NCBI GenBank assembly: GCA_046596505.1
Contig: JBKJMA010000211.1
Span: 1-34,328, forward strand
DNA: 34,328 nucleotides
From: Sphingomicrobium sp.
GTDB lineage: Bacteria > Pseudomonadota > Alphaproteobacteria > Sphingomonadales > Sphingomonadaceae
Reading direction: 5' to 3'
Shown: positions 1 to 34,328 of the stretch, piece after piece
Position numbering within the stretch: position 1 is the stretch's first letter
Layout: every line of letters starts with the position of its first letter
Notes under the pieces: generated by a model
Told to the model about the DNA's origin: nothing
The model's database searches: none
The model's input: the letters and a program-made list of their open reading frames with translations, nothing else
Position numbers and translations under genes: made by a program

Positions 1-2
1 CG

Positions 3-677
3 CACCCGTCGCTCGCCGCCGCGTCAATCGAGCAGAAAGGGTTTGCTGGCAATCCCGCCCCGACCGGTCATGGTACGGCGGTCGCTTCGCTCATTGTCGG
101 CGACCAGGGACCATTTCACGGTGCCGCGCGCGGGGCGTCGCTGATCGTCGCCGACGTCTATGGCGGCAATCGCGCAGCAGGCTCGGCCGAAACGGTGGTG
201 CGCGCGCTGTCGTGGGTGGCGGCGAAGCGGCCTCAAGTGATCAACATCAGCCTTGTTGGTCCCGACAATCGCCTGCTCGCGCGGGCGATCGAGGCGGTCG
301 AGCGGCGCGGTATCGCAGTCGTCGCCGCGGTCGGTAACGATGGCCCCGCCGCCCCGCCGCAATATCCCGCCTCTTATTCGGGGGTGATCGCCGTCACGGC
401 GGTCGACGCGCGCGACCGGGTCCTGACCGAGGCCGGCAAGGCCGTGCACCTCGATTTCGCCGCGCCTGGTGCCGACCTCGCCGCCGCGCTCCCGGGCCGG
501 GGCTATGCGCGGGTGCGGGGGACCAGCTTCGCTGCGCCGCTGGTCGCGGCACGGCTGGCGTTGACGGGCAGCGCGGCGCGCCTTGCCGCTGAAGCCGCGC
601 CGGGCAAGGGACGGGTTGGCCGCGGGATCATCTGCCGCGCTTGCCGCATCGATCCGCGACTGGTCGGAGCGAAATAA
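3..677 (+). CDS. S8 family (subtilisin-like) serine peptidase, 5'-truncated by window edge
   Basis: Frame is open from position 3: TGHGTAVASL (catalytic His), VINISL, AAVGNDG (oxyanion Asn), YPA, RGTSFAAP (catalytic Ser); stop TAA at 675-677. Confidence 0.9.
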   Translation, partial: HPSLAAASIEQKGFAGNPAPTGHGTAVASLIVGDQGPFHGAARGASLIVADVYGGNRAAGSAETVVRALSWVAAKRPQVINISLVGPDNRLLARAIEAVERRGIAVVAAVGNDGPAAPPQYPASYSGVIAVTAVDARDRVLTEAGKAVHLDFAAPGADLAAALPGRGYARVRGTSFAAPLVAARLALTGSAARLAAEAAPGKGRVGRGIICRACRIDPRLVGAK

Positions 678-765
678 ATCGTCGCCCCGGGGATGAAGCG
701 CGCGTGCGCCGTCGTTCTCTCGATACTGGGGCATGAACCGCCCCGATGACGAGGGAGACATCAAC

Positions 766-1476
766 ATGATCAAATCAAAATTCCTGCTTGCCGCGCTGAT
801 TGCCGGGTCGAGCGCCATCCCCGCCCAGGCCCAGCTGCTCGGCGGCGGCGGCAATCTTGGTGGCGGGCTGATGGGCGGCGTCACCGGCGCGGTCGGAGGC
901 GTGGTCACTGGCGCGGGTTCGCTCGGCGGTTCGGGCAGCGGCGGGCTCGGCGGAAGCCTGGACGGCAATGTCCTCGGGTCGGTCACCAACGGCCTTTCCA
1001 GCAGCGTGTCGAACAGCGTCTCGGGAAGCGTCACCAAATCGCTGTCGGCCAGCGCCAACCGCTCAATCGACACGCGCAGCGGCTCGGCCAGCGGCGACGT
1101 CGGACTCGCGGGAACGATCTCCGGCGCAGCCAGCGCGGTGTCGTCGGCGAGCGCACTCGGCCAGGCCGCTAACCTTGCCGGTTCGGGCTCGGGCAGCGCC
1201 TCGGCGAACAAGAATTCGAGCTTTGGCTTGAACGCGCTTGGTACTGACCAGCTTGGCGCGATCGCCGGTCAGGCGACGGGCACGGCGCAGGGCGCTGCGT
1301 CGGCAATGGGTCAGCAGGCGGTGCAGGCCGGGGCCAGCGCCCGTGGGTCGGCATCGGGGGCGGCGTCAGGCGCGCTTGGCGCGGCAAACGGGCTGGGCAA
1401 CAGTGGGAATACCCGCGCGTCGGCGAACGGCAACGCCAACGGCTCGGCCAACGCCAACGGAGCAACCAGCTTCTAA
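766..1476 (+). CDS. Secreted Gly/Ser/Ala/Asn-rich low-complexity hypothetical protein
   Basis: RBS GAGGGAGA at 751-758, ATG 766; Sec signal MIKSKFLLAALIAGSSAIPAQA|QLL; mature part almost entirely G/S/A/N/T/V/L; followed by a terminator. Confidence 0.8.
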   Translation: MIKSKFLLAALIAGSSAIPAQAQLLGGGGNLGGGLMGGVTGAVGGVVTGAGSLGGSGSGGLGGSLDGNVLGSVTNGLSSSVSNSVSGSVTKSLSASANRSIDTRSGSASGDVGLAGTISGAASAVSSASALGQAANLAGSGSGSASANKNSSFGLNALGTDQLGAIAGQATGTAQGAASAMGQQAVQAGASARGSASGAASGALGAANGLGNSGNTRASANGNANGSANANGATSF

Positions 1477-1498
1477 CTTCGCACAACTGAACGATTTT

Positions 1499-1532
1499 CC
1501 CGCTGCTCGAACCCAATCGAGCGGCGGGTTTT
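1499..1532 (+). terminator. Rho-independent terminator
   Basis: Stem CCCGCTGCTCGA / TCGAGCGGCGGG (one G-U), 6-nt loop, then TTTT, just after the stop at 1476. Confidence 0.75.
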
Positions 1533-2032
1533 CGCAAAGCCGGCCAAGCTCCATTCGGCCACTTCCGGTCATTTCGATGTTCATTAGCTGGAACGCCCGG
1601 ATTTGGCCGATTACGGCCCAACTGCTTTTAGCTCGCGGCCAATGGAAGGTGACATTCGAGCTGTGCAACGACGAGTGCCTGCTCCTGATCCAATCCATTA
1701 CATCCGCCGAAACGCAGTTGCCGGGATAACGCGGTCTCTTTGTTTCACTTTTGCCGCAACGTAATTGGGGCCGGATGCAGGTGCCAGGCTTCGCCAACTC
1801 CCATTGCCATTCGCTGGGTCGAGCCGTGCAACCCCGTCTCCGGCTAAAAGCGGCAAATGCGCACCTGGCGGGTGGCCATCTGCAAAGTTGATGCCGAATT
1901 CGCCAGCGCGCATGTGTGTTCGGCGCGGGCGGGGTAGATTGATCCATTTTCATAGCAAAAAGAATGATTTACAAATTGCCAGAAAGCCTTTGTTCGCGCG
2001 CCCACGACTAAGTAACTTAATCGGTCGGAGAG

Positions 2033-2057
2033 GGAACCGAATCGCTTCCGTCCGGTT
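2033..2057 (+). promoter_or_regulatory. Putative EcfG (sigmaT/RpoE2, general stress response) promoter
   Basis: GGAAC-N16-GGTT (= GGAAC-N17-GTT) placed just upstream of RBS GGAGG (2066-2070) and GTG 2077. Confidence 0.6.
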
Positions 2058-2076
2058 GTCGCTCCGGAGGCCCACT

Positions 2077-2931
2077 GTGCTTGAATTTGATTCGTCACCT
2101 GAGCGCTTGACCCAATCTCTTCTTACCCTTGCACGGGACAATTCCCGCAACCCGCAAGTCGATCCGCTTCTGAAATCAATTGGCCCGAGGCGAAGTTTGC
2201 AGATCCATCAGCAGCGCGCCGAGCGCGGCAACCTCGAGCGACTGGCCCGATCGCTCACGGGCGGTTCGGCAGATGGCATAGAACAGGCGACGATCCTTGG
2301 CCTTTGGCGAAGTGCGCGGCATGATCCCGCCAATACTGTGTTATCCGCTTCTAATGGGGTTCGCCTCATTACTAGCGGCTGGGTGGGATGGGTGCGCTAT
2401 GCCGACGACGGCCAGCGACTGATCTTTCTCTTCCTGATGCCCGGCGATTTCATTGTTCCCAGCCTCTTCGAGCCGGGGTGCTGCGACGTGGTCACCCTCA
2501 CGCCATTGCGGACCGTAGATGCCTCGCCACTTATGCAAGAGGGGGCGACCACCACGCCGAAGTCTGCTGCGATGATTGCTCGTAGCGGACGCGACTACCG
2601 CCTGCTGCTCGTCGATCATCTGACGCGATTGACGAATGGCTCAACGACGCGAAGTGTCGCCCACCTCTTAAATGAGTTCCATGAGCGCTCGGTTCGCGCC
2701 GGCTGGTGTGAAAATGGCCGCTTCAGTCTCCCAATCGGCCAACGAGTCCTCGCTCGATCGCTGGGCCGGAGTACCGTCCAGATCAATAAGATCATTAACA
2801 AGTTCCAAGCCGATGGCTTGCTCCGGGTCGGCTATGACTGGGTCGAGGTGCTTCAACCCGACGCGCTCCGCACAGCGGCTGGAATTACCCACAGTGATCG
2901 AGGTCGGTCTCCGGCAAGCGCCGGTCTCTGA
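2077..2931 (+). CDS. Crp/Fnr family transcriptional regulator
   Basis: GGAGG RBS then GTG 2077; cNMP-like beta-roll (LITSGWV..DGQRLIFLFLMPGDF) and C-terminal HTH (FSLPIGQRVLARSLGRSTVQINKIINKFQADGLL..VEVLQPDAL). The ORF-track start at 1765 is probably too long. Confidence 0.8.
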   Translation: MLEFDSSPERLTQSLLTLARDNSRNPQVDPLLKSIGPRRSLQIHQQRAERGNLERLARSLTGGSADGIEQATILGLWRSARHDPANTVLSASNGVRLITSGWVGWVRYADDGQRLIFLFLMPGDFIVPSLFEPGCCDVVTLTPLRTVDASPLMQEGATTTPKSAAMIARSGRDYRLLLVDHLTRLTNGSTTRSVAHLLNEFHERSVRAGWCENGRFSLPIGQRVLARSLGRSTVQINKIINKFQADGLLRVGYDWVEVLQPDALRTAAGITHSDRGRSPASAGL

Positions 2932-3010
2932 CAAGCGTTCGCTGCCTTAACCAACAGTCATTCGAATAGTGTTGCGGCCGCCCGACCGGGACGATTATTC
3001 TCGTCGTTCA

Positions 3011-3739
3011 ATGCGATCCACCATCCCTCCGCTGCGGGCTCCGCCCTTGCGTCAACCCGAGCGCGTCGAGCGCGGAAGCGTGTTGATCGCCATCATCACG
3101 GTCCATCTGCTCGTGTTGCTGTGGCTCTTTACTCGGCCGATAACGGAGCAAGTGCGCCGCGATGCGGGCGGGGATCTCGTCCTTATCTCGATCTCGGACG
3201 GCAAGCCTGCAGCAACCCCGCCAACCGTCCCGAAGCCTCCACCTGCGATCGTGTTACCGGCCCCAGCAATCATCCTTCCAAGCCCGCTTCCCACGCCGAC
3301 TGAGCAACAAAATTGGTCGCAAGCAGGACAGGCTGGTGGTTGTTCGCTTGCGGCCCGCTCAGCCGAGGCCATTGCCAGAGATCCTGCGGCGATGGCTGAA
3401 CTTGCGGCACTTCCGCCCGCTTACCGGACGTCAGCGGATGCGGTGATGCTGTGGAACGGCGAGTGGTTGGCCAGTGCGCCCGGAACGATCGCGCCGCCGC
3501 CAACCCCCTCGCTTCGTCGCGTCGTTGAACAGGTGGTCGCAGATGCCTCCCCCGAATGCCAAACCGCCCCAATGGCCGGCCCGCAATTTCTCGCGATCCC
3601 CGAGCAAAGCCGCAATACAACGCTCGTTATTGGATCGGGGGAATGGCGGTGGTCCGACATTTTGGCGATCTCATCGGCCTGCCTCAAAACCCCGTCAGAT
3701 GCCTGTTTGTCGCCTTTAGCACCGTCTACGACCCCCTGA
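3011..3739 (+). CDS. Hypothetical bitopic membrane protein with Pro-rich periplasmic linker (TonB-like N-terminal architecture)
   Basis: One TM segment containing His (VLIAIITVHLLVLLWLF), then a Pro-rich stretch and a C-terminal domain with 4 Cys. Start uncertain (2969 GTG or 3011 ATG). Confidence 0.65.
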   Translation: MRSTIPPLRAPPLRQPERVERGSVLIAIITVHLLVLLWLFTRPITEQVRRDAGGDLVLISISDGKPAATPPTVPKPPPAIVLPAPAIILPSPLPTPTEQQNWSQAGQAGGCSLAARSAEAIARDPAAMAELAALPPAYRTSADAVMLWNGEWLASAPGTIAPPPTPSLRRVVEQVVADASPECQTAPMAGPQFLAIPEQSRNTTLVIGSGEWRWSDILAISSACLKTPSDACLSPLAPSTTP

Positions 3740-3845
3740 GCGATCAATTATCTTAACGTTAAGCCGAATGTTCGCAGGCGTTCGCAACTTCCCCGCCAAT
3801 CGTCCGTATCTGCTTGAACAACAGACGCGCCACGGGAGGCTCAAT

Positions 3846-5432
3846 ATGACCAGTAGTTTTAGGATCACGACCGCCATTGGGTTGGTAACACTATGTATTG
3901 CCGGCTCGGCAATCGCGTCTAGCCACCGCGAAGCGCCAGGCATCACCAAGATGCCCAAGGTCGACAACACCGACACATATGCCTTCCGCAGCTACGAAAC
4001 CGGTCGCGCCGGATTCACCACACTAATAGCCAATTTCCAGCCGGGCGAATATCCAGGCGCCGGTCCCAACTATTACACGATGGACCCTGACGCGATCTAC
4101 GAGATCCATGTCGACAATGCTGGTGATGCCAAGCAACATCTGACCTTCCAGTTCAAATTCACCAACACGCTCAAGTCCGACACCGGCAAGACCGTGACCG
4201 TCGGCGGCAAGGTGCTTCCGATTGCGCTCAGGGCCATCGGGCCGATCTCGCAGCCGCTCGACGCCAACCTTGGCGAAGATGAGCAATATACGGTCACCCT
4301 CGTCACCGACAGCGCTACCACGGGCACGCGCGCCGCGGTGACCAATGCCAGCGGCGGCGGATCGACCTTCGTCAAGCCGTTCGACAACTCCGGCAACAAG
4401 ACCATCGCCAACTACCCGGCCTATGCCAACCAGTTCATCTACAATGTGAATATCCCGGGTTGCGCGACCGCTGGCCGGGTCTTCGCGGGCCAGCGCCAGG
4501 AAGCCTTCGCGGTCAACCTTGGGCCGATCTTCGATCTCGTCAACTTTGTGCCGATCGAGGGCAGCATTGCCCAGAGCGACGCCAATCAAGAACTGATCGG
4601 AAAGGCCAACGTAACGACCCTTGCGATCGAGGTCCCGACCTCGTGCCTCGTCGGTTCGGGTAATGGCAACATCGGCGTTTGGTCTACTGCCAGCCTGCCA
4701 CAGGCCAAGCTTCACAAGCCCAACCCAACCTATAAGAATCCGACGTTGTCAGGCGGCGCTTATACGCAGGTCTCGCGTCTCGGCATGCCACTCGTCAACG
4801 AGCTCGTTATCGGCCTGCCGCAGAAGGATTTGTTCAACGCGGCAAAGCCGACGCAGGACGGAGCGCTGGCGGATTACGTCACCAACCCCACCTTCCCGGC
4901 AATCCTCGAGGTGCTGTTCGGCGGGGCCGGGATCAGGGCGCCGACCAACTTCCCGCGCAAAGATCTGGTCGCGACCTTCCTGACCGGAATCGAGGGCCTC
5001 AATCAGCTTAAGGCGGTTACGCCTTCTGAGATGATCCGTCTGAATACGACCGTCACCGCCACTCCCGCTGCCAGCCAGAATAGTCTCGGCGTTGCTGGCA
5101 ACGACCTGGCCGGTTTCCCCAATGGCCGTCGTCCCGGTGATGACGTTGTCGATGTCGTTCTCCGGGTCGCAATGGGCCGTCTTTGCTATCCGGTGCCTAT
5201 CGCCGGAACGCAGACTGACCTCAGGCTGTGCGCTCCGACCGACGCTCCCTCGGGTCAGGTGCCATTCACCGACGGCGCTCCGATCAATGCCTTGGGTACT
5301 TACGTCGGTGCCTCCGGTAACACTGGTGCCAATGCGGGTTACGTAAGTCCCCCGGGACCTTATCTGCAGCAGACCTTCCCCTATCTCGCAACCCCGCTGC
5401 GCGGCTCGCCGCGTCCGCAGAACCAGCCATAA
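3846..5432 (+). CDS. DUF4331 domain-containing secreted protein
   Basis: RBS GGGAGG at 3834-3839, ATG 3846; signal peptide ending AIA|SSHREAP; family motifs DNTDTYAF, VFAGQR, QVSRLGMPLVNE, GFPNGRRPGDDVVD, FPYLATP. Confidence 0.88.
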   Translation: MTSSFRITTAIGLVTLCIAGSAIASSHREAPGITKMPKVDNTDTYAFRSYETGRAGFTTLIANFQPGEYPGAGPNYYTMDPDAIYEIHVDNAGDAKQHLTFQFKFTNTLKSDTGKTVTVGGKVLPIALRAIGPISQPLDANLGEDEQYTVTLVTDSATTGTRAAVTNASGGGSTFVKPFDNSGNKTIANYPAYANQFIYNVNIPGCATAGRVFAGQRQEAFAVNLGPIFDLVNFVPIEGSIAQSDANQELIGKANVTTLAIEVPTSCLVGSGNGNIGVWSTASLPQAKLHKPNPTYKNPTLSGGAYTQVSRLGMPLVNELVIGLPQKDLFNAAKPTQDGALADYVTNPTFPAILEVLFGGAGIRAPTNFPRKDLVATFLTGIEGLNQLKAVTPSEMIRLNTTVTATPAASQNSLGVAGNDLAGFPNGRRPGDDVVDVVLRVAMGRLCYPVPIAGTQTDLRLCAPTDAPSGQVPFTDGAPINALGTYVGASGNTGANAGYVSPPGPYLQQTFPYLATPLRGSPRPQNQP

Positions 5433-5447
5433 GCGGGAGGAAAGAAC

Positions 5448-5711
5448 ATGACCAAAAAGCAACTGGTGCAACGCGCATTAATCGGAACGGCCCTCGCGCT
5501 TCCCCTCGCCGCTTGCGGCGGGGGAGGTGGTGGAGGATCCGATTCCGTCATCACCCCGCCGGTGGTCGTCACGACCGCGCAGGAGGATAAGTTCGGCATA
5601 CCGTTCGGGATCGACTTCCGCGCGGCGATGAATTCGGAGCCGGCGAGCGTCAGCGATGGCGACATCGTCCCGGTCACTGCGACCAACGATCCGATCGACA
5701 TCACGCCTTAA
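5448..5711 (+). CDS. Small lipoprotein, DUF4331-associated
   Basis: RBS GGGAGG; lipobox LAAC followed by a poly-Gly tether; 15 bp downstream of DUF4331 and before a shared terminator. Confidence 0.8.
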   Translation: MTKKQLVQRALIGTALALPLAACGGGGGGGSDSVITPPVVVTTAQEDKFGIPFGIDFRAAMNSEPASVSDGDIVPVTATNDPIDITP

Positions 5712-5717
5712 CGAAGT

Positions 5718-5751
5718 AAAGAGCCCGGTGGTCCAGCGATCACCGGGCTTT
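5718..5751. terminator. Probable bidirectional intrinsic terminator
   Basis: AAAG-AGCCCGGTGGTC-cagc-GATCACCGGGCT-TT hairpin between convergent stops at 5711 and 5755. Confidence 0.8.
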
Positions 5752-5754
5752 CGC

Positions 5755-6582
5755 TTACCGACCGCGTTTGGCCGCGTAACCGAAGGTGAGACTGGAGAAA
5801 GTGGTCAGAAAGTCGGCGTTTTGCGATACGATCGGCTTGGTCCAGATGACGTTGACGAGCCATGATCCGACCGGTGGTACCTCGAAGCTTGCTCTTCCCT
5901 TCGCATCCGAACGGGCAATGCGCAGGGGCTTTGCGTCGAATTCGAGACTGGTGAGTTTCACCAATGCGCCGGGCAAGGCGCGGCCTTCAAAGAGGATCTG
6001 GACGGGGAGAATATGATCGGCGCCCAACGAATAGGGATTGCGCAGCGGGACTATCTCGAGCGTGAGGCCGAGCGCACGCGTGGCGAGCGCGTCGTCTCGC
6101 GGCGTCGATCGTCCTACCTGGATGAGAGCTTTTGCGCGCCTGCTATACAGTTCGCGGCCGTTGCGATTCATAGCGCCGCTGCGGGTGCGTGCGTCGATCG
6201 CCGGGGTCAGCCCCTCAACCTTGATATAATCGTTGAAGCGGATCGACGGCAGGTCGCTCGAGGCGTTCGTCGAGACGAGACTGACGATGTGCAACCCCTC
6301 TCGGCGAAAGGTGCGGGTCAGGTGCGGAACTTCGCCTCCCGGCTTAAACAGCGGGCGAACATCGACCGCGCCGCCACGCGCCAGATCGCTGAGCGCCAGC
6401 AGGTGGCCGCCATCGGCTCCCCATTGCTGGCGGAAAGAACCGTGGCCGACCTCGACTACAAACGGAAGCGGATTGCCGGGGCCGGTCTGCCAACTTTGCG
6501 GCTGAAGCCAGAAGTCATGCGCGGATGCGGTGCCGGCAAGCGACAAGCCGATGATCGTTGCAACAAACCCACGCATCTGCAT
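5755..6582 (-). CDS. DUF4198 domain-containing periplasmic protein (NikM/cobalt-nickel uptake-associated family)
   Basis: AAGGA RBS; signal peptide ASA|HDFWL; motifs FNDYIKVEGL, RELYSRRAKALI, LEIVPLRNPY, SDAKGRA, GSWLV, FSSLTF. Start 6582 or 6576. Confidence 0.85.
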   Translation of the reverse strand: MQMRGFVATIIGLSLAGTASAHDFWLQPQSWQTGPGNPLPFVVEVGHGSFRQQWGADGGHLLALSDLARGGAVDVRPLFKPGGEVPHLTRTFRREGLHIVSLVSTNASSDLPSIRFNDYIKVEGLTPAIDARTRSGAMNRNGRELYSRRAKALIQVGRSTPRDDALATRALGLTLEIVPLRNPYSLGADHILPVQILFEGRALPGALVKLTSLEFDAKPLRIARSDAKGRASFEVPPVGSWLVNVIWTKPIVSQNADFLTTFSSLTFGYAAKRGR

Positions 6583-6642
6583 CGTTCCTTATATCGAAGA
6601 CGGTCATTAATAGCGCAAACGATTGCCGGTGTCTCGCTAATA

Positions 6643-7191
6643 ATGATTGCTGGTCCGGCAGTTGCTCATGCCGGAACCGGGCTACCGGGTGGCTTTATTG
6701 CCGGGGTCGGGCATCCTTTGACTGGGCCAGACCATATGTTGGCTATGGTCGCTGTCGGCCTGTGGGGATATTTTCTTGGAAAGCCGCTGATTTACTTGCT
6801 GCCGATGGTCTTCCCGATCATGATGGCGATCGGTGCTGGGGTTGGCATGGCGGGCGTTAGCCTGCCTCCGGTCGAGATCGGCATCGCCATCTCAGTGTGT
6901 GTACTCGGCGCGCTCATCCTCGGCGCAGTCAGGGCGCCGTCATGGGTTGCCTGCGCGGTGGTCGGGTTGTTCGCGCTGTTTCACGGCTATGCCCACGGCA
7001 TCGAACTGCCCTCCGCAGCCGACCCGATCGGTTACAGTCTCGGGTTTGTGCTGGCGACGGGGTCGCTGCACGTCGCTGGGATCGCCATCGGCTCACTCGC
7101 GGCTCTTCCTCGCGGCGAGACGGTCCTACGCGGGCTCGGCGGCGTGGTGTGTGCGATCGGGCTCGGCTTCCTGTGGGTCGCCGCGCGATGA
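6643..7191 (+). CDS. HupE/UreJ family metal (Ni/Co) permease
   Basis: AVA|HAG, GVGHPLTGPDHMLAMVAVGLW, VEIGIAIS, FALFHGYAHGIE, LATGSLHVAG motifs; about 6 TM segments. Start codon uncertain (see findings). Confidence 0.9.
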   Translation: MIAGPAVAHAGTGLPGGFIAGVGHPLTGPDHMLAMVAVGLWGYFLGKPLIYLLPMVFPIMMAIGAGVGMAGVSLPPVEIGIAISVCVLGALILGAVRAPSWVACAVVGLFALFHGYAHGIELPSAADPIGYSLGFVLATGSLHVAGIAIGSLAALPRGETVLRGLGGVVCAIGLGFLWVAAR

Positions 7192-7670
7192 GGGGCGGCT
7201 TCCTGCCTCCCGCGATCCTGATCGCGGCGCTCGGCGTGACGCTCGCCTTCATTCCGCTCCGCCGCGCGCTCATCGCTGCGGGCGTGATGACAATCGTCGC
7301 ATTGGGAACATGGTGGATCGGGCCGCCGGCGCGCTGGATCGAACTGATATTCATTGGCTGTTGGCTAAGCGTCATCGCCACCGCCGCGCTAGTCCATCGC
7401 CCGCTCGAGCTGCCGTCGGCAGCGTTTCTTGCCGCCGCCGCCAATGCCGGGCTGTGGGCCGGCGCGGTGATCGCGGTGGCAGGGAAAGGAAGCGACCTTG
7501 CGATCGCCCTGCCTTGCGTGTTGCTACTCGTCGTCGGTCGCCCGATCGTTGTCCGTGGCTGGGGCATCGGCGTGAAAGTGCTGGCCAGCTGGCTAACCGC
7601 GGTCGCCATCCTCGCGACGATGGTTTCCCTAACCCCGACGCCGGGCTACAAACCCGACCATATGGAATGA
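7188..7670 (+). CDS. Hypothetical integral membrane protein (about 5-6 TM)
   Basis: ATGA overlap with the hupE stop; hydrophobic throughout; ends TPTPGYKPDHME; ATGA overlap with the next gene. Confidence 0.8.
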   Translation: MRGGFLPPAILIAALGVTLAFIPLRRALIAAGVMTIVALGTWWIGPPARWIELIFIGCWLSVIATAALVHRPLELPSAAFLAAAANAGLWAGAVIAVAGKGSDLAIALPCVLLLVVGRPIVVRGWGIGVKVLASWLTAVAILATMVSLTPTPGYKPDHME

Positions 7671-8323
7671 GACGAATGGCCAACCGCACCGATTCCCCGC
7701 TACGATTTGCCTTCTGGTTCGGGCTCGCGTCCTTGTCCTTCGCCGCGCCCGCGCAAGCTCAGGTGATTGAGATCGGCGACGATGGCGCGGCGAGGACATT
7801 TGCCAAACCGACCCGCTTCATTGGCAACGATACCGCTGGCGATCTCGCGGCGACCGTCACCATCCGCCCCCCGGAAGTTGATCGCTTCGAGCGTGCCGCG
7901 AAGGCCGAGGGGCTCGACGTCCATCTGTTGCGCGCGGTAGCCTGGACCGAATCGCGCGGGCGCCAGAATGCCGTCAGTCCCAAGGGCGCGATGGGCGTGA
8001 TGCAGTTGATGCCGTCGACCGCTGCCGAAATGGGGATCAACCCGTACGACCCCGACGCCAACCTCCACGGCGGCGCGCGCTATCTCGCTCGGCAGCTGTC
8101 GCGTTTTCAGAGCGTACCCCTCGCGCTCGCCGCCTATAATGCGGGCCCGGGCGCGGTGCTTCGCTGGGGCGGGATTCCGCCCTATGCCGAGACGCAAGCC
8201 TATGTCGCGCAGATCATGTCACGGTATCAGGTCGCGCCCGCCCCGATCGTCCTCCGAAAAATTGCCGCAACGCCGATCGCCCGCCGGGTCGATCTCATGC
8301 TCATCGAGGTGCCGTCCCTGTGA
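7667..8323 (+). CDS. virB1: Lytic transglycosylase (SLT), VirB1-like
   Basis: Signal peptide AQA|QVI; SLT motifs WTESRG, SPKGAMGVMQLMP, N..GGARYL, ALAAYNAG, ETQAYV; sits directly before virB2. Confidence 0.85.
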   Translation: MRRMANRTDSPLRFAFWFGLASLSFAAPAQAQVIEIGDDGAARTFAKPTRFIGNDTAGDLAATVTIRPPEVDRFERAAKAEGLDVHLLRAVAWTESRGRQNAVSPKGAMGVMQLMPSTAAEMGINPYDPDANLHGGARYLARQLSRFQSVPLALAAYNAGPGAVLRWGGIPPYAETQAYVAQIMSRYQVAPAPIVLRKIAATPIARRVDLMLIEVPSL

Positions 8324-8619
8324 AGAAACTCATTCCCGCCGCCGTCCTGACGCTGTTCGCCGCGGCCCGTGCCGACGCACAATATGCCGCGCCTGACCCC
8401 GCCGGTTCAGGCCCGATCATCGGCGCGGTCGACTGGTTGCAAGGGACATTGCTCGGCAATGTCGCGACCGCCGTGGCGGTTATCGCGGTCGCCGCGGTCG
8501 GGTTCATGATGCTGACCGGAAGGATAAACTGGAAATATGGCGCAACCGTCGTCGTCGGGCTGTTCATCCTGTTCGGCGCGGCCTCCATTGTCGGCGGCAT
8601 TCGCTCGGTCGCCGGCTAG
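8320..8619 (+). CDS. virB2: T4SS major pilin, TrbC/VirB2 family
   Basis: 99 aa; signal peptide plus two hydrophobic helices (LLGNVATAVAVIAVAAVGFMMLTGR, VVVGLFILFGAASIV); GTGA overlap with virB1. Confidence 0.9.
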   Translation: MKKLIPAAVLTLFAAARADAQYAAPDPAGSGPIIGAVDWLQGTLLGNVATAVAVIAVAAVGFMMLTGRINWKYGATVVVGLFILFGAASIVGGIRSVAG

Positions 8620-8892
8620 ATGGCCGACCCGCTGTTCCGCGCATTGGCCCGGCCGCAGATGGTGGCGGGCGTGACCTACCCGTTCTTCGTCATGAACGGG
8701 ATCGTCGCGGCGGAGCTGTTCCTGATCTTCAAGTCCCCGCTCGCCCTGCTTCCCGCGCTAGTCATCCACGCGCTCGGTTATGCCGCGCACCTGCGTGACC
8801 CGCACGTCATGGCGCTATGGATGACCCGCCTCCGCCGCACCCCGCGCGTCGCCAATTACAAGTTACGGGGCGCCAATGTTTACTGCCCGTAA
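8620..8892 (+). CDS. virB3: T4SS VirB3
   Basis: DPLFRALARPQMVAGV motif, two TM segments, RDPH; located between virB2 and virB4. Confidence 0.9.
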   Translation: MADPLFRALARPQMVAGVTYPFFVMNGIVAAELFLIFKSPLALLPALVIHALGYAAHLRDPHVMALWMTRLRRTPRVANYKLRGANVYCP

Positions 8893-11239
8893 CCGCGCCG
8901 CCCGGAAGGAAGTCGCGGCCGGGGTTCACCTGCCCTACCTCGCGCAGGTTGACGACCACACCCTGCTGACCCGCAACGGCCAGTTGATGCAGGTTATCAA
9001 GCTCGACGGCTTGCCGTTCGAGACGATCGGCCGCGCCGACCTCGACTCGCGGCTCGCGGTGCGCGACGCGATGTTCCAGTCGATCGGCTCGTCGCGCTTC
9101 GCGATCGTCCACCATGTCGTGCGCCGTGCGGTCGAGCCGCGTTTCGAGGGCCAGTTCGGCGACCCTTTCAGCGCGAGCCTCGATCAAGCCTGGCGCGATC
9201 GACTCGCTACCCGCCGATTGTTCGTCAACGACCTCTACTTGACGCTGATCGTACGCCCGTTGCGCGGTCGCGCCGGGTGGGCGGAAAAATTGCTGGGGGC
9301 CGCGGGAAGCCGCTCGGACCAAGGCGAGCGCGGGGCCGATTTGCGGCTATTATCACAGGCGCGCGAGCAGCTGATGGCGGCGCTCGAGCCTTATGGCCCG
9401 ACCTTGCTGACGGCCTATGACCTCCCGAGTGGGCTCGCGTCGCAGCAACTGGAGTTTCTCGCGACGCTGTTCAACGGCACCGCCACGCCGATGCTGCTTC
9501 CGACCGGCGACCTCGGTCACGCCGTCCCGCGCCGCACGATCAGCTTCGGCGCCGACACGATCGAGCTCGGCCCGGTCGATGGCGAGCCCCCCGAATTCGC
9601 GGCGATCCTGTCGGCCAAGGATTATCCCAGCACGACCTCGGCGGGGATGCTCGACGACATTTATCGCCTGCCGTTCGCGATGCAGGTGACCCAGAGTTTC
9701 GCCTTCGTCGACCGCGGCCCGGCGCAGGAGCGGATGGACCTCGCACTCCGCCGGATGCGATCGGCCGACGATGCGGCAGTGTCGCTGCGCTCGGAACTCT
9801 CCGCTGCGAAGGACGATGTAGCCGCCGGCCGCGCCGGGTTCGGTGAGCATCATTTGTCGATCCAGATCAACGCCGACAGCCCCGCCAGCCTCGACCAGGC
9901 GACCGGCGAAGTGCAGGCCGCGCTCGCCGAAACCGGCTTCTCGGTCGTCCGGGAGGAACTCGGCCTGGAAGCCGCCTTCTGGGCGCAGTTCCCCGGCAAT
10001 TTCGACTATATCGCCCGCCGCGCACTCGTCTCGACCGCCAATTTCGCGGGCTTTGCCAGCGCGCATAATTTCCCCGTGGGACGCCCCGACGGCAATCATT
10101 GGGGCGACGCCGTCACCCTGTTCGAAACCACCGCCGCCGGACCCTATTTCTTCAACTTTCACCGCGGCGATCTCGGCAATTTCACGGTCATCGGCCCGTC
10201 GGGATCGGGCAAGACCGTGGTCCTCGCCTTCCTTCTGGCGCAGGCGCGGCGGTTCGACCCGCGCATCGTGTTCTTCGACAAGGATCGCGGCGCCGAGATC
10301 TTCCTTCGCGCGATCGGCGGCACGTATGAGGCGCTGCGCCCCGGCGAGCCGACGCGGATGAACCCGCTCGCGCTGCCCGATACCCCGGTTAACCGCCGCT
10401 TTCTCGCCGAATGGCTCGCCCGGCTTGCCGTCGGCGAGGGCCAGCCGCTCAATGTCGAGGAGAGTGCCTGGATCGTCGAGGCGATCGACACCGCCATGGC
10501 GGGCCCGCGCGAACTGCGCCGGTTGCGTCATGTCGCCGAATTGTTTCGCGGGCGAGGGCGCGCCTCGGCAGGCGATCTCGCCGCGCGGCTCGCGCCGTGG
10601 CATTCGGCGGGCGAGTTCGCCTGGTTGTTCGACAATGAGGAGGACCGGCTCGACCTGGCGACTCCGACGCTCGGGTTCGACATGACCGCGGTCCTCGACC
10701 AGCCCGCGCTGCGCGCGCCGACGATGTTGTACCTCTTCCACCGCGTGGAGGAGCGGCTCGACGGCAAGCCGACGATCATCGTCGTCGACGAAGGCTGGAA
10801 GGCGCTCGACGACGAGGTGTTCGTGGCGCGCATTCGCGACTGGGAGAAGACCATCCGCAAGCGCGGCGGGATCGTCGGTTTCGCCACCCAATCCGCCTCC
10901 GATGCGCTGCAGAGCCGGATCGCCAGCGCGATCATCGAGCAGGCGGGGACACAGGTCTTCATGGCCAATTCGAGCGCGCAAGCGTCCGACTATATCGACG
11001 GCTTCGGGTTGACCGAGACGGAATATGATATCGTCCGCTCGATGCCCGAAACCGCGCGCGCCTTCCTCGTCAAGCATGGCACCGACAGCGTCGTGGTGCG
11101 GCTCAACCTCGGTTCTGAACCGCAGCTGCTGACAGTGCTGTCGGGTCGCGAGACGACGGTGCGCCTGCTCGACAAGCTTCGCGCCGAGGTCGGCGATGAT
11201 CCCGCCGACTGGCTGCCCAGACTGGTTGCGGCGGCATGA
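8876..11239 (+). CDS. virB4: T4SS ATPase VirB4
   Basis: 787 aa; HLPY, AAFWAQFPGN, PYFFNFH, Walker A GPSGSGKT, FFDKDRG, Walker B IIVVDEGW, KTIRKRGG, FATQS. Confidence 0.97.
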   Translation: MFTARNRAARKEVAAGVHLPYLAQVDDHTLLTRNGQLMQVIKLDGLPFETIGRADLDSRLAVRDAMFQSIGSSRFAIVHHVVRRAVEPRFEGQFGDPFSASLDQAWRDRLATRRLFVNDLYLTLIVRPLRGRAGWAEKLLGAAGSRSDQGERGADLRLLSQAREQLMAALEPYGPTLLTAYDLPSGLASQQLEFLATLFNGTATPMLLPTGDLGHAVPRRTISFGADTIELGPVDGEPPEFAAILSAKDYPSTTSAGMLDDIYRLPFAMQVTQSFAFVDRGPAQERMDLALRRMRSADDAAVSLRSELSAAKDDVAAGRAGFGEHHLSIQINADSPASLDQATGEVQAALAETGFSVVREELGLEAAFWAQFPGNFDYIARRALVSTANFAGFASAHNFPVGRPDGNHWGDAVTLFETTAAGPYFFNFHRGDLGNFTVIGPSGSGKTVVLAFLLAQARRFDPRIVFFDKDRGAEIFLRAIGGTYEALRPGEPTRMNPLALPDTPVNRRFLAEWLARLAVGEGQPLNVEESAWIVEAIDTAMAGPRELRRLRHVAELFRGRGRASAGDLAARLAPWHSAGEFAWLFDNEEDRLDLATPTLGFDMTAVLDQPALRAPTMLYLFHRVEERLDGKPTIIVVDEGWKALDDEVFVARIRDWEKTIRKRGGIVGFATQSASDALQSRIASAIIEQAGTQVFMANSSAQASDYIDGFGLTETEYDIVRSMPETARAFLVKHGTDSVVVRLNLGSEPQLLTVLSGRETTVRLLDKLRAEVGDDPADWLPRLVAAA

Positions 11240-12429
11240 ACCCCGACCTGTGTGCCCCCGCCGGAGCTCCCGGCCTCGTCGCCGACCTGCTCGCCAATAC
11301 CGACTGCCAGGCGTCGAGCCTCGTCGAGCGCGGCTATTCCGCGCTGTCTACCCCGGGCGCCGCAACCGCGGCTGTGCTGACCTCGCTAATGGTCATTGCC
11401 GTCGCACTTTACGGATACCGGCTGCTACTCGGCAAAGGCCTCGCGCTTAGCGATGTCACCGGTCTCGCCATCCGCCTCGGGGTCGTCCTCCTCCTCGCCG
11501 CCTCATGGTCGTCGTTCCAGGCACTTGCGTATGACGCCTTCGCCCGTGCCCCGTCGCGCATTGCGAGCGAGCTGGTGGTCGCAATCGATTCGCCCGCCCC
11601 GCTCGACGGAGTGCAATCGGCGCTAGACCGGATCGAGCAGGGCAGTGTTGGCTGGCGGACGCGCGCAGGGATCGCCTCGCCGCTGGTCGGCGGCGCTCCG
11701 ACTGCGGCGATGGCGCTCAACGTCTCTTCCTTCCTGCTGACCCTATCGACCGTGGGGCTTCTGGTCGTCTCGCGGATCTTGCTCGCCCTGCTGTTGGCGA
11801 TCACGCCGGTAATGGCGGGTTTCCTGCTGTTCGACGCGACGCGCGGGTTGCTCGAGGGGTGGCTCCGGACGCTCACCGGCGCGGCGCTCGTCCCGCTGTT
11901 CGTTCTGATCCTGTGCGCGATTGAACTCGCGATCCTCTCACCGCTGCTCGACCGAATGCTCGCCGATCAGGCTAGCGGCCGGTTCGAGCTAGACACCGTC
12001 ACCCCGGTCGCGCTGGTCGTGATCGTGTTCAGCATCGCAATCGTTGCTTCTGCCCGCGCCGCAACCACCATCGCGCGCGGCATTCGGCTCCCGCGCAAGG
12101 GCTTCAGCGGCAGCGCTGCGGTTGCCAATGCGGCTCCCTCCGCGATCGCCGCTGAGCGTCCCCTGTTGCTATCCGGCCCCCGCTCGGCCGCCGTAACCCC
12201 TGTGGCGCGCGCGCTCGAAAGCGCGGCACGACGCGACGCCGAAGAAAGCACCCAGCGTACGGTCGCGGCGGCCTCCCGCGGCTCGCGTGAGATCCACAGC
12301 AGCAGCACCACCATTGCGGGCGCCACAAGCGCGTCGAATCCGTCCGAAGCGGGCTCGCGACCTTATCTACCACCACCGCGTACCCGTCTTCCGCGCGCTT
12401 CTCGCGCCGCAGCCCGCAGGGATATATGA
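11236..12429 (+). CDS. virB6: T4SS inner-membrane protein VirB6/TrbL
   Basis: Polytopic; LLALLLAITPVMAGFLLFDATRGLLEGW motif typical of VirB6; ATGA overlaps at both ends. Confidence 0.9.
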   Translation: MNPDLCAPAGAPGLVADLLANTDCQASSLVERGYSALSTPGAATAAVLTSLMVIAVALYGYRLLLGKGLALSDVTGLAIRLGVVLLLAASWSSFQALAYDAFARAPSRIASELVVAIDSPAPLDGVQSALDRIEQGSVGWRTRAGIASPLVGGAPTAAMALNVSSFLLTLSTVGLLVVSRILLALLLAITPVMAGFLLFDATRGLLEGWLRTLTGAALVPLFVLILCAIELAILSPLLDRMLADQASGRFELDTVTPVALVVIVFSIAIVASARAATTIARGIRLPRKGFSGSAAVANAAPSAIAAERPLLLSGPRSAAVTPVARALESAARRDAEESTQRTVAAASRGSREIHSSSTTIAGATSASNPSEAGSRPYLPPPRTRLPRASRAAARRDI

Positions 12430-13097
12430 CCGAACACGATAAATATTACGCCGCAGCGCAAGGCTGGGCCGACGAGCGCGTCGAGTCCGAGCGCAAGGCG
12501 CGCAAACTCGCCTGGACTGTAGCCGGGGTTGCCGGGGCAATCGCATTGGTGCTCGCCCTCGCGCTGGCGATGCTGGTCCCGCTGAAGACCGTCCAGCCCT
12601 ATGTCCTCACGGTCGACAAGCAGACTGGCGCGGTCGAGGTCGCGACCACCGTCGCCAACGGCCGGCTGACCCAGAACGAAGCGGTCATCCAGGCGCAGCT
12701 CGCCAACTATGTCCGCGTTCGTGAAACCTTCGACGCGAGCGACCTCGCCGCCAATTATCGCCGGGTCCAGCTGTTGTCCGGCCCCGACGTGCGCACCGCC
12801 TACATCGCCTCGATGGCCGCGGCCAACCCGGCCAGCCCGCTCCACACCCTGTCGCCCGGGGACACGCTCGCGGTGCGGATCAAGAGCGTGTCGCTGACCG
12901 CGGCGGGAACGGCGCTGGTCCGCTATGACCTCGACCGTACTGTTGCGGGTGGACGCGGGGTCAGCTCGACACCCTATGTCAGCGCCATCACCTACGGCTT
13001 CAGCGACAAGCCGCTGCGGGCAGCCGACCGGTTCGAGAATCCACTCGGGTTCGAGGTCACTCGCTATCGCCGCGATGCCGAAGGGATGACCCAGTGA
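12426..13097 (+). CDS. virB8: T4SS VirB8
   Basis: One TM segment, then PLKTVQPYVLTVDKQTG, YVRVRE, and RFENPLGFEVTRYR at the C-terminus. Confidence 0.95.
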   Translation: MTEHDKYYAAAQGWADERVESERKARKLAWTVAGVAGAIALVLALALAMLVPLKTVQPYVLTVDKQTGAVEVATTVANGRLTQNEAVIQAQLANYVRVRETFDASDLAANYRRVQLLSGPDVRTAYIASMAAANPASPLHTLSPGDTLAVRIKSVSLTAAGTALVRYDLDRTVAGGRGVSSTPYVSAITYGFSDKPLRAADRFENPLGFEVTRYRRDAEGMTQ

Positions 13098-13786
13098 AGC
13101 GTATCCTGCTGCTTGCCCTGAGCCTATTCGCGCTCACCGCCGAAACCCTACCCCGCCCCGGTCCGGTCGATCCGCACATCCAGCGCGTGCAGTTCGATCC
13201 CGAGCAGGTCGTCGCGCTGCACGGCGCGCTCGGCTGGCAGGTCATGATCGAATTCGGCGGTGACGAGCGGATCGAGAATGTCTCGATTGGCGACAGCCTG
13301 GCGTGGCAGGTGACCCCGAACAAGCGAGCCCGGATGCTGTTCCTCAAGCCCCTGCTGCGCAATGGCGCGACCAATATGACCGTCGTTACCAGCCTGCGAC
13401 GTTATGCCTTTTCGCTGTCGACCGGACCGCGCGAACGACGCACGCCATGGGTGCTGCACTTCGACTATCCCCCGCCGCCGATTGTCGAAACCCTCCCCGA
13501 GCCCCCACCCCCGCCGCCGGTCAAGCTCGACTTCAGCTACTCCCGCTTGGGTGACCCTGCAGTCATGCCGGCCCGGGTATGGAACGATGGCCGCCAGACC
13601 TATTTCGAGTTCGCCGAGGATACGCCTTTCCCCGCGATCTTCGCCTGGGGCCCGGGCAAGAACGACGAATCACTGGTGAATGTCGCAACCCGCGGCCGAA
13701 TTCAGGTCGTCCAGCAGATGGGCCAGCGCTTCATCCTCCGCTCCGGCACCCACTTCGCGACCGTCACAAGGACATATCAGCGATGA
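13094..13786 (+). CDS. virB9: T4SS core-complex VirB9/TrbG
   Basis: Signal peptide; DPHIQRVQF, IGDSLAWQV, LFLKP, TNMTVVT..RRY, VWNDGRQTYFEF, PAIF, LVN, FILRSG. Confidence 0.93.
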   Translation: MKRILLLALSLFALTAETLPRPGPVDPHIQRVQFDPEQVVALHGALGWQVMIEFGGDERIENVSIGDSLAWQVTPNKRARMLFLKPLLRNGATNMTVVTSLRRYAFSLSTGPRERRTPWVLHFDYPPPPIVETLPEPPPPPPVKLDFSYSRLGDPAVMPARVWNDGRQTYFEFAEDTPFPAIFAWGPGKNDESLVNVATRGRIQVVQQMGQRFILRSGTHFATVTRTYQR

Positions 13787-15015
13787 CCGAGCTTCCCCCT
13801 GTCAAGATTCCCCGCGTCGCGCGCAAGGCATCGCGAACTAAAATCGCGCCCTTCGCACTCGGGCTTGGTGTGATTGGGACAGCGGTGTTCGCCAGCCTCG
13901 CCAGTCACCGCGCCGCGCGCGAGGAGCAGGCCACGGCCCTGCCCCCGCTGCGCACGACCACGATCACCGCGCCCGCGCCTCCCCCGCCAGCGATCCTTGC
14001 TACCCCGACGACCATCGTCCCGATCCCGATCCCGACGACGCAACCGATTCCGGTCATCGCCGTGCCGATGCAGTCTCAGCGAACTTACGGTCTCATCCCA
14101 GTGGTTCGCGCTCCACGCTCCGACAATGGTGCCGCTGATCGCGCGCGCGCGCGGATCGCGGCCCCAGCACTGATTGTCGATCTGCCGCCCGCTCGGACCG
14201 GCGGCGATGGTCCTCGCTTGGGCCAGACATCGTTCAACGAAAGCGCGATGCCCCTTGCGGCGACATTGTTTCAAACCGCGTCGCTTCAGGACCCGACGGG
14301 TGCCGCGATCGTCGCGGCCGGCCCACCTGCCATCCCCGAAACGATCGTGCCCATCGCGTCGATCGATCCCGTCGCGCGCGATCTTAATTCGAACGAGCGT
14401 TTTTCCAGCCGAGCTGGCAACAAGGAGACGGAGGTCGCGCGGGCCCAGCGCCTACCCAACCAGGATTTGCTCGTTGTCCAGGGCACGATCATCGGCGCGG
14501 TGATGGAGACCGCCCTCAACTCGGACCTGCCCGGTTTTGCGCGCGCCATCGTCACCCGCGACGTCCTGTCGTTCGACGGCAGCCAGGTGCTGATCCCCGC
14601 CGGAAGCCACGTCATCGGCGAATATAATTCGGGCGTGGCGCAAGGCGCGAGCCGGATCTTCATCGTCTGGAACCGACTCATCCGGCCCGATGGCGTCTCG
14701 GTTTCGCTCGCCTCACCAGCGGTCGATGACCTTGGTCGCGGCGGACTAGGCGGCAAGGTCAACCGCCATTTCCTCCAGCGGTTCGGCGGCGCGATCCTGC
14801 TGTCAGTGCTGACCGGGGGCCTCAACGCTTTCACCCAGTCTCAGACGCGCGGGTCGACCGTGATCGTCAGCAGCTCGAACGAAGCGACGTCGCTTGCCGG
14901 CCAAGCATCGAAGGGCAGCGACATCGCTCCGACCATCAAGACCCGGCAGGGTGCAACAGTGCGCATCTTCGTTGCGCGCGACCTCGATTTCTCCGCCGTC
15001 GGTCCGACCATTTGA
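13783..15015 (+). CDS. virB10: T4SS core-complex VirB10/TrbI
   Basis: ATG 13783 (ATGA overlap with virB9); TM segment, Pro-rich linker, QGTIIGAVMETALNSDLPG, VLIPAGS..IGEY, RIFIVWNRL, DDLGRGG, RFGGAILLS, IFVARDLDFS. Confidence 0.95.
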   Translation: MTELPPVKIPRVARKASRTKIAPFALGLGVIGTAVFASLASHRAAREEQATALPPLRTTTITAPAPPPPAILATPTTIVPIPIPTTQPIPVIAVPMQSQRTYGLIPVVRAPRSDNGAADRARARIAAPALIVDLPPARTGGDGPRLGQTSFNESAMPLAATLFQTASLQDPTGAAIVAAGPPAIPETIVPIASIDPVARDLNSNERFSSRAGNKETEVARAQRLPNQDLLVVQGTIIGAVMETALNSDLPGFARAIVTRDVLSFDGSQVLIPAGSHVIGEYNSGVAQGASRIFIVWNRLIRPDGVSVSLASPAVDDLGRGGLGGKVNRHFLQRFGGAILLSVLTGGLNAFTQSQTRGSTVIVSSSNEATSLAGQASKGSDIAPTIKTRQGATVRIFVARDLDFSAVGPTI

Positions 15016-15022
15016 CCCCGTT

Positions 15023-16006
15023 ATGAACAGCCAGCCGCTCCTGTTCCTCGATGCCTTCCTTGCGCCGCTGGCCGCGTCGCTGGCACGCGACGATGTCACC
15101 GATGTCTACATCAACCGCCCCGGCGAGCTGTGGCTCGAAACTTCCCACGGGATCGAACGCCACGAGGATCCGCGGCTCGACGACGACGCGCTGTGGCGCC
15201 TGTCGCGCCAGATCGCCGCTGCCACCGACCAGGGCATCAGCCGCGAGCATCCGCTTCTCGCTGCCACCCTGCCGAGCGGCGCGCGGGTCCAGGTCTGTGC
15301 GCCCCCAGCGACCCGTGGCCACGTCTGCGTCGCGGTGCGCAAGCATGTCGTCCCCGACCTGACCCTCGACGACTATCTTACTGCCGGCGCCTTCGACCGG
15401 GTCGGTGAAGCGGCGCTGTCACAGGCCGCGACCGACCTCGCGTTGAAAGCCCAGCTCGCGTCGGGCGACGTGCGCGGCTTCCTCGCCGCAGCGGTTCGTG
15501 CACGCAAGTCGATCCTCATTTCGGGAGGCACCGCAACCGGCAAGACTACGCTGCTCAATGCGCTACTCAAGGAAGCGCCGGCAGACGAGAGGATCGTGCT
15601 GATTGAAGACACCCCCGAAATTCAGCTGACCCACGCCAACGCGGTCGGGCTGGTCGCGGTACGCGGGCGGCTTGGCGAAGCGTCGGTCAGCGCCGCCGAC
15701 CTGCTCGAGGCGGCGCTTCGGCTTCGCCCCGACCGGATCATCATGGGCGAAATCCGCGGCGTGGAGGCCCTGAGTTTCCTGCGCGCGGTCAACACCGGTC
15801 ACCCGGGATCGATCACCACCATCCATGCCAGTTCGCCCGACGGCGCGCTTGAGCAGCTCGCATTGATCGCGGCGCAGGCCGGGACCGACCTCGGCCGCGA
15901 GGAACTGAAAGCCTACATGCGCTCGGTGCTCGACATCATCATCCAGCTCGGCCGGTCGGACGGCCAGCGGCTGGTCAGCGATATTGTCTTTCTGGCTAAG
16001 GAGTAG
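15023..16006 (+). CDS. virB11: T4SS P-type ATPase VirB11
   Basis: DVYINRPG, Walker A GGTATGKTT, IEDTPE, LRLRPDRIIMGEIRG, NTGHPGSITTIHA. Confidence 0.96.
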   Translation: MNSQPLLFLDAFLAPLAASLARDDVTDVYINRPGELWLETSHGIERHEDPRLDDDALWRLSRQIAAATDQGISREHPLLAATLPSGARVQVCAPPATRGHVCVAVRKHVVPDLTLDDYLTAGAFDRVGEAALSQAATDLALKAQLASGDVRGFLAAAVRARKSILISGGTATGKTTLLNALLKEAPADERIVLIEDTPEIQLTHANAVGLVAVRGRLGEASVSAADLLEAALRLRPDRIIMGEIRGVEALSFLRAVNTGHPGSITTIHASSPDGALEQLALIAAQAGTDLGREELKAYMRSVLDIIIQLGRSDGQRLVSDIVFLAKE

Positions 16007-16454
16007 CAACCGAGCGCAGCGCCATGCGAAAGCGAAGCGTGCTATTGGCCGGGATCGGACCCGCCGCCTGCGCGCCATAGCCAAGCGCCGGCGGTATCCA
16101 CACGACCCACTCGTCGCCCGGTCGCATTAGCTTGAGCGCCTCGTTGAAACCAGGGACGAACTGGCCGACCGCGCCACTGATTGGCTTACCGCGTGCAAAG
16201 CTGCTGTCGAACACGGTGCCGTCCAGCAACTTGCCTTCATAATCGAACGTTACCGTCTCGCCCTCGACCGGTACCCGCCCCGTTTTCGGACCCTTGCGCA
16301 CGACATGATAAGCGAGCCCGCTCGGCGTCGTGACGTGGCGCACCGCAGCGAGCGCAAGCGGTGTGCGATCCACATTCGGCCCTGCCCGCTCGGTCATACA
16401 ACCACCGAGCGACAGGGCCAGCGATACGCTTGCGACGATCAGTCCGAACCGCAT
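15996..16454 (-). CDS. FKBP-type peptidyl-prolyl cis-trans isomerase, lipoprotein
   Basis: Lipobox LGGC; TTPSGLAY, YEGKLLDGTVFDSS, VPGFNEALKLM, IPPALGYG, IPANSTLRF. Confidence 0.92.
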   Translation of the reverse strand: MRFGLIVASVSLALSLGGCMTERAGPNVDRTPLALAAVRHVTTPSGLAYHVVRKGPKTGRVPVEGETVTFDYEGKLLDGTVFDSSFARGKPISGAVGQFVPGFNEALKLMRPGDEWVVWIPPALGYGAQAAGPIPANSTLRFRMALRSVATP

Positions 16455-16457
16455 GAA

Positions 16458-17396
16458 CTAGCCCCGTTCGCCCGTCGACGGCGGCGGCGGAGGCGGTGGC
16501 GGCGGGGGCGGCGGAACCGGGCAGGCGGCGGCCATGTCGATCACCGACCCATCGGCGCAAGTCTGGGTCGCTGGCGGTGGCGGTGGCGGGGGCGCTTCGA
16601 CCATCGGCGGCGGCGGCGGCGGTGGGGCGGCCTCGACACCGCCGAAGTTGAAGATCAAGCTCGCCAGCAGGCTATGCGAGCGGAACTTGCCGGTTTCAGC
16701 AAATGTCGAAACCGAAGTCGCGCCCGTCACTGGATCCGAGAACGCGGCACCGTTCGAGAAGCGCAGGCGCTTCGTCTGGAAATAGCGATATTTCAGCCCC
16801 AGATCGATGTTGGGGCTGATCGCCGTCGAGACGCCGGCGATCAACTGGTAAGCCATGGCGCTATGGCGCTGGCCGAACGTCTTGACCCGGGCCCGGCCCA
16901 CACCGCCGCCGCCGTAGATACGAAGGCCGGGGGCGATGTCATAGTCGATGAGGCCGTTGAGCATTGCCGACATGACGCGCGTGCGATCGTCAAAAGCAAA
17001 GCTGCTCGACGTAACGCCGCTGATCGGCGCGGTGTTGATCGCGGCCAGCAGCGCCGGACTGGCGGTGAAGCTCTTAGCGCGAGTGCGCTTGTAGCCGAGC
17101 TCGCCCTCAAGCCGAAAAAAACCAAAGTCGTAGCCGGCGATCACGTCGAGATCGACGCCCTTCTTGTAATCCGTAACGAACCCGCTGCCGTAGCTGTTGT
17201 TGCTTGTCGTGACCGTCTGCCCAAGCAACCCGCCACCAGTCGGCACCGACTGAACACGGGTCGAAATCACGTTGTAGGCGGTGTTGCGCGGGAACAGGAT
17301 GCCGCCCTCGACGCCAACATAGGGAGCGCCGTCCCGCGCCAAAGCCGGACTAGCGAGTGCGGACATGACCGTGGCCGCGACGATGAATCTGCGCAT
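16458..17396 (-). CDS. Outer-membrane beta-barrel protein (OmpA/OmpW-like TM domain) with Pro-rich C-terminal tail
   Basis: Signal peptide ALA|RDGAPYVGVEGG; GYDFGFFRLEGELGYK, YGGGGVG, YQLIAG, GLKYRYF, SLIFNFG; tail PPPP..TQTCADGSVI..CPVPPPP..GERG. No OmpA peptidoglycan-binding domain. Confidence 0.88.
   Translation of the reverse strand: MRRFIVAATVMSALASPALARDGAPYVGVEGGILFPRNTAYNVISTRVQSVPTGGGLLGQTVTTSNNSYGSGFVTDYKKGVDLDVIAGYDFGFFRLEGELGYKRTRAKSFTASPALLAAINTAPISGVTSSSFAFDDRTRVMSAMLNGLIDYDIAPGLRIYGGGGVGRARVKTFGQRHSAMAYQLIAGVSTAISPNIDLGLKYRYFQTKRLRFSNGAAFSDPVTGATSVSTFAETGKFRSHSLLASLIFNFGGVEAAPPPPPPPMVEAPPPPPPPATQTCADGSVIDMAAACPVPPPPPPPPPPPPSTGERG
16477..16630 (-). repeat. Low-complexity (CCG/CCN)n poly-proline coding runs
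   Basis: GGC/GGT/GGG triplet runs on the + strand encode three poly-Pro tracts of the OMP tail. Confidence 0.7.
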
Positions 17397-17793
17397 ATTC
17401 CTACCCCTTGTTTAAGTCCTGTGCGCCTCCGTAACGCAGCAGGTGGCAAAGATGTTAGGATGGTCGCGCCAGCAGGCAAATTCATCGGCGACCGTATCGC
17501 TAGTTGCACGATGGCATCCGACATCGCAGGCCATTCGATGAGGGGCGGTCGGTTCGGCCCTTGCGGTGGACACGTCTCGCAATGCCCATTCGCATCATTG
17601 CTTAGCGCGCGTGACATTGCGGTCAGGATTTCCCACGCTGAAACGAGCGGCACCTTCGCGGCGGAGCGCTCTGCCTTTGAAGTCTTAAAAGTAGGCATGG
17701 ACTACGACTCTATGTCCTAACGGCCGCATTAAAATTTCCGAAAGCGCGATTGAACGGCCAAAATTATCGCAAATCCAACGTTTTCCAGTTGGT

Positions 17794-19194
17794 CTAAGCA
17801 AGCATTGTTGGTCTTCGTCCATTCCAAGGCCGCGCCGCCTCAAGCTCGTAAGCAAGTCCGAGCAAAGCCGCCTCCCCCCCGACCGGTGCACCGAACTGCG
17901 CTCCGATCGGCAAGCCGGCAGCGGACCAAGCACTTGGCACACTCATCGCGGGCGCACCGACGACGTTATGCGGCGTGGTGTAGCCAACGTAGCGGGTGAG
18001 CCGTTCTGCCAGGATGTCGACGGGAAGGTCCGCTGCGAGCCAGCCAATCTCGGGTGGCGGCAACGACAGGACCGGCGACAGTATCACATCGTACTGCCCG
18101 AACCAGGCATCGTACGCTCCCCGGATCGACGTGAGGTAAGCAACAGCATGGTCAACGGCACCCGCAGGAGCGCCCTCGACGATTGCGGCCATCGCGAGAC
18201 TGAAGGGTTCAACGTCTTCAAAGCCTGCAGCGTGACCTAATCGTTCGCCGGTTTCCAAGAGAATATTCGCCGCGCCCTTCGACCAAGTGAGCAGGAATGC
18301 GCTCGCCATGCCGGCAAATGGCTTCGGCCAAGCTGTTGGTTCGACACGGTGGCCAAGATCACCAAGCAGTGTCGCCATTCCTTCGATTGCCGCGGCGACT
18401 TCGGCGTCCGGAGATTGGTCCGAAACGCTGTCGAGCACCATGCCGATGCGTAGCCGTTTGGTCGACGGACCGCTTATCATGCCAACCCGCGGCAGACCCG
18501 AACCGTGCGCTTCTACCACTGCAAGCAATGCGGCGCTGTCTCTGACAGTGCGCGAAACACATAGCTGAACGCTGAGCGGAAACGGGAAATGCCCCGGATC
18601 CGTTGCCATCGTGCGGCCGCGCGACGGCTTGAGTCCGAACAAATTACAACAACTTGCAGGAATTCGAATTGACCCGCCACCGTCGCTCGCATGCGCGAAC
18701 GGCACGACATGAGCAGCTGTCGCCGACGCCGCCCCGCCTGATGAGCCGCCTGCCGACCGGGTCGGATCCCACGGGTTACGTGTCGGACCAAACGCCAACG
18801 GCTCAGTGGTCGGAAGGAAACCGTGCTCGGGTGTCGAGCTCTTGCCGATCGGATTAAGTCCGGCGGCAAGCATGGTGTCGACAAGTGGGGATTGTCGAGC
18901 CGCCGGTGGGAGGCCCGCTGTCGCACGCGTCCCGGAACGTGTGGCAACACCGGTCAAATCGTCGAGGTCTTTGATGAGAAAGGGTACTCCGGCGAAGGGC
19001 AGGTCGCGGACCGCCGCTCGCGCTCGGATCCGGGCTCGTTCGAAGTCTTCGGCGACCAAGAAGTTCAGTTTAGGATTAAGGGCTTCGGCTCGTGCGATAG
19101 CGGCGTCGATGACCTCGAGCGGCGAAACCGCTCCGGATTTAATCGCGGCCGCTGTTTCAGTTGCGTCCCAATCAGCCATGCTCATTGCGCTCAT
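17794..19194 (-). CDS. Amidase signature family enzyme (6-aminohexanoate-cyclic-dimer hydrolase-like)
   Basis: RBS AGAGGAG then ATG 19194; GVPFLIKD (Lys), [48 protein letters not shown]. Confidence 0.92.
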
Positions 19195-19343
19195 GCCAGC
19201 CTCTCCTCTTTGTCGTCGCGACGCTTTCTGGCGGGTAGGACGAGCTGCGGCAATGGCTCGGGGCAGTCGAGACCGGACAGTCGCCCGAGGGGTGACAGGG
19301 CGCCGCCTGTGAGCCATGATCATTGGCAACGTTGCGAGGTGAT

Positions 19344-19796
19344 ATGGCGGGACTTTATTTCGATCAGTTCAGCATCGGTCAGCGCTTCGTCCACGAGGTG
19401 AGGCGGACCGTTACCGACATGGATAATATGTTGTTCTCGACGCTGACGATGAACCCGGCGGCGATCCATATCGATCACGAATATGCCAAGGGGACCGAGT
19501 TCGGCCGGCCGCTGATGAACTCGCTGTTTACGCTCGGACTGGTGATCGGGCTGTCGGTGATCGACACGACCTTCGGCACGACGGTCGGCAACTTGGGCTT
19601 CGAGCATACGAGCTTCCCCAAACCGGTCTTCTCCGGTGACACGATCCGCGCCGAGACCGAGGTCATGGCACTGCGCGAAAGCAAGTCGCGCCCGACCCAG
19701 GGCCTCGTGACCTTCCTCCACGTCGCTTATAACCAGCACGACGACATCGTCTGCAAATGCCACCGTGTCGCCCTGATGATGATGACCCCGGCATGA
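19344..19796 (+). CDS. MaoC family (hot-dog fold) acyl-CoA dehydratase
   Basis: GAGGTG RBS; MAGLYFDQF, RTVTDMDN, MNPAAIHID..YA, FPKPVFSGDT. Confidence 0.9.
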   Translation: MAGLYFDQFSIGQRFVHEVRRTVTDMDNMLFSTLTMNPAAIHIDHEYAKGTEFGRPLMNSLFTLGLVIGLSVIDTTFGTTVGNLGFEHTSFPKPVFSGDTIRAETEVMALRESKSRPTQGLVTFLHVAYNQHDDIVCKCHRVALMMMTPA

Positions 19797-20665
19797 CCAT
19801 GCGCAGCTGGCTGTTCGTGCCCGGCGACAGCGAGAAGAAAGCTGCGAAGGCCGCGACCAGCGGCGCCGACGTACTGATCTTCGACCTTGAGGATTCGGTC
19901 GCCGCCGCCAGCAAGGACGCGGCGCGGAGCCATGTCGCCGAACTGATCGGTCGGCGTGAGGCGCGCGACTGGTCGTTGTGGGTCCGCGTCAACCCGTTCG
20001 ACGGCGGGCTGACCATGACCGATCTCGACGCGGTCGTCCGCCCCGGGCTCGATGGCATTCTCCTGCCCAAGCCCGAGGGTGGCCCCGACGTCGTACGGCT
20101 CGCCGCCGCGATCGAGGAGCGCGAGGCGAAGGCCGGCATGACCAATGGCAGCGTGAAGATCGCGGTCGTCGCGACCGAAACACCGACCGCCGTCTTCTCG
20201 CTGGGCAGCTATGCCCCGGCGCATCCCCGTCTCGCCGCGCTGACCTGGGGCGCGGAGGATCTCGCCGCCGCGGTCGGGTCGACCGGCAACCGCGACGAGG
20301 CGGGCGATTGGACGGAGCCCTATGCGCTGGTCCGCAGCCTGGCGCTGTTCGCCGCCAGCGCCGCCCGCACCACGCCGATCGACACGCTGTACGCCGACTT
20401 CCGCGACCGTGAGGGGCTCGAGCGCGACTGCCGCCGCTCACGTCGCGACGGCTTTCTCGGGCGACTGGCGATCCACCCGGGACAGGTCGAGACGATCAAC
20501 CGCTGCTATACCCCGTCGGCGGCTGCGCTCGCATGGGCAACGCGCATTGTCGAGACGTTCGCGGCCAATCCGGGGGCGGGAACGCTCGGCCTCGACGGCA
20601 GGATGATCGACCTTCCCCACCTCATCGCCGCGCGCAAGACTCTCGCGGCGGCCGGCGGCGGCTGA
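19793..20665 (+). CDS. CitE-like CoA-ester lyase (HpcH/HpaI aldolase/citrate lyase beta family)
   Basis: RSWLFVPGD, IFDLEDSV, WVRVN, ILLPK, TWGAEDL, GFLGRLAIHPGQV, DGRMIDLPH; ATGA overlap with MaoC. Confidence 0.92.
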   Translation: MTMRSWLFVPGDSEKKAAKAATSGADVLIFDLEDSVAAASKDAARSHVAELIGRREARDWSLWVRVNPFDGGLTMTDLDAVVRPGLDGILLPKPEGGPDVVRLAAAIEEREAKAGMTNGSVKIAVVATETPTAVFSLGSYAPAHPRLAALTWGAEDLAAAVGSTGNRDEAGDWTEPYALVRSLALFAASAARTTPIDTLYADFRDREGLERDCRRSRRDGFLGRLAIHPGQVETINRCYTPSAAALAWATRIVETFAANPGAGTLGLDGRMIDLPHLIAARKTLAAAGGG

Positions 20666-20680
20666 GCATATGATCAGCCT

Positions 20681-21139
20681 CTATAAAATATAGCGCATCT
20701 TGAGCCGCTGTTCGCTGATTCCCGACGGAAGCGCAAAGCGGACGGCACCCGCGCTCGGCGGACCGAAGCGGATCGCCGGATTGCCGGAGAAACCGAAACC
20801 CTCGCGCGGAATCCCGAACCGTTTGTCGAGCTTGCCGTTGCCGTTGCTGTCGTGGATCATCAGCAGCGCCCACTCGCCCGGCGCCATATTCTCGAAATTG
20901 ATCGCCGCCGTATCCGCCGCGACGCTGGCGTGGATCGCGGTGGGGTCCTTGTCGCACGAAAGAAAGTCCTTGGTCTGCCGGGTCAGGCAAAACAACAGGT
21001 GCCCCTTGCGGTCGCGCAACCCCTCGACGTCAACCCGCAGGTTGGCCAGTGGCGGCGCGGGGAGCGGGACCGGCGAGGTCGCCGCCGTCGCGAGCATCGC
21101 CGCTCCGAGCGCGAGGACGCGCCTCGGCGAAGCTCCCAA
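20681..21139 (-). CDS. DUF2141 domain-containing exported protein
   Basis: LRVDVEGLRDRKG, PGEWALLMIHDSNGNGKLDKRFGIPREGFGFSGNP..FGPP motif. Start uncertain (TTG 21139 or ATG 21097); overlaps the crtG 3' end. Confidence 0.85.
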   Translation of the reverse strand: MGASPRRVLALGAAMLATAATSPVPLPAPPLANLRVDVEGLRDRKGHLLFCLTRQTKDFLSCDKDPTAIHASVAADTAAINFENMAPGEWALLMIHDSNGNGKLDKRFGIPREGFGFSGNPAIRFGPPSAGAVRFALPSGISEQRLKMRYIL

Positions 21140-21836
21140 GCCCTTCGTCGGTGCCGCAAAGGCGATCCCAGACCCGGAAATAAAGGCCGTAATTGCAGCG
21201 ATAGCGTTGGTGATGAAGCTCATGATGACTTGCCGTTATCAGCCATTGCCCGGCCTTTCCATGAACGAAGGCGCGGGGGAACATCTCCCACCCCATATGA
21301 TTGGTTACGCCCATCAGTGTCATGATGGCGAGCACGAGCCCGAGCGCGCCGACGTGGATCGGCACGAGGAAGACCAGCGCCGGGATCACCACCGCCCCGG
21401 TCAGCGCCTCCCACGGATGAAAACTCATCGCCGCCCACGCGGTCGGCGGGCGGCTGGCGTGATGGACCGCGTGGGCGATCCGGAACGGTCTTGGCCGGTG
21501 CATCCAGCGATGGGTCCAGTAAAACCAGCTGTCGTGCGCGAACAGATAGATGGCGACGCTCAGCGGCAACCACCACAGCGGGCGAGCGGCGACATCGGTG
21601 TAGATTTGCGTCCATCCGTGTCGCTGCCAGCCCCATGCGACGATCCCCGCCGGCGCGCCGTAAATCGCAGCCGAAGCTAAGCTCCACCCGATTTCGCGGC
21701 GAACCTGCGCGCGCTGACCGGCCAGCCGCCGCGGAAAGCGCCGCGCGGTCCACAGCGCGAACCCGCCGCTGGTGACGAGATAGCGCACCGCGACGATGAC
21801 GGTCATCGCGGCAGCGGAGAGGAGCAGGGCGATCAT
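21030..21836 (-). CDS. crtG: Sterol desaturase family; probable carotenoid 2,2'-beta-hydroxylase
   Basis: His boxes HDSWFYWTHRWMH, HAVHH, NH, HHELHH and NYGLYFRVWDR; divergent from crtY; resembles CrtG as I recall it. Confidence 0.8.
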   Translation of the reverse strand: MIALLLSAAAMTVIVAVRYLVTSGGFALWTARRFPRRLAGQRAQVRREIGWSLASAAIYGAPAGIVAWGWQRHGWTQIYTDVAARPLWWLPLSVAIYLFAHDSWFYWTHRWMHRPRPFRIAHAVHHASRPPTAWAAMSFHPWEALTGAVVIPALVFLVPIHVGALGLVLAIMTLMGVTNHMGWEMFPRAFVHGKAGQWLITASHHELHHQRYRCNYGLYFRVWDRLCGTDEGLGSFAEARPRARSGDARDGGDLAGPAPRAATGQPAG

Positions 21837-21920
21837 CGGCAGAGCCCTACGCGATCCCTTTCGCGAATGGGAGGGGGTGGGGGTGGCCCATGACAACGAG
21901 CCCCGCTAAGGGCCGCAACA

Positions 21921-23066
21921 ATGCCACCTCCTTCCCTCATCGTCGTTGGCGGCGGCCTGGCCGGTGGCCTCTGCGCACTCGCGCTGGCGAAGCATCGCCC
22001 CGACGTCGCGATCACGCTGGTCGAACCTGGCGTGGCGATCGGCGGCAACCACCTCTGGTCTTTCTTCGATGCCGACGTGACCGGGGACGGGCGGGCGTTG
22101 GTCGACCCGTTGATCGCGCATCGCTGGCCGGCCTATTGGGTCCGCTTCCCCAATCATGACCGGCGCCTCACCGAGGGTTACAACAGCATCCCCAGCGATT
22201 GCCTCGACGCGCAAGTGCGGGCGGCCTTGCCAGCCGACGCAATCGTCCACGCCAGCGCCACCGAGCTCACCACAACCTGCGTTACACTCGACGACGGCCG
22301 CCTGCTCGAAGCGACCGCCGTGCTCGACGCGCGCGGCTTTACCGCGCCCCCAGCCCACCTCGCCTGCGGCTGGCAGAAGTTCGTGGGCCAATTGCTGACC
22401 ATCCCTGCTGGCCACGGCCTGGCCGAACCGATCGTGATGGACGCACGGGTCGATCAAGCCGACGGCTATCGCTTTGTCTACTCCCTGCCCTTCTCGCCGA
22501 CCGAACTGTTCGTCGAGGACACATATTATACCGATGGCCCCGAACTCGATCGCGCCGATCTGGCCAGCCGCATCACCACTTACGCCGCCACACAGGGATG
22601 GGCCGTCGCCAGCGTGTCGCGTGCCGAGATCGGCGTGCTCCCGGTGGTCATGGCCGGCGACTTCGACCGTTTCTGGCCCGCTATCGACCCCGTCGCCCGC
22701 GCCGGAGTCCGCGGTGGCCTGTTCCACCCGCTCACCAGCTACTCGCTCCCTGACGCGGTGCGCTTCGCCATCTGGCTCGTCCGCGAGGCCCCGCTCGATG
22801 CAACCCTTGGCCCCGCGACCCGCACCCGCGCGCAAGCCCGCTGGAAGCGCGGACGCTTCGACCGGCTGCTCGCGAAAATGCTGTTCCGCGCCGCCGACCC
22901 GCCGGAACGCTATCGCATCCTCGAGCGCTTCTATCGCCTGCCTGCCCCGCTGATCGCCCGGTTCTACTCCGGAAGATCGACGGTAGCGGACCGGGTGCGC
23001 ATCCTCGCCGGCAAACCACCCGTATCTGTCTCGCGCGCGATCGCGGCGCTTGGGGAGAAATTGTGA
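21921..23066 (+). CDS. crtY: Lycopene beta-cyclase
   Basis: VGGGLAG, GGNHLWSF, QKFVG, PIVMDARVDQADGYRFVYSLP, EDTYY, FHPLTSYSLP, RFYRLP..LIARFY, GKPPV. Confidence 0.96.
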   Translation: MPPPSLIVVGGGLAGGLCALALAKHRPDVAITLVEPGVAIGGNHLWSFFDADVTGDGRALVDPLIAHRWPAYWVRFPNHDRRLTEGYNSIPSDCLDAQVRAALPADAIVHASATELTTTCVTLDDGRLLEATAVLDARGFTAPPAHLACGWQKFVGQLLTIPAGHGLAEPIVMDARVDQADGYRFVYSLPFSPTELFVEDTYYTDGPELDRADLASRITTYAATQGWAVASVSRAEIGVLPVVMAGDFDRFWPAIDPVARAGVRGGLFHPLTSYSLPDAVRFAIWLVREAPLDATLGPATRTRAQARWKRGRFDRLLAKMLFRAADPPERYRILERFYRLPAPLIARFYSGRSTVADRVRILAGKPPVSVSRAIAALGEKL

Positions 23067-24529
23067 AGAGTGCAATCGTCATCGGCGCTGGCTTCGGCGG
23101 CCTCGCCCTCGCCCTCCGGCTCCAGTCCGGCGGCGTGCAAACCACCATCGTCGAAGCCCGCGACAAGCCCGGCGGGCGCGCTTATCATTGGGAGCGCGAC
23201 GGTCACATGTTCGACGCCGGCCCGACCGTCATCACCGATCCTGGCTGCCTGATGCGGCTTTGGCGCCTGTCGGGTCATGACATGGCCGAGGACGTCACGC
23301 TCCTCCCGGTTACACCCTTCTATGCGCTCGACTGGCCCGACGGCACGCGGTTCGACTACACCAATGACGACGAAAGCCTGTTCAAGTCGATCGCCGCGCT
23401 CAACCCGGCTGACGTCGAGGGCTACAAGAAGTTCCTCGACTACGCCGCCGGGGTCTTCCACGAAGGCTATGAGAAGCTTGGCACCAAGGCCTTCCTCAAG
23501 GTCGGCGACATGCTCAAGGCGGCCCCCGCACTGGCCAAGTACCAGGCTTGGCGTAGCGTCTATTCGATTGTCTCAAGCTTTGTGCAGGACGAACATTTGC
23601 GTCAGGCATTATCCTTCCACACGCTCCTCGTCGGCGGCAATCCGATGACCTGCTCGTCGATCTACGCGCTGATCCACAAGCTCGAGCGCGACGGCGGGGT
23701 GTGGTTCGCCAAGGGTGGCACCAACCAGCTCATCGCCGGGATGGTCACGCAGTTCGAGCGCATCGGCGGCGTCCTGCGCCTCGACGACCCGGTCGAGGCG
23801 ATCGAGGTCGTCGATGGCCAGGCCCGCGCGGTTCGCACCAGATCAGGCTTCCGCGCCGAGGCCGATGCCGTCGCCTCGAACGGCGACATCGTCCACACCT
23901 ATGGCCTGATCGAAGGCGACTCCCGCGGCCCGAAGCAGGTCAAGGCGCTCAAGAAAAAGCGCTATTCGCCGTCGCTGTTCGTGCTCCACTTCGGGCTCGA
24001 GGGCAGCTGCCCCGACATCCCCCACCACATGATCCTGTTCGGCCCGCGCTACAAAGGCCTGCTCGACGACATCTACAACAACGGCAAGCTGGCCGCCGAC
24101 CCGGCGCTTTACCTCCACCACCCGACGATCACCGATCCATCGATGGCGCCAGAAGGCTGCTCAACCTTCTACGCCCTCGCCCCGGTCCCCAACATGGGCC
24201 AGGCGGACGTCGATTGGGAGAAGGACGGCGAAGCCTATGCCGATACGATCATCGACACGCTCGAGGCGCGGCTGATCCCCGATATCCGCAGCCGCATCCG
24301 CACCCGCTTCCATTACACCCCGGCCGACTTCAAGGGCGACCTCGCCGCGCACCTCGGATCGGCGTTCAGCCTCGAACCTGTGCTCACCCAGAGCGCGTGG
24401 TTCCGCACGCACAACCGCGATGACAAGATCTCGAACCTGTACTTCGTGGGCGCAGGCACCCACCCGGGCGCAGGTATCCCCGGCGTCGTCGGCAGCGCGG
24501 AGGCGACGGCGCGGCTGATGCTCGAATGA
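23063..24529 (+). CDS. crtI: Phytoene desaturase
   Basis: VIGAGFGGLALA, DKPGGRA, FDAGPTVIT, SFHTLLVGGNP, SAFSLEPVLTQSAWFR, GAGTHPGAGIPGVVGSA. Confidence 0.97.
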   Translation: MKSAIVIGAGFGGLALALRLQSGGVQTTIVEARDKPGGRAYHWERDGHMFDAGPTVITDPGCLMRLWRLSGHDMAEDVTLLPVTPFYALDWPDGTRFDYTNDDESLFKSIAALNPADVEGYKKFLDYAAGVFHEGYEKLGTKAFLKVGDMLKAAPALAKYQAWRSVYSIVSSFVQDEHLRQALSFHTLLVGGNPMTCSSIYALIHKLERDGGVWFAKGGTNQLIAGMVTQFERIGGVLRLDDPVEAIEVVDGQARAVRTRSGFRAEADAVASNGDIVHTYGLIEGDSRGPKQVKALKKKRYSPSLFVLHFGLEGSCPDIPHHMILFGPRYKGLLDDIYNNGKLAADPALYLHHPTITDPSMAPEGCSTFYALAPVPNMGQADVDWEKDGEAYADTIIDTLEARLIPDIRSRIRTRFHYTPADFKGDLAAHLGSAFSLEPVLTQSAWFRTHNRDDKISNLYFVGAGTHPGAGIPGVVGSAEATARLMLE

Positions 24530-25458
24530 GCAATCGGGAACGCCAACGGCTGGTCGAGGAGTCGGGACGGATCATCGCCCAGGGCTCGAAGAGCTTCCGC
24601 TTTGCCAGCCAGATCTTCGGCGAGCAAACCCGCGAGCGTAGCTGGCTGCTCTACGCGTGGTGCCGCGCGTGCGACGATGTCACCGACGGCCAGACGCTCG
24701 GCCATGACGCGGCCACCCCCGACGATCCGGCCGACCGCATCGCCTTTCTCAAGGCGACCACCGCCGCCGCGCTGGCCGGCAAGCCGACCGGCCTCGCCGC
24801 GTTCGACGCCTTCGCCGTGGTCGCCGCCGAATGCGCCATCCCGCCCGGTCTCGCCGCCGACCACCTCGCGGGCTTTGCGCGTGATGCGACCGGGTGGACC
24901 CCGTCAGACGAGGAGGCGCTGCTCAGCTACTGCTATCAGGTCGCCGGTGCGGTCGGCGTGATGATGGCGTACATCATGGGCGTCTCCGGATCCGAGCGCG
25001 ACACGCTCGACCGCGCCGCCGACCTCGGCATCGCCTTCCAGCTGGCCAATATCGCGCGCGACGTCGTCGACGACGCAAAGGTCGGGCGGCGCTATTTGCC
25101 CGACGATTGGCTGGCAGAGGAAGGCCTGGCCGGCGCCGACCTTCAGGACCCGTCACACCGCCCCGCCCTTGCCCGGATCGCCAAGCGTCTTGCCACGCTT
25201 GCCGACCGCTATCGCCTGAGCTCGAAAGTGGGTGCCGCCCGCCTGCCCTTCCGTAGCCGCTGGGCGGTTCTCGCCGCCGCGCGCATCTATGGCGCGGTGG
25301 CCGAGCGGGCCGTCGCGCTTGGCGACAAGGCATGGGACCGGCGCATATCGATCCCCCGCCGCGAGAAATTCGGGCTGGTCCTGATGGCGCTGGCGGACTC
25401 GCTTCGCACCCCGCAACAGGTCAGCCGCGAGGGGCTGTGGACGCGCGTGCCAGGTTGA
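24526..25458 (+). CDS. crtB: Phytoene synthase
   Basis: GSKSF, LYAWCRACDDVTD, YCYQVAGAVG, LGIAFQLANIARDVVDD, GRRYLP. Confidence 0.96.
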   Translation: MSNRERQRLVEESGRIIAQGSKSFRFASQIFGEQTRERSWLLYAWCRACDDVTDGQTLGHDAATPDDPADRIAFLKATTAAALAGKPTGLAAFDAFAVVAAECAIPPGLAADHLAGFARDATGWTPSDEEALLSYCYQVAGAVGVMMAYIMGVSGSERDTLDRAADLGIAFQLANIARDVVDDAKVGRRYLPDDWLAEEGLAGADLQDPSHRPALARIAKRLATLADRYRLSSKVGAARLPFRSRWAVLAAARIYGAVAERAVALGDKAWDRRISIPRREKFGLVLMALADSLRTPQQVSREGLWTRVPG

Positions 25459-25467
25459 GCAGGGAAT

Positions 25468-26004
25468 TCACGCTTCAGAGGGCTCCGAAGCGATAACCCG
25501 CTTGGGCGCCCTGATCCCGGCGCGGCCGCTTGCCGCGAGCGCCGCCTTCAGCTGCTCGACCGGCGGGGCATAGATGAAACCGAAACTGACCGTCCCCTCG
25601 CGCGTCTCGACCGCGTGGTGGATCCGGTGCGCTTGGACGATCCGCTTGAAATAGGTCGATCGCGGCACGATCCGGTGCGCCATGCGACGGTGGACGATGA
25701 CGTCGTGAAAAACGAAGTAAATCGCGCCATAAGCGGCGATCCCGGCCCCGGTCCACGTCGCCCAGTCGCCCCACCCCCAGCGCACCCCGCCCGCCAGCAG
25801 CAGGATCGAGGGGCCCGCGAAGATCACCGCGTAAAAGTCGTTGAGCTCGAACATCCCGCTGCGCTCACGATGATGACTCTCGTGCAACCACCAGCCGAGC
25901 CGCCCGTGCATCACCCACCGATGCGCGACATAAGCGACCCCCTCCATCACCGCGACGGTGGCGAAGAACAGCAAAAATCCTGCAAGCAGCGTCATGACCG
26001 CCAT
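25468..26004 (-). CDS. crtZ: Beta-carotene 3,3'-hydroxylase
   Basis: ME.VAYVAHRWVMHG, HESHH, FELND, YFVFHDVIVHRR, QAHRIHH, VSFGF. Confidence 0.93.
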   Translation of the reverse strand: MAVMTLLAGFLLFFATVAVMEGVAYVAHRWVMHGRLGWWLHESHHRERSGMFELNDFYAVIFAGPSILLLAGGVRWGWGDWATWTGAGIAAYGAIYFVFHDVIVHRRMAHRIVPRSTYFKRIVQAHRIHHAVETREGTVSFGFIYAPPVEQLKAALAASGRAGIRAPKRVIASEPSEA

Positions 26005-26044
26005 ATAGCAACGCCCGGCCCTGAAAGGGAGGGGGTGGAGTGGT

Positions 26045-26365
26045 TTACTTCGCCGCCGCCAGGAACCGCATCAGCTCGGCCAGCGTCGACTCCATCTGGT
26101 CCTGCATCTGCGTCACTAGCTCATTTTCGCGTATATGCTCATGGTCGAGCGGCTTCGAATAGCTGTCAGAGAACGCCTTCAAATCGTCTTGGTCGAAGAT
26201 CCCCTTCGACACCAGCTTCGCCAGGATTACCAGCAAGCCATTGGTATTGGCAATATTCCCCGCGACCAGCGCCTCGTCGACGAGGCTCAGCGAAGGATCG
26301 CGCTCGTCGTCGCTTGTCTCGAGGTCGGCCTCGTCGATGTCTTCGGGTCCGTCGCTCATCGCCAT
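26045..26365 (-). CDS. Small acidic hypothetical protein
   Basis: 106 aa with typical codon usage; AAGGA RBS next to the upstream stop, 3 bp gap. Confidence 0.75.
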   Translation of the reverse strand: MAMSDGPEDIDEADLETSDDERDPSLSLVDEALVAGNIANTNGLLVILAKLVSKGIFDQDDLKAFSDSYSKPLDHEHIRENELVTQMQDQMESTLAELMRFLAAAK

Positions 26366-26368
26366 CCT

Positions 26369-26866
26369 TTACCCGGGATCGGCGAACCCTGCCAAGACCC
26401 GCCACCGCTCCGTCTTCGCCCCCAACCCAATCGTATGGGCCGCGCTCGATGACGGCAGGTCGATCAGCGTCACTCCGCGTATATCGCCAAGCGCCCGCCG
26501 CCCGATCCGGGCCGACGCCTTCCCGTTGAACCCGATCGCCGCCAGCCGCGGGTGCCCGGCGACGAATTCGGCCAGCGCATTGTGCGTCGCCCCGCGGATC
26601 GCCCCGTCGAGGCTTCCGGGCCGCTCGGCGCGCTCGACCGCGTCCCACAATGCCACCCCGCGCACCGCCAGCCGCGTCAGCCGCTCGTCATAGGCGAGCT
26701 GTGCCAACCCCTCCCCCAACGCTGTCCCAAGCAACCTCCAGAACTGGTTCGTCGGATGCGCATAATAGCATTGCGCCGCGAGGCTCGCATCACCCGGCAG
26801 GCTGCCAAGCAGTAGCAGCCGCGCATCCCGCGCCCCGACCGGCGCCATCGACGATTTAAGCGTCAT
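26369..26866 (-). CDS. UDG-superfamily DNA glycosylase (DNA-deoxyinosine/hypoxanthine glycosylase-like)
   Basis: LLGSLPGDASL, YYAHPTNQFW, VALWD, GSLD, FNGK, LPSSS motifs. Confidence 0.88.
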   Translation of the reverse strand: MTLKSSMAPVGARDARLLLLGSLPGDASLAAQCYYAHPTNQFWRLLGTALGEGLAQLAYDERLTRLAVRGVALWDAVERAERPGSLDGAIRGATHNALAEFVAGHPRLAAIGFNGKASARIGRRALGDIRGVTLIDLPSSSAAHTIGLGAKTERWRVLAGFADPG

Positions 26867-26913
26867 CGCGCCCGGCCTAGCCCCCGCCGCGCGACGGCGC
26901 TATGCCGCTGACC

Positions 26914-28080
26914 ATGCCTGCGCCGCTCCGCATCGCCCTCCTCTCGGGCAATTACAACTATGTCCGCGACGGCGCGAACCAGGCGCTCAATCGCCTCGTT
27001 GGCTACCTCCTTGGTCAAGGCCACGCGGTGCGCATCTATTCGCCGACCACCGACACGCCCGCCTTCGCCCCGGTCGGGGACCTCGTGAGCATCCCCTCCT
27101 TTGCAATCCCCAAACGACCCGAATATCGCTTCCCGACTGGCCTGCCGCGCGCCACGCTCAAGGACCTCGCCGACTTCGCCCCCGACATCATCCATATCTC
27201 GAGCCCCGACATGGCAGCGCGCAAGGCTGTCGGCTGGGCTCGCCGCAACGGAGTCGCGGTGGTCGCCTCGATCCACACGCGGTTCGAGACCTACCTCAGT
27301 TACTACCACCTCCAGCTATTCGAACCGGCCCTGCGTGCCCTGATGCGCCGCCTCTACCGCAAGTGCGACGCCCTCCTCGCCCCGGCCGAATCGACCGCCG
27401 CCGTGCTCCGCGCCCAGCGGATGAACCGGACCATCTTCCTGTGGTCGCGCGGGGTCGATCGCGAGCAGTTCAACCCCGGCCGCCGCGACCTCGCCTGGCG
27501 CCGCTCGCAGGGCATCGCCGACAACGACGTGGTAATCGCCTTCCTCGGTCGGCTAGTGCTGGAAAAGGGCCTCGACGTCTTCTCCGACGCCTGCGACCTG
27601 CTCGACGAGCGCGGCGTGTCGCACAAGGTGCTCGCGATCGGCGACGGCCCGGCGCGCGCCTGGTTCGCCGAGCGACTGCCCAAGGCCATCTTTACCGGCC
27701 AGCAGGTTGGCCCCGACCTCGCCCGCGCGCTCGCCAGCGCCGACATCTTCCTCAACCCGTCGGTGACCGAGGCGTTCGGCAATGTCACCCTTGAAGCGAT
27801 GGCCTGCGCGCTGCCGGTCGTCGCCGCCGCCGCTACGGGCGCGAGCAACATTGTCCGCGACGGAGACACCGGCAGCCTCGTCGAGCCGGGCGAGATCGAA
27901 CAATATGCCGACGCCCTCGAAGCCTATATCCGCGATCCCGACCTGCGCCGCGCCCACGGCAAGCATGGCCTCGCCTATGCCGAAACGCAGGACTGGTTGC
28001 GCATCAATGCGGCAGTCGAAGCGGCCTATTACCGGGTGATCGAACGACGCGCCCGGATCGCGCGGACGCTGGCTCGCTAG
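26914..28080 (+). CDS. GT-B glycosyltransferase, GT4 family
   Basis: SGNYNYVRDGA, HTRFETY, RGVD, GRLVLEKG, GDGP, NPSVTEAFGNVTLEAMA (EX7E motif). Start 26902 or 26914. Confidence 0.92.
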   Translation: MPAPLRIALLSGNYNYVRDGANQALNRLVGYLLGQGHAVRIYSPTTDTPAFAPVGDLVSIPSFAIPKRPEYRFPTGLPRATLKDLADFAPDIIHISSPDMAARKAVGWARRNGVAVVASIHTRFETYLSYYHLQLFEPALRALMRRLYRKCDALLAPAESTAAVLRAQRMNRTIFLWSRGVDREQFNPGRRDLAWRRSQGIADNDVVIAFLGRLVLEKGLDVFSDACDLLDERGVSHKVLAIGDGPARAWFAERLPKAIFTGQQVGPDLARALASADIFLNPSVTEAFGNVTLEAMACALPVVAAAATGASNIVRDGDTGSLVEPGEIEQYADALEAYIRDPDLRRAHGKHGLAYAETQDWLRINAAVEAAYYRVIERRARIARTLAR

Positions 28081-28089
28081 ACAAGCTGC

Positions 28090-28665
28090 TCAGCGCTTCG
28101 TCGGGTCTTCACCGAAATACTTCTCCCAGTCGAACTGGGTCAGGCCGAACAACAGCAACAGCATCACCACCTCGATCGCGATTGCGGTCGGGCTGGTCAG
28201 CGAATGCCTGAATGTGTCGCCGAGCGAGCTTTTCTCCAGTCCCTTCGCGGTCGCCGCATAGAGCGAATAGGAGACCAGCCGACCGCCGAAGAAGGCTGCG
28301 GTAAACGGCAGCAGTCGTACCCCCGCGAGCCCCGCCGCCTCGAACAACTGCGCCGACGGAACGGGCGACAAGGCGAACAACCCGAGCGCGAGGAAGGTGT
28401 TCCGCTTCCGGCGCTGGAGCAGCCGTCCGGCGGCGGCGACATTCTTCGCCATCCGCTCCGGAATATGCCCGCGCAGCAGGCGAAAGCCATGCGCCAGCCC
28501 GAACCGCCCGATCGCTGCCGCCACCGCCCCGGTCAGCACCAACCCCGGCAGCGGCAGTTGCGAATTCAGCCCATACAGCACGATGATCGACCAGGTCGGC
28601 GGGCCGAACGCCGGCAACAGGTTCACGCCGAGCACAATCGCGAACAAGGTGAGATAGACCGTCAT
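28090..28665 (-). CDS. Hypothetical inner-membrane protein (DedA/VTT-like features)
   Basis: Hydrophobic; NLLPAFGPPTW, FALSPVPSAQLF, FFGGRLVSY. Confidence 0.75.
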   Translation of the reverse strand: MTVYLTLFAIVLGVNLLPAFGPPTWSIIVLYGLNSQLPLPGLVLTGAVAAAIGRFGLAHGFRLLRGHIPERMAKNVAAAGRLLQRRKRNTFLALGLFALSPVPSAQLFEAAGLAGVRLLPFTAAFFGGRLVSYSLYAATAKGLEKSSLGDTFRHSLTSPTAIAIEVVMLLLLFGLTQFDWEKYFGEDPTKR

Positions 28666-28819
28666 GATCCTGTCTTCCGGGCAACGATGTCACCCGTCAA
28701 CTCGCGTGTCAGCGGTTTTCGTTCTTCGAAAGGAATCCGGTATTTTCGTTTTGAATCACATTATCACGGACAGGCCGTAGTCGACTTTGGCAACCAACCT
28801 TGCCCCCATTTAATAATTG

Positions 28820-28848
28820 TTGACAGCAATTTGGTTCCTTCATAGTAC
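28820..28848 (+). promoter_or_regulatory. Candidate sigma70 promoter upstream of the ScyD/E-family gene
   Basis: Perfect TTGACA at 28820-28825, 17-nt spacer, weak -10 TAGTAC; AT-rich upstream sequence. Confidence 0.4.
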
Positions 28849-29071
28849 ATGCGCCTAATTCGGCACGACTCCGGAAACTATAGTTACGCGGATTGCCCTT
28901 GCGATGCTGCGGGTTGAACCACGCGTCGATGTTTGAGTTGCTGTTAGCAAGTGATGACTCGCATTATTTTTCCCGCCTGCGGCACCACGCTCTCTGCCTG
29001 AGCATCTTAATGGCCATGTTGGTACGGTAAGCATTAAGTGATCGTCTCTCCAAGAGGAAAGGAGCATCAAG

Positions 29072-30208
29072 ATGAAGGAACAGGTTCGACTCTATCGGCG
29101 TGCCTTGTCGGGCACGAGCATCTTGGCCGTTGCTACGCTGGCATTTCCCCTGGTCACTGCCCCCGTCGCATTCGCCAAGCCCGCGACGGCCAGTTCGACC
29201 GCGGTTATCTCGGTCTATGCCACGGGATTCAACAATCCTCGCGGGCTGAAATTCGGACCCGACGGAAATCTTTACGTCGCCGAAGGTGGCCCCGGGGGGA
29301 CGAACTCGACCGTCGGCCAATGCGATCAGGTGCCGGCGCCTGTCGGCCCGTACACCGGGAGCGCAACGGGCGGCCGCATTTCCAAGGTCGTGAATCACGT
29401 CCGCGCGACCGTCGTCGACAGCTTCCCGTCGAGCCAGATCTCAGCTGGTCAGGGCGGCCTCGTCAGCGGCGTGGCCGACGTGGCATTTATCGGCAACACG
29501 CTCTACGCGCTGCTCGGCGGGGCCGGTTGCTCGCACGGCGTGCTCAATTCGACCAATGGCATTTACCGGGTGAACGGCAACGGCAGCACCAGCCTCATCG
29601 CCGATCTCAGCGCATTCCAGCAATCCCACCCGGTCGCGCACCCCGAGCCCGATGATTTCGAGCCCGACGGAACCTGGTACAGCATGGTTGCCGAGCGCGG
29701 ATCCTTTTATGCGGTCGAGCCCAATCATGGCGAACTCGTCCGCGTGACGACCGGCGGCCAAATTACCCGGGTCGCCGACATCTCCGCCAGCCAGGGGCAT
29801 ATCGTCCCGACCGCGATCGCGTATCACGGCAACTTCTACGTCGGCAATCTCAACCCGTTCCCGATCCAGAGCGGCTCGTCAAAGATCTACAAGCTCACCC
29901 CAAGCGGCCAGATTCAACCGGTCGTGTGGGGGCTGACCACCGTGCTCGGCGTCGCCTTCGACAACCGCGCGCGGATGTACGTGCTGGAGAATACGACCGG
30001 CCATCCGTTTCCGACACCGGGAACGGGGCAAATCGTCCGCGTGACCGGTTTCGCCAACAAGGAGGTCATCGCGTCGGGGCTGTTCCTGCCGACAGCGATG
30101 ACCTTCGGGCCCGACGGTGCGCTCTATGTATCCAACAAGGGCTTCGGCCCGCCGGCGTCGCTTCCCGATGGACCGGGCGAGGTATTGAGGATCACGGTCC
30201 CCAACTGA
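29072..30208 (+). CDS. ScyD/ScyE family secreted beta-propeller-like protein
   Basis: RBS AAAGGAG; signal peptide; ATGFNNPRGLKFGPDGNLYVAEGG, IADLSAF, VPTAIA, ASGLFLPTAMTFGPDGALYVSNKG, GEVLRI repeats. Confidence 0.8.
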   Translation: MKEQVRLYRRALSGTSILAVATLAFPLVTAPVAFAKPATASSTAVISVYATGFNNPRGLKFGPDGNLYVAEGGPGGTNSTVGQCDQVPAPVGPYTGSATGGRISKVVNHVRATVVDSFPSSQISAGQGGLVSGVADVAFIGNTLYALLGGAGCSHGVLNSTNGIYRVNGNGSTSLIADLSAFQQSHPVAHPEPDDFEPDGTWYSMVAERGSFYAVEPNHGELVRVTTGGQITRVADISASQGHIVPTAIAYHGNFYVGNLNPFPIQSGSSKIYKLTPSGQIQPVVWGLTTVLGVAFDNRARMYVLENTTGHPFPTPGTGQIVRVTGFANKEVIASGLFLPTAMTFGPDGALYVSNKGFGPPASLPDGPGEVLRITVPN

Positions 30209-30217
30209 GATTTGTCC

Positions 30218-30274
30218 TGAAACGGCCCGGTCGGCGTGCGACGAGATTCGTCGACCGCCTGCCGGGCCATTTCA
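30218..30274. terminator. Long hairpin between convergent genes, probable bidirectional terminator
   Basis: TGAAACGGCCCGG...CGACGA-gat-TCGTCG...CCGGGCCATTTCA imperfect inverted repeat between stops at 30208 and 30296. Confidence 0.6.
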
Positions 30275-30295
30275 TGTCACGGACTAATCTGGGGC

Positions 30296-30952
30296 TTATT
30301 TCAACCGTTCGATCCGCTGCGCCGCCTCGTCGAGGATGGCGGTCACTTCGTGAACCAGCGCCTCGTCGAAGCCTTCGTGGGCAACGCGGTTGCGTAGTGC
30401 CGACATGAGGTTGCCCATTGCCCGTCGGATATTGGCCCCACCATGCGGCGCCTCTCGCGGTTTGGCCTCATCGAGCCGCGCGAACAGCGCGTCGACCTCG
30501 GCCTCATTCTCCGCGAGATGGGCGGTGCCCTCGGCAGTGACCGCGAACGCTTTGCGCGAACCCTCGGCCGCCCGCTCCTCGATCAACCCCATGTCGGTCA
30601 ACATCGTCAGCGTCGGATAGATCACCCCCGGGCTCGGCGCATATTGGCCACCGGTCCTCTCCTCGATCGCGCGGATCAGGTCGTAGCCGTGGCGCGGTTC
30701 GTCGGCGATCAGCCTGAGCAGCACCAGCCGCAACTCGCCCGATCCGAACATCCGGCGCCGGCCGCGCGGCCGCTCTCCATCGCCGCCCCAGCCGCCGCCC
30801 GAACGGCCCCAGCCACCCCCGCGCGGACCGCCGAATTCGAAGCGAATTCCGGCCGGTCCGAATGACGCGCCGAAGCCCCGTTTGAAGTTTTCGCGGCCTT
30901 CACCGCGTGAGCCGCATCCGCGACCCGTCATATGCATCTGCATAATTCTCAT
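30296..30952 (-). CDS. PadR family transcriptional regulator (YqjI-like)
   Basis: GELRLVLLRLIADEPRHGYDLIRAIEE, YAPSPGVIYPTLTML, RKAFAVTAEG; Gly/Arg-rich N-terminus. Start uncertain (30964, 30952 or 30943). Confidence 0.9.
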   Translation of the reverse strand: MRIMQMHMTGRGCGSRGEGRENFKRGFGASFGPAGIRFEFGGPRGGGWGRSGGGWGGDGERPRGRRRMFGSGELRLVLLRLIADEPRHGYDLIRAIEERTGGQYAPSPGVIYPTLTMLTDMGLIEERAAEGSRKAFAVTAEGTAHLAENEAEVDALFARLDEAKPREAPHGGANIRRAMGNLMSALRNRVAHEGFDEALVHEVTAILDEAAQRIERLK

Positions 30953-30974
30953 GATTCCTTTCATACGATGGCTC

Positions 30975-30988
30975 TAAGATATATCTTA
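30975..30988. promoter_or_regulatory. Perfect 14-bp palindrome, probable PadR autoregulatory operator
   Basis: TAAGATATATCTTA immediately upstream of padR in the padR/rarA divergent region. Confidence 0.65.
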
Positions 30989-31056
30989 AAACAATCTTTG
31001 CAAGAACCAACGCGAAGCTGCGTGATTTTTTCCGCCGAACCGCGTTAGTGACCCCG

Positions 31057-32418
31057 ATGGCCGACCTGTTCGCAAGCAACGAAGCTCCACCCGAAGGCGT
31101 CCCGCATGCCCACCCGGCCGATGGCCCGCTCGCCGACCGCCTCCGTCCCGCGGGCCTCGGCGAGATCATCGGCCAAGGGCATCTGACCGGCCCCGACGGC
31201 GCGATCGGGCGAATGGTCGCGGCGGGCAAACTGTCGTCGATGATCCTGTGGGGGCCGCCGGGGACCGGCAAGACCAGCATCGCGCGCCTGCTCGCCGCCG
31301 CGGTCGGGCTGCGCTTCGTTGCGCTCTCGGCGGTCTTCTCGGGCGTCGCCGACCTCAAGAAGATCTTCGCCGAAGCTCGGCAATTCGCCCGCACCGGCCG
31401 CAAGACGTTGCTGTTCGTCGACGAGATCCACCGCTTCAATCGCGCCCAACAGGACGGTTTCCTGCCGTTCGTCGAGGACGGCACGATCACGCTGGTCGGC
31501 GCGACCACCGAGAACCCCAGCTTCGAGCTCAACGCCGCCTTACTCTCTCGCTGCCAGGTACTGATACTCCAGCGGCTCGACCACACGGCGCTGTGCAAGC
31601 TCCTCGACCGCGCCGAAGCCCTCGTCGGCCGCGCCCTCCCCGTCACCGCGCAAGCCCGCGATGCGCTCATTGCCAGCGCCGACGGCGATGGCCGCTTCCT
31701 CCTCAACCAGGCCGAAACGCTGTTCGATATCGCACCCGATGCCGATCTCGACCCGACCGCGCTCGCCGCTCTCCTTCAGCGCCGCGTCGCGGTTTACGAC
31801 AAGGATCGCGAGGGCCACTACAACCTCATCTCCGCGCTCCATAAATCGATCCGCGGCTCGGACCCGCAGGCCGCGCTCTATTACCTCGCCCGCATGCTCA
31901 CCGCCGGCGAGGAACCTCTGTTTCTCCTCCGCCGCCTCGTCCGCGCAGCGGTCGAGGACATCGGCCTCGCCGACCCGCAGGCGCTGGTGCAGTGTCTTGC
32001 AGCCAAGGACAGTTACGACTTCCTCGGCTCCCCCGAGGGCGAGCTCGGTATCGCCCAAGCCTGCCTTTACCTTGCCACCGCCCCCAAATCGAACGCTGTC
32101 TACGTCGCCCAGAAAGAAGCATGGCGCTCGGCCAGGGAAACCGGCTCGCTGATGCCGCCGATGAACATCCTCGGCGCACCGACGAAACTCATGAAAGACA
32201 TCGGCTACGGCGCCGGCTACGCCTACGACCATGACGCCGAGGACGGCTTCTCGGGCGCCAATTACTGGCCCGACGACATGGCACCGCGCGCCTTCTACCG
32301 CCCGACCGACCGCGGGTTCGAGAAGCGGCTTGCCGAACGCCTCGCATGGTGGGACGAACGGCGTCGAAACAAAGGCGAGGCCCACGGGTTAAGTGATCAC
32401 GAACAGGGAGGCGAGTGA
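31057..32418 (+). CDS. rarA: Replication-associated recombination protein A (AAA+ ATPase, MgsA/RarA)
   Basis: PLADRLRP, WGPPGTGKT, FVDEIHRFNRAQQD, GATTENPSFE, ALLSR, YNLISALHKSIRGSDP, EDIGLADP, APKSNAVY, GYAYDHD. Confidence 0.96.
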   Translation: MADLFASNEAPPEGVPHAHPADGPLADRLRPAGLGEIIGQGHLTGPDGAIGRMVAAGKLSSMILWGPPGTGKTSIARLLAAAVGLRFVALSAVFSGVADLKKIFAEARQFARTGRKTLLFVDEIHRFNRAQQDGFLPFVEDGTITLVGATTENPSFELNAALLSRCQVLILQRLDHTALCKLLDRAEALVGRALPVTAQARDALIASADGDGRFLLNQAETLFDIAPDADLDPTALAALLQRRVAVYDKDREGHYNLISALHKSIRGSDPQAALYYLARMLTAGEEPLFLLRRLVRAAVEDIGLADPQALVQCLAAKDSYDFLGSPEGELGIAQACLYLATAPKSNAVYVAQKEAWRSARETGSLMPPMNILGAPTKLMKDIGYGAGYAYDHDAEDGFSGANYWPDDMAPRAFYRPTDRGFEKRLAERLAWWDERRRNKGEAHGLSDHEQGGE

Positions 32419-33722
32419 TGTATATCGACAGCGGCACGGGCGCATATATGCAGGATCAGCTGATGCTGTGGGGCCCGAAAATCCTCATCGCCATCCTCAT
32501 CATCATCGCCACCTGGATCATCGCTCGTGCAGTTAAGTGGGCGCTGCAGAAGACCATCGACAAGGTCCCGACCCTCAAGCGTCATCATCACGGCGCACCT
32601 GGCGAAACCGTCGGCCACCAGCTCGGCACCATTGCCCAGTTGATCGTGTGGCTGGTCGGGATCATGGCCGCGCTGCAATTCCTCGGGATCGGCCAGATCC
32701 TTGCCCCGATCAACGCGCTGACCCTGCAGATCTTCGCCTTCCTGCCGAAATTGCTCGGCGCCGGGCTGATCTTCTTCATCGGCCTGATCGTCGCGCGGAT
32801 CGTGCGCAAGATCGTCGAGACCGCGCTGACCGTCGCCAATGTCGACGGGTTGCTCGCCAAGGCCGGGATCGGCGACAACGCCTCGACCGTCCGCACCGAC
32901 CCCAGCGCCGTGCCCCCCGGCGCCGCCCCCGGCGCGACCCGTGCGACCCTTGCCAAGGCCGCCGGTATCCTCGTCTTCGCGCTGATCATCATCCCGGTCG
33001 CGATCGCGGCGCTGCAGGTGCTCGGCATCGAAGCGATCTCGGTCCCGGCGATCAATATGCTCAACGAGATCCTCGCCGCCATCCCGCGCGTCCTCACCGC
33101 CGCGTTGTGGCTCGGGATCGCGTTCATCGCCGCGCGCTTCCTCAAGACGCTGATCGAGGGCATCCTGCCGCCGACCGGCTTCGACCAGGCGGTCAAGTCG
33201 ACCGGCATCCTCCCCGCCACCACCAGCCCGACGCGGATCGTCGCCAACATCGCCTTCATCGCGATCATGCTGACCGCCGGGATCGAAGCGGCGCAGCAGC
33301 TCGGCGGTGGCACCGTCGCGGTGTTCCTCGCCCAGATCACCGAGCTTGGCGGCAAGGTCATCTTCGGCACACTGATCATCGTCGCCGGCGTGTTCTTGTC
33401 GCGCGTGGTGTCGGGCCTTGTCGGCTCGTCGACCGGCGACGGCGGCTATGCGCAAACAATAGTGCGATACGCCATCATCGCATTGTTTACGGCGATTGGC
33501 CTGACCTTCATGGGCCTCGCCGATGCGATCGTGATGATGGCGTTCGGGTTGATCCTCGGCTCGGCGGCGGTCGCCACGGCGCTGGCCTTCGGGCTCGGCG
33601 GGAGCGACGCCGCTGCGCGGTTTCTGGAACGCTACGGCGACCGCGCGGCGAGCCAGGCGCAGACCCCCAAAACCCCGCCGCGCCTCGAGAAGCCGACCCC
33701 GCCGGCCACGCCCGAGGGTTGA
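32418..33722 (+). CDS. Conserved TM-helix repeat protein (mechanosensitive ion channel-annotated, CmpX-like)
   Basis: GGGAGG RBS; repeated 'PKI/L..A.LI..I..I.AR' helices; C-terminal AFGLILGSAAVATALAFGLGG. Start 32415 or 32418. Confidence 0.85.
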   Translation: MYIDSGTGAYMQDQLMLWGPKILIAILIIIATWIIARAVKWALQKTIDKVPTLKRHHHGAPGETVGHQLGTIAQLIVWLVGIMAALQFLGIGQILAPINALTLQIFAFLPKLLGAGLIFFIGLIVARIVRKIVETALTVANVDGLLAKAGIGDNASTVRTDPSAVPPGAAPGATRATLAKAAGILVFALIIIPVAIAALQVLGIEAISVPAINMLNEILAAIPRVLTAALWLGIAFIAARFLKTLIEGILPPTGFDQAVKSTGILPATTSPTRIVANIAFIAIMLTAGIEAAQQLGGGTVAVFLAQITELGGKVIFGTLIIVAGVFLSRVVSGLVGSSTGDGGYAQTIVRYAIIALFTAIGLTFMGLADAIVMMAFGLILGSAAVATALAFGLGGSDAAARFLERYGDRAASQAQTPKTPPRLEKPTPPATPEG

Positions 33723-34328
33723 GCGACGGCGAGCCCCGCTTCCGGTCCTTTGTCGCGATCGACTGGTCGGGGGCGAAGGGGCGGCGGCACAAGGGAATTG
33801 CAGTTGCCGAGGCGCGTCATGGAAGTGGCGCGCCTCGCATCATCCGCCCGGATCATGTCTGGTCGCGGACCGAATTGCTCGACTGGCTGTTCGAGCAAGC
33901 CGAGCGGGAGCCCACCCTGTTCGGGCTCGACTTCAGCTTCGCCCCGCCGTTCGTCGAGCGCGGCGCCTACCTCCCCGGCGAAGCGAATGTCCCGACCAAC
34001 GCCCGCGCCTTCTGGCACTATGTCGACCATCACAGCAACGACGAGGACCTCGGCGCGGCGAGCTTCCTCGAAGCGGTCCACCGGCCGCATTTCTACTTCG
34101 GCATCGCCGACGGGGTGAAGGCCGATTTCGTCCACTTCCGCCAGTGCGACGCCGCGTTGAACGCGCAAGGCGGCCGCAAGACCGCCTCGGCCTACGACGC
34201 GATCGGTGCGGCTCAGGTCGCCAAGGCGAGTTTTTCCGGGATGCGCCTGCTTCACCGCTTAAACGGGCAAGTCGCGATCTGGCCGATGGACCCGCTCCCC
34301 GCCCCGGGGGGCAAGAACGCCAGCGCGG
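33719..34328 (+). CDS. Hypothetical protein with RNase H-like motifs (DUF429-like), 3'-truncated by window edge
   Basis: Not in the ORF track because it has no stop. TTGA overlap; my translation: MSDGEPRFRSFVAIDWSGAKGRRHKGIAVA..WSRTELLDWL..LFGLDFSFAPPF..IGAAQVAKASFSGMRLLHRL..IWPMDP. Confidence 0.75.
   Translation, partial: MSDGEPRFRSFVAIDWSGAKGRRHKGIAVAEARHGSGAPRIIRPDHVWSRTELLDWLFEQAEREPTLFGLDFSFAPPFVERGAYLPGEANVPTNARAFWHYVDHHSNDEDLGAASFLEAVHRPHFYFGIADGVKADFVHFRQCDAALNAQGGRKTASAYDAIGAAQVAKASFSGMRLLHRLNGQVAIWPMDPLPAPGGKNASA

What the first reader, a model, noticed from the sequence alone, without database searches (positions are those of the whole stretch)
3846..16006. Hypothesis: Ptl-like two-step export of the DUF4331 protein by the coupling-protein-less T4SS
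Known: the Bordetella Ptl T4SS lacks VirD4 and VirB5 and exports Sec-translocated pertussis toxin from the periplasm, with substrate genes directly upstream of the ptl genes. Seen here: a VirD4/VirB5-less T4SS with an upstream 528-aa Sec-signal protein of unknown function (DUF4331), a partner lipoprotein and a periplasmic DUF4198 protein. Inference: DUF4331 may be matured or metal-loaded in the periplasm and then exported or surface-displayed by this T4SS. An alternative is an uptake role like Helicobacter ComB, which also lacks VirD4 and VirB5.
Basis: inference. Interest (0 to 1): 0.8.

Follow-up and report, generated by a model that had tools for sequence, protein, structure and literature searches.

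The report
Type IV machine replaces type II
This bacterium carries a stripped-down type IV secretion machine next to an unstudied, likely metal-binding exported protein, and relatives place the same protein next to a type II machine instead, so the type IV machine likely pushes proteins from the periplasm across the outer membrane, a route best known from whooping-cough toxin.

Summary
Confirmed. The window holds an intact virB1-2-3-4-6-8-9-10-11 operon with no VirD4 or VirB5 found, beside a conserved cassette: a membrane protein, Sec-signal DUF4331, a small lipoprotein, DUF4198, HupE/UreJ and a second membrane protein. The linkage is real: virB lies beside 40 of 60 close DUF4331 loci, in at least seven gene orders, and 8 of 9 close VirB4 loci carry DUF4331.

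The best support for two-step export comes from relatives. The DUF4331-lipoprotein pair sits beside a type II (T2SS) gsp cluster in 8 loci. The same T4SS family occupies the T2SS slot behind an ElpS-like lipoprotein and TonB receptor, and its sister clade neighbours signal-peptide Rhs proteins. T2SS and this T4SS rarely share a genome in two orders (odds ratios 0.07, 0.10).

Limits: no export is shown. DUF4331 is not in the virB operon here. The genome pattern is not DUF4331-specific, and the tree-controlled test was inconclusive. It works like Ptl but is not Ptl (VirB1 present); ComB fails (VirB11 present). The scan saw parts of this before on other DNA (e1-5450256, e1-5269644).

The parts
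1765..2931 (+). Crp/Fnr-family regulator (true start probably downstream of 1765); found only in the closest relatives; likely local regulator
   Evidence: PF13545 E 5.9e-10; matched in 6 of 80 DUF4331 loci
2969..3739 (+). hypA: membrane-anchored, proline-rich protein with a conserved ~130-aa domain; travels with DUF4331
   Evidence: no Pfam; 43 of 60 close DUF4331 loci; model pLDDT 84.9, best Z 2.8
3846..5432 (+). DUF4331 protein, 528 aa, signal-like N-terminus, predicted mature end Ser-Ser-His; proposed cargo
   Evidence: PF14224 E 1.7e-134; His3 kept in 94% of aligned rows with a residue there; AlphaFold pLDDT 94.5
5448..5711 (+). 87-aa lipoprotein (LAAC, Gly linker, conserved C-terminal ~45 aa); proposed tether of DUF4331
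   Evidence: same family in 56 loci, beside T4SS and beside T2SS (L003)
5712..5760 (.). strong hairpin between the lipoprotein gene and the convergent DUF4198 gene; likely terminator
   Evidence: -27.2 kcal/mol, z -5.5, 0 of 200 shuffles as stable
5755..6582 (-). DUF4198 periplasmic protein with predicted His1 after the signal (A-S-A/H); family shown to bind nickel
   Evidence: PF10670 E 2.3e-29; motif; PMC12537917 passages
6643..7191 (+). HupE/UreJ-family permease (start uncertain, may lie further upstream); first gene of the virB operon
   Evidence: PF04955 E 1.4e-50; overlaps next gene by 4 nt
7188..7670 (+). 160-aa membrane protein of no known family, 5 nt before virB1
   Evidence: no Pfam; 35 of 60 close loci
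7676..8323 (+). VirB1 lytic transglycosylase
   Evidence: PF01464; ES motif
8320..8619 (+). VirB2 pilin, single copy, highly conserved
   Evidence: PF04956; mature core more conserved than VirB4 in 31 of 32 linked loci
8620..8892 (+). VirB3
   Evidence: PF05101
8876..11239 (+). VirB4 ATPase
   Evidence: TIGR00929 725.6 bits, cut-off 643.1; Walker A and B
11236..12429 (+). VirB6
   Evidence: PF04610
12426..13097 (+). VirB8
   Evidence: PF04335
13094..13786 (+). VirB9
   Evidence: PF03524
13783..15015 (+). VirB10
   Evidence: NF038091 220.1 bits, cut-off 220; nearest solved relative R388 TrwE, E 4e-40
15023..16006 (+). VirB11 ATPase
   Evidence: TIGR02788 344.5 bits, cut-off 249.95; Walker A, Asp box, Walker B, His box

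Best explanation
The window encodes an intact VirB machine with no coupling protein or pilus-tip protein found, which likely works as an outer-membrane exit for proteins already in the periplasm (the job of a type II system), and its likely cargo here is the DUF4331 protein. Inferred steps: Sec carries DUF4331 into the periplasm; cleavage would expose a Ser-Ser-His tip predicted to bind nickel or copper; it folds, possibly held by the small lipoprotein; VirB4 and VirB11 would drive a short VirB2 filament that pushes or releases it through the VirB9/VirB10 channel. DUF4198 and HupE/UreJ would handle the same metal in the periplasm and inner membrane, so the module is most likely a metal-capture system with a surface or released component. 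Shown: gene content, linkage, interchange with T2SS clusters. Not shown: export, binding, metal.
For: (1) Linkage: virB beside 40 of 60 DUF4331 loci at 56% identity or more (one is a deletion remnant), 0 of 20 more distant ones; at least seven gene orders; in 19 of 38 loci DUF4331-lipoprotein directly precedes virB1. Reciprocal: 8 of 9 close VirB4 loci with 5 kb or more upstream carry DUF4331. (2) The DUF4331-small partner pair sits beside gsp genes in L003, L075, L103 and on 5 of 5 Rhodobacterales plasmids opened, 3 of them with DUF4198 closing the cluster. (3) An ElpS-like lipoprotein plus TonB receptor is followed by gsp in 14 of 20 Caulobacterales loci and lies beside virB1 in 2; C. crescentus ElpS release needs the T2SS (PMC2996285). 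In 148 family genomes it lies within 12 kb of virB4 in 54 (none with GspF), of gspF in 46, and none lacks both machines; the pairing falls in three VirB4 clades. (4) T4SS versus GspF: both 23, T4 only 99, T2 only 98, neither 30 of 250; both 7, 12, 86, 15 of 120 in a second order. (5) The sister VirB4 clade neighbours Rhs proteins (35 of 57 rows); 10 of 14 complete ones have signal-like N-termini against 8 of 142 VirB4 and 2 of 95 VirB11 controls. (6) No PF02534 VirD4 in 24 of 39 linked genomes, including single-contig G164; no VirB5 in 4 of 4, positive control rang; this VirB4 type is on 1 of 72,556 plasmids. (7) In L102 the virB operon is deleted to remnants, the cassette stays, and that genome has GspF.
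Against: No experiment shows export. In the window DUF4331 is cut off from virB by a hairpin and an antisense gene; the operon starts with hupE. Most genomes with the machine lack full-length DUF4331 (8 against 122 of 250), and VirB4s without it lie in or beside DUF4331 clades (L023, L160, L024-L027, L048, L049). 7 DUF4331 loci with long flanks have no virB. That 13 of 14 T4SS-less DUF4331 genomes have GspF is no more than the family baseline, 98 of 128 (p 0.13). The independent-pairs test was inconclusive: 6 pairs, 2 with, 1 against, 3 tied. 85 of the 99 T4-only family genomes belong to one score group; without it the odds ratio is 0.39, and the Rhs-like group shows no exclusion (15 of 35). 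11 of 36 linked genomes also have a GspF-like gene; L102's genome has a second VirB4. ElpS reaches the surface without the T2SS, which only releases it, so the shared job may be shedding. The own genome is 84% complete and holds a PilB/GspE-like fragment.
Confidence: 0.58

Rival explanations
1. The machine serves the metal module without exporting DUF4331: it forms a short surface filament or envelope channel that helps uptake or adhesion, while DUF4331 stays periplasmic as a metal buffer or enzyme.
For: The virB operon here starts with hupE and the membrane protein, not DUF4331. TonB receptors, NikR and Nramp recur near the cassette. VirD4-less systems can make adhesive pili (PMC12857230).
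Against: It does not explain why a complete T2SS takes the same slot. One highly conserved pilin and no VirB5 is unlike the variable pilins of Trw.
Confidence: 0.17
2. The family is a periplasm-to-outside exporter, but DUF4331 is only a co-regulated neighbour; the real cargo lies elsewhere and the linkage is inherited.
For: The cassette has lower GC (0.59-0.62) than virB (0.65-0.69). The machine persists without DUF4331 and the reverse. The genome-level pattern is not DUF4331-specific.
Against: The linkage survives at least seven rearrangements and occurs in at least four VirB4 clades; DUF4331-lipoprotein abuts virB1 in 19 of 38 loci.
Confidence: 0.13
3. ComB-like DNA uptake: the machine pulls DNA into the periplasm for food or transformation.
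For: It lacks VirD4 and VirB5 like ComB. It neighbours phosphate-related genes in relatives (PhoX, PhoD, polyphosphate kinase). PMC4919336 assumed a DNA role for the core Erythrobacter system.
Against: ComB lacks VirB11, which is intact here. VirB10 scores 83 against a cut-off of 300 on the ComB10 model. Interchange with T2SS and signal-bearing Rhs neighbours point outward.
Confidence: 0.06
4. A conjugation channel or its remnant that borrows a VirD4 from another element.
For: 15 of 39 linked genomes have some PF02534 match; nearest plasmid relatives (45%) are canonical systems with VirD4.
Against: 24 of 39 have none; of 170 loci with this VirB4 type only 1 shows VirB5 and 2 show VirD4 within the fetched flanks; 1 of 72,556 plasmids, typed non-mobilizable; all genes are intact.
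Confidence: 0.04

Closest known systems
Bordetella pertussis Ptl system (PMC8402538 passages; PMC12857230 section 20)
   Same: VirB-type machine without VirD4 and VirB5, with VirB4 and VirB11; candidate cargo has a Sec-type signal and is encoded upstream.
   Different: Ptl lacks VirB1 and has VirB7 (PtlI); here VirB1 is present and no VirB7 was found. Ptl shares an operon with its one cargo; here DUF4331 is outside the virB operon, and the family pairs with three unrelated candidate cargos in free-living bacteria. Export is proven for Ptl, not here.
Caulobacter crescentus ElpS - CC0171 - gspC-N type II module (PMC2996285 passages, section 9)
   Same: Relatives of this T4SS sit beside an ElpS-like lipoprotein and TonB receptor, in some in the very position of gspC; DUF4331 alternates between T2SS and T4SS.
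   Different: The exit machine is of type IV; the ElpS-like gene was not found in this genome; identity with CC0170 rests on synteny, size and lipobox only.
Helicobacter pylori ComB (PMC12857230)
   Same: No VirD4, no VirB5.
   Different: ComB lacks VirB11 and imports DNA; VirB11 is intact here.
DUF4198 and anglerase-HupE/UreJ nickel capture proteins (PMC12537917 passages)
   Same: His1 DUF4198 and a HupE/UreJ permease are in the cassette.
   Different: The passages seen name no secretion machine and no DUF4331; HupE here carries no anglerase domain by length (about 183 aa).
Conjugative P-type VirB/D4 systems (R388 Trw; Hyphomicrobiales plasmids)
   Same: Homologous VirB1-4, 6, 8-11 in the same order.
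   Different: Those carry VirB5 and VirD4; this family is chromosomal and lacks them.

Membership tests
Type IVA (VirB-type) T4SS | VirB4, VirB10 and VirB11 above curated cut-offs, in an operon with VirB2, 3, 6, 8, 9 | tested here: met
Ptl | no VirD4 coupling protein | tested here: met
   own genome (84% complete); 24 of 39 linked genomes
Ptl | no VirB5 | tested here: met
   no room between virB4 and virB6 in 68 of 72 loci; with positive control G161
Ptl | no VirB1 | tested here: not met
   VirB1 present, PF01464; Ptl lacks it
Ptl | VirB7 lipoprotein (PtlI) present | tested here: inconclusive
   no lipobox ORF in 3700-16600 other than the DUF4331 partner; small VirB7 genes are easily missed and the genome was not searched
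Ptl | cargo carries a Sec signal | tested here: met
   signal-like N-terminus in 83 of 89 DUF4331 ORFs by a simple rule; no SignalP run
Ptl | cargo genes in one operon directly upstream of the machine | tested here: not met
   hairpin and antisense DUF4198 intervene in the window; met in 19 of 38 relatives
Ptl | export of folded cargo depends on the machine | not testable with these tools
   needs mutants
Ptl | orthology with ptl genes | not tested
   no Ptl sequence was placed on the VirB4 trees
ComB | no VirB11 | tested here: not met
   TIGR02788 above cut-off; ComB lacks it
ComB | ComB10-type VirB10 | tested here: not met
   NF038092 83 bits, cut-off 300
Conjugative VirB/D4 | VirD4 and VirB5 with the operon | tested here: not met
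   canonical control L058 has both
Conjugative VirB/D4 | cognate relaxase | not tested
   no relaxase search was run
Bartonella Trw adhesive pili | multiple variable VirB2 and VirB5 copies | tested here: not met
   one VirB2, median 83% core identity across 32 linked loci; no VirB5
ElpS (for the lipoprotein in related loci) | ~50-kDa lipoprotein upstream of a TonB receptor and gspC-N | tested here: met
ElpS (for the lipoprotein in related loci) | sequence homology to CC0170 | not tested
   no named ElpS sequence was returned
ATCUN-type (Xaa-Xaa-His) metal tip; motif name recalled and taken from earlier scan notes | His third after signal cleavage | tested here: met
   A-I-A/S-S-H in the window; H3 kept at 0.94 in alignment A1; cleavage site predicted
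ATCUN-type (Xaa-Xaa-His) metal tip; motif name recalled and taken from earlier scan notes | binds Cu(II) or Ni(II) | not testable with these tools
   needs purified protein

The most novel reading that the evidence does not exclude
A widespread chromosomal family of minimal type IV machines (no VirD4, VirB5 or VirB7, some also without VirB8 or VirB1) is a general terminal branch for periplasmic proteins in Sphingomonadales and Caulobacterales. It has repeatedly replaced the type II system and moves a metal-capture protein, a phosphate-starvation lipoprotein or Rhs toxins depending on the clade. Ptl-type export would then be common in free-living bacteria, not a pathogen oddity.
Probability: 0.5. 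Interest if true: 0.88.

Novelty: new variant of a known kind. Interest (0 to 1): 0.74.

Why it matters
How a type IV machine takes a folded protein from the periplasm is called an open question in a 2025 review (PMC12857230), and the known cases are pathogens (Bordetella, Brucella). A harmless, culturable, smaller version with named candidate cargos would make the question directly testable. It would also change the reading of a T4SS found in 122 of 250 sampled genomes of this family, which at least one paper took for a DNA-transfer device (PMC4919336), and give DUF4331, which has 0 papers in the searched library, a location and a likely metal link.

Tried and rejected
Complex prediction of DUF4331 with the lipoprotein: no answer, score 0.09, mark 0.32. 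Sequencing runs: no RNA holder listed; no reads were laid. DUF4331: no solved relative by sequence, no Foldseek match at E 0.001, best VIA Z 7.4 to Sas6, then Ig- and DOMON-like sandwiches at Z under 5.5, within the range of common arrangements. hypA: only unnamed Atlas clusters, best Z 2.8. Promoter and terminator scan: no excess over shuffles. ElpS could not be named by sequence: hits are 'hypothetical' with PF28492, which the held Pfam lacks. Independent-pairs test inconclusive; L102 was coded there and as T2SS-only, but one search shows a second VirB4, so the corrected table of 63 genomes is both 15, T4 only 34, T2 only 13, neither 1. Rejected: that the 87-aa lipoprotein is VirB7 (it follows DUF4331 also beside T2SS clusters); that the own-genome PF10412 hit is a coupling protein (HerA-like); that the two own-genome secretins are GspD (139.5 and 135.1 bits, cut-off 351; no GspF, K, J, G, L, M found). 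Literature: searches listed no paper describing this system; only listings and abstract starts were seen except for the papers named. Duplicate loci were dropped before trees (L001, L002, L068, L108, L110, L118; also L079, L086).
Full report
OBSERVATION. The window's closest named relatives are Sphingomonas genomes (DUF4331 92% identical). It holds, in order: a Crp-like gene, hypA (2969-3739), DUF4331 (3846-5432), an 87-aa lipoprotein, DUF4198 on the minus strand, a HupE/UreJ permease, a 160-aa membrane protein and virB1-2-3-4-6-8-9-10-11 ending at 16006. VirB4, VirB10 and VirB11 pass curated cut-offs and keep their motifs. From hupE to virB11 the genes overlap or lie within 7 nt, which reads as one operon. 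A hairpin (z -5.5) and the antisense DUF4198 gene separate DUF4331-lipoprotein from it. In the own genome (84% complete) no VirD4 or VirB5 was found by profile (the VirB5 control did not ring) or by the VirD4 and VirB5 of a canonical locus, L058. No GspF, K, J, G, L or M was found either; a PilB/GspE-like fragment lies on a 2.6-kb contig.

LINKAGE. Of 80 loci fetched with DUF4331 (the best 80 of 169), 60 are 56% identical or more. virB genes lie beside 40 of these (one, L102, a remnant); 5 are negative with 8 kb on both sides, 2 with long downstream flank only, 13 too short; 0 of the 20 more distant loci have virB. The order varies: machine downstream, upstream, inverted, with hupE before or after; I count at least seven arrangements, and in 19 of 38 loci DUF4331-lipoprotein directly precedes virB1. 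The reciprocal search, with VirB4 (best 80 of 226), gave 21 loci at 72% or more; 9 have 5 kb upstream and 8 of them carry DUF4331 (some are near-copies). The window's VirB4 clade has 39 rows, 30 with DUF4331, and DUF4331-linked VirB4s fall in at least four clades. The machine is far commoner than the cassette: in 250 family genomes 122 have this VirB4 type and 8 have full-length DUF4331, 3 of them linked, 4 not, 1 on a contig too short to tell. Another 34 have tandem short DUF4331 genes, a different module; none of the 12 fetched lies beside virB.

NOT A CONJUGATION SYSTEM. 24 of 39 linked genomes have no PF02534 match, among them the single-contig G164; PF10412 gave only short weak hits in 5 tested. 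VirB5 was not found in 4 of 4, while the control genome rang. Of 170 loci with VirB4 at 50% or more, 1 shows VirB5 and 2 VirD4 within the fetched flanks. One of 72,556 plasmids has this VirB4 type above 60%; the next is 45.7%; that plasmid is typed non-mobilizable and has an Rhs gene beside the operon.

WHAT POINTS TO EXPORT FROM THE PERIPLASM. First, DUF4331 changes machines. The DUF4331-small partner pair abuts gsp genes in L003, L075 and L103 and on 5 of 5 Rhodobacterales plasmids opened, 3 with DUF4198 at the far end; a sixth record, from Pseudoalteromonas, has no machine within 9 kb. On the DUF4331 tree the alphaproteobacterial T2SS-adjacent rows branch outside a 63-row clade (support 98) holding all 41 T4SS-adjacent rows. 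In L102 the virB operon is deleted to about 0.5 kb of remnants, the cassette is kept, and the genome has GspF but also a second VirB4.

Second, the machine takes the slot of a known T2SS. A ~500-aa lipoprotein and TonB receptor are followed by gsp genes in 14 of 20 Caulobacterales loci, lie beside virB1 in 2 and near neither in 4. This is the layout of C. crescentus elpS-cc0171-gspC-N, where release of ElpS needs the T2SS although its surface display does not (PMC2996285, passages and section 9). The identification rests on synteny, size and lipobox. In the family, for the 148 of 169 genomes whose places were listed, the gene lies within 12 kb of virB4 in 54 (all without GspF), of gspF in 46, of neither in 48; none of the 148 lacks both machines. 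In 120 Caulobacterales genomes 10 of 89 carriers lack GspF, 9 of these have the T4SS, and 8 have it within about 7 kb (read by hand). The pairing appears in three VirB4 clades.

Third, the two machines rarely share a genome: both 23, T4 only 99, T2 only 98, neither 30 of 250 (odds ratio 0.07); 7, 12, 86, 15 of 120 (0.10). Fourth, the sister clade (57 rows, 35 beside Rhs genes) neighbours large Rhs proteins, 10 of 14 complete ones with signal-like N-termini by a simple rule that flags 83 of 89 DUF4331, 8 of 142 VirB4 and 2 of 95 VirB11 ORFs. A T2SS takes folded proteins from the periplasm (established knowledge), so a machine that swaps with it and lacks the cytoplasmic receptor VirD4 most simply does the same.

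AGAINST. Kin are not independent. 85 of the 99 T4-only genomes are one score group, probably the core Erythrobacter system of PMC4919336 (inferred); without it the odds ratio is 0.39, p 0.03. The Rhs-like group shows no exclusion (15 of 35). Among DUF4331 genomes without the T4SS, 13 of 14 have GspF, not above baseline (p 0.13), and independent pairs on the DUF4331 tree were inconclusive. 11 of 36 linked genomes also have a GspF-like gene, 3 above cut-off. GspF and VirB4 stand in for whole machines, and many genomes are incomplete. The case for DUF4331 in particular rests on adjacency, not on genome counts.

THE CARGO. AlphaFold gives a confident model (pLDDT 94.5) with a beta-sandwich core and no clear solved match. 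The predicted mature end Ser-Ser-His is conserved; reading it as a copper/nickel tip comes from recalled knowledge and earlier scan notes. DUF4198 proteins bind nickel through His1 and HupE/UreJ proteins are nickel permeases (PMC12537917, passages); His1 is predicted here. NikR, TonB receptors and Nramp recur nearby in relatives. No metal binding is shown.

COMPARISON. It works like Ptl but is not filed as Ptl: VirB1 is present, no VirB7 was found, and the cargo is outside the operon here (PMC8402538, passages). ComB lacks VirB11 and Trw has many variable pilins (PMC12857230, passages and section 20); here VirB11 is intact and the single pilin core is more conserved than VirB4 in 31 of 32 loci. 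PMC4919336 (passages) noted a vertically inherited Erythrobacter T4SS beside a TonB receptor and discussed DNA transfer. PMC9241875 and PMC2529317 (passages) added nothing on this system. DUF4331 has 0 papers in the library; searches listed none on this family. Subscription journals are not searched and no supplements were opened; Table S3 of PMC4919336 may bear on gene content. Earlier scan notes on other DNA reported the same pairing (e1-5450256, marked 'part of it fell', reason not shown) and the ElpS slot (e1-5269644); they are not independent support.

VERDICT. A real, conserved, apparently undescribed module. Two-step export of DUF4331 by a T2SS-substituting T4SS is the best reading (0.58); new variant of a known kind; interest 0.74.

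Noticed in passing
L051-L057, L059-L062, L227, L253, L254, L260, L263, L264, L266-L270: A widespread form of the same T4SS also lacks VirB8 (virB6 runs straight into virB9), usually thought essential.
   Followed up: partly
L028, L033-L037, L039, L041-L046, L248: The sister clade lacks VirB1, often has a second VirB2 after virB11, and sits beside variable Rhs proteins with signal-like N-termini and Calx-beta/Rhs proteins: a candidate Sec-plus-T4SS route for polymorphic toxins.
   Followed up: partly
L023:9637-14490: In the window's own VirB4 clade one locus has PhoX and PhoD phosphatases and a TatA-like gene upstream of virB1 in place of the DUF4331 cassette.
   Followed up: partly
L004, L005, L006, L010, L069, L072, L089, L120, L129, L147-L149: A DUF4394-autotransporter gene often lies directly upstream of hypA-DUF4331.
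   Followed up: no
L011-L022: 34 of 250 family genomes carry tandem short DUF4331 genes, in those fetched followed by a TPR protein and often a HupE_UreJ_2 fusion, with no virB nearby.
   Followed up: partly
L119:8106-9650: The alphaproteobacterial cassette (NikR, TonB receptor, hypA, DUF4331, DUF4198, HupE) occurs in a record labelled Verrucomicrobiota: transfer or mis-binning.
   Followed up: no
window 2001-7000: GC is 0.59-0.62 over the cassette against 0.65-0.69 over virB, suggesting separate origins.
   Followed up: no
window 21921-26004: Carotenoid genes: lycopene cyclase, phytoene desaturase-like oxidoreductase, phytoene synthase, hydroxylase.
   Followed up: no
window 29072-30208: ScyD/ScyE-family secreted protein (NF033206 above cut-off) in a lower-GC stretch.
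   Followed up: no
window 33268-33341: tRNA-Gly (GCC) called on the minus strand inside the long ORF 32415-33722; one of the two calls may be spurious.
   Followed up: no
window 15996-17396: FKBP-type isomerase and an outer-membrane beta-barrel protein with a proline-rich tail converge on virB11; neither was matched in the related loci.
   Followed up: partly

What the first reader, a model, noticed from the sequence alone, without database searches (positions are those of the whole stretch)
6643..16006. Reduced, non-conjugative T4SS translationally coupled to a HupE/UreJ metal permease
Seen: hupE, the unknown membrane gene and virB1-2-3-4-6-8-9-10-11 form one unbroken chain. Junctions are ATGA/GTGA overlaps at 7188, 7667, 8320, 11236, 12426, 13094 and 13783; virB2/virB3 abut, virB3/virB4 overlap by 17 bp, and virB10/virB11 have a 7-bp gap. 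The virB4/virB6 and virB6/virB8 overlaps leave no room for virB5 or virB7. No VirD4, relaxase, oriT context or integrase is in the window, and both ATPases keep intact Walker motifs. Known: conjugative T4SS need VirD4, a relaxase and usually VirB5, while HupE/UreJ are Ni/Co permeases. Inference: a domesticated T4SS co-expressed with metal transport, with a function I cannot match to a characterised system.
Basis: partly seen in the sequence, partly recalled or inferred. Interest (0 to 1): 0.88.

Follow-up and report, generated by a model that had tools for sequence, protein, structure and literature searches.

The report
Type IV exporter beside metal cassette
A sphingomonad chromosome carries an intact type IV secretion machine that lacks the parts used for DNA transfer, next to a cassette of predicted metal-binding proteins; the machine likely pushes a folded periplasmic protein and its predicted lipoprotein anchor to the cell surface, and would stand in for the type II secretion system that most of its carriers lack.

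Summary
All genes and junctions are as reported. The machine (virB1-2-3-4-6-8-9-10-11) belongs to a chromosomal family found in 73 of 200 Sphingomonadales genomes; none of the 73 has VirB5 over cut-off and 41 have no VirD4 anywhere, so it is not a conjugation system. The hupE coupling is one arrangement of a six-gene cassette (gene X, DUF4331, lipoprotein, DUF4198, HupE, membrane protein) found beside virB in 37 of 42 informative close loci; hupE-membrane gene precedes virB1 in only 25 of 45. The link is not obligate: among 91 Caulobacteraceae-level genomes, 12 have the machine, 17 have DUF4331, none both. DUF4331 sits beside a type II system in 5 of 29 virB-free loci; other branches of the machine sit beside unrelated tethered lipoproteins; type II GspG is in 12 of 64 carriers versus 17 of 25 non-carriers. 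Best reading (0.5): a Ptl-like two-step exporter for Sec-exported DUF4331 plus lipoprotein; export is untested. The scan found this pairing before on other DNA (e1-5450256, part of which later fell). New variant of a known kind.

The parts
3011..3739 (+). Gene X: single membrane anchor, Pro-rich linker, periplasmic domain with two invariant Cys and four invariant Trp; cassette member, function unknown
   Evidence: no Pfam/NCBIfam; model pLDDT 83.6 (121), no fold match, best Z 2.7
3784..3808 (+). ECF-sigma-type promoter-like site before DUF4331 (spacer one base shorter than the consensus; read by eye, below the matrix threshold)
   Evidence: consensus in 22 of 55 upstream regions, shuffled mean 1.2, max 4; position
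3846..5432 (+). DUF4331 protein, signal peptide then Ser-Ser-His; DOMON/CBM9-like beta-sandwich; proposed cargo
   Evidence: PF14224 E 1.7e-134; SSH in 89 of 150 representatives; model pLDDT 91 (49); VIA best Z 7.5 Sas6 (57)
5448..5711 (+). 87-aa lipoprotein (lipobox, Gly/Ser/Pro/Thr tether, conserved 45-aa tail); proposed anchor of DUF4331
   Evidence: invariant Cys in 31 of 31 aligned; follows DUF4331 directly in the mapped loci; no Pfam
5714..5756 (.). Strong hairpin between the convergent lipoprotein and DUF4198 genes; probable two-way terminator
   Evidence: -27.2 kcal/mol, z -4.7
5755..6582 (-). DUF4198 periplasmic protein with His at mature position 1; family shown to bind Ni
   Evidence: PF10670 E 2.3e-29; hit to PDB 9GCB; PMC12537917 section 6 (74)
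6643..7191 (+). HupE/UreJ permease with HPxxGxDH signature; true start probably near 6610
   Evidence: PF04955 E 1e-53; motif invariant in 21 of 21 (48); PMC7689651 passage
7188..7670 (+). 160-aa membrane protein, 5-6 hydrophobic segments, conserved C-terminal PGYxxDHME; partner of HupE
   Evidence: beside hupE in the metagenome loci with flank; ESM feature lead to HupE 0.84 (24), not confirmed by hhalign
7667..8323 (+). virB1-like lytic transglycosylase
   Evidence: PF01464
8320..8619 (+). virB2 pilin
   Evidence: PF04956
8620..8892 (+). virB3
   Evidence: PF05101
8876..11239 (+). virB4 ATPase
   Evidence: PF03135; TIGR00929 over cut-off; Walker motifs
11236..12429 (+). virB6 with long low-complexity C-terminal tail
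   Evidence: PF04610
12426..13097 (+). virB8
   Evidence: PF04335
13094..13786 (+). virB9
   Evidence: PF03524
13783..15015 (+). virB10
   Evidence: PF03743; NF038091 over cut-off
15023..16006 (+). virB11 ATPase
   Evidence: TIGR02788 over cut-off; Walker motifs

Best explanation
This is a chromosomal type IV secretion machine without VirD4, VirB5 or VirB7 in its gene cluster that likely works as a two-step protein exporter, and in this lineage its likely cargo is the neighbouring DUF4331 protein together with its predicted lipoprotein anchor. Shown: gene set, intact ATPase motifs, family-wide absence of VirB5 and frequent absence of VirD4, conserved neighbourhood. Inferred: Sec carries DUF4331 and the lipoprotein into the periplasm; signal cleavage leaves Ser-Ser-His, a copper/nickel-type tip; VirB4 and VirB11 drive a VirB2 pseudopilus that pushes the folded complex through the VirB9-VirB10 channel, the cargo taking the place of VirB5 as proposed for Ptl; the complex stays tethered on the surface and captures metal, which passes by a TonB-dependent receptor, DUF4198 and HupE plus the membrane protein (or these load metal onto DUF4331 before export). 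HupE is thus a fellow member of the cargo's cassette, not a part of the machine.
For: Gene set equals the Ptl class on VirD4, VirB5, VirB11 (PMC12857230 section 20). Cassette beside virB in 37 of 42 informative close loci and in several gene orders. Cassette lies beside at least three VirB4 sub-lineages; two loci pair a window-type DUF4331 with a distant VirB4, i.e. re-coupling (101, log-likelihood drop 625; group chosen after seeing the trees). DUF4331 lies directly beside a type II system in 5 of 29 virB-free loci, in two families. DUF4331 relatives carry FlgD-Ig, a weak T9SS-like tail, DUF4214 or CHRD (7 of 30 long hits). Other branches sit beside unrelated exported proteins: DUF1800 lipoprotein/DUF1501, a 500-aa lipoprotein with a TonB receptor, a dioxygenase-like lipoprotein, Rhs proteins; tethered lipoproteins within 5 kb in 32 of 74 loci versus 2 of 76 background windows (125, pattern drawn after seeing them). 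GspG in 12 of 64 carriers versus 17 of 25 non-carriers of the same family (kin not independent). The same ECF-type motif precedes DUF4331 and, in seven related loci, the DUF4198-virB run.
Against: No export was shown. The two modules are separable: in 91 genomes of family f23, 12 have the machine, 17 have DUF4331, none both; 24 of 29 virB-free DUF4331 loci have no secretion system alongside; 7 membrane-gene groups with at least 5 kb on each side have no virB, 5 of them with DUF4331; 5 close VirB4 loci lack the cassette. Two long metagenome loci (L166, L181) hold virB, DUF4198, hupE and the membrane gene but no DUF4331 in the stretch held. 4 of 11 cassette-plus-virB genomes also have GspG, and 4 of 5 tested have a VirD4-family gene elsewhere. 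In the window a strong hairpin separates DUF4331-lipoprotein from hupE-virB and no ECF motif precedes hupE. No VirB7, which Ptl has. Rhs-branch loci have no tethered lipoprotein (0 of 8).
Confidence: 0.5

Rival explanations
1. The machine is a two-step exporter of other envelope proteins, and the metal cassette is only a co-regulated or hitchhiking neighbour under an ECF stress sigma factor; DUF4331 works in the periplasm.
For: Both modules occur alone; DUF4331 sits with ECF/anti-sigma, TPR, HupE_2 and TonB receptor genes and no virB in gamma/beta-level genomes; shared ECF-type motif; patchy distribution, 1 of 200 sampled Sphingomonadales besides the own genome has both together.
Against: Linkage survives several rearrangements and one partner swap; DUF4331 lies beside a type II system in two other families.
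Confidence: 0.27
2. DNA uptake machine like Helicobacter ComB, used for transformation or as a nutrient source.
For: ComB also lacks VirD4 and VirB5 (PMC12857230 section 20); ComEC is in the genome; PMC4919336 speculates on transformation for the Erythrobacter copy.
Against: VirB11 is kept, which ComB lacks; no competence genes among recurrent neighbours; ComEC rings in 10 of 14 control genomes; neighbours are exported proteins.
Confidence: 0.1
3. Pilus or pseudopilus for adhesion, surface sensing or metal binding, with no protein cargo (Trw-like).
For: VirB2, VirB4 and VirB11 are kept; extra virB2 copies occur in the Rhs branch.
Against: Trw has many VirB2 and VirB5 copies; here one virB2 and no VirB5, which is implicated in pilus extrusion (PMC12857230 section 20).
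Confidence: 0.07
4. Conjugation machine using VirD4, VirB5 and a relaxase in trans, or a decaying ICE.
For: 32 of 73 carriers have a PF02534 gene somewhere; one locus has a TraD gene 1 kb downstream (L080); a preprint calls the Erythrobacter copy an ICE.
Against: 41 of 73 near-complete carriers, seven of them single contigs, have none; VirB5 over cut-off in 0 of 73 but in 4 of 4 control genomes; 1 of 72,556 plasmids has a VirB4 above 46% identity and it is non-mobilizable; Walker motifs intact throughout.
Confidence: 0.06

Closest known systems
Bordetella pertussis Ptl system (PMC12857230 section 20 read; PMC8402538 passages read)
   Same: Type IVA core with VirB11, no VirD4, no VirB5; signal-peptide-bearing candidate cargo genes directly upstream.
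   Different: Has VirB1, lacks VirB7 (PtlI); no toxin genes; cargo untested; free-living hosts; cargo genes change between branches.
Helicobacter pylori ComB DNA-uptake system
   Same: No VirD4, no VirB5, chromosomal.
   Different: VirB11 and VirB1 present, VirB7 absent; no linked competence genes.
Brucella VirB and Bartonella Trw (VirD4-less systems)
   Same: No coupling protein.
   Different: Trw has multiple VirB2/VirB5 copies; Brucella keeps VirB5 and VirB7 (recalled); both serve host infection.
Core Erythrobacter T4SS (PMC4919336 passages; bioRxiv 2025.11.19.689285 passages; PMC2702493 table) and Caulobacter MOBless T4SS (PMC3158045 passage)
   Same: Very probably the same family: same order with lytic transglycosylase and TPR gene, no VirB8; 53-59% VirB4 identity in such loci here.
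   Different: Described without function, or as ICE/transformation genes; those branches lack VirB8 and the DUF4331 cassette.
Type II secretion of lipoproteins, e.g. Caulobacter ElpS (PMC2996285, search listing and start of abstract only)
   Same: Second step of a two-step route for folded periplasmic and lipid-anchored proteins; found beside DUF4331 in 5 genomes.
   Different: Unrelated machine; functional analogue only.
DUF4198 Ni-binding protein and anglerase-HupE/UreJ-2 metal capture (PMC12537917, section 6 and passages read)
   Same: N-terminal His proteins with HupE-type permeases and TonB receptors.
   Different: DUF4331, the lipoprotein, gene X and the membrane protein are not described; no secretion system mentioned in that paper.

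Membership tests
Type IVA (MPF-T) secretion system | VirB4 ATPase with Walker A/B | tested here: met
Type IVA (MPF-T) secretion system | VirB2, B3, B6, B8, B9, B10, B11 homologues in order | tested here: met
Type IVA (MPF-T) secretion system | VirB7 lipoprotein of the outer-membrane core | tested here: inconclusive
   none inside the cluster; an unlinked or unrecognised stand-in cannot be excluded; the 87-aa lipoprotein also occurs without virB
Conjugative T4SS / ICE | VirD4 coupling protein | tested here: not met
   none in locus or own genome, 83.9% complete; none in 41 of 73 carriers
Conjugative T4SS / ICE | VirB5 tip protein | tested here: not met
   0 of 73 over cut-off, 4 of 4 controls positive
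Conjugative T4SS / ICE | Relaxase | tested here: inconclusive
   PF03432 and PF03389 not found in own genome; other MOB families not searched
Ptl-type two-step T4SS | No VirD4, no VirB5, VirB11 present | tested here: met
   PMC12857230
Ptl-type two-step T4SS | VirB7 homologue (PtlI) present and VirB1 absent | tested here: not met
   virB1 present; no virB7 in the cluster (78); PMC8402538
Ptl-type two-step T4SS | Signal-peptide cargo genes adjacent and co-transcribed | tested here: inconclusive
   adjacent yes; directly upstream on the same strand in 12 of 45 loci; hairpin in between in the window
Ptl-type two-step T4SS | Cargo shown to be secreted from the periplasm | not testable with these tools
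   needs secretion assay
ComB-type DNA uptake T4SS | No VirB11 | tested here: not met
   virB11 present with intact motifs
Trw-type adhesive T4SS | Multiple VirB2 and VirB5 copies | tested here: not met
   one virB2, no virB5
HupE/UreJ permease | PF04955 and HPXXGXDH signature | tested here: met
HupE/UreJ permease | Ni or Co transport | not testable with these tools
   no urease over cut-off in 5 of 5 and no full NiFe hydrogenase in 5 of 5 genomes (one 66-position match), so the usual Ni clients were not found
DUF4198 N-terminal-His metalloprotein | PF10670 and His at mature position 1 | tested here: met
DOMON/CBM9-like fold (for DUF4331) | Structural match | tested here: inconclusive
   VIA Z 7.5, rmsd 4.8, 196 aligned to Sas6; Z 5.1 to ethylbenzene dehydrogenase chain C; no Foldseek hit

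The most novel reading that the evidence does not exclude
Sphingomonads and caulobacters have turned a conjugation machine into a general surface-display pathway: a VirD4/VirB5/VirB7-less type IV system that, like type II secretion and often in its place, moves folded lipoprotein-anchored complexes from the periplasm to the cell surface, with swappable cargo cassettes (DUF4331 metal capture here; DUF1800/DUF1501, a TonB-receptor partner lipoprotein, a dioxygenase-like lipoprotein or Rhs proteins elsewhere).
Probability: 0.35. Interest if true: 0.88.

Novelty: new variant of a known kind. Interest (0 to 1): 0.7.

Why it matters
The described VirD4-less systems are all from pathogens, and how Ptl pushes a folded cargo through the channel is an open question (PMC12857230). 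Here is a family of the same class in over a third of sampled Sphingomonadales and in Caulobacter, a model organism (its control genome rings for VirB4 but not VirD4 or VirB5), with harmless candidate cargo named by gene neighbourhood. It gives a safe system for two-step type IV secretion, a candidate new route for surface lipoproteins, a function for a near-core Erythrobacter locus now read as an ICE, and a testable location for the unstudied DUF4331 family.

Tried and rejected
RNA runs: none was listed. Sigma-70 and terminator consensus scan: no excess over shuffles. Membrane protein as HupE paralogue: ESM lead 0.84 (24) not confirmed by hhalign, probability 1%. Lipoprotein as VirB7: no PDB match beyond the lipobox, and it follows DUF4331 also where virB is absent; not favoured, not excluded. 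Hidden virB7 in the cluster: none in the window, only shadow-frame hits in relatives. Gene X as VirB5 or TonB stand-in: no fold match. DUF4331 by Foldseek: no hit at E 0.001. Membrane-gene profile over 400 class-level genomes: only the own genome, so the cassette is rare. Class-level VirB4 search scored only 3 candidates a genome and did not define the family's outer limit. Best NCBIfam models for VirB3, B4 and B11 are PRK13898-13900, all below cut-off; I recall these as Rickettsiales models and could not test kinship. Literature: 'DUF4331' 0 papers; searches gave no functional study of this family; the library lacks most subscription papers and supplements were not read.
Full report
Observation. 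The closest relatives are Sphingomonas-labelled genomes with 96-99% VirB4 identity. The own assembly (2.17 Mb, 83.9% complete) has no match to VirD4, VirB5 or two relaxase families and no second copy of the cassette or of virB2-virB10. The unit is larger than reported: upstream lie gene X, DUF4331, an 87-aa lipoprotein and DUF4198.

The machine is a family. A VirB4 at 50% identity or more was found in 73 of 200 Sphingomonadales genomes of at least 95% completeness, near-core in three genera (17 of 17, 10 of 11, 6 of 6), and at 53% or more in 12 of 91 genomes of the family around G557 (relatives there are labelled Caulobacteraceae, the naming of f23 is my inference). Of the 73, 41 have no PF02534 match anywhere, seven of them single-contig genomes; none has VirB5 over cut-off, while 4 of 4 genomes with a 39-41% VirB4 have it next to virB4. 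virB4/virB6 leave at most 30 bp in 74 of 81 loci and the gap after virB6 is at most 30 bp in 77 of 81. VirD4, TraD and VirB5 probes taken from fetched loci hit 1 of 195 loci (TraD in L080). One of 72,556 plasmids has a VirB4 above 46% identity; it is non-mobilizable and lies beside an Rhs gene. So this is a domesticated, non-conjugative type IVA system. The Erythrobacter-type and Caulobacter-type branches also lack virB8, as PMC2702493 noted (table passage). PMC4919336 (passages) found a core Erythrobacter T4SS that follows the genome tree; a preprint (passages) calls it an ICE; PMC3158045 (passages) lists Caulobacter among environmental bacteria with MOBless T4SS. None gives a function.

The link to hupE. 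Among the 47 loci in the window's VirB4 clade (72-99% identity), 37 carry cassette genes (36 by script plus L042, misfiled because its virB4 is cut), 5 do not and 5 are too short. Order varies: of 45 cassette loci the gene before virB1 is the membrane gene in 25, the lipoprotein in 12, DUF4198 in 8; hupE points away from virB in 16, and three loci (L028, L034, L037) have no hupE in the upstream DNA held. Starting from the membrane gene instead (80 metagenome loci, 69 groups at 90%): 27 groups have a virB gene, 9 have none with 3 kb or more each side, 33 are too short. The DUF4331 and VirB4 trees agree broadly, except that L111/L155 join a window-type DUF4331 to a distant VirB4. HupE-type permeases accompany DUF4331 in virB-free loci too, with ECF sigma, RskA/ChrR/NrsF anti-sigma, TPR and TonB-receptor genes. 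HupE is therefore part of the DUF4331 cassette, and the cassette is what pairs with the machine.

The cassette. HupE keeps the HPxxGxDH signature (PMC7689651 passage). DUF4198 has His at mature position 1; a family member binds Ni at 18 nM (PMC12537917 section 6). DUF4331 begins Ser-Ser-His after an AxA site in most representatives (89 of 150, many others are fragments); that Xaa-Xaa-His binds Cu/Ni is my own knowledge. Its model is confident (pLDDT 91) with only a middling match to DOMON/CBM9-like sandwiches (best Z 7.5). The membrane protein ends in a conserved Asp-His-Met tail. No urease over cut-off and no full hydrogenase was found in five carriers, so the metal is not evidently for those enzymes. 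An ECF-type motif (my reading of the type is recalled) precedes DUF4331 in 22 of 55 loci (shuffled mean 1.2); by matrix it precedes hupE in 8 of 53 and DUF4198 in 10 of 51 loci, against 0 of 62 controls, mainly in the S. echinoides branch, where DUF4198 leads into virB1. The window has only a short-spacer version before DUF4331, a strong hairpin after the lipoprotein and no motif before hupE.

Evidence on cargo. (a) In 29 virB-free DUF4331 loci (2, 16, 11; some cut short) five have a type II secretion cluster directly alongside, in two families; 24 have none. (b) Seven of 30 long DUF4331 relatives carry extra domains typical of outer proteins (CHRD 3, FlgD-Ig 2, one with a weak T9SS-like tail, DUF4214 1, plus one carbonic anhydrase). 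(c) Other branches of the machine have their own conserved exported neighbours: DUF1800 lipoprotein with DUF1501, a 500-aa lipoprotein with a TonB receptor, a dioxygenase-like lipoprotein, Rhs/YD proteins. A lipobox followed by a Gly/Ser/Pro/Thr tether occurs within 5 kb in 32 of 74 loci with at least 6 kb of flank versus 2 of 76 ten-kb windows of the own genome; the pattern was drawn after seeing these proteins, kin are not independent, and the Rhs branch scores 0 of 8. (d) In family f1, GspG is in 12 of 64 tested carriers (71 exist in the sample) and 17 of 25 tested non-carriers (57 exist); three related genera supply most of the GspG-free carriers.

Against. The modules are separable: 12 and 17 of 91 genomes with no overlap. 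Four of 11 cassette-plus-virB genomes have GspG, and 4 of 5 have a VirD4-family gene elsewhere. L166 and L181 show virB with DUF4198, hupE and the membrane gene but no DUF4331 in the stretch held. Binding of DUF4331 to the lipoprotein, expression and export are all untested.

Mechanism and comparison. Without a coupling protein, known systems take cargo from the periplasm (Ptl, partly Brucella), take up DNA (ComB) or build adhesive pili (Trw) (PMC12857230 section 20). Keeping VirB11 while losing VirB5 matches Ptl, whose cargo genes lie directly upstream and whose cargo is proposed to replace VirB5 on a piston-like pilus. It works like Ptl most probably; it is not a Ptl member (VirB1 present, no VirB7, no toxin). 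I put export of DUF4331 plus lipoprotein at 0.5, export of other cargo with the cassette as neighbour at 0.27, DNA uptake 0.1, pilus only 0.07, conjugation 0.06.

Novelty. The class is known and the Erythrobacter and Caulobacter copies have been noticed; a function, the missing VirD4/VirB5, the DUF4331 link and the type II alternation were not found in print (open-access library only, supplements not read). Earlier notes of this scan report the same pairing and the same family on other DNA; one was later marked as partly fallen, without saying which part. They are not independent support. Verdict: new variant of a known kind, interest 0.7.

Noticed in passing
window 6610-6643: hupE's in-frame ATG leaves too short a signal peptide; close relatives keep an ATA-GCG about 11 codons upstream and one has no ATG there, suggesting a non-canonical start; only about 30-60 bp separate hupE from the divergent DUF4198.
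   Followed up: partly
window 1765-2931 +: Crp/Fnr-type regulator; relatives recur near the cassette in 14 loci, replaced by AraC or ECF/ChrR genes in other branches.
   Followed up: no
window 195-1476 +: Subtilisin-like peptidase followed by a Gly/Ser/Ala-rich secreted protein; an ECF sigma gene precedes them in L001. Possible further exported proteins.
   Followed up: no
window 15996-17396 -: FKBP-type lipoprotein and an outer-membrane beta-barrel with a Pro-rich tail, convergent on virB11 and conserved in the closest relatives.
   Followed up: no
window 21921-26004: Ordinary carotenoid genes (lycopene cyclase, phytoene desaturase, phytoene synthase, hydroxylase).
   Followed up: no
L117-L124, L128, L136: Erythrobacter-type branch: TonB receptor, unannotated 500-aa lipoprotein and TPR gene upstream, ppk/ppx-like genes downstream in some, no virB8.
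   Followed up: partly
L233-L240: Caulobacter-type branch: DUF1800 lipoprotein and DUF1501 convergent on virB11 in 7 of 8 loci, LuxR-type gene upstream in some.
   Followed up: partly
L120, L126, L133, L067, L070, L253: Branch without virB1 beside Rhs proteins, small signal-peptide YD-repeat proteins and extra virB2 copies; candidate Sec-dependent Rhs delivery by a type IV system.
   Followed up: partly
L085-L110: A second, split DUF4331 type (tandem ORFs of about 230 aa) in 14 of 200 Sphingomonadales genomes.
   Followed up: no
L191, L193, L222, L231: hupE-membrane gene-DUF4198 as a tight three-gene run without virB in soil metagenomes; L222 has a short DUF4331 upstream.
   Followed up: partly
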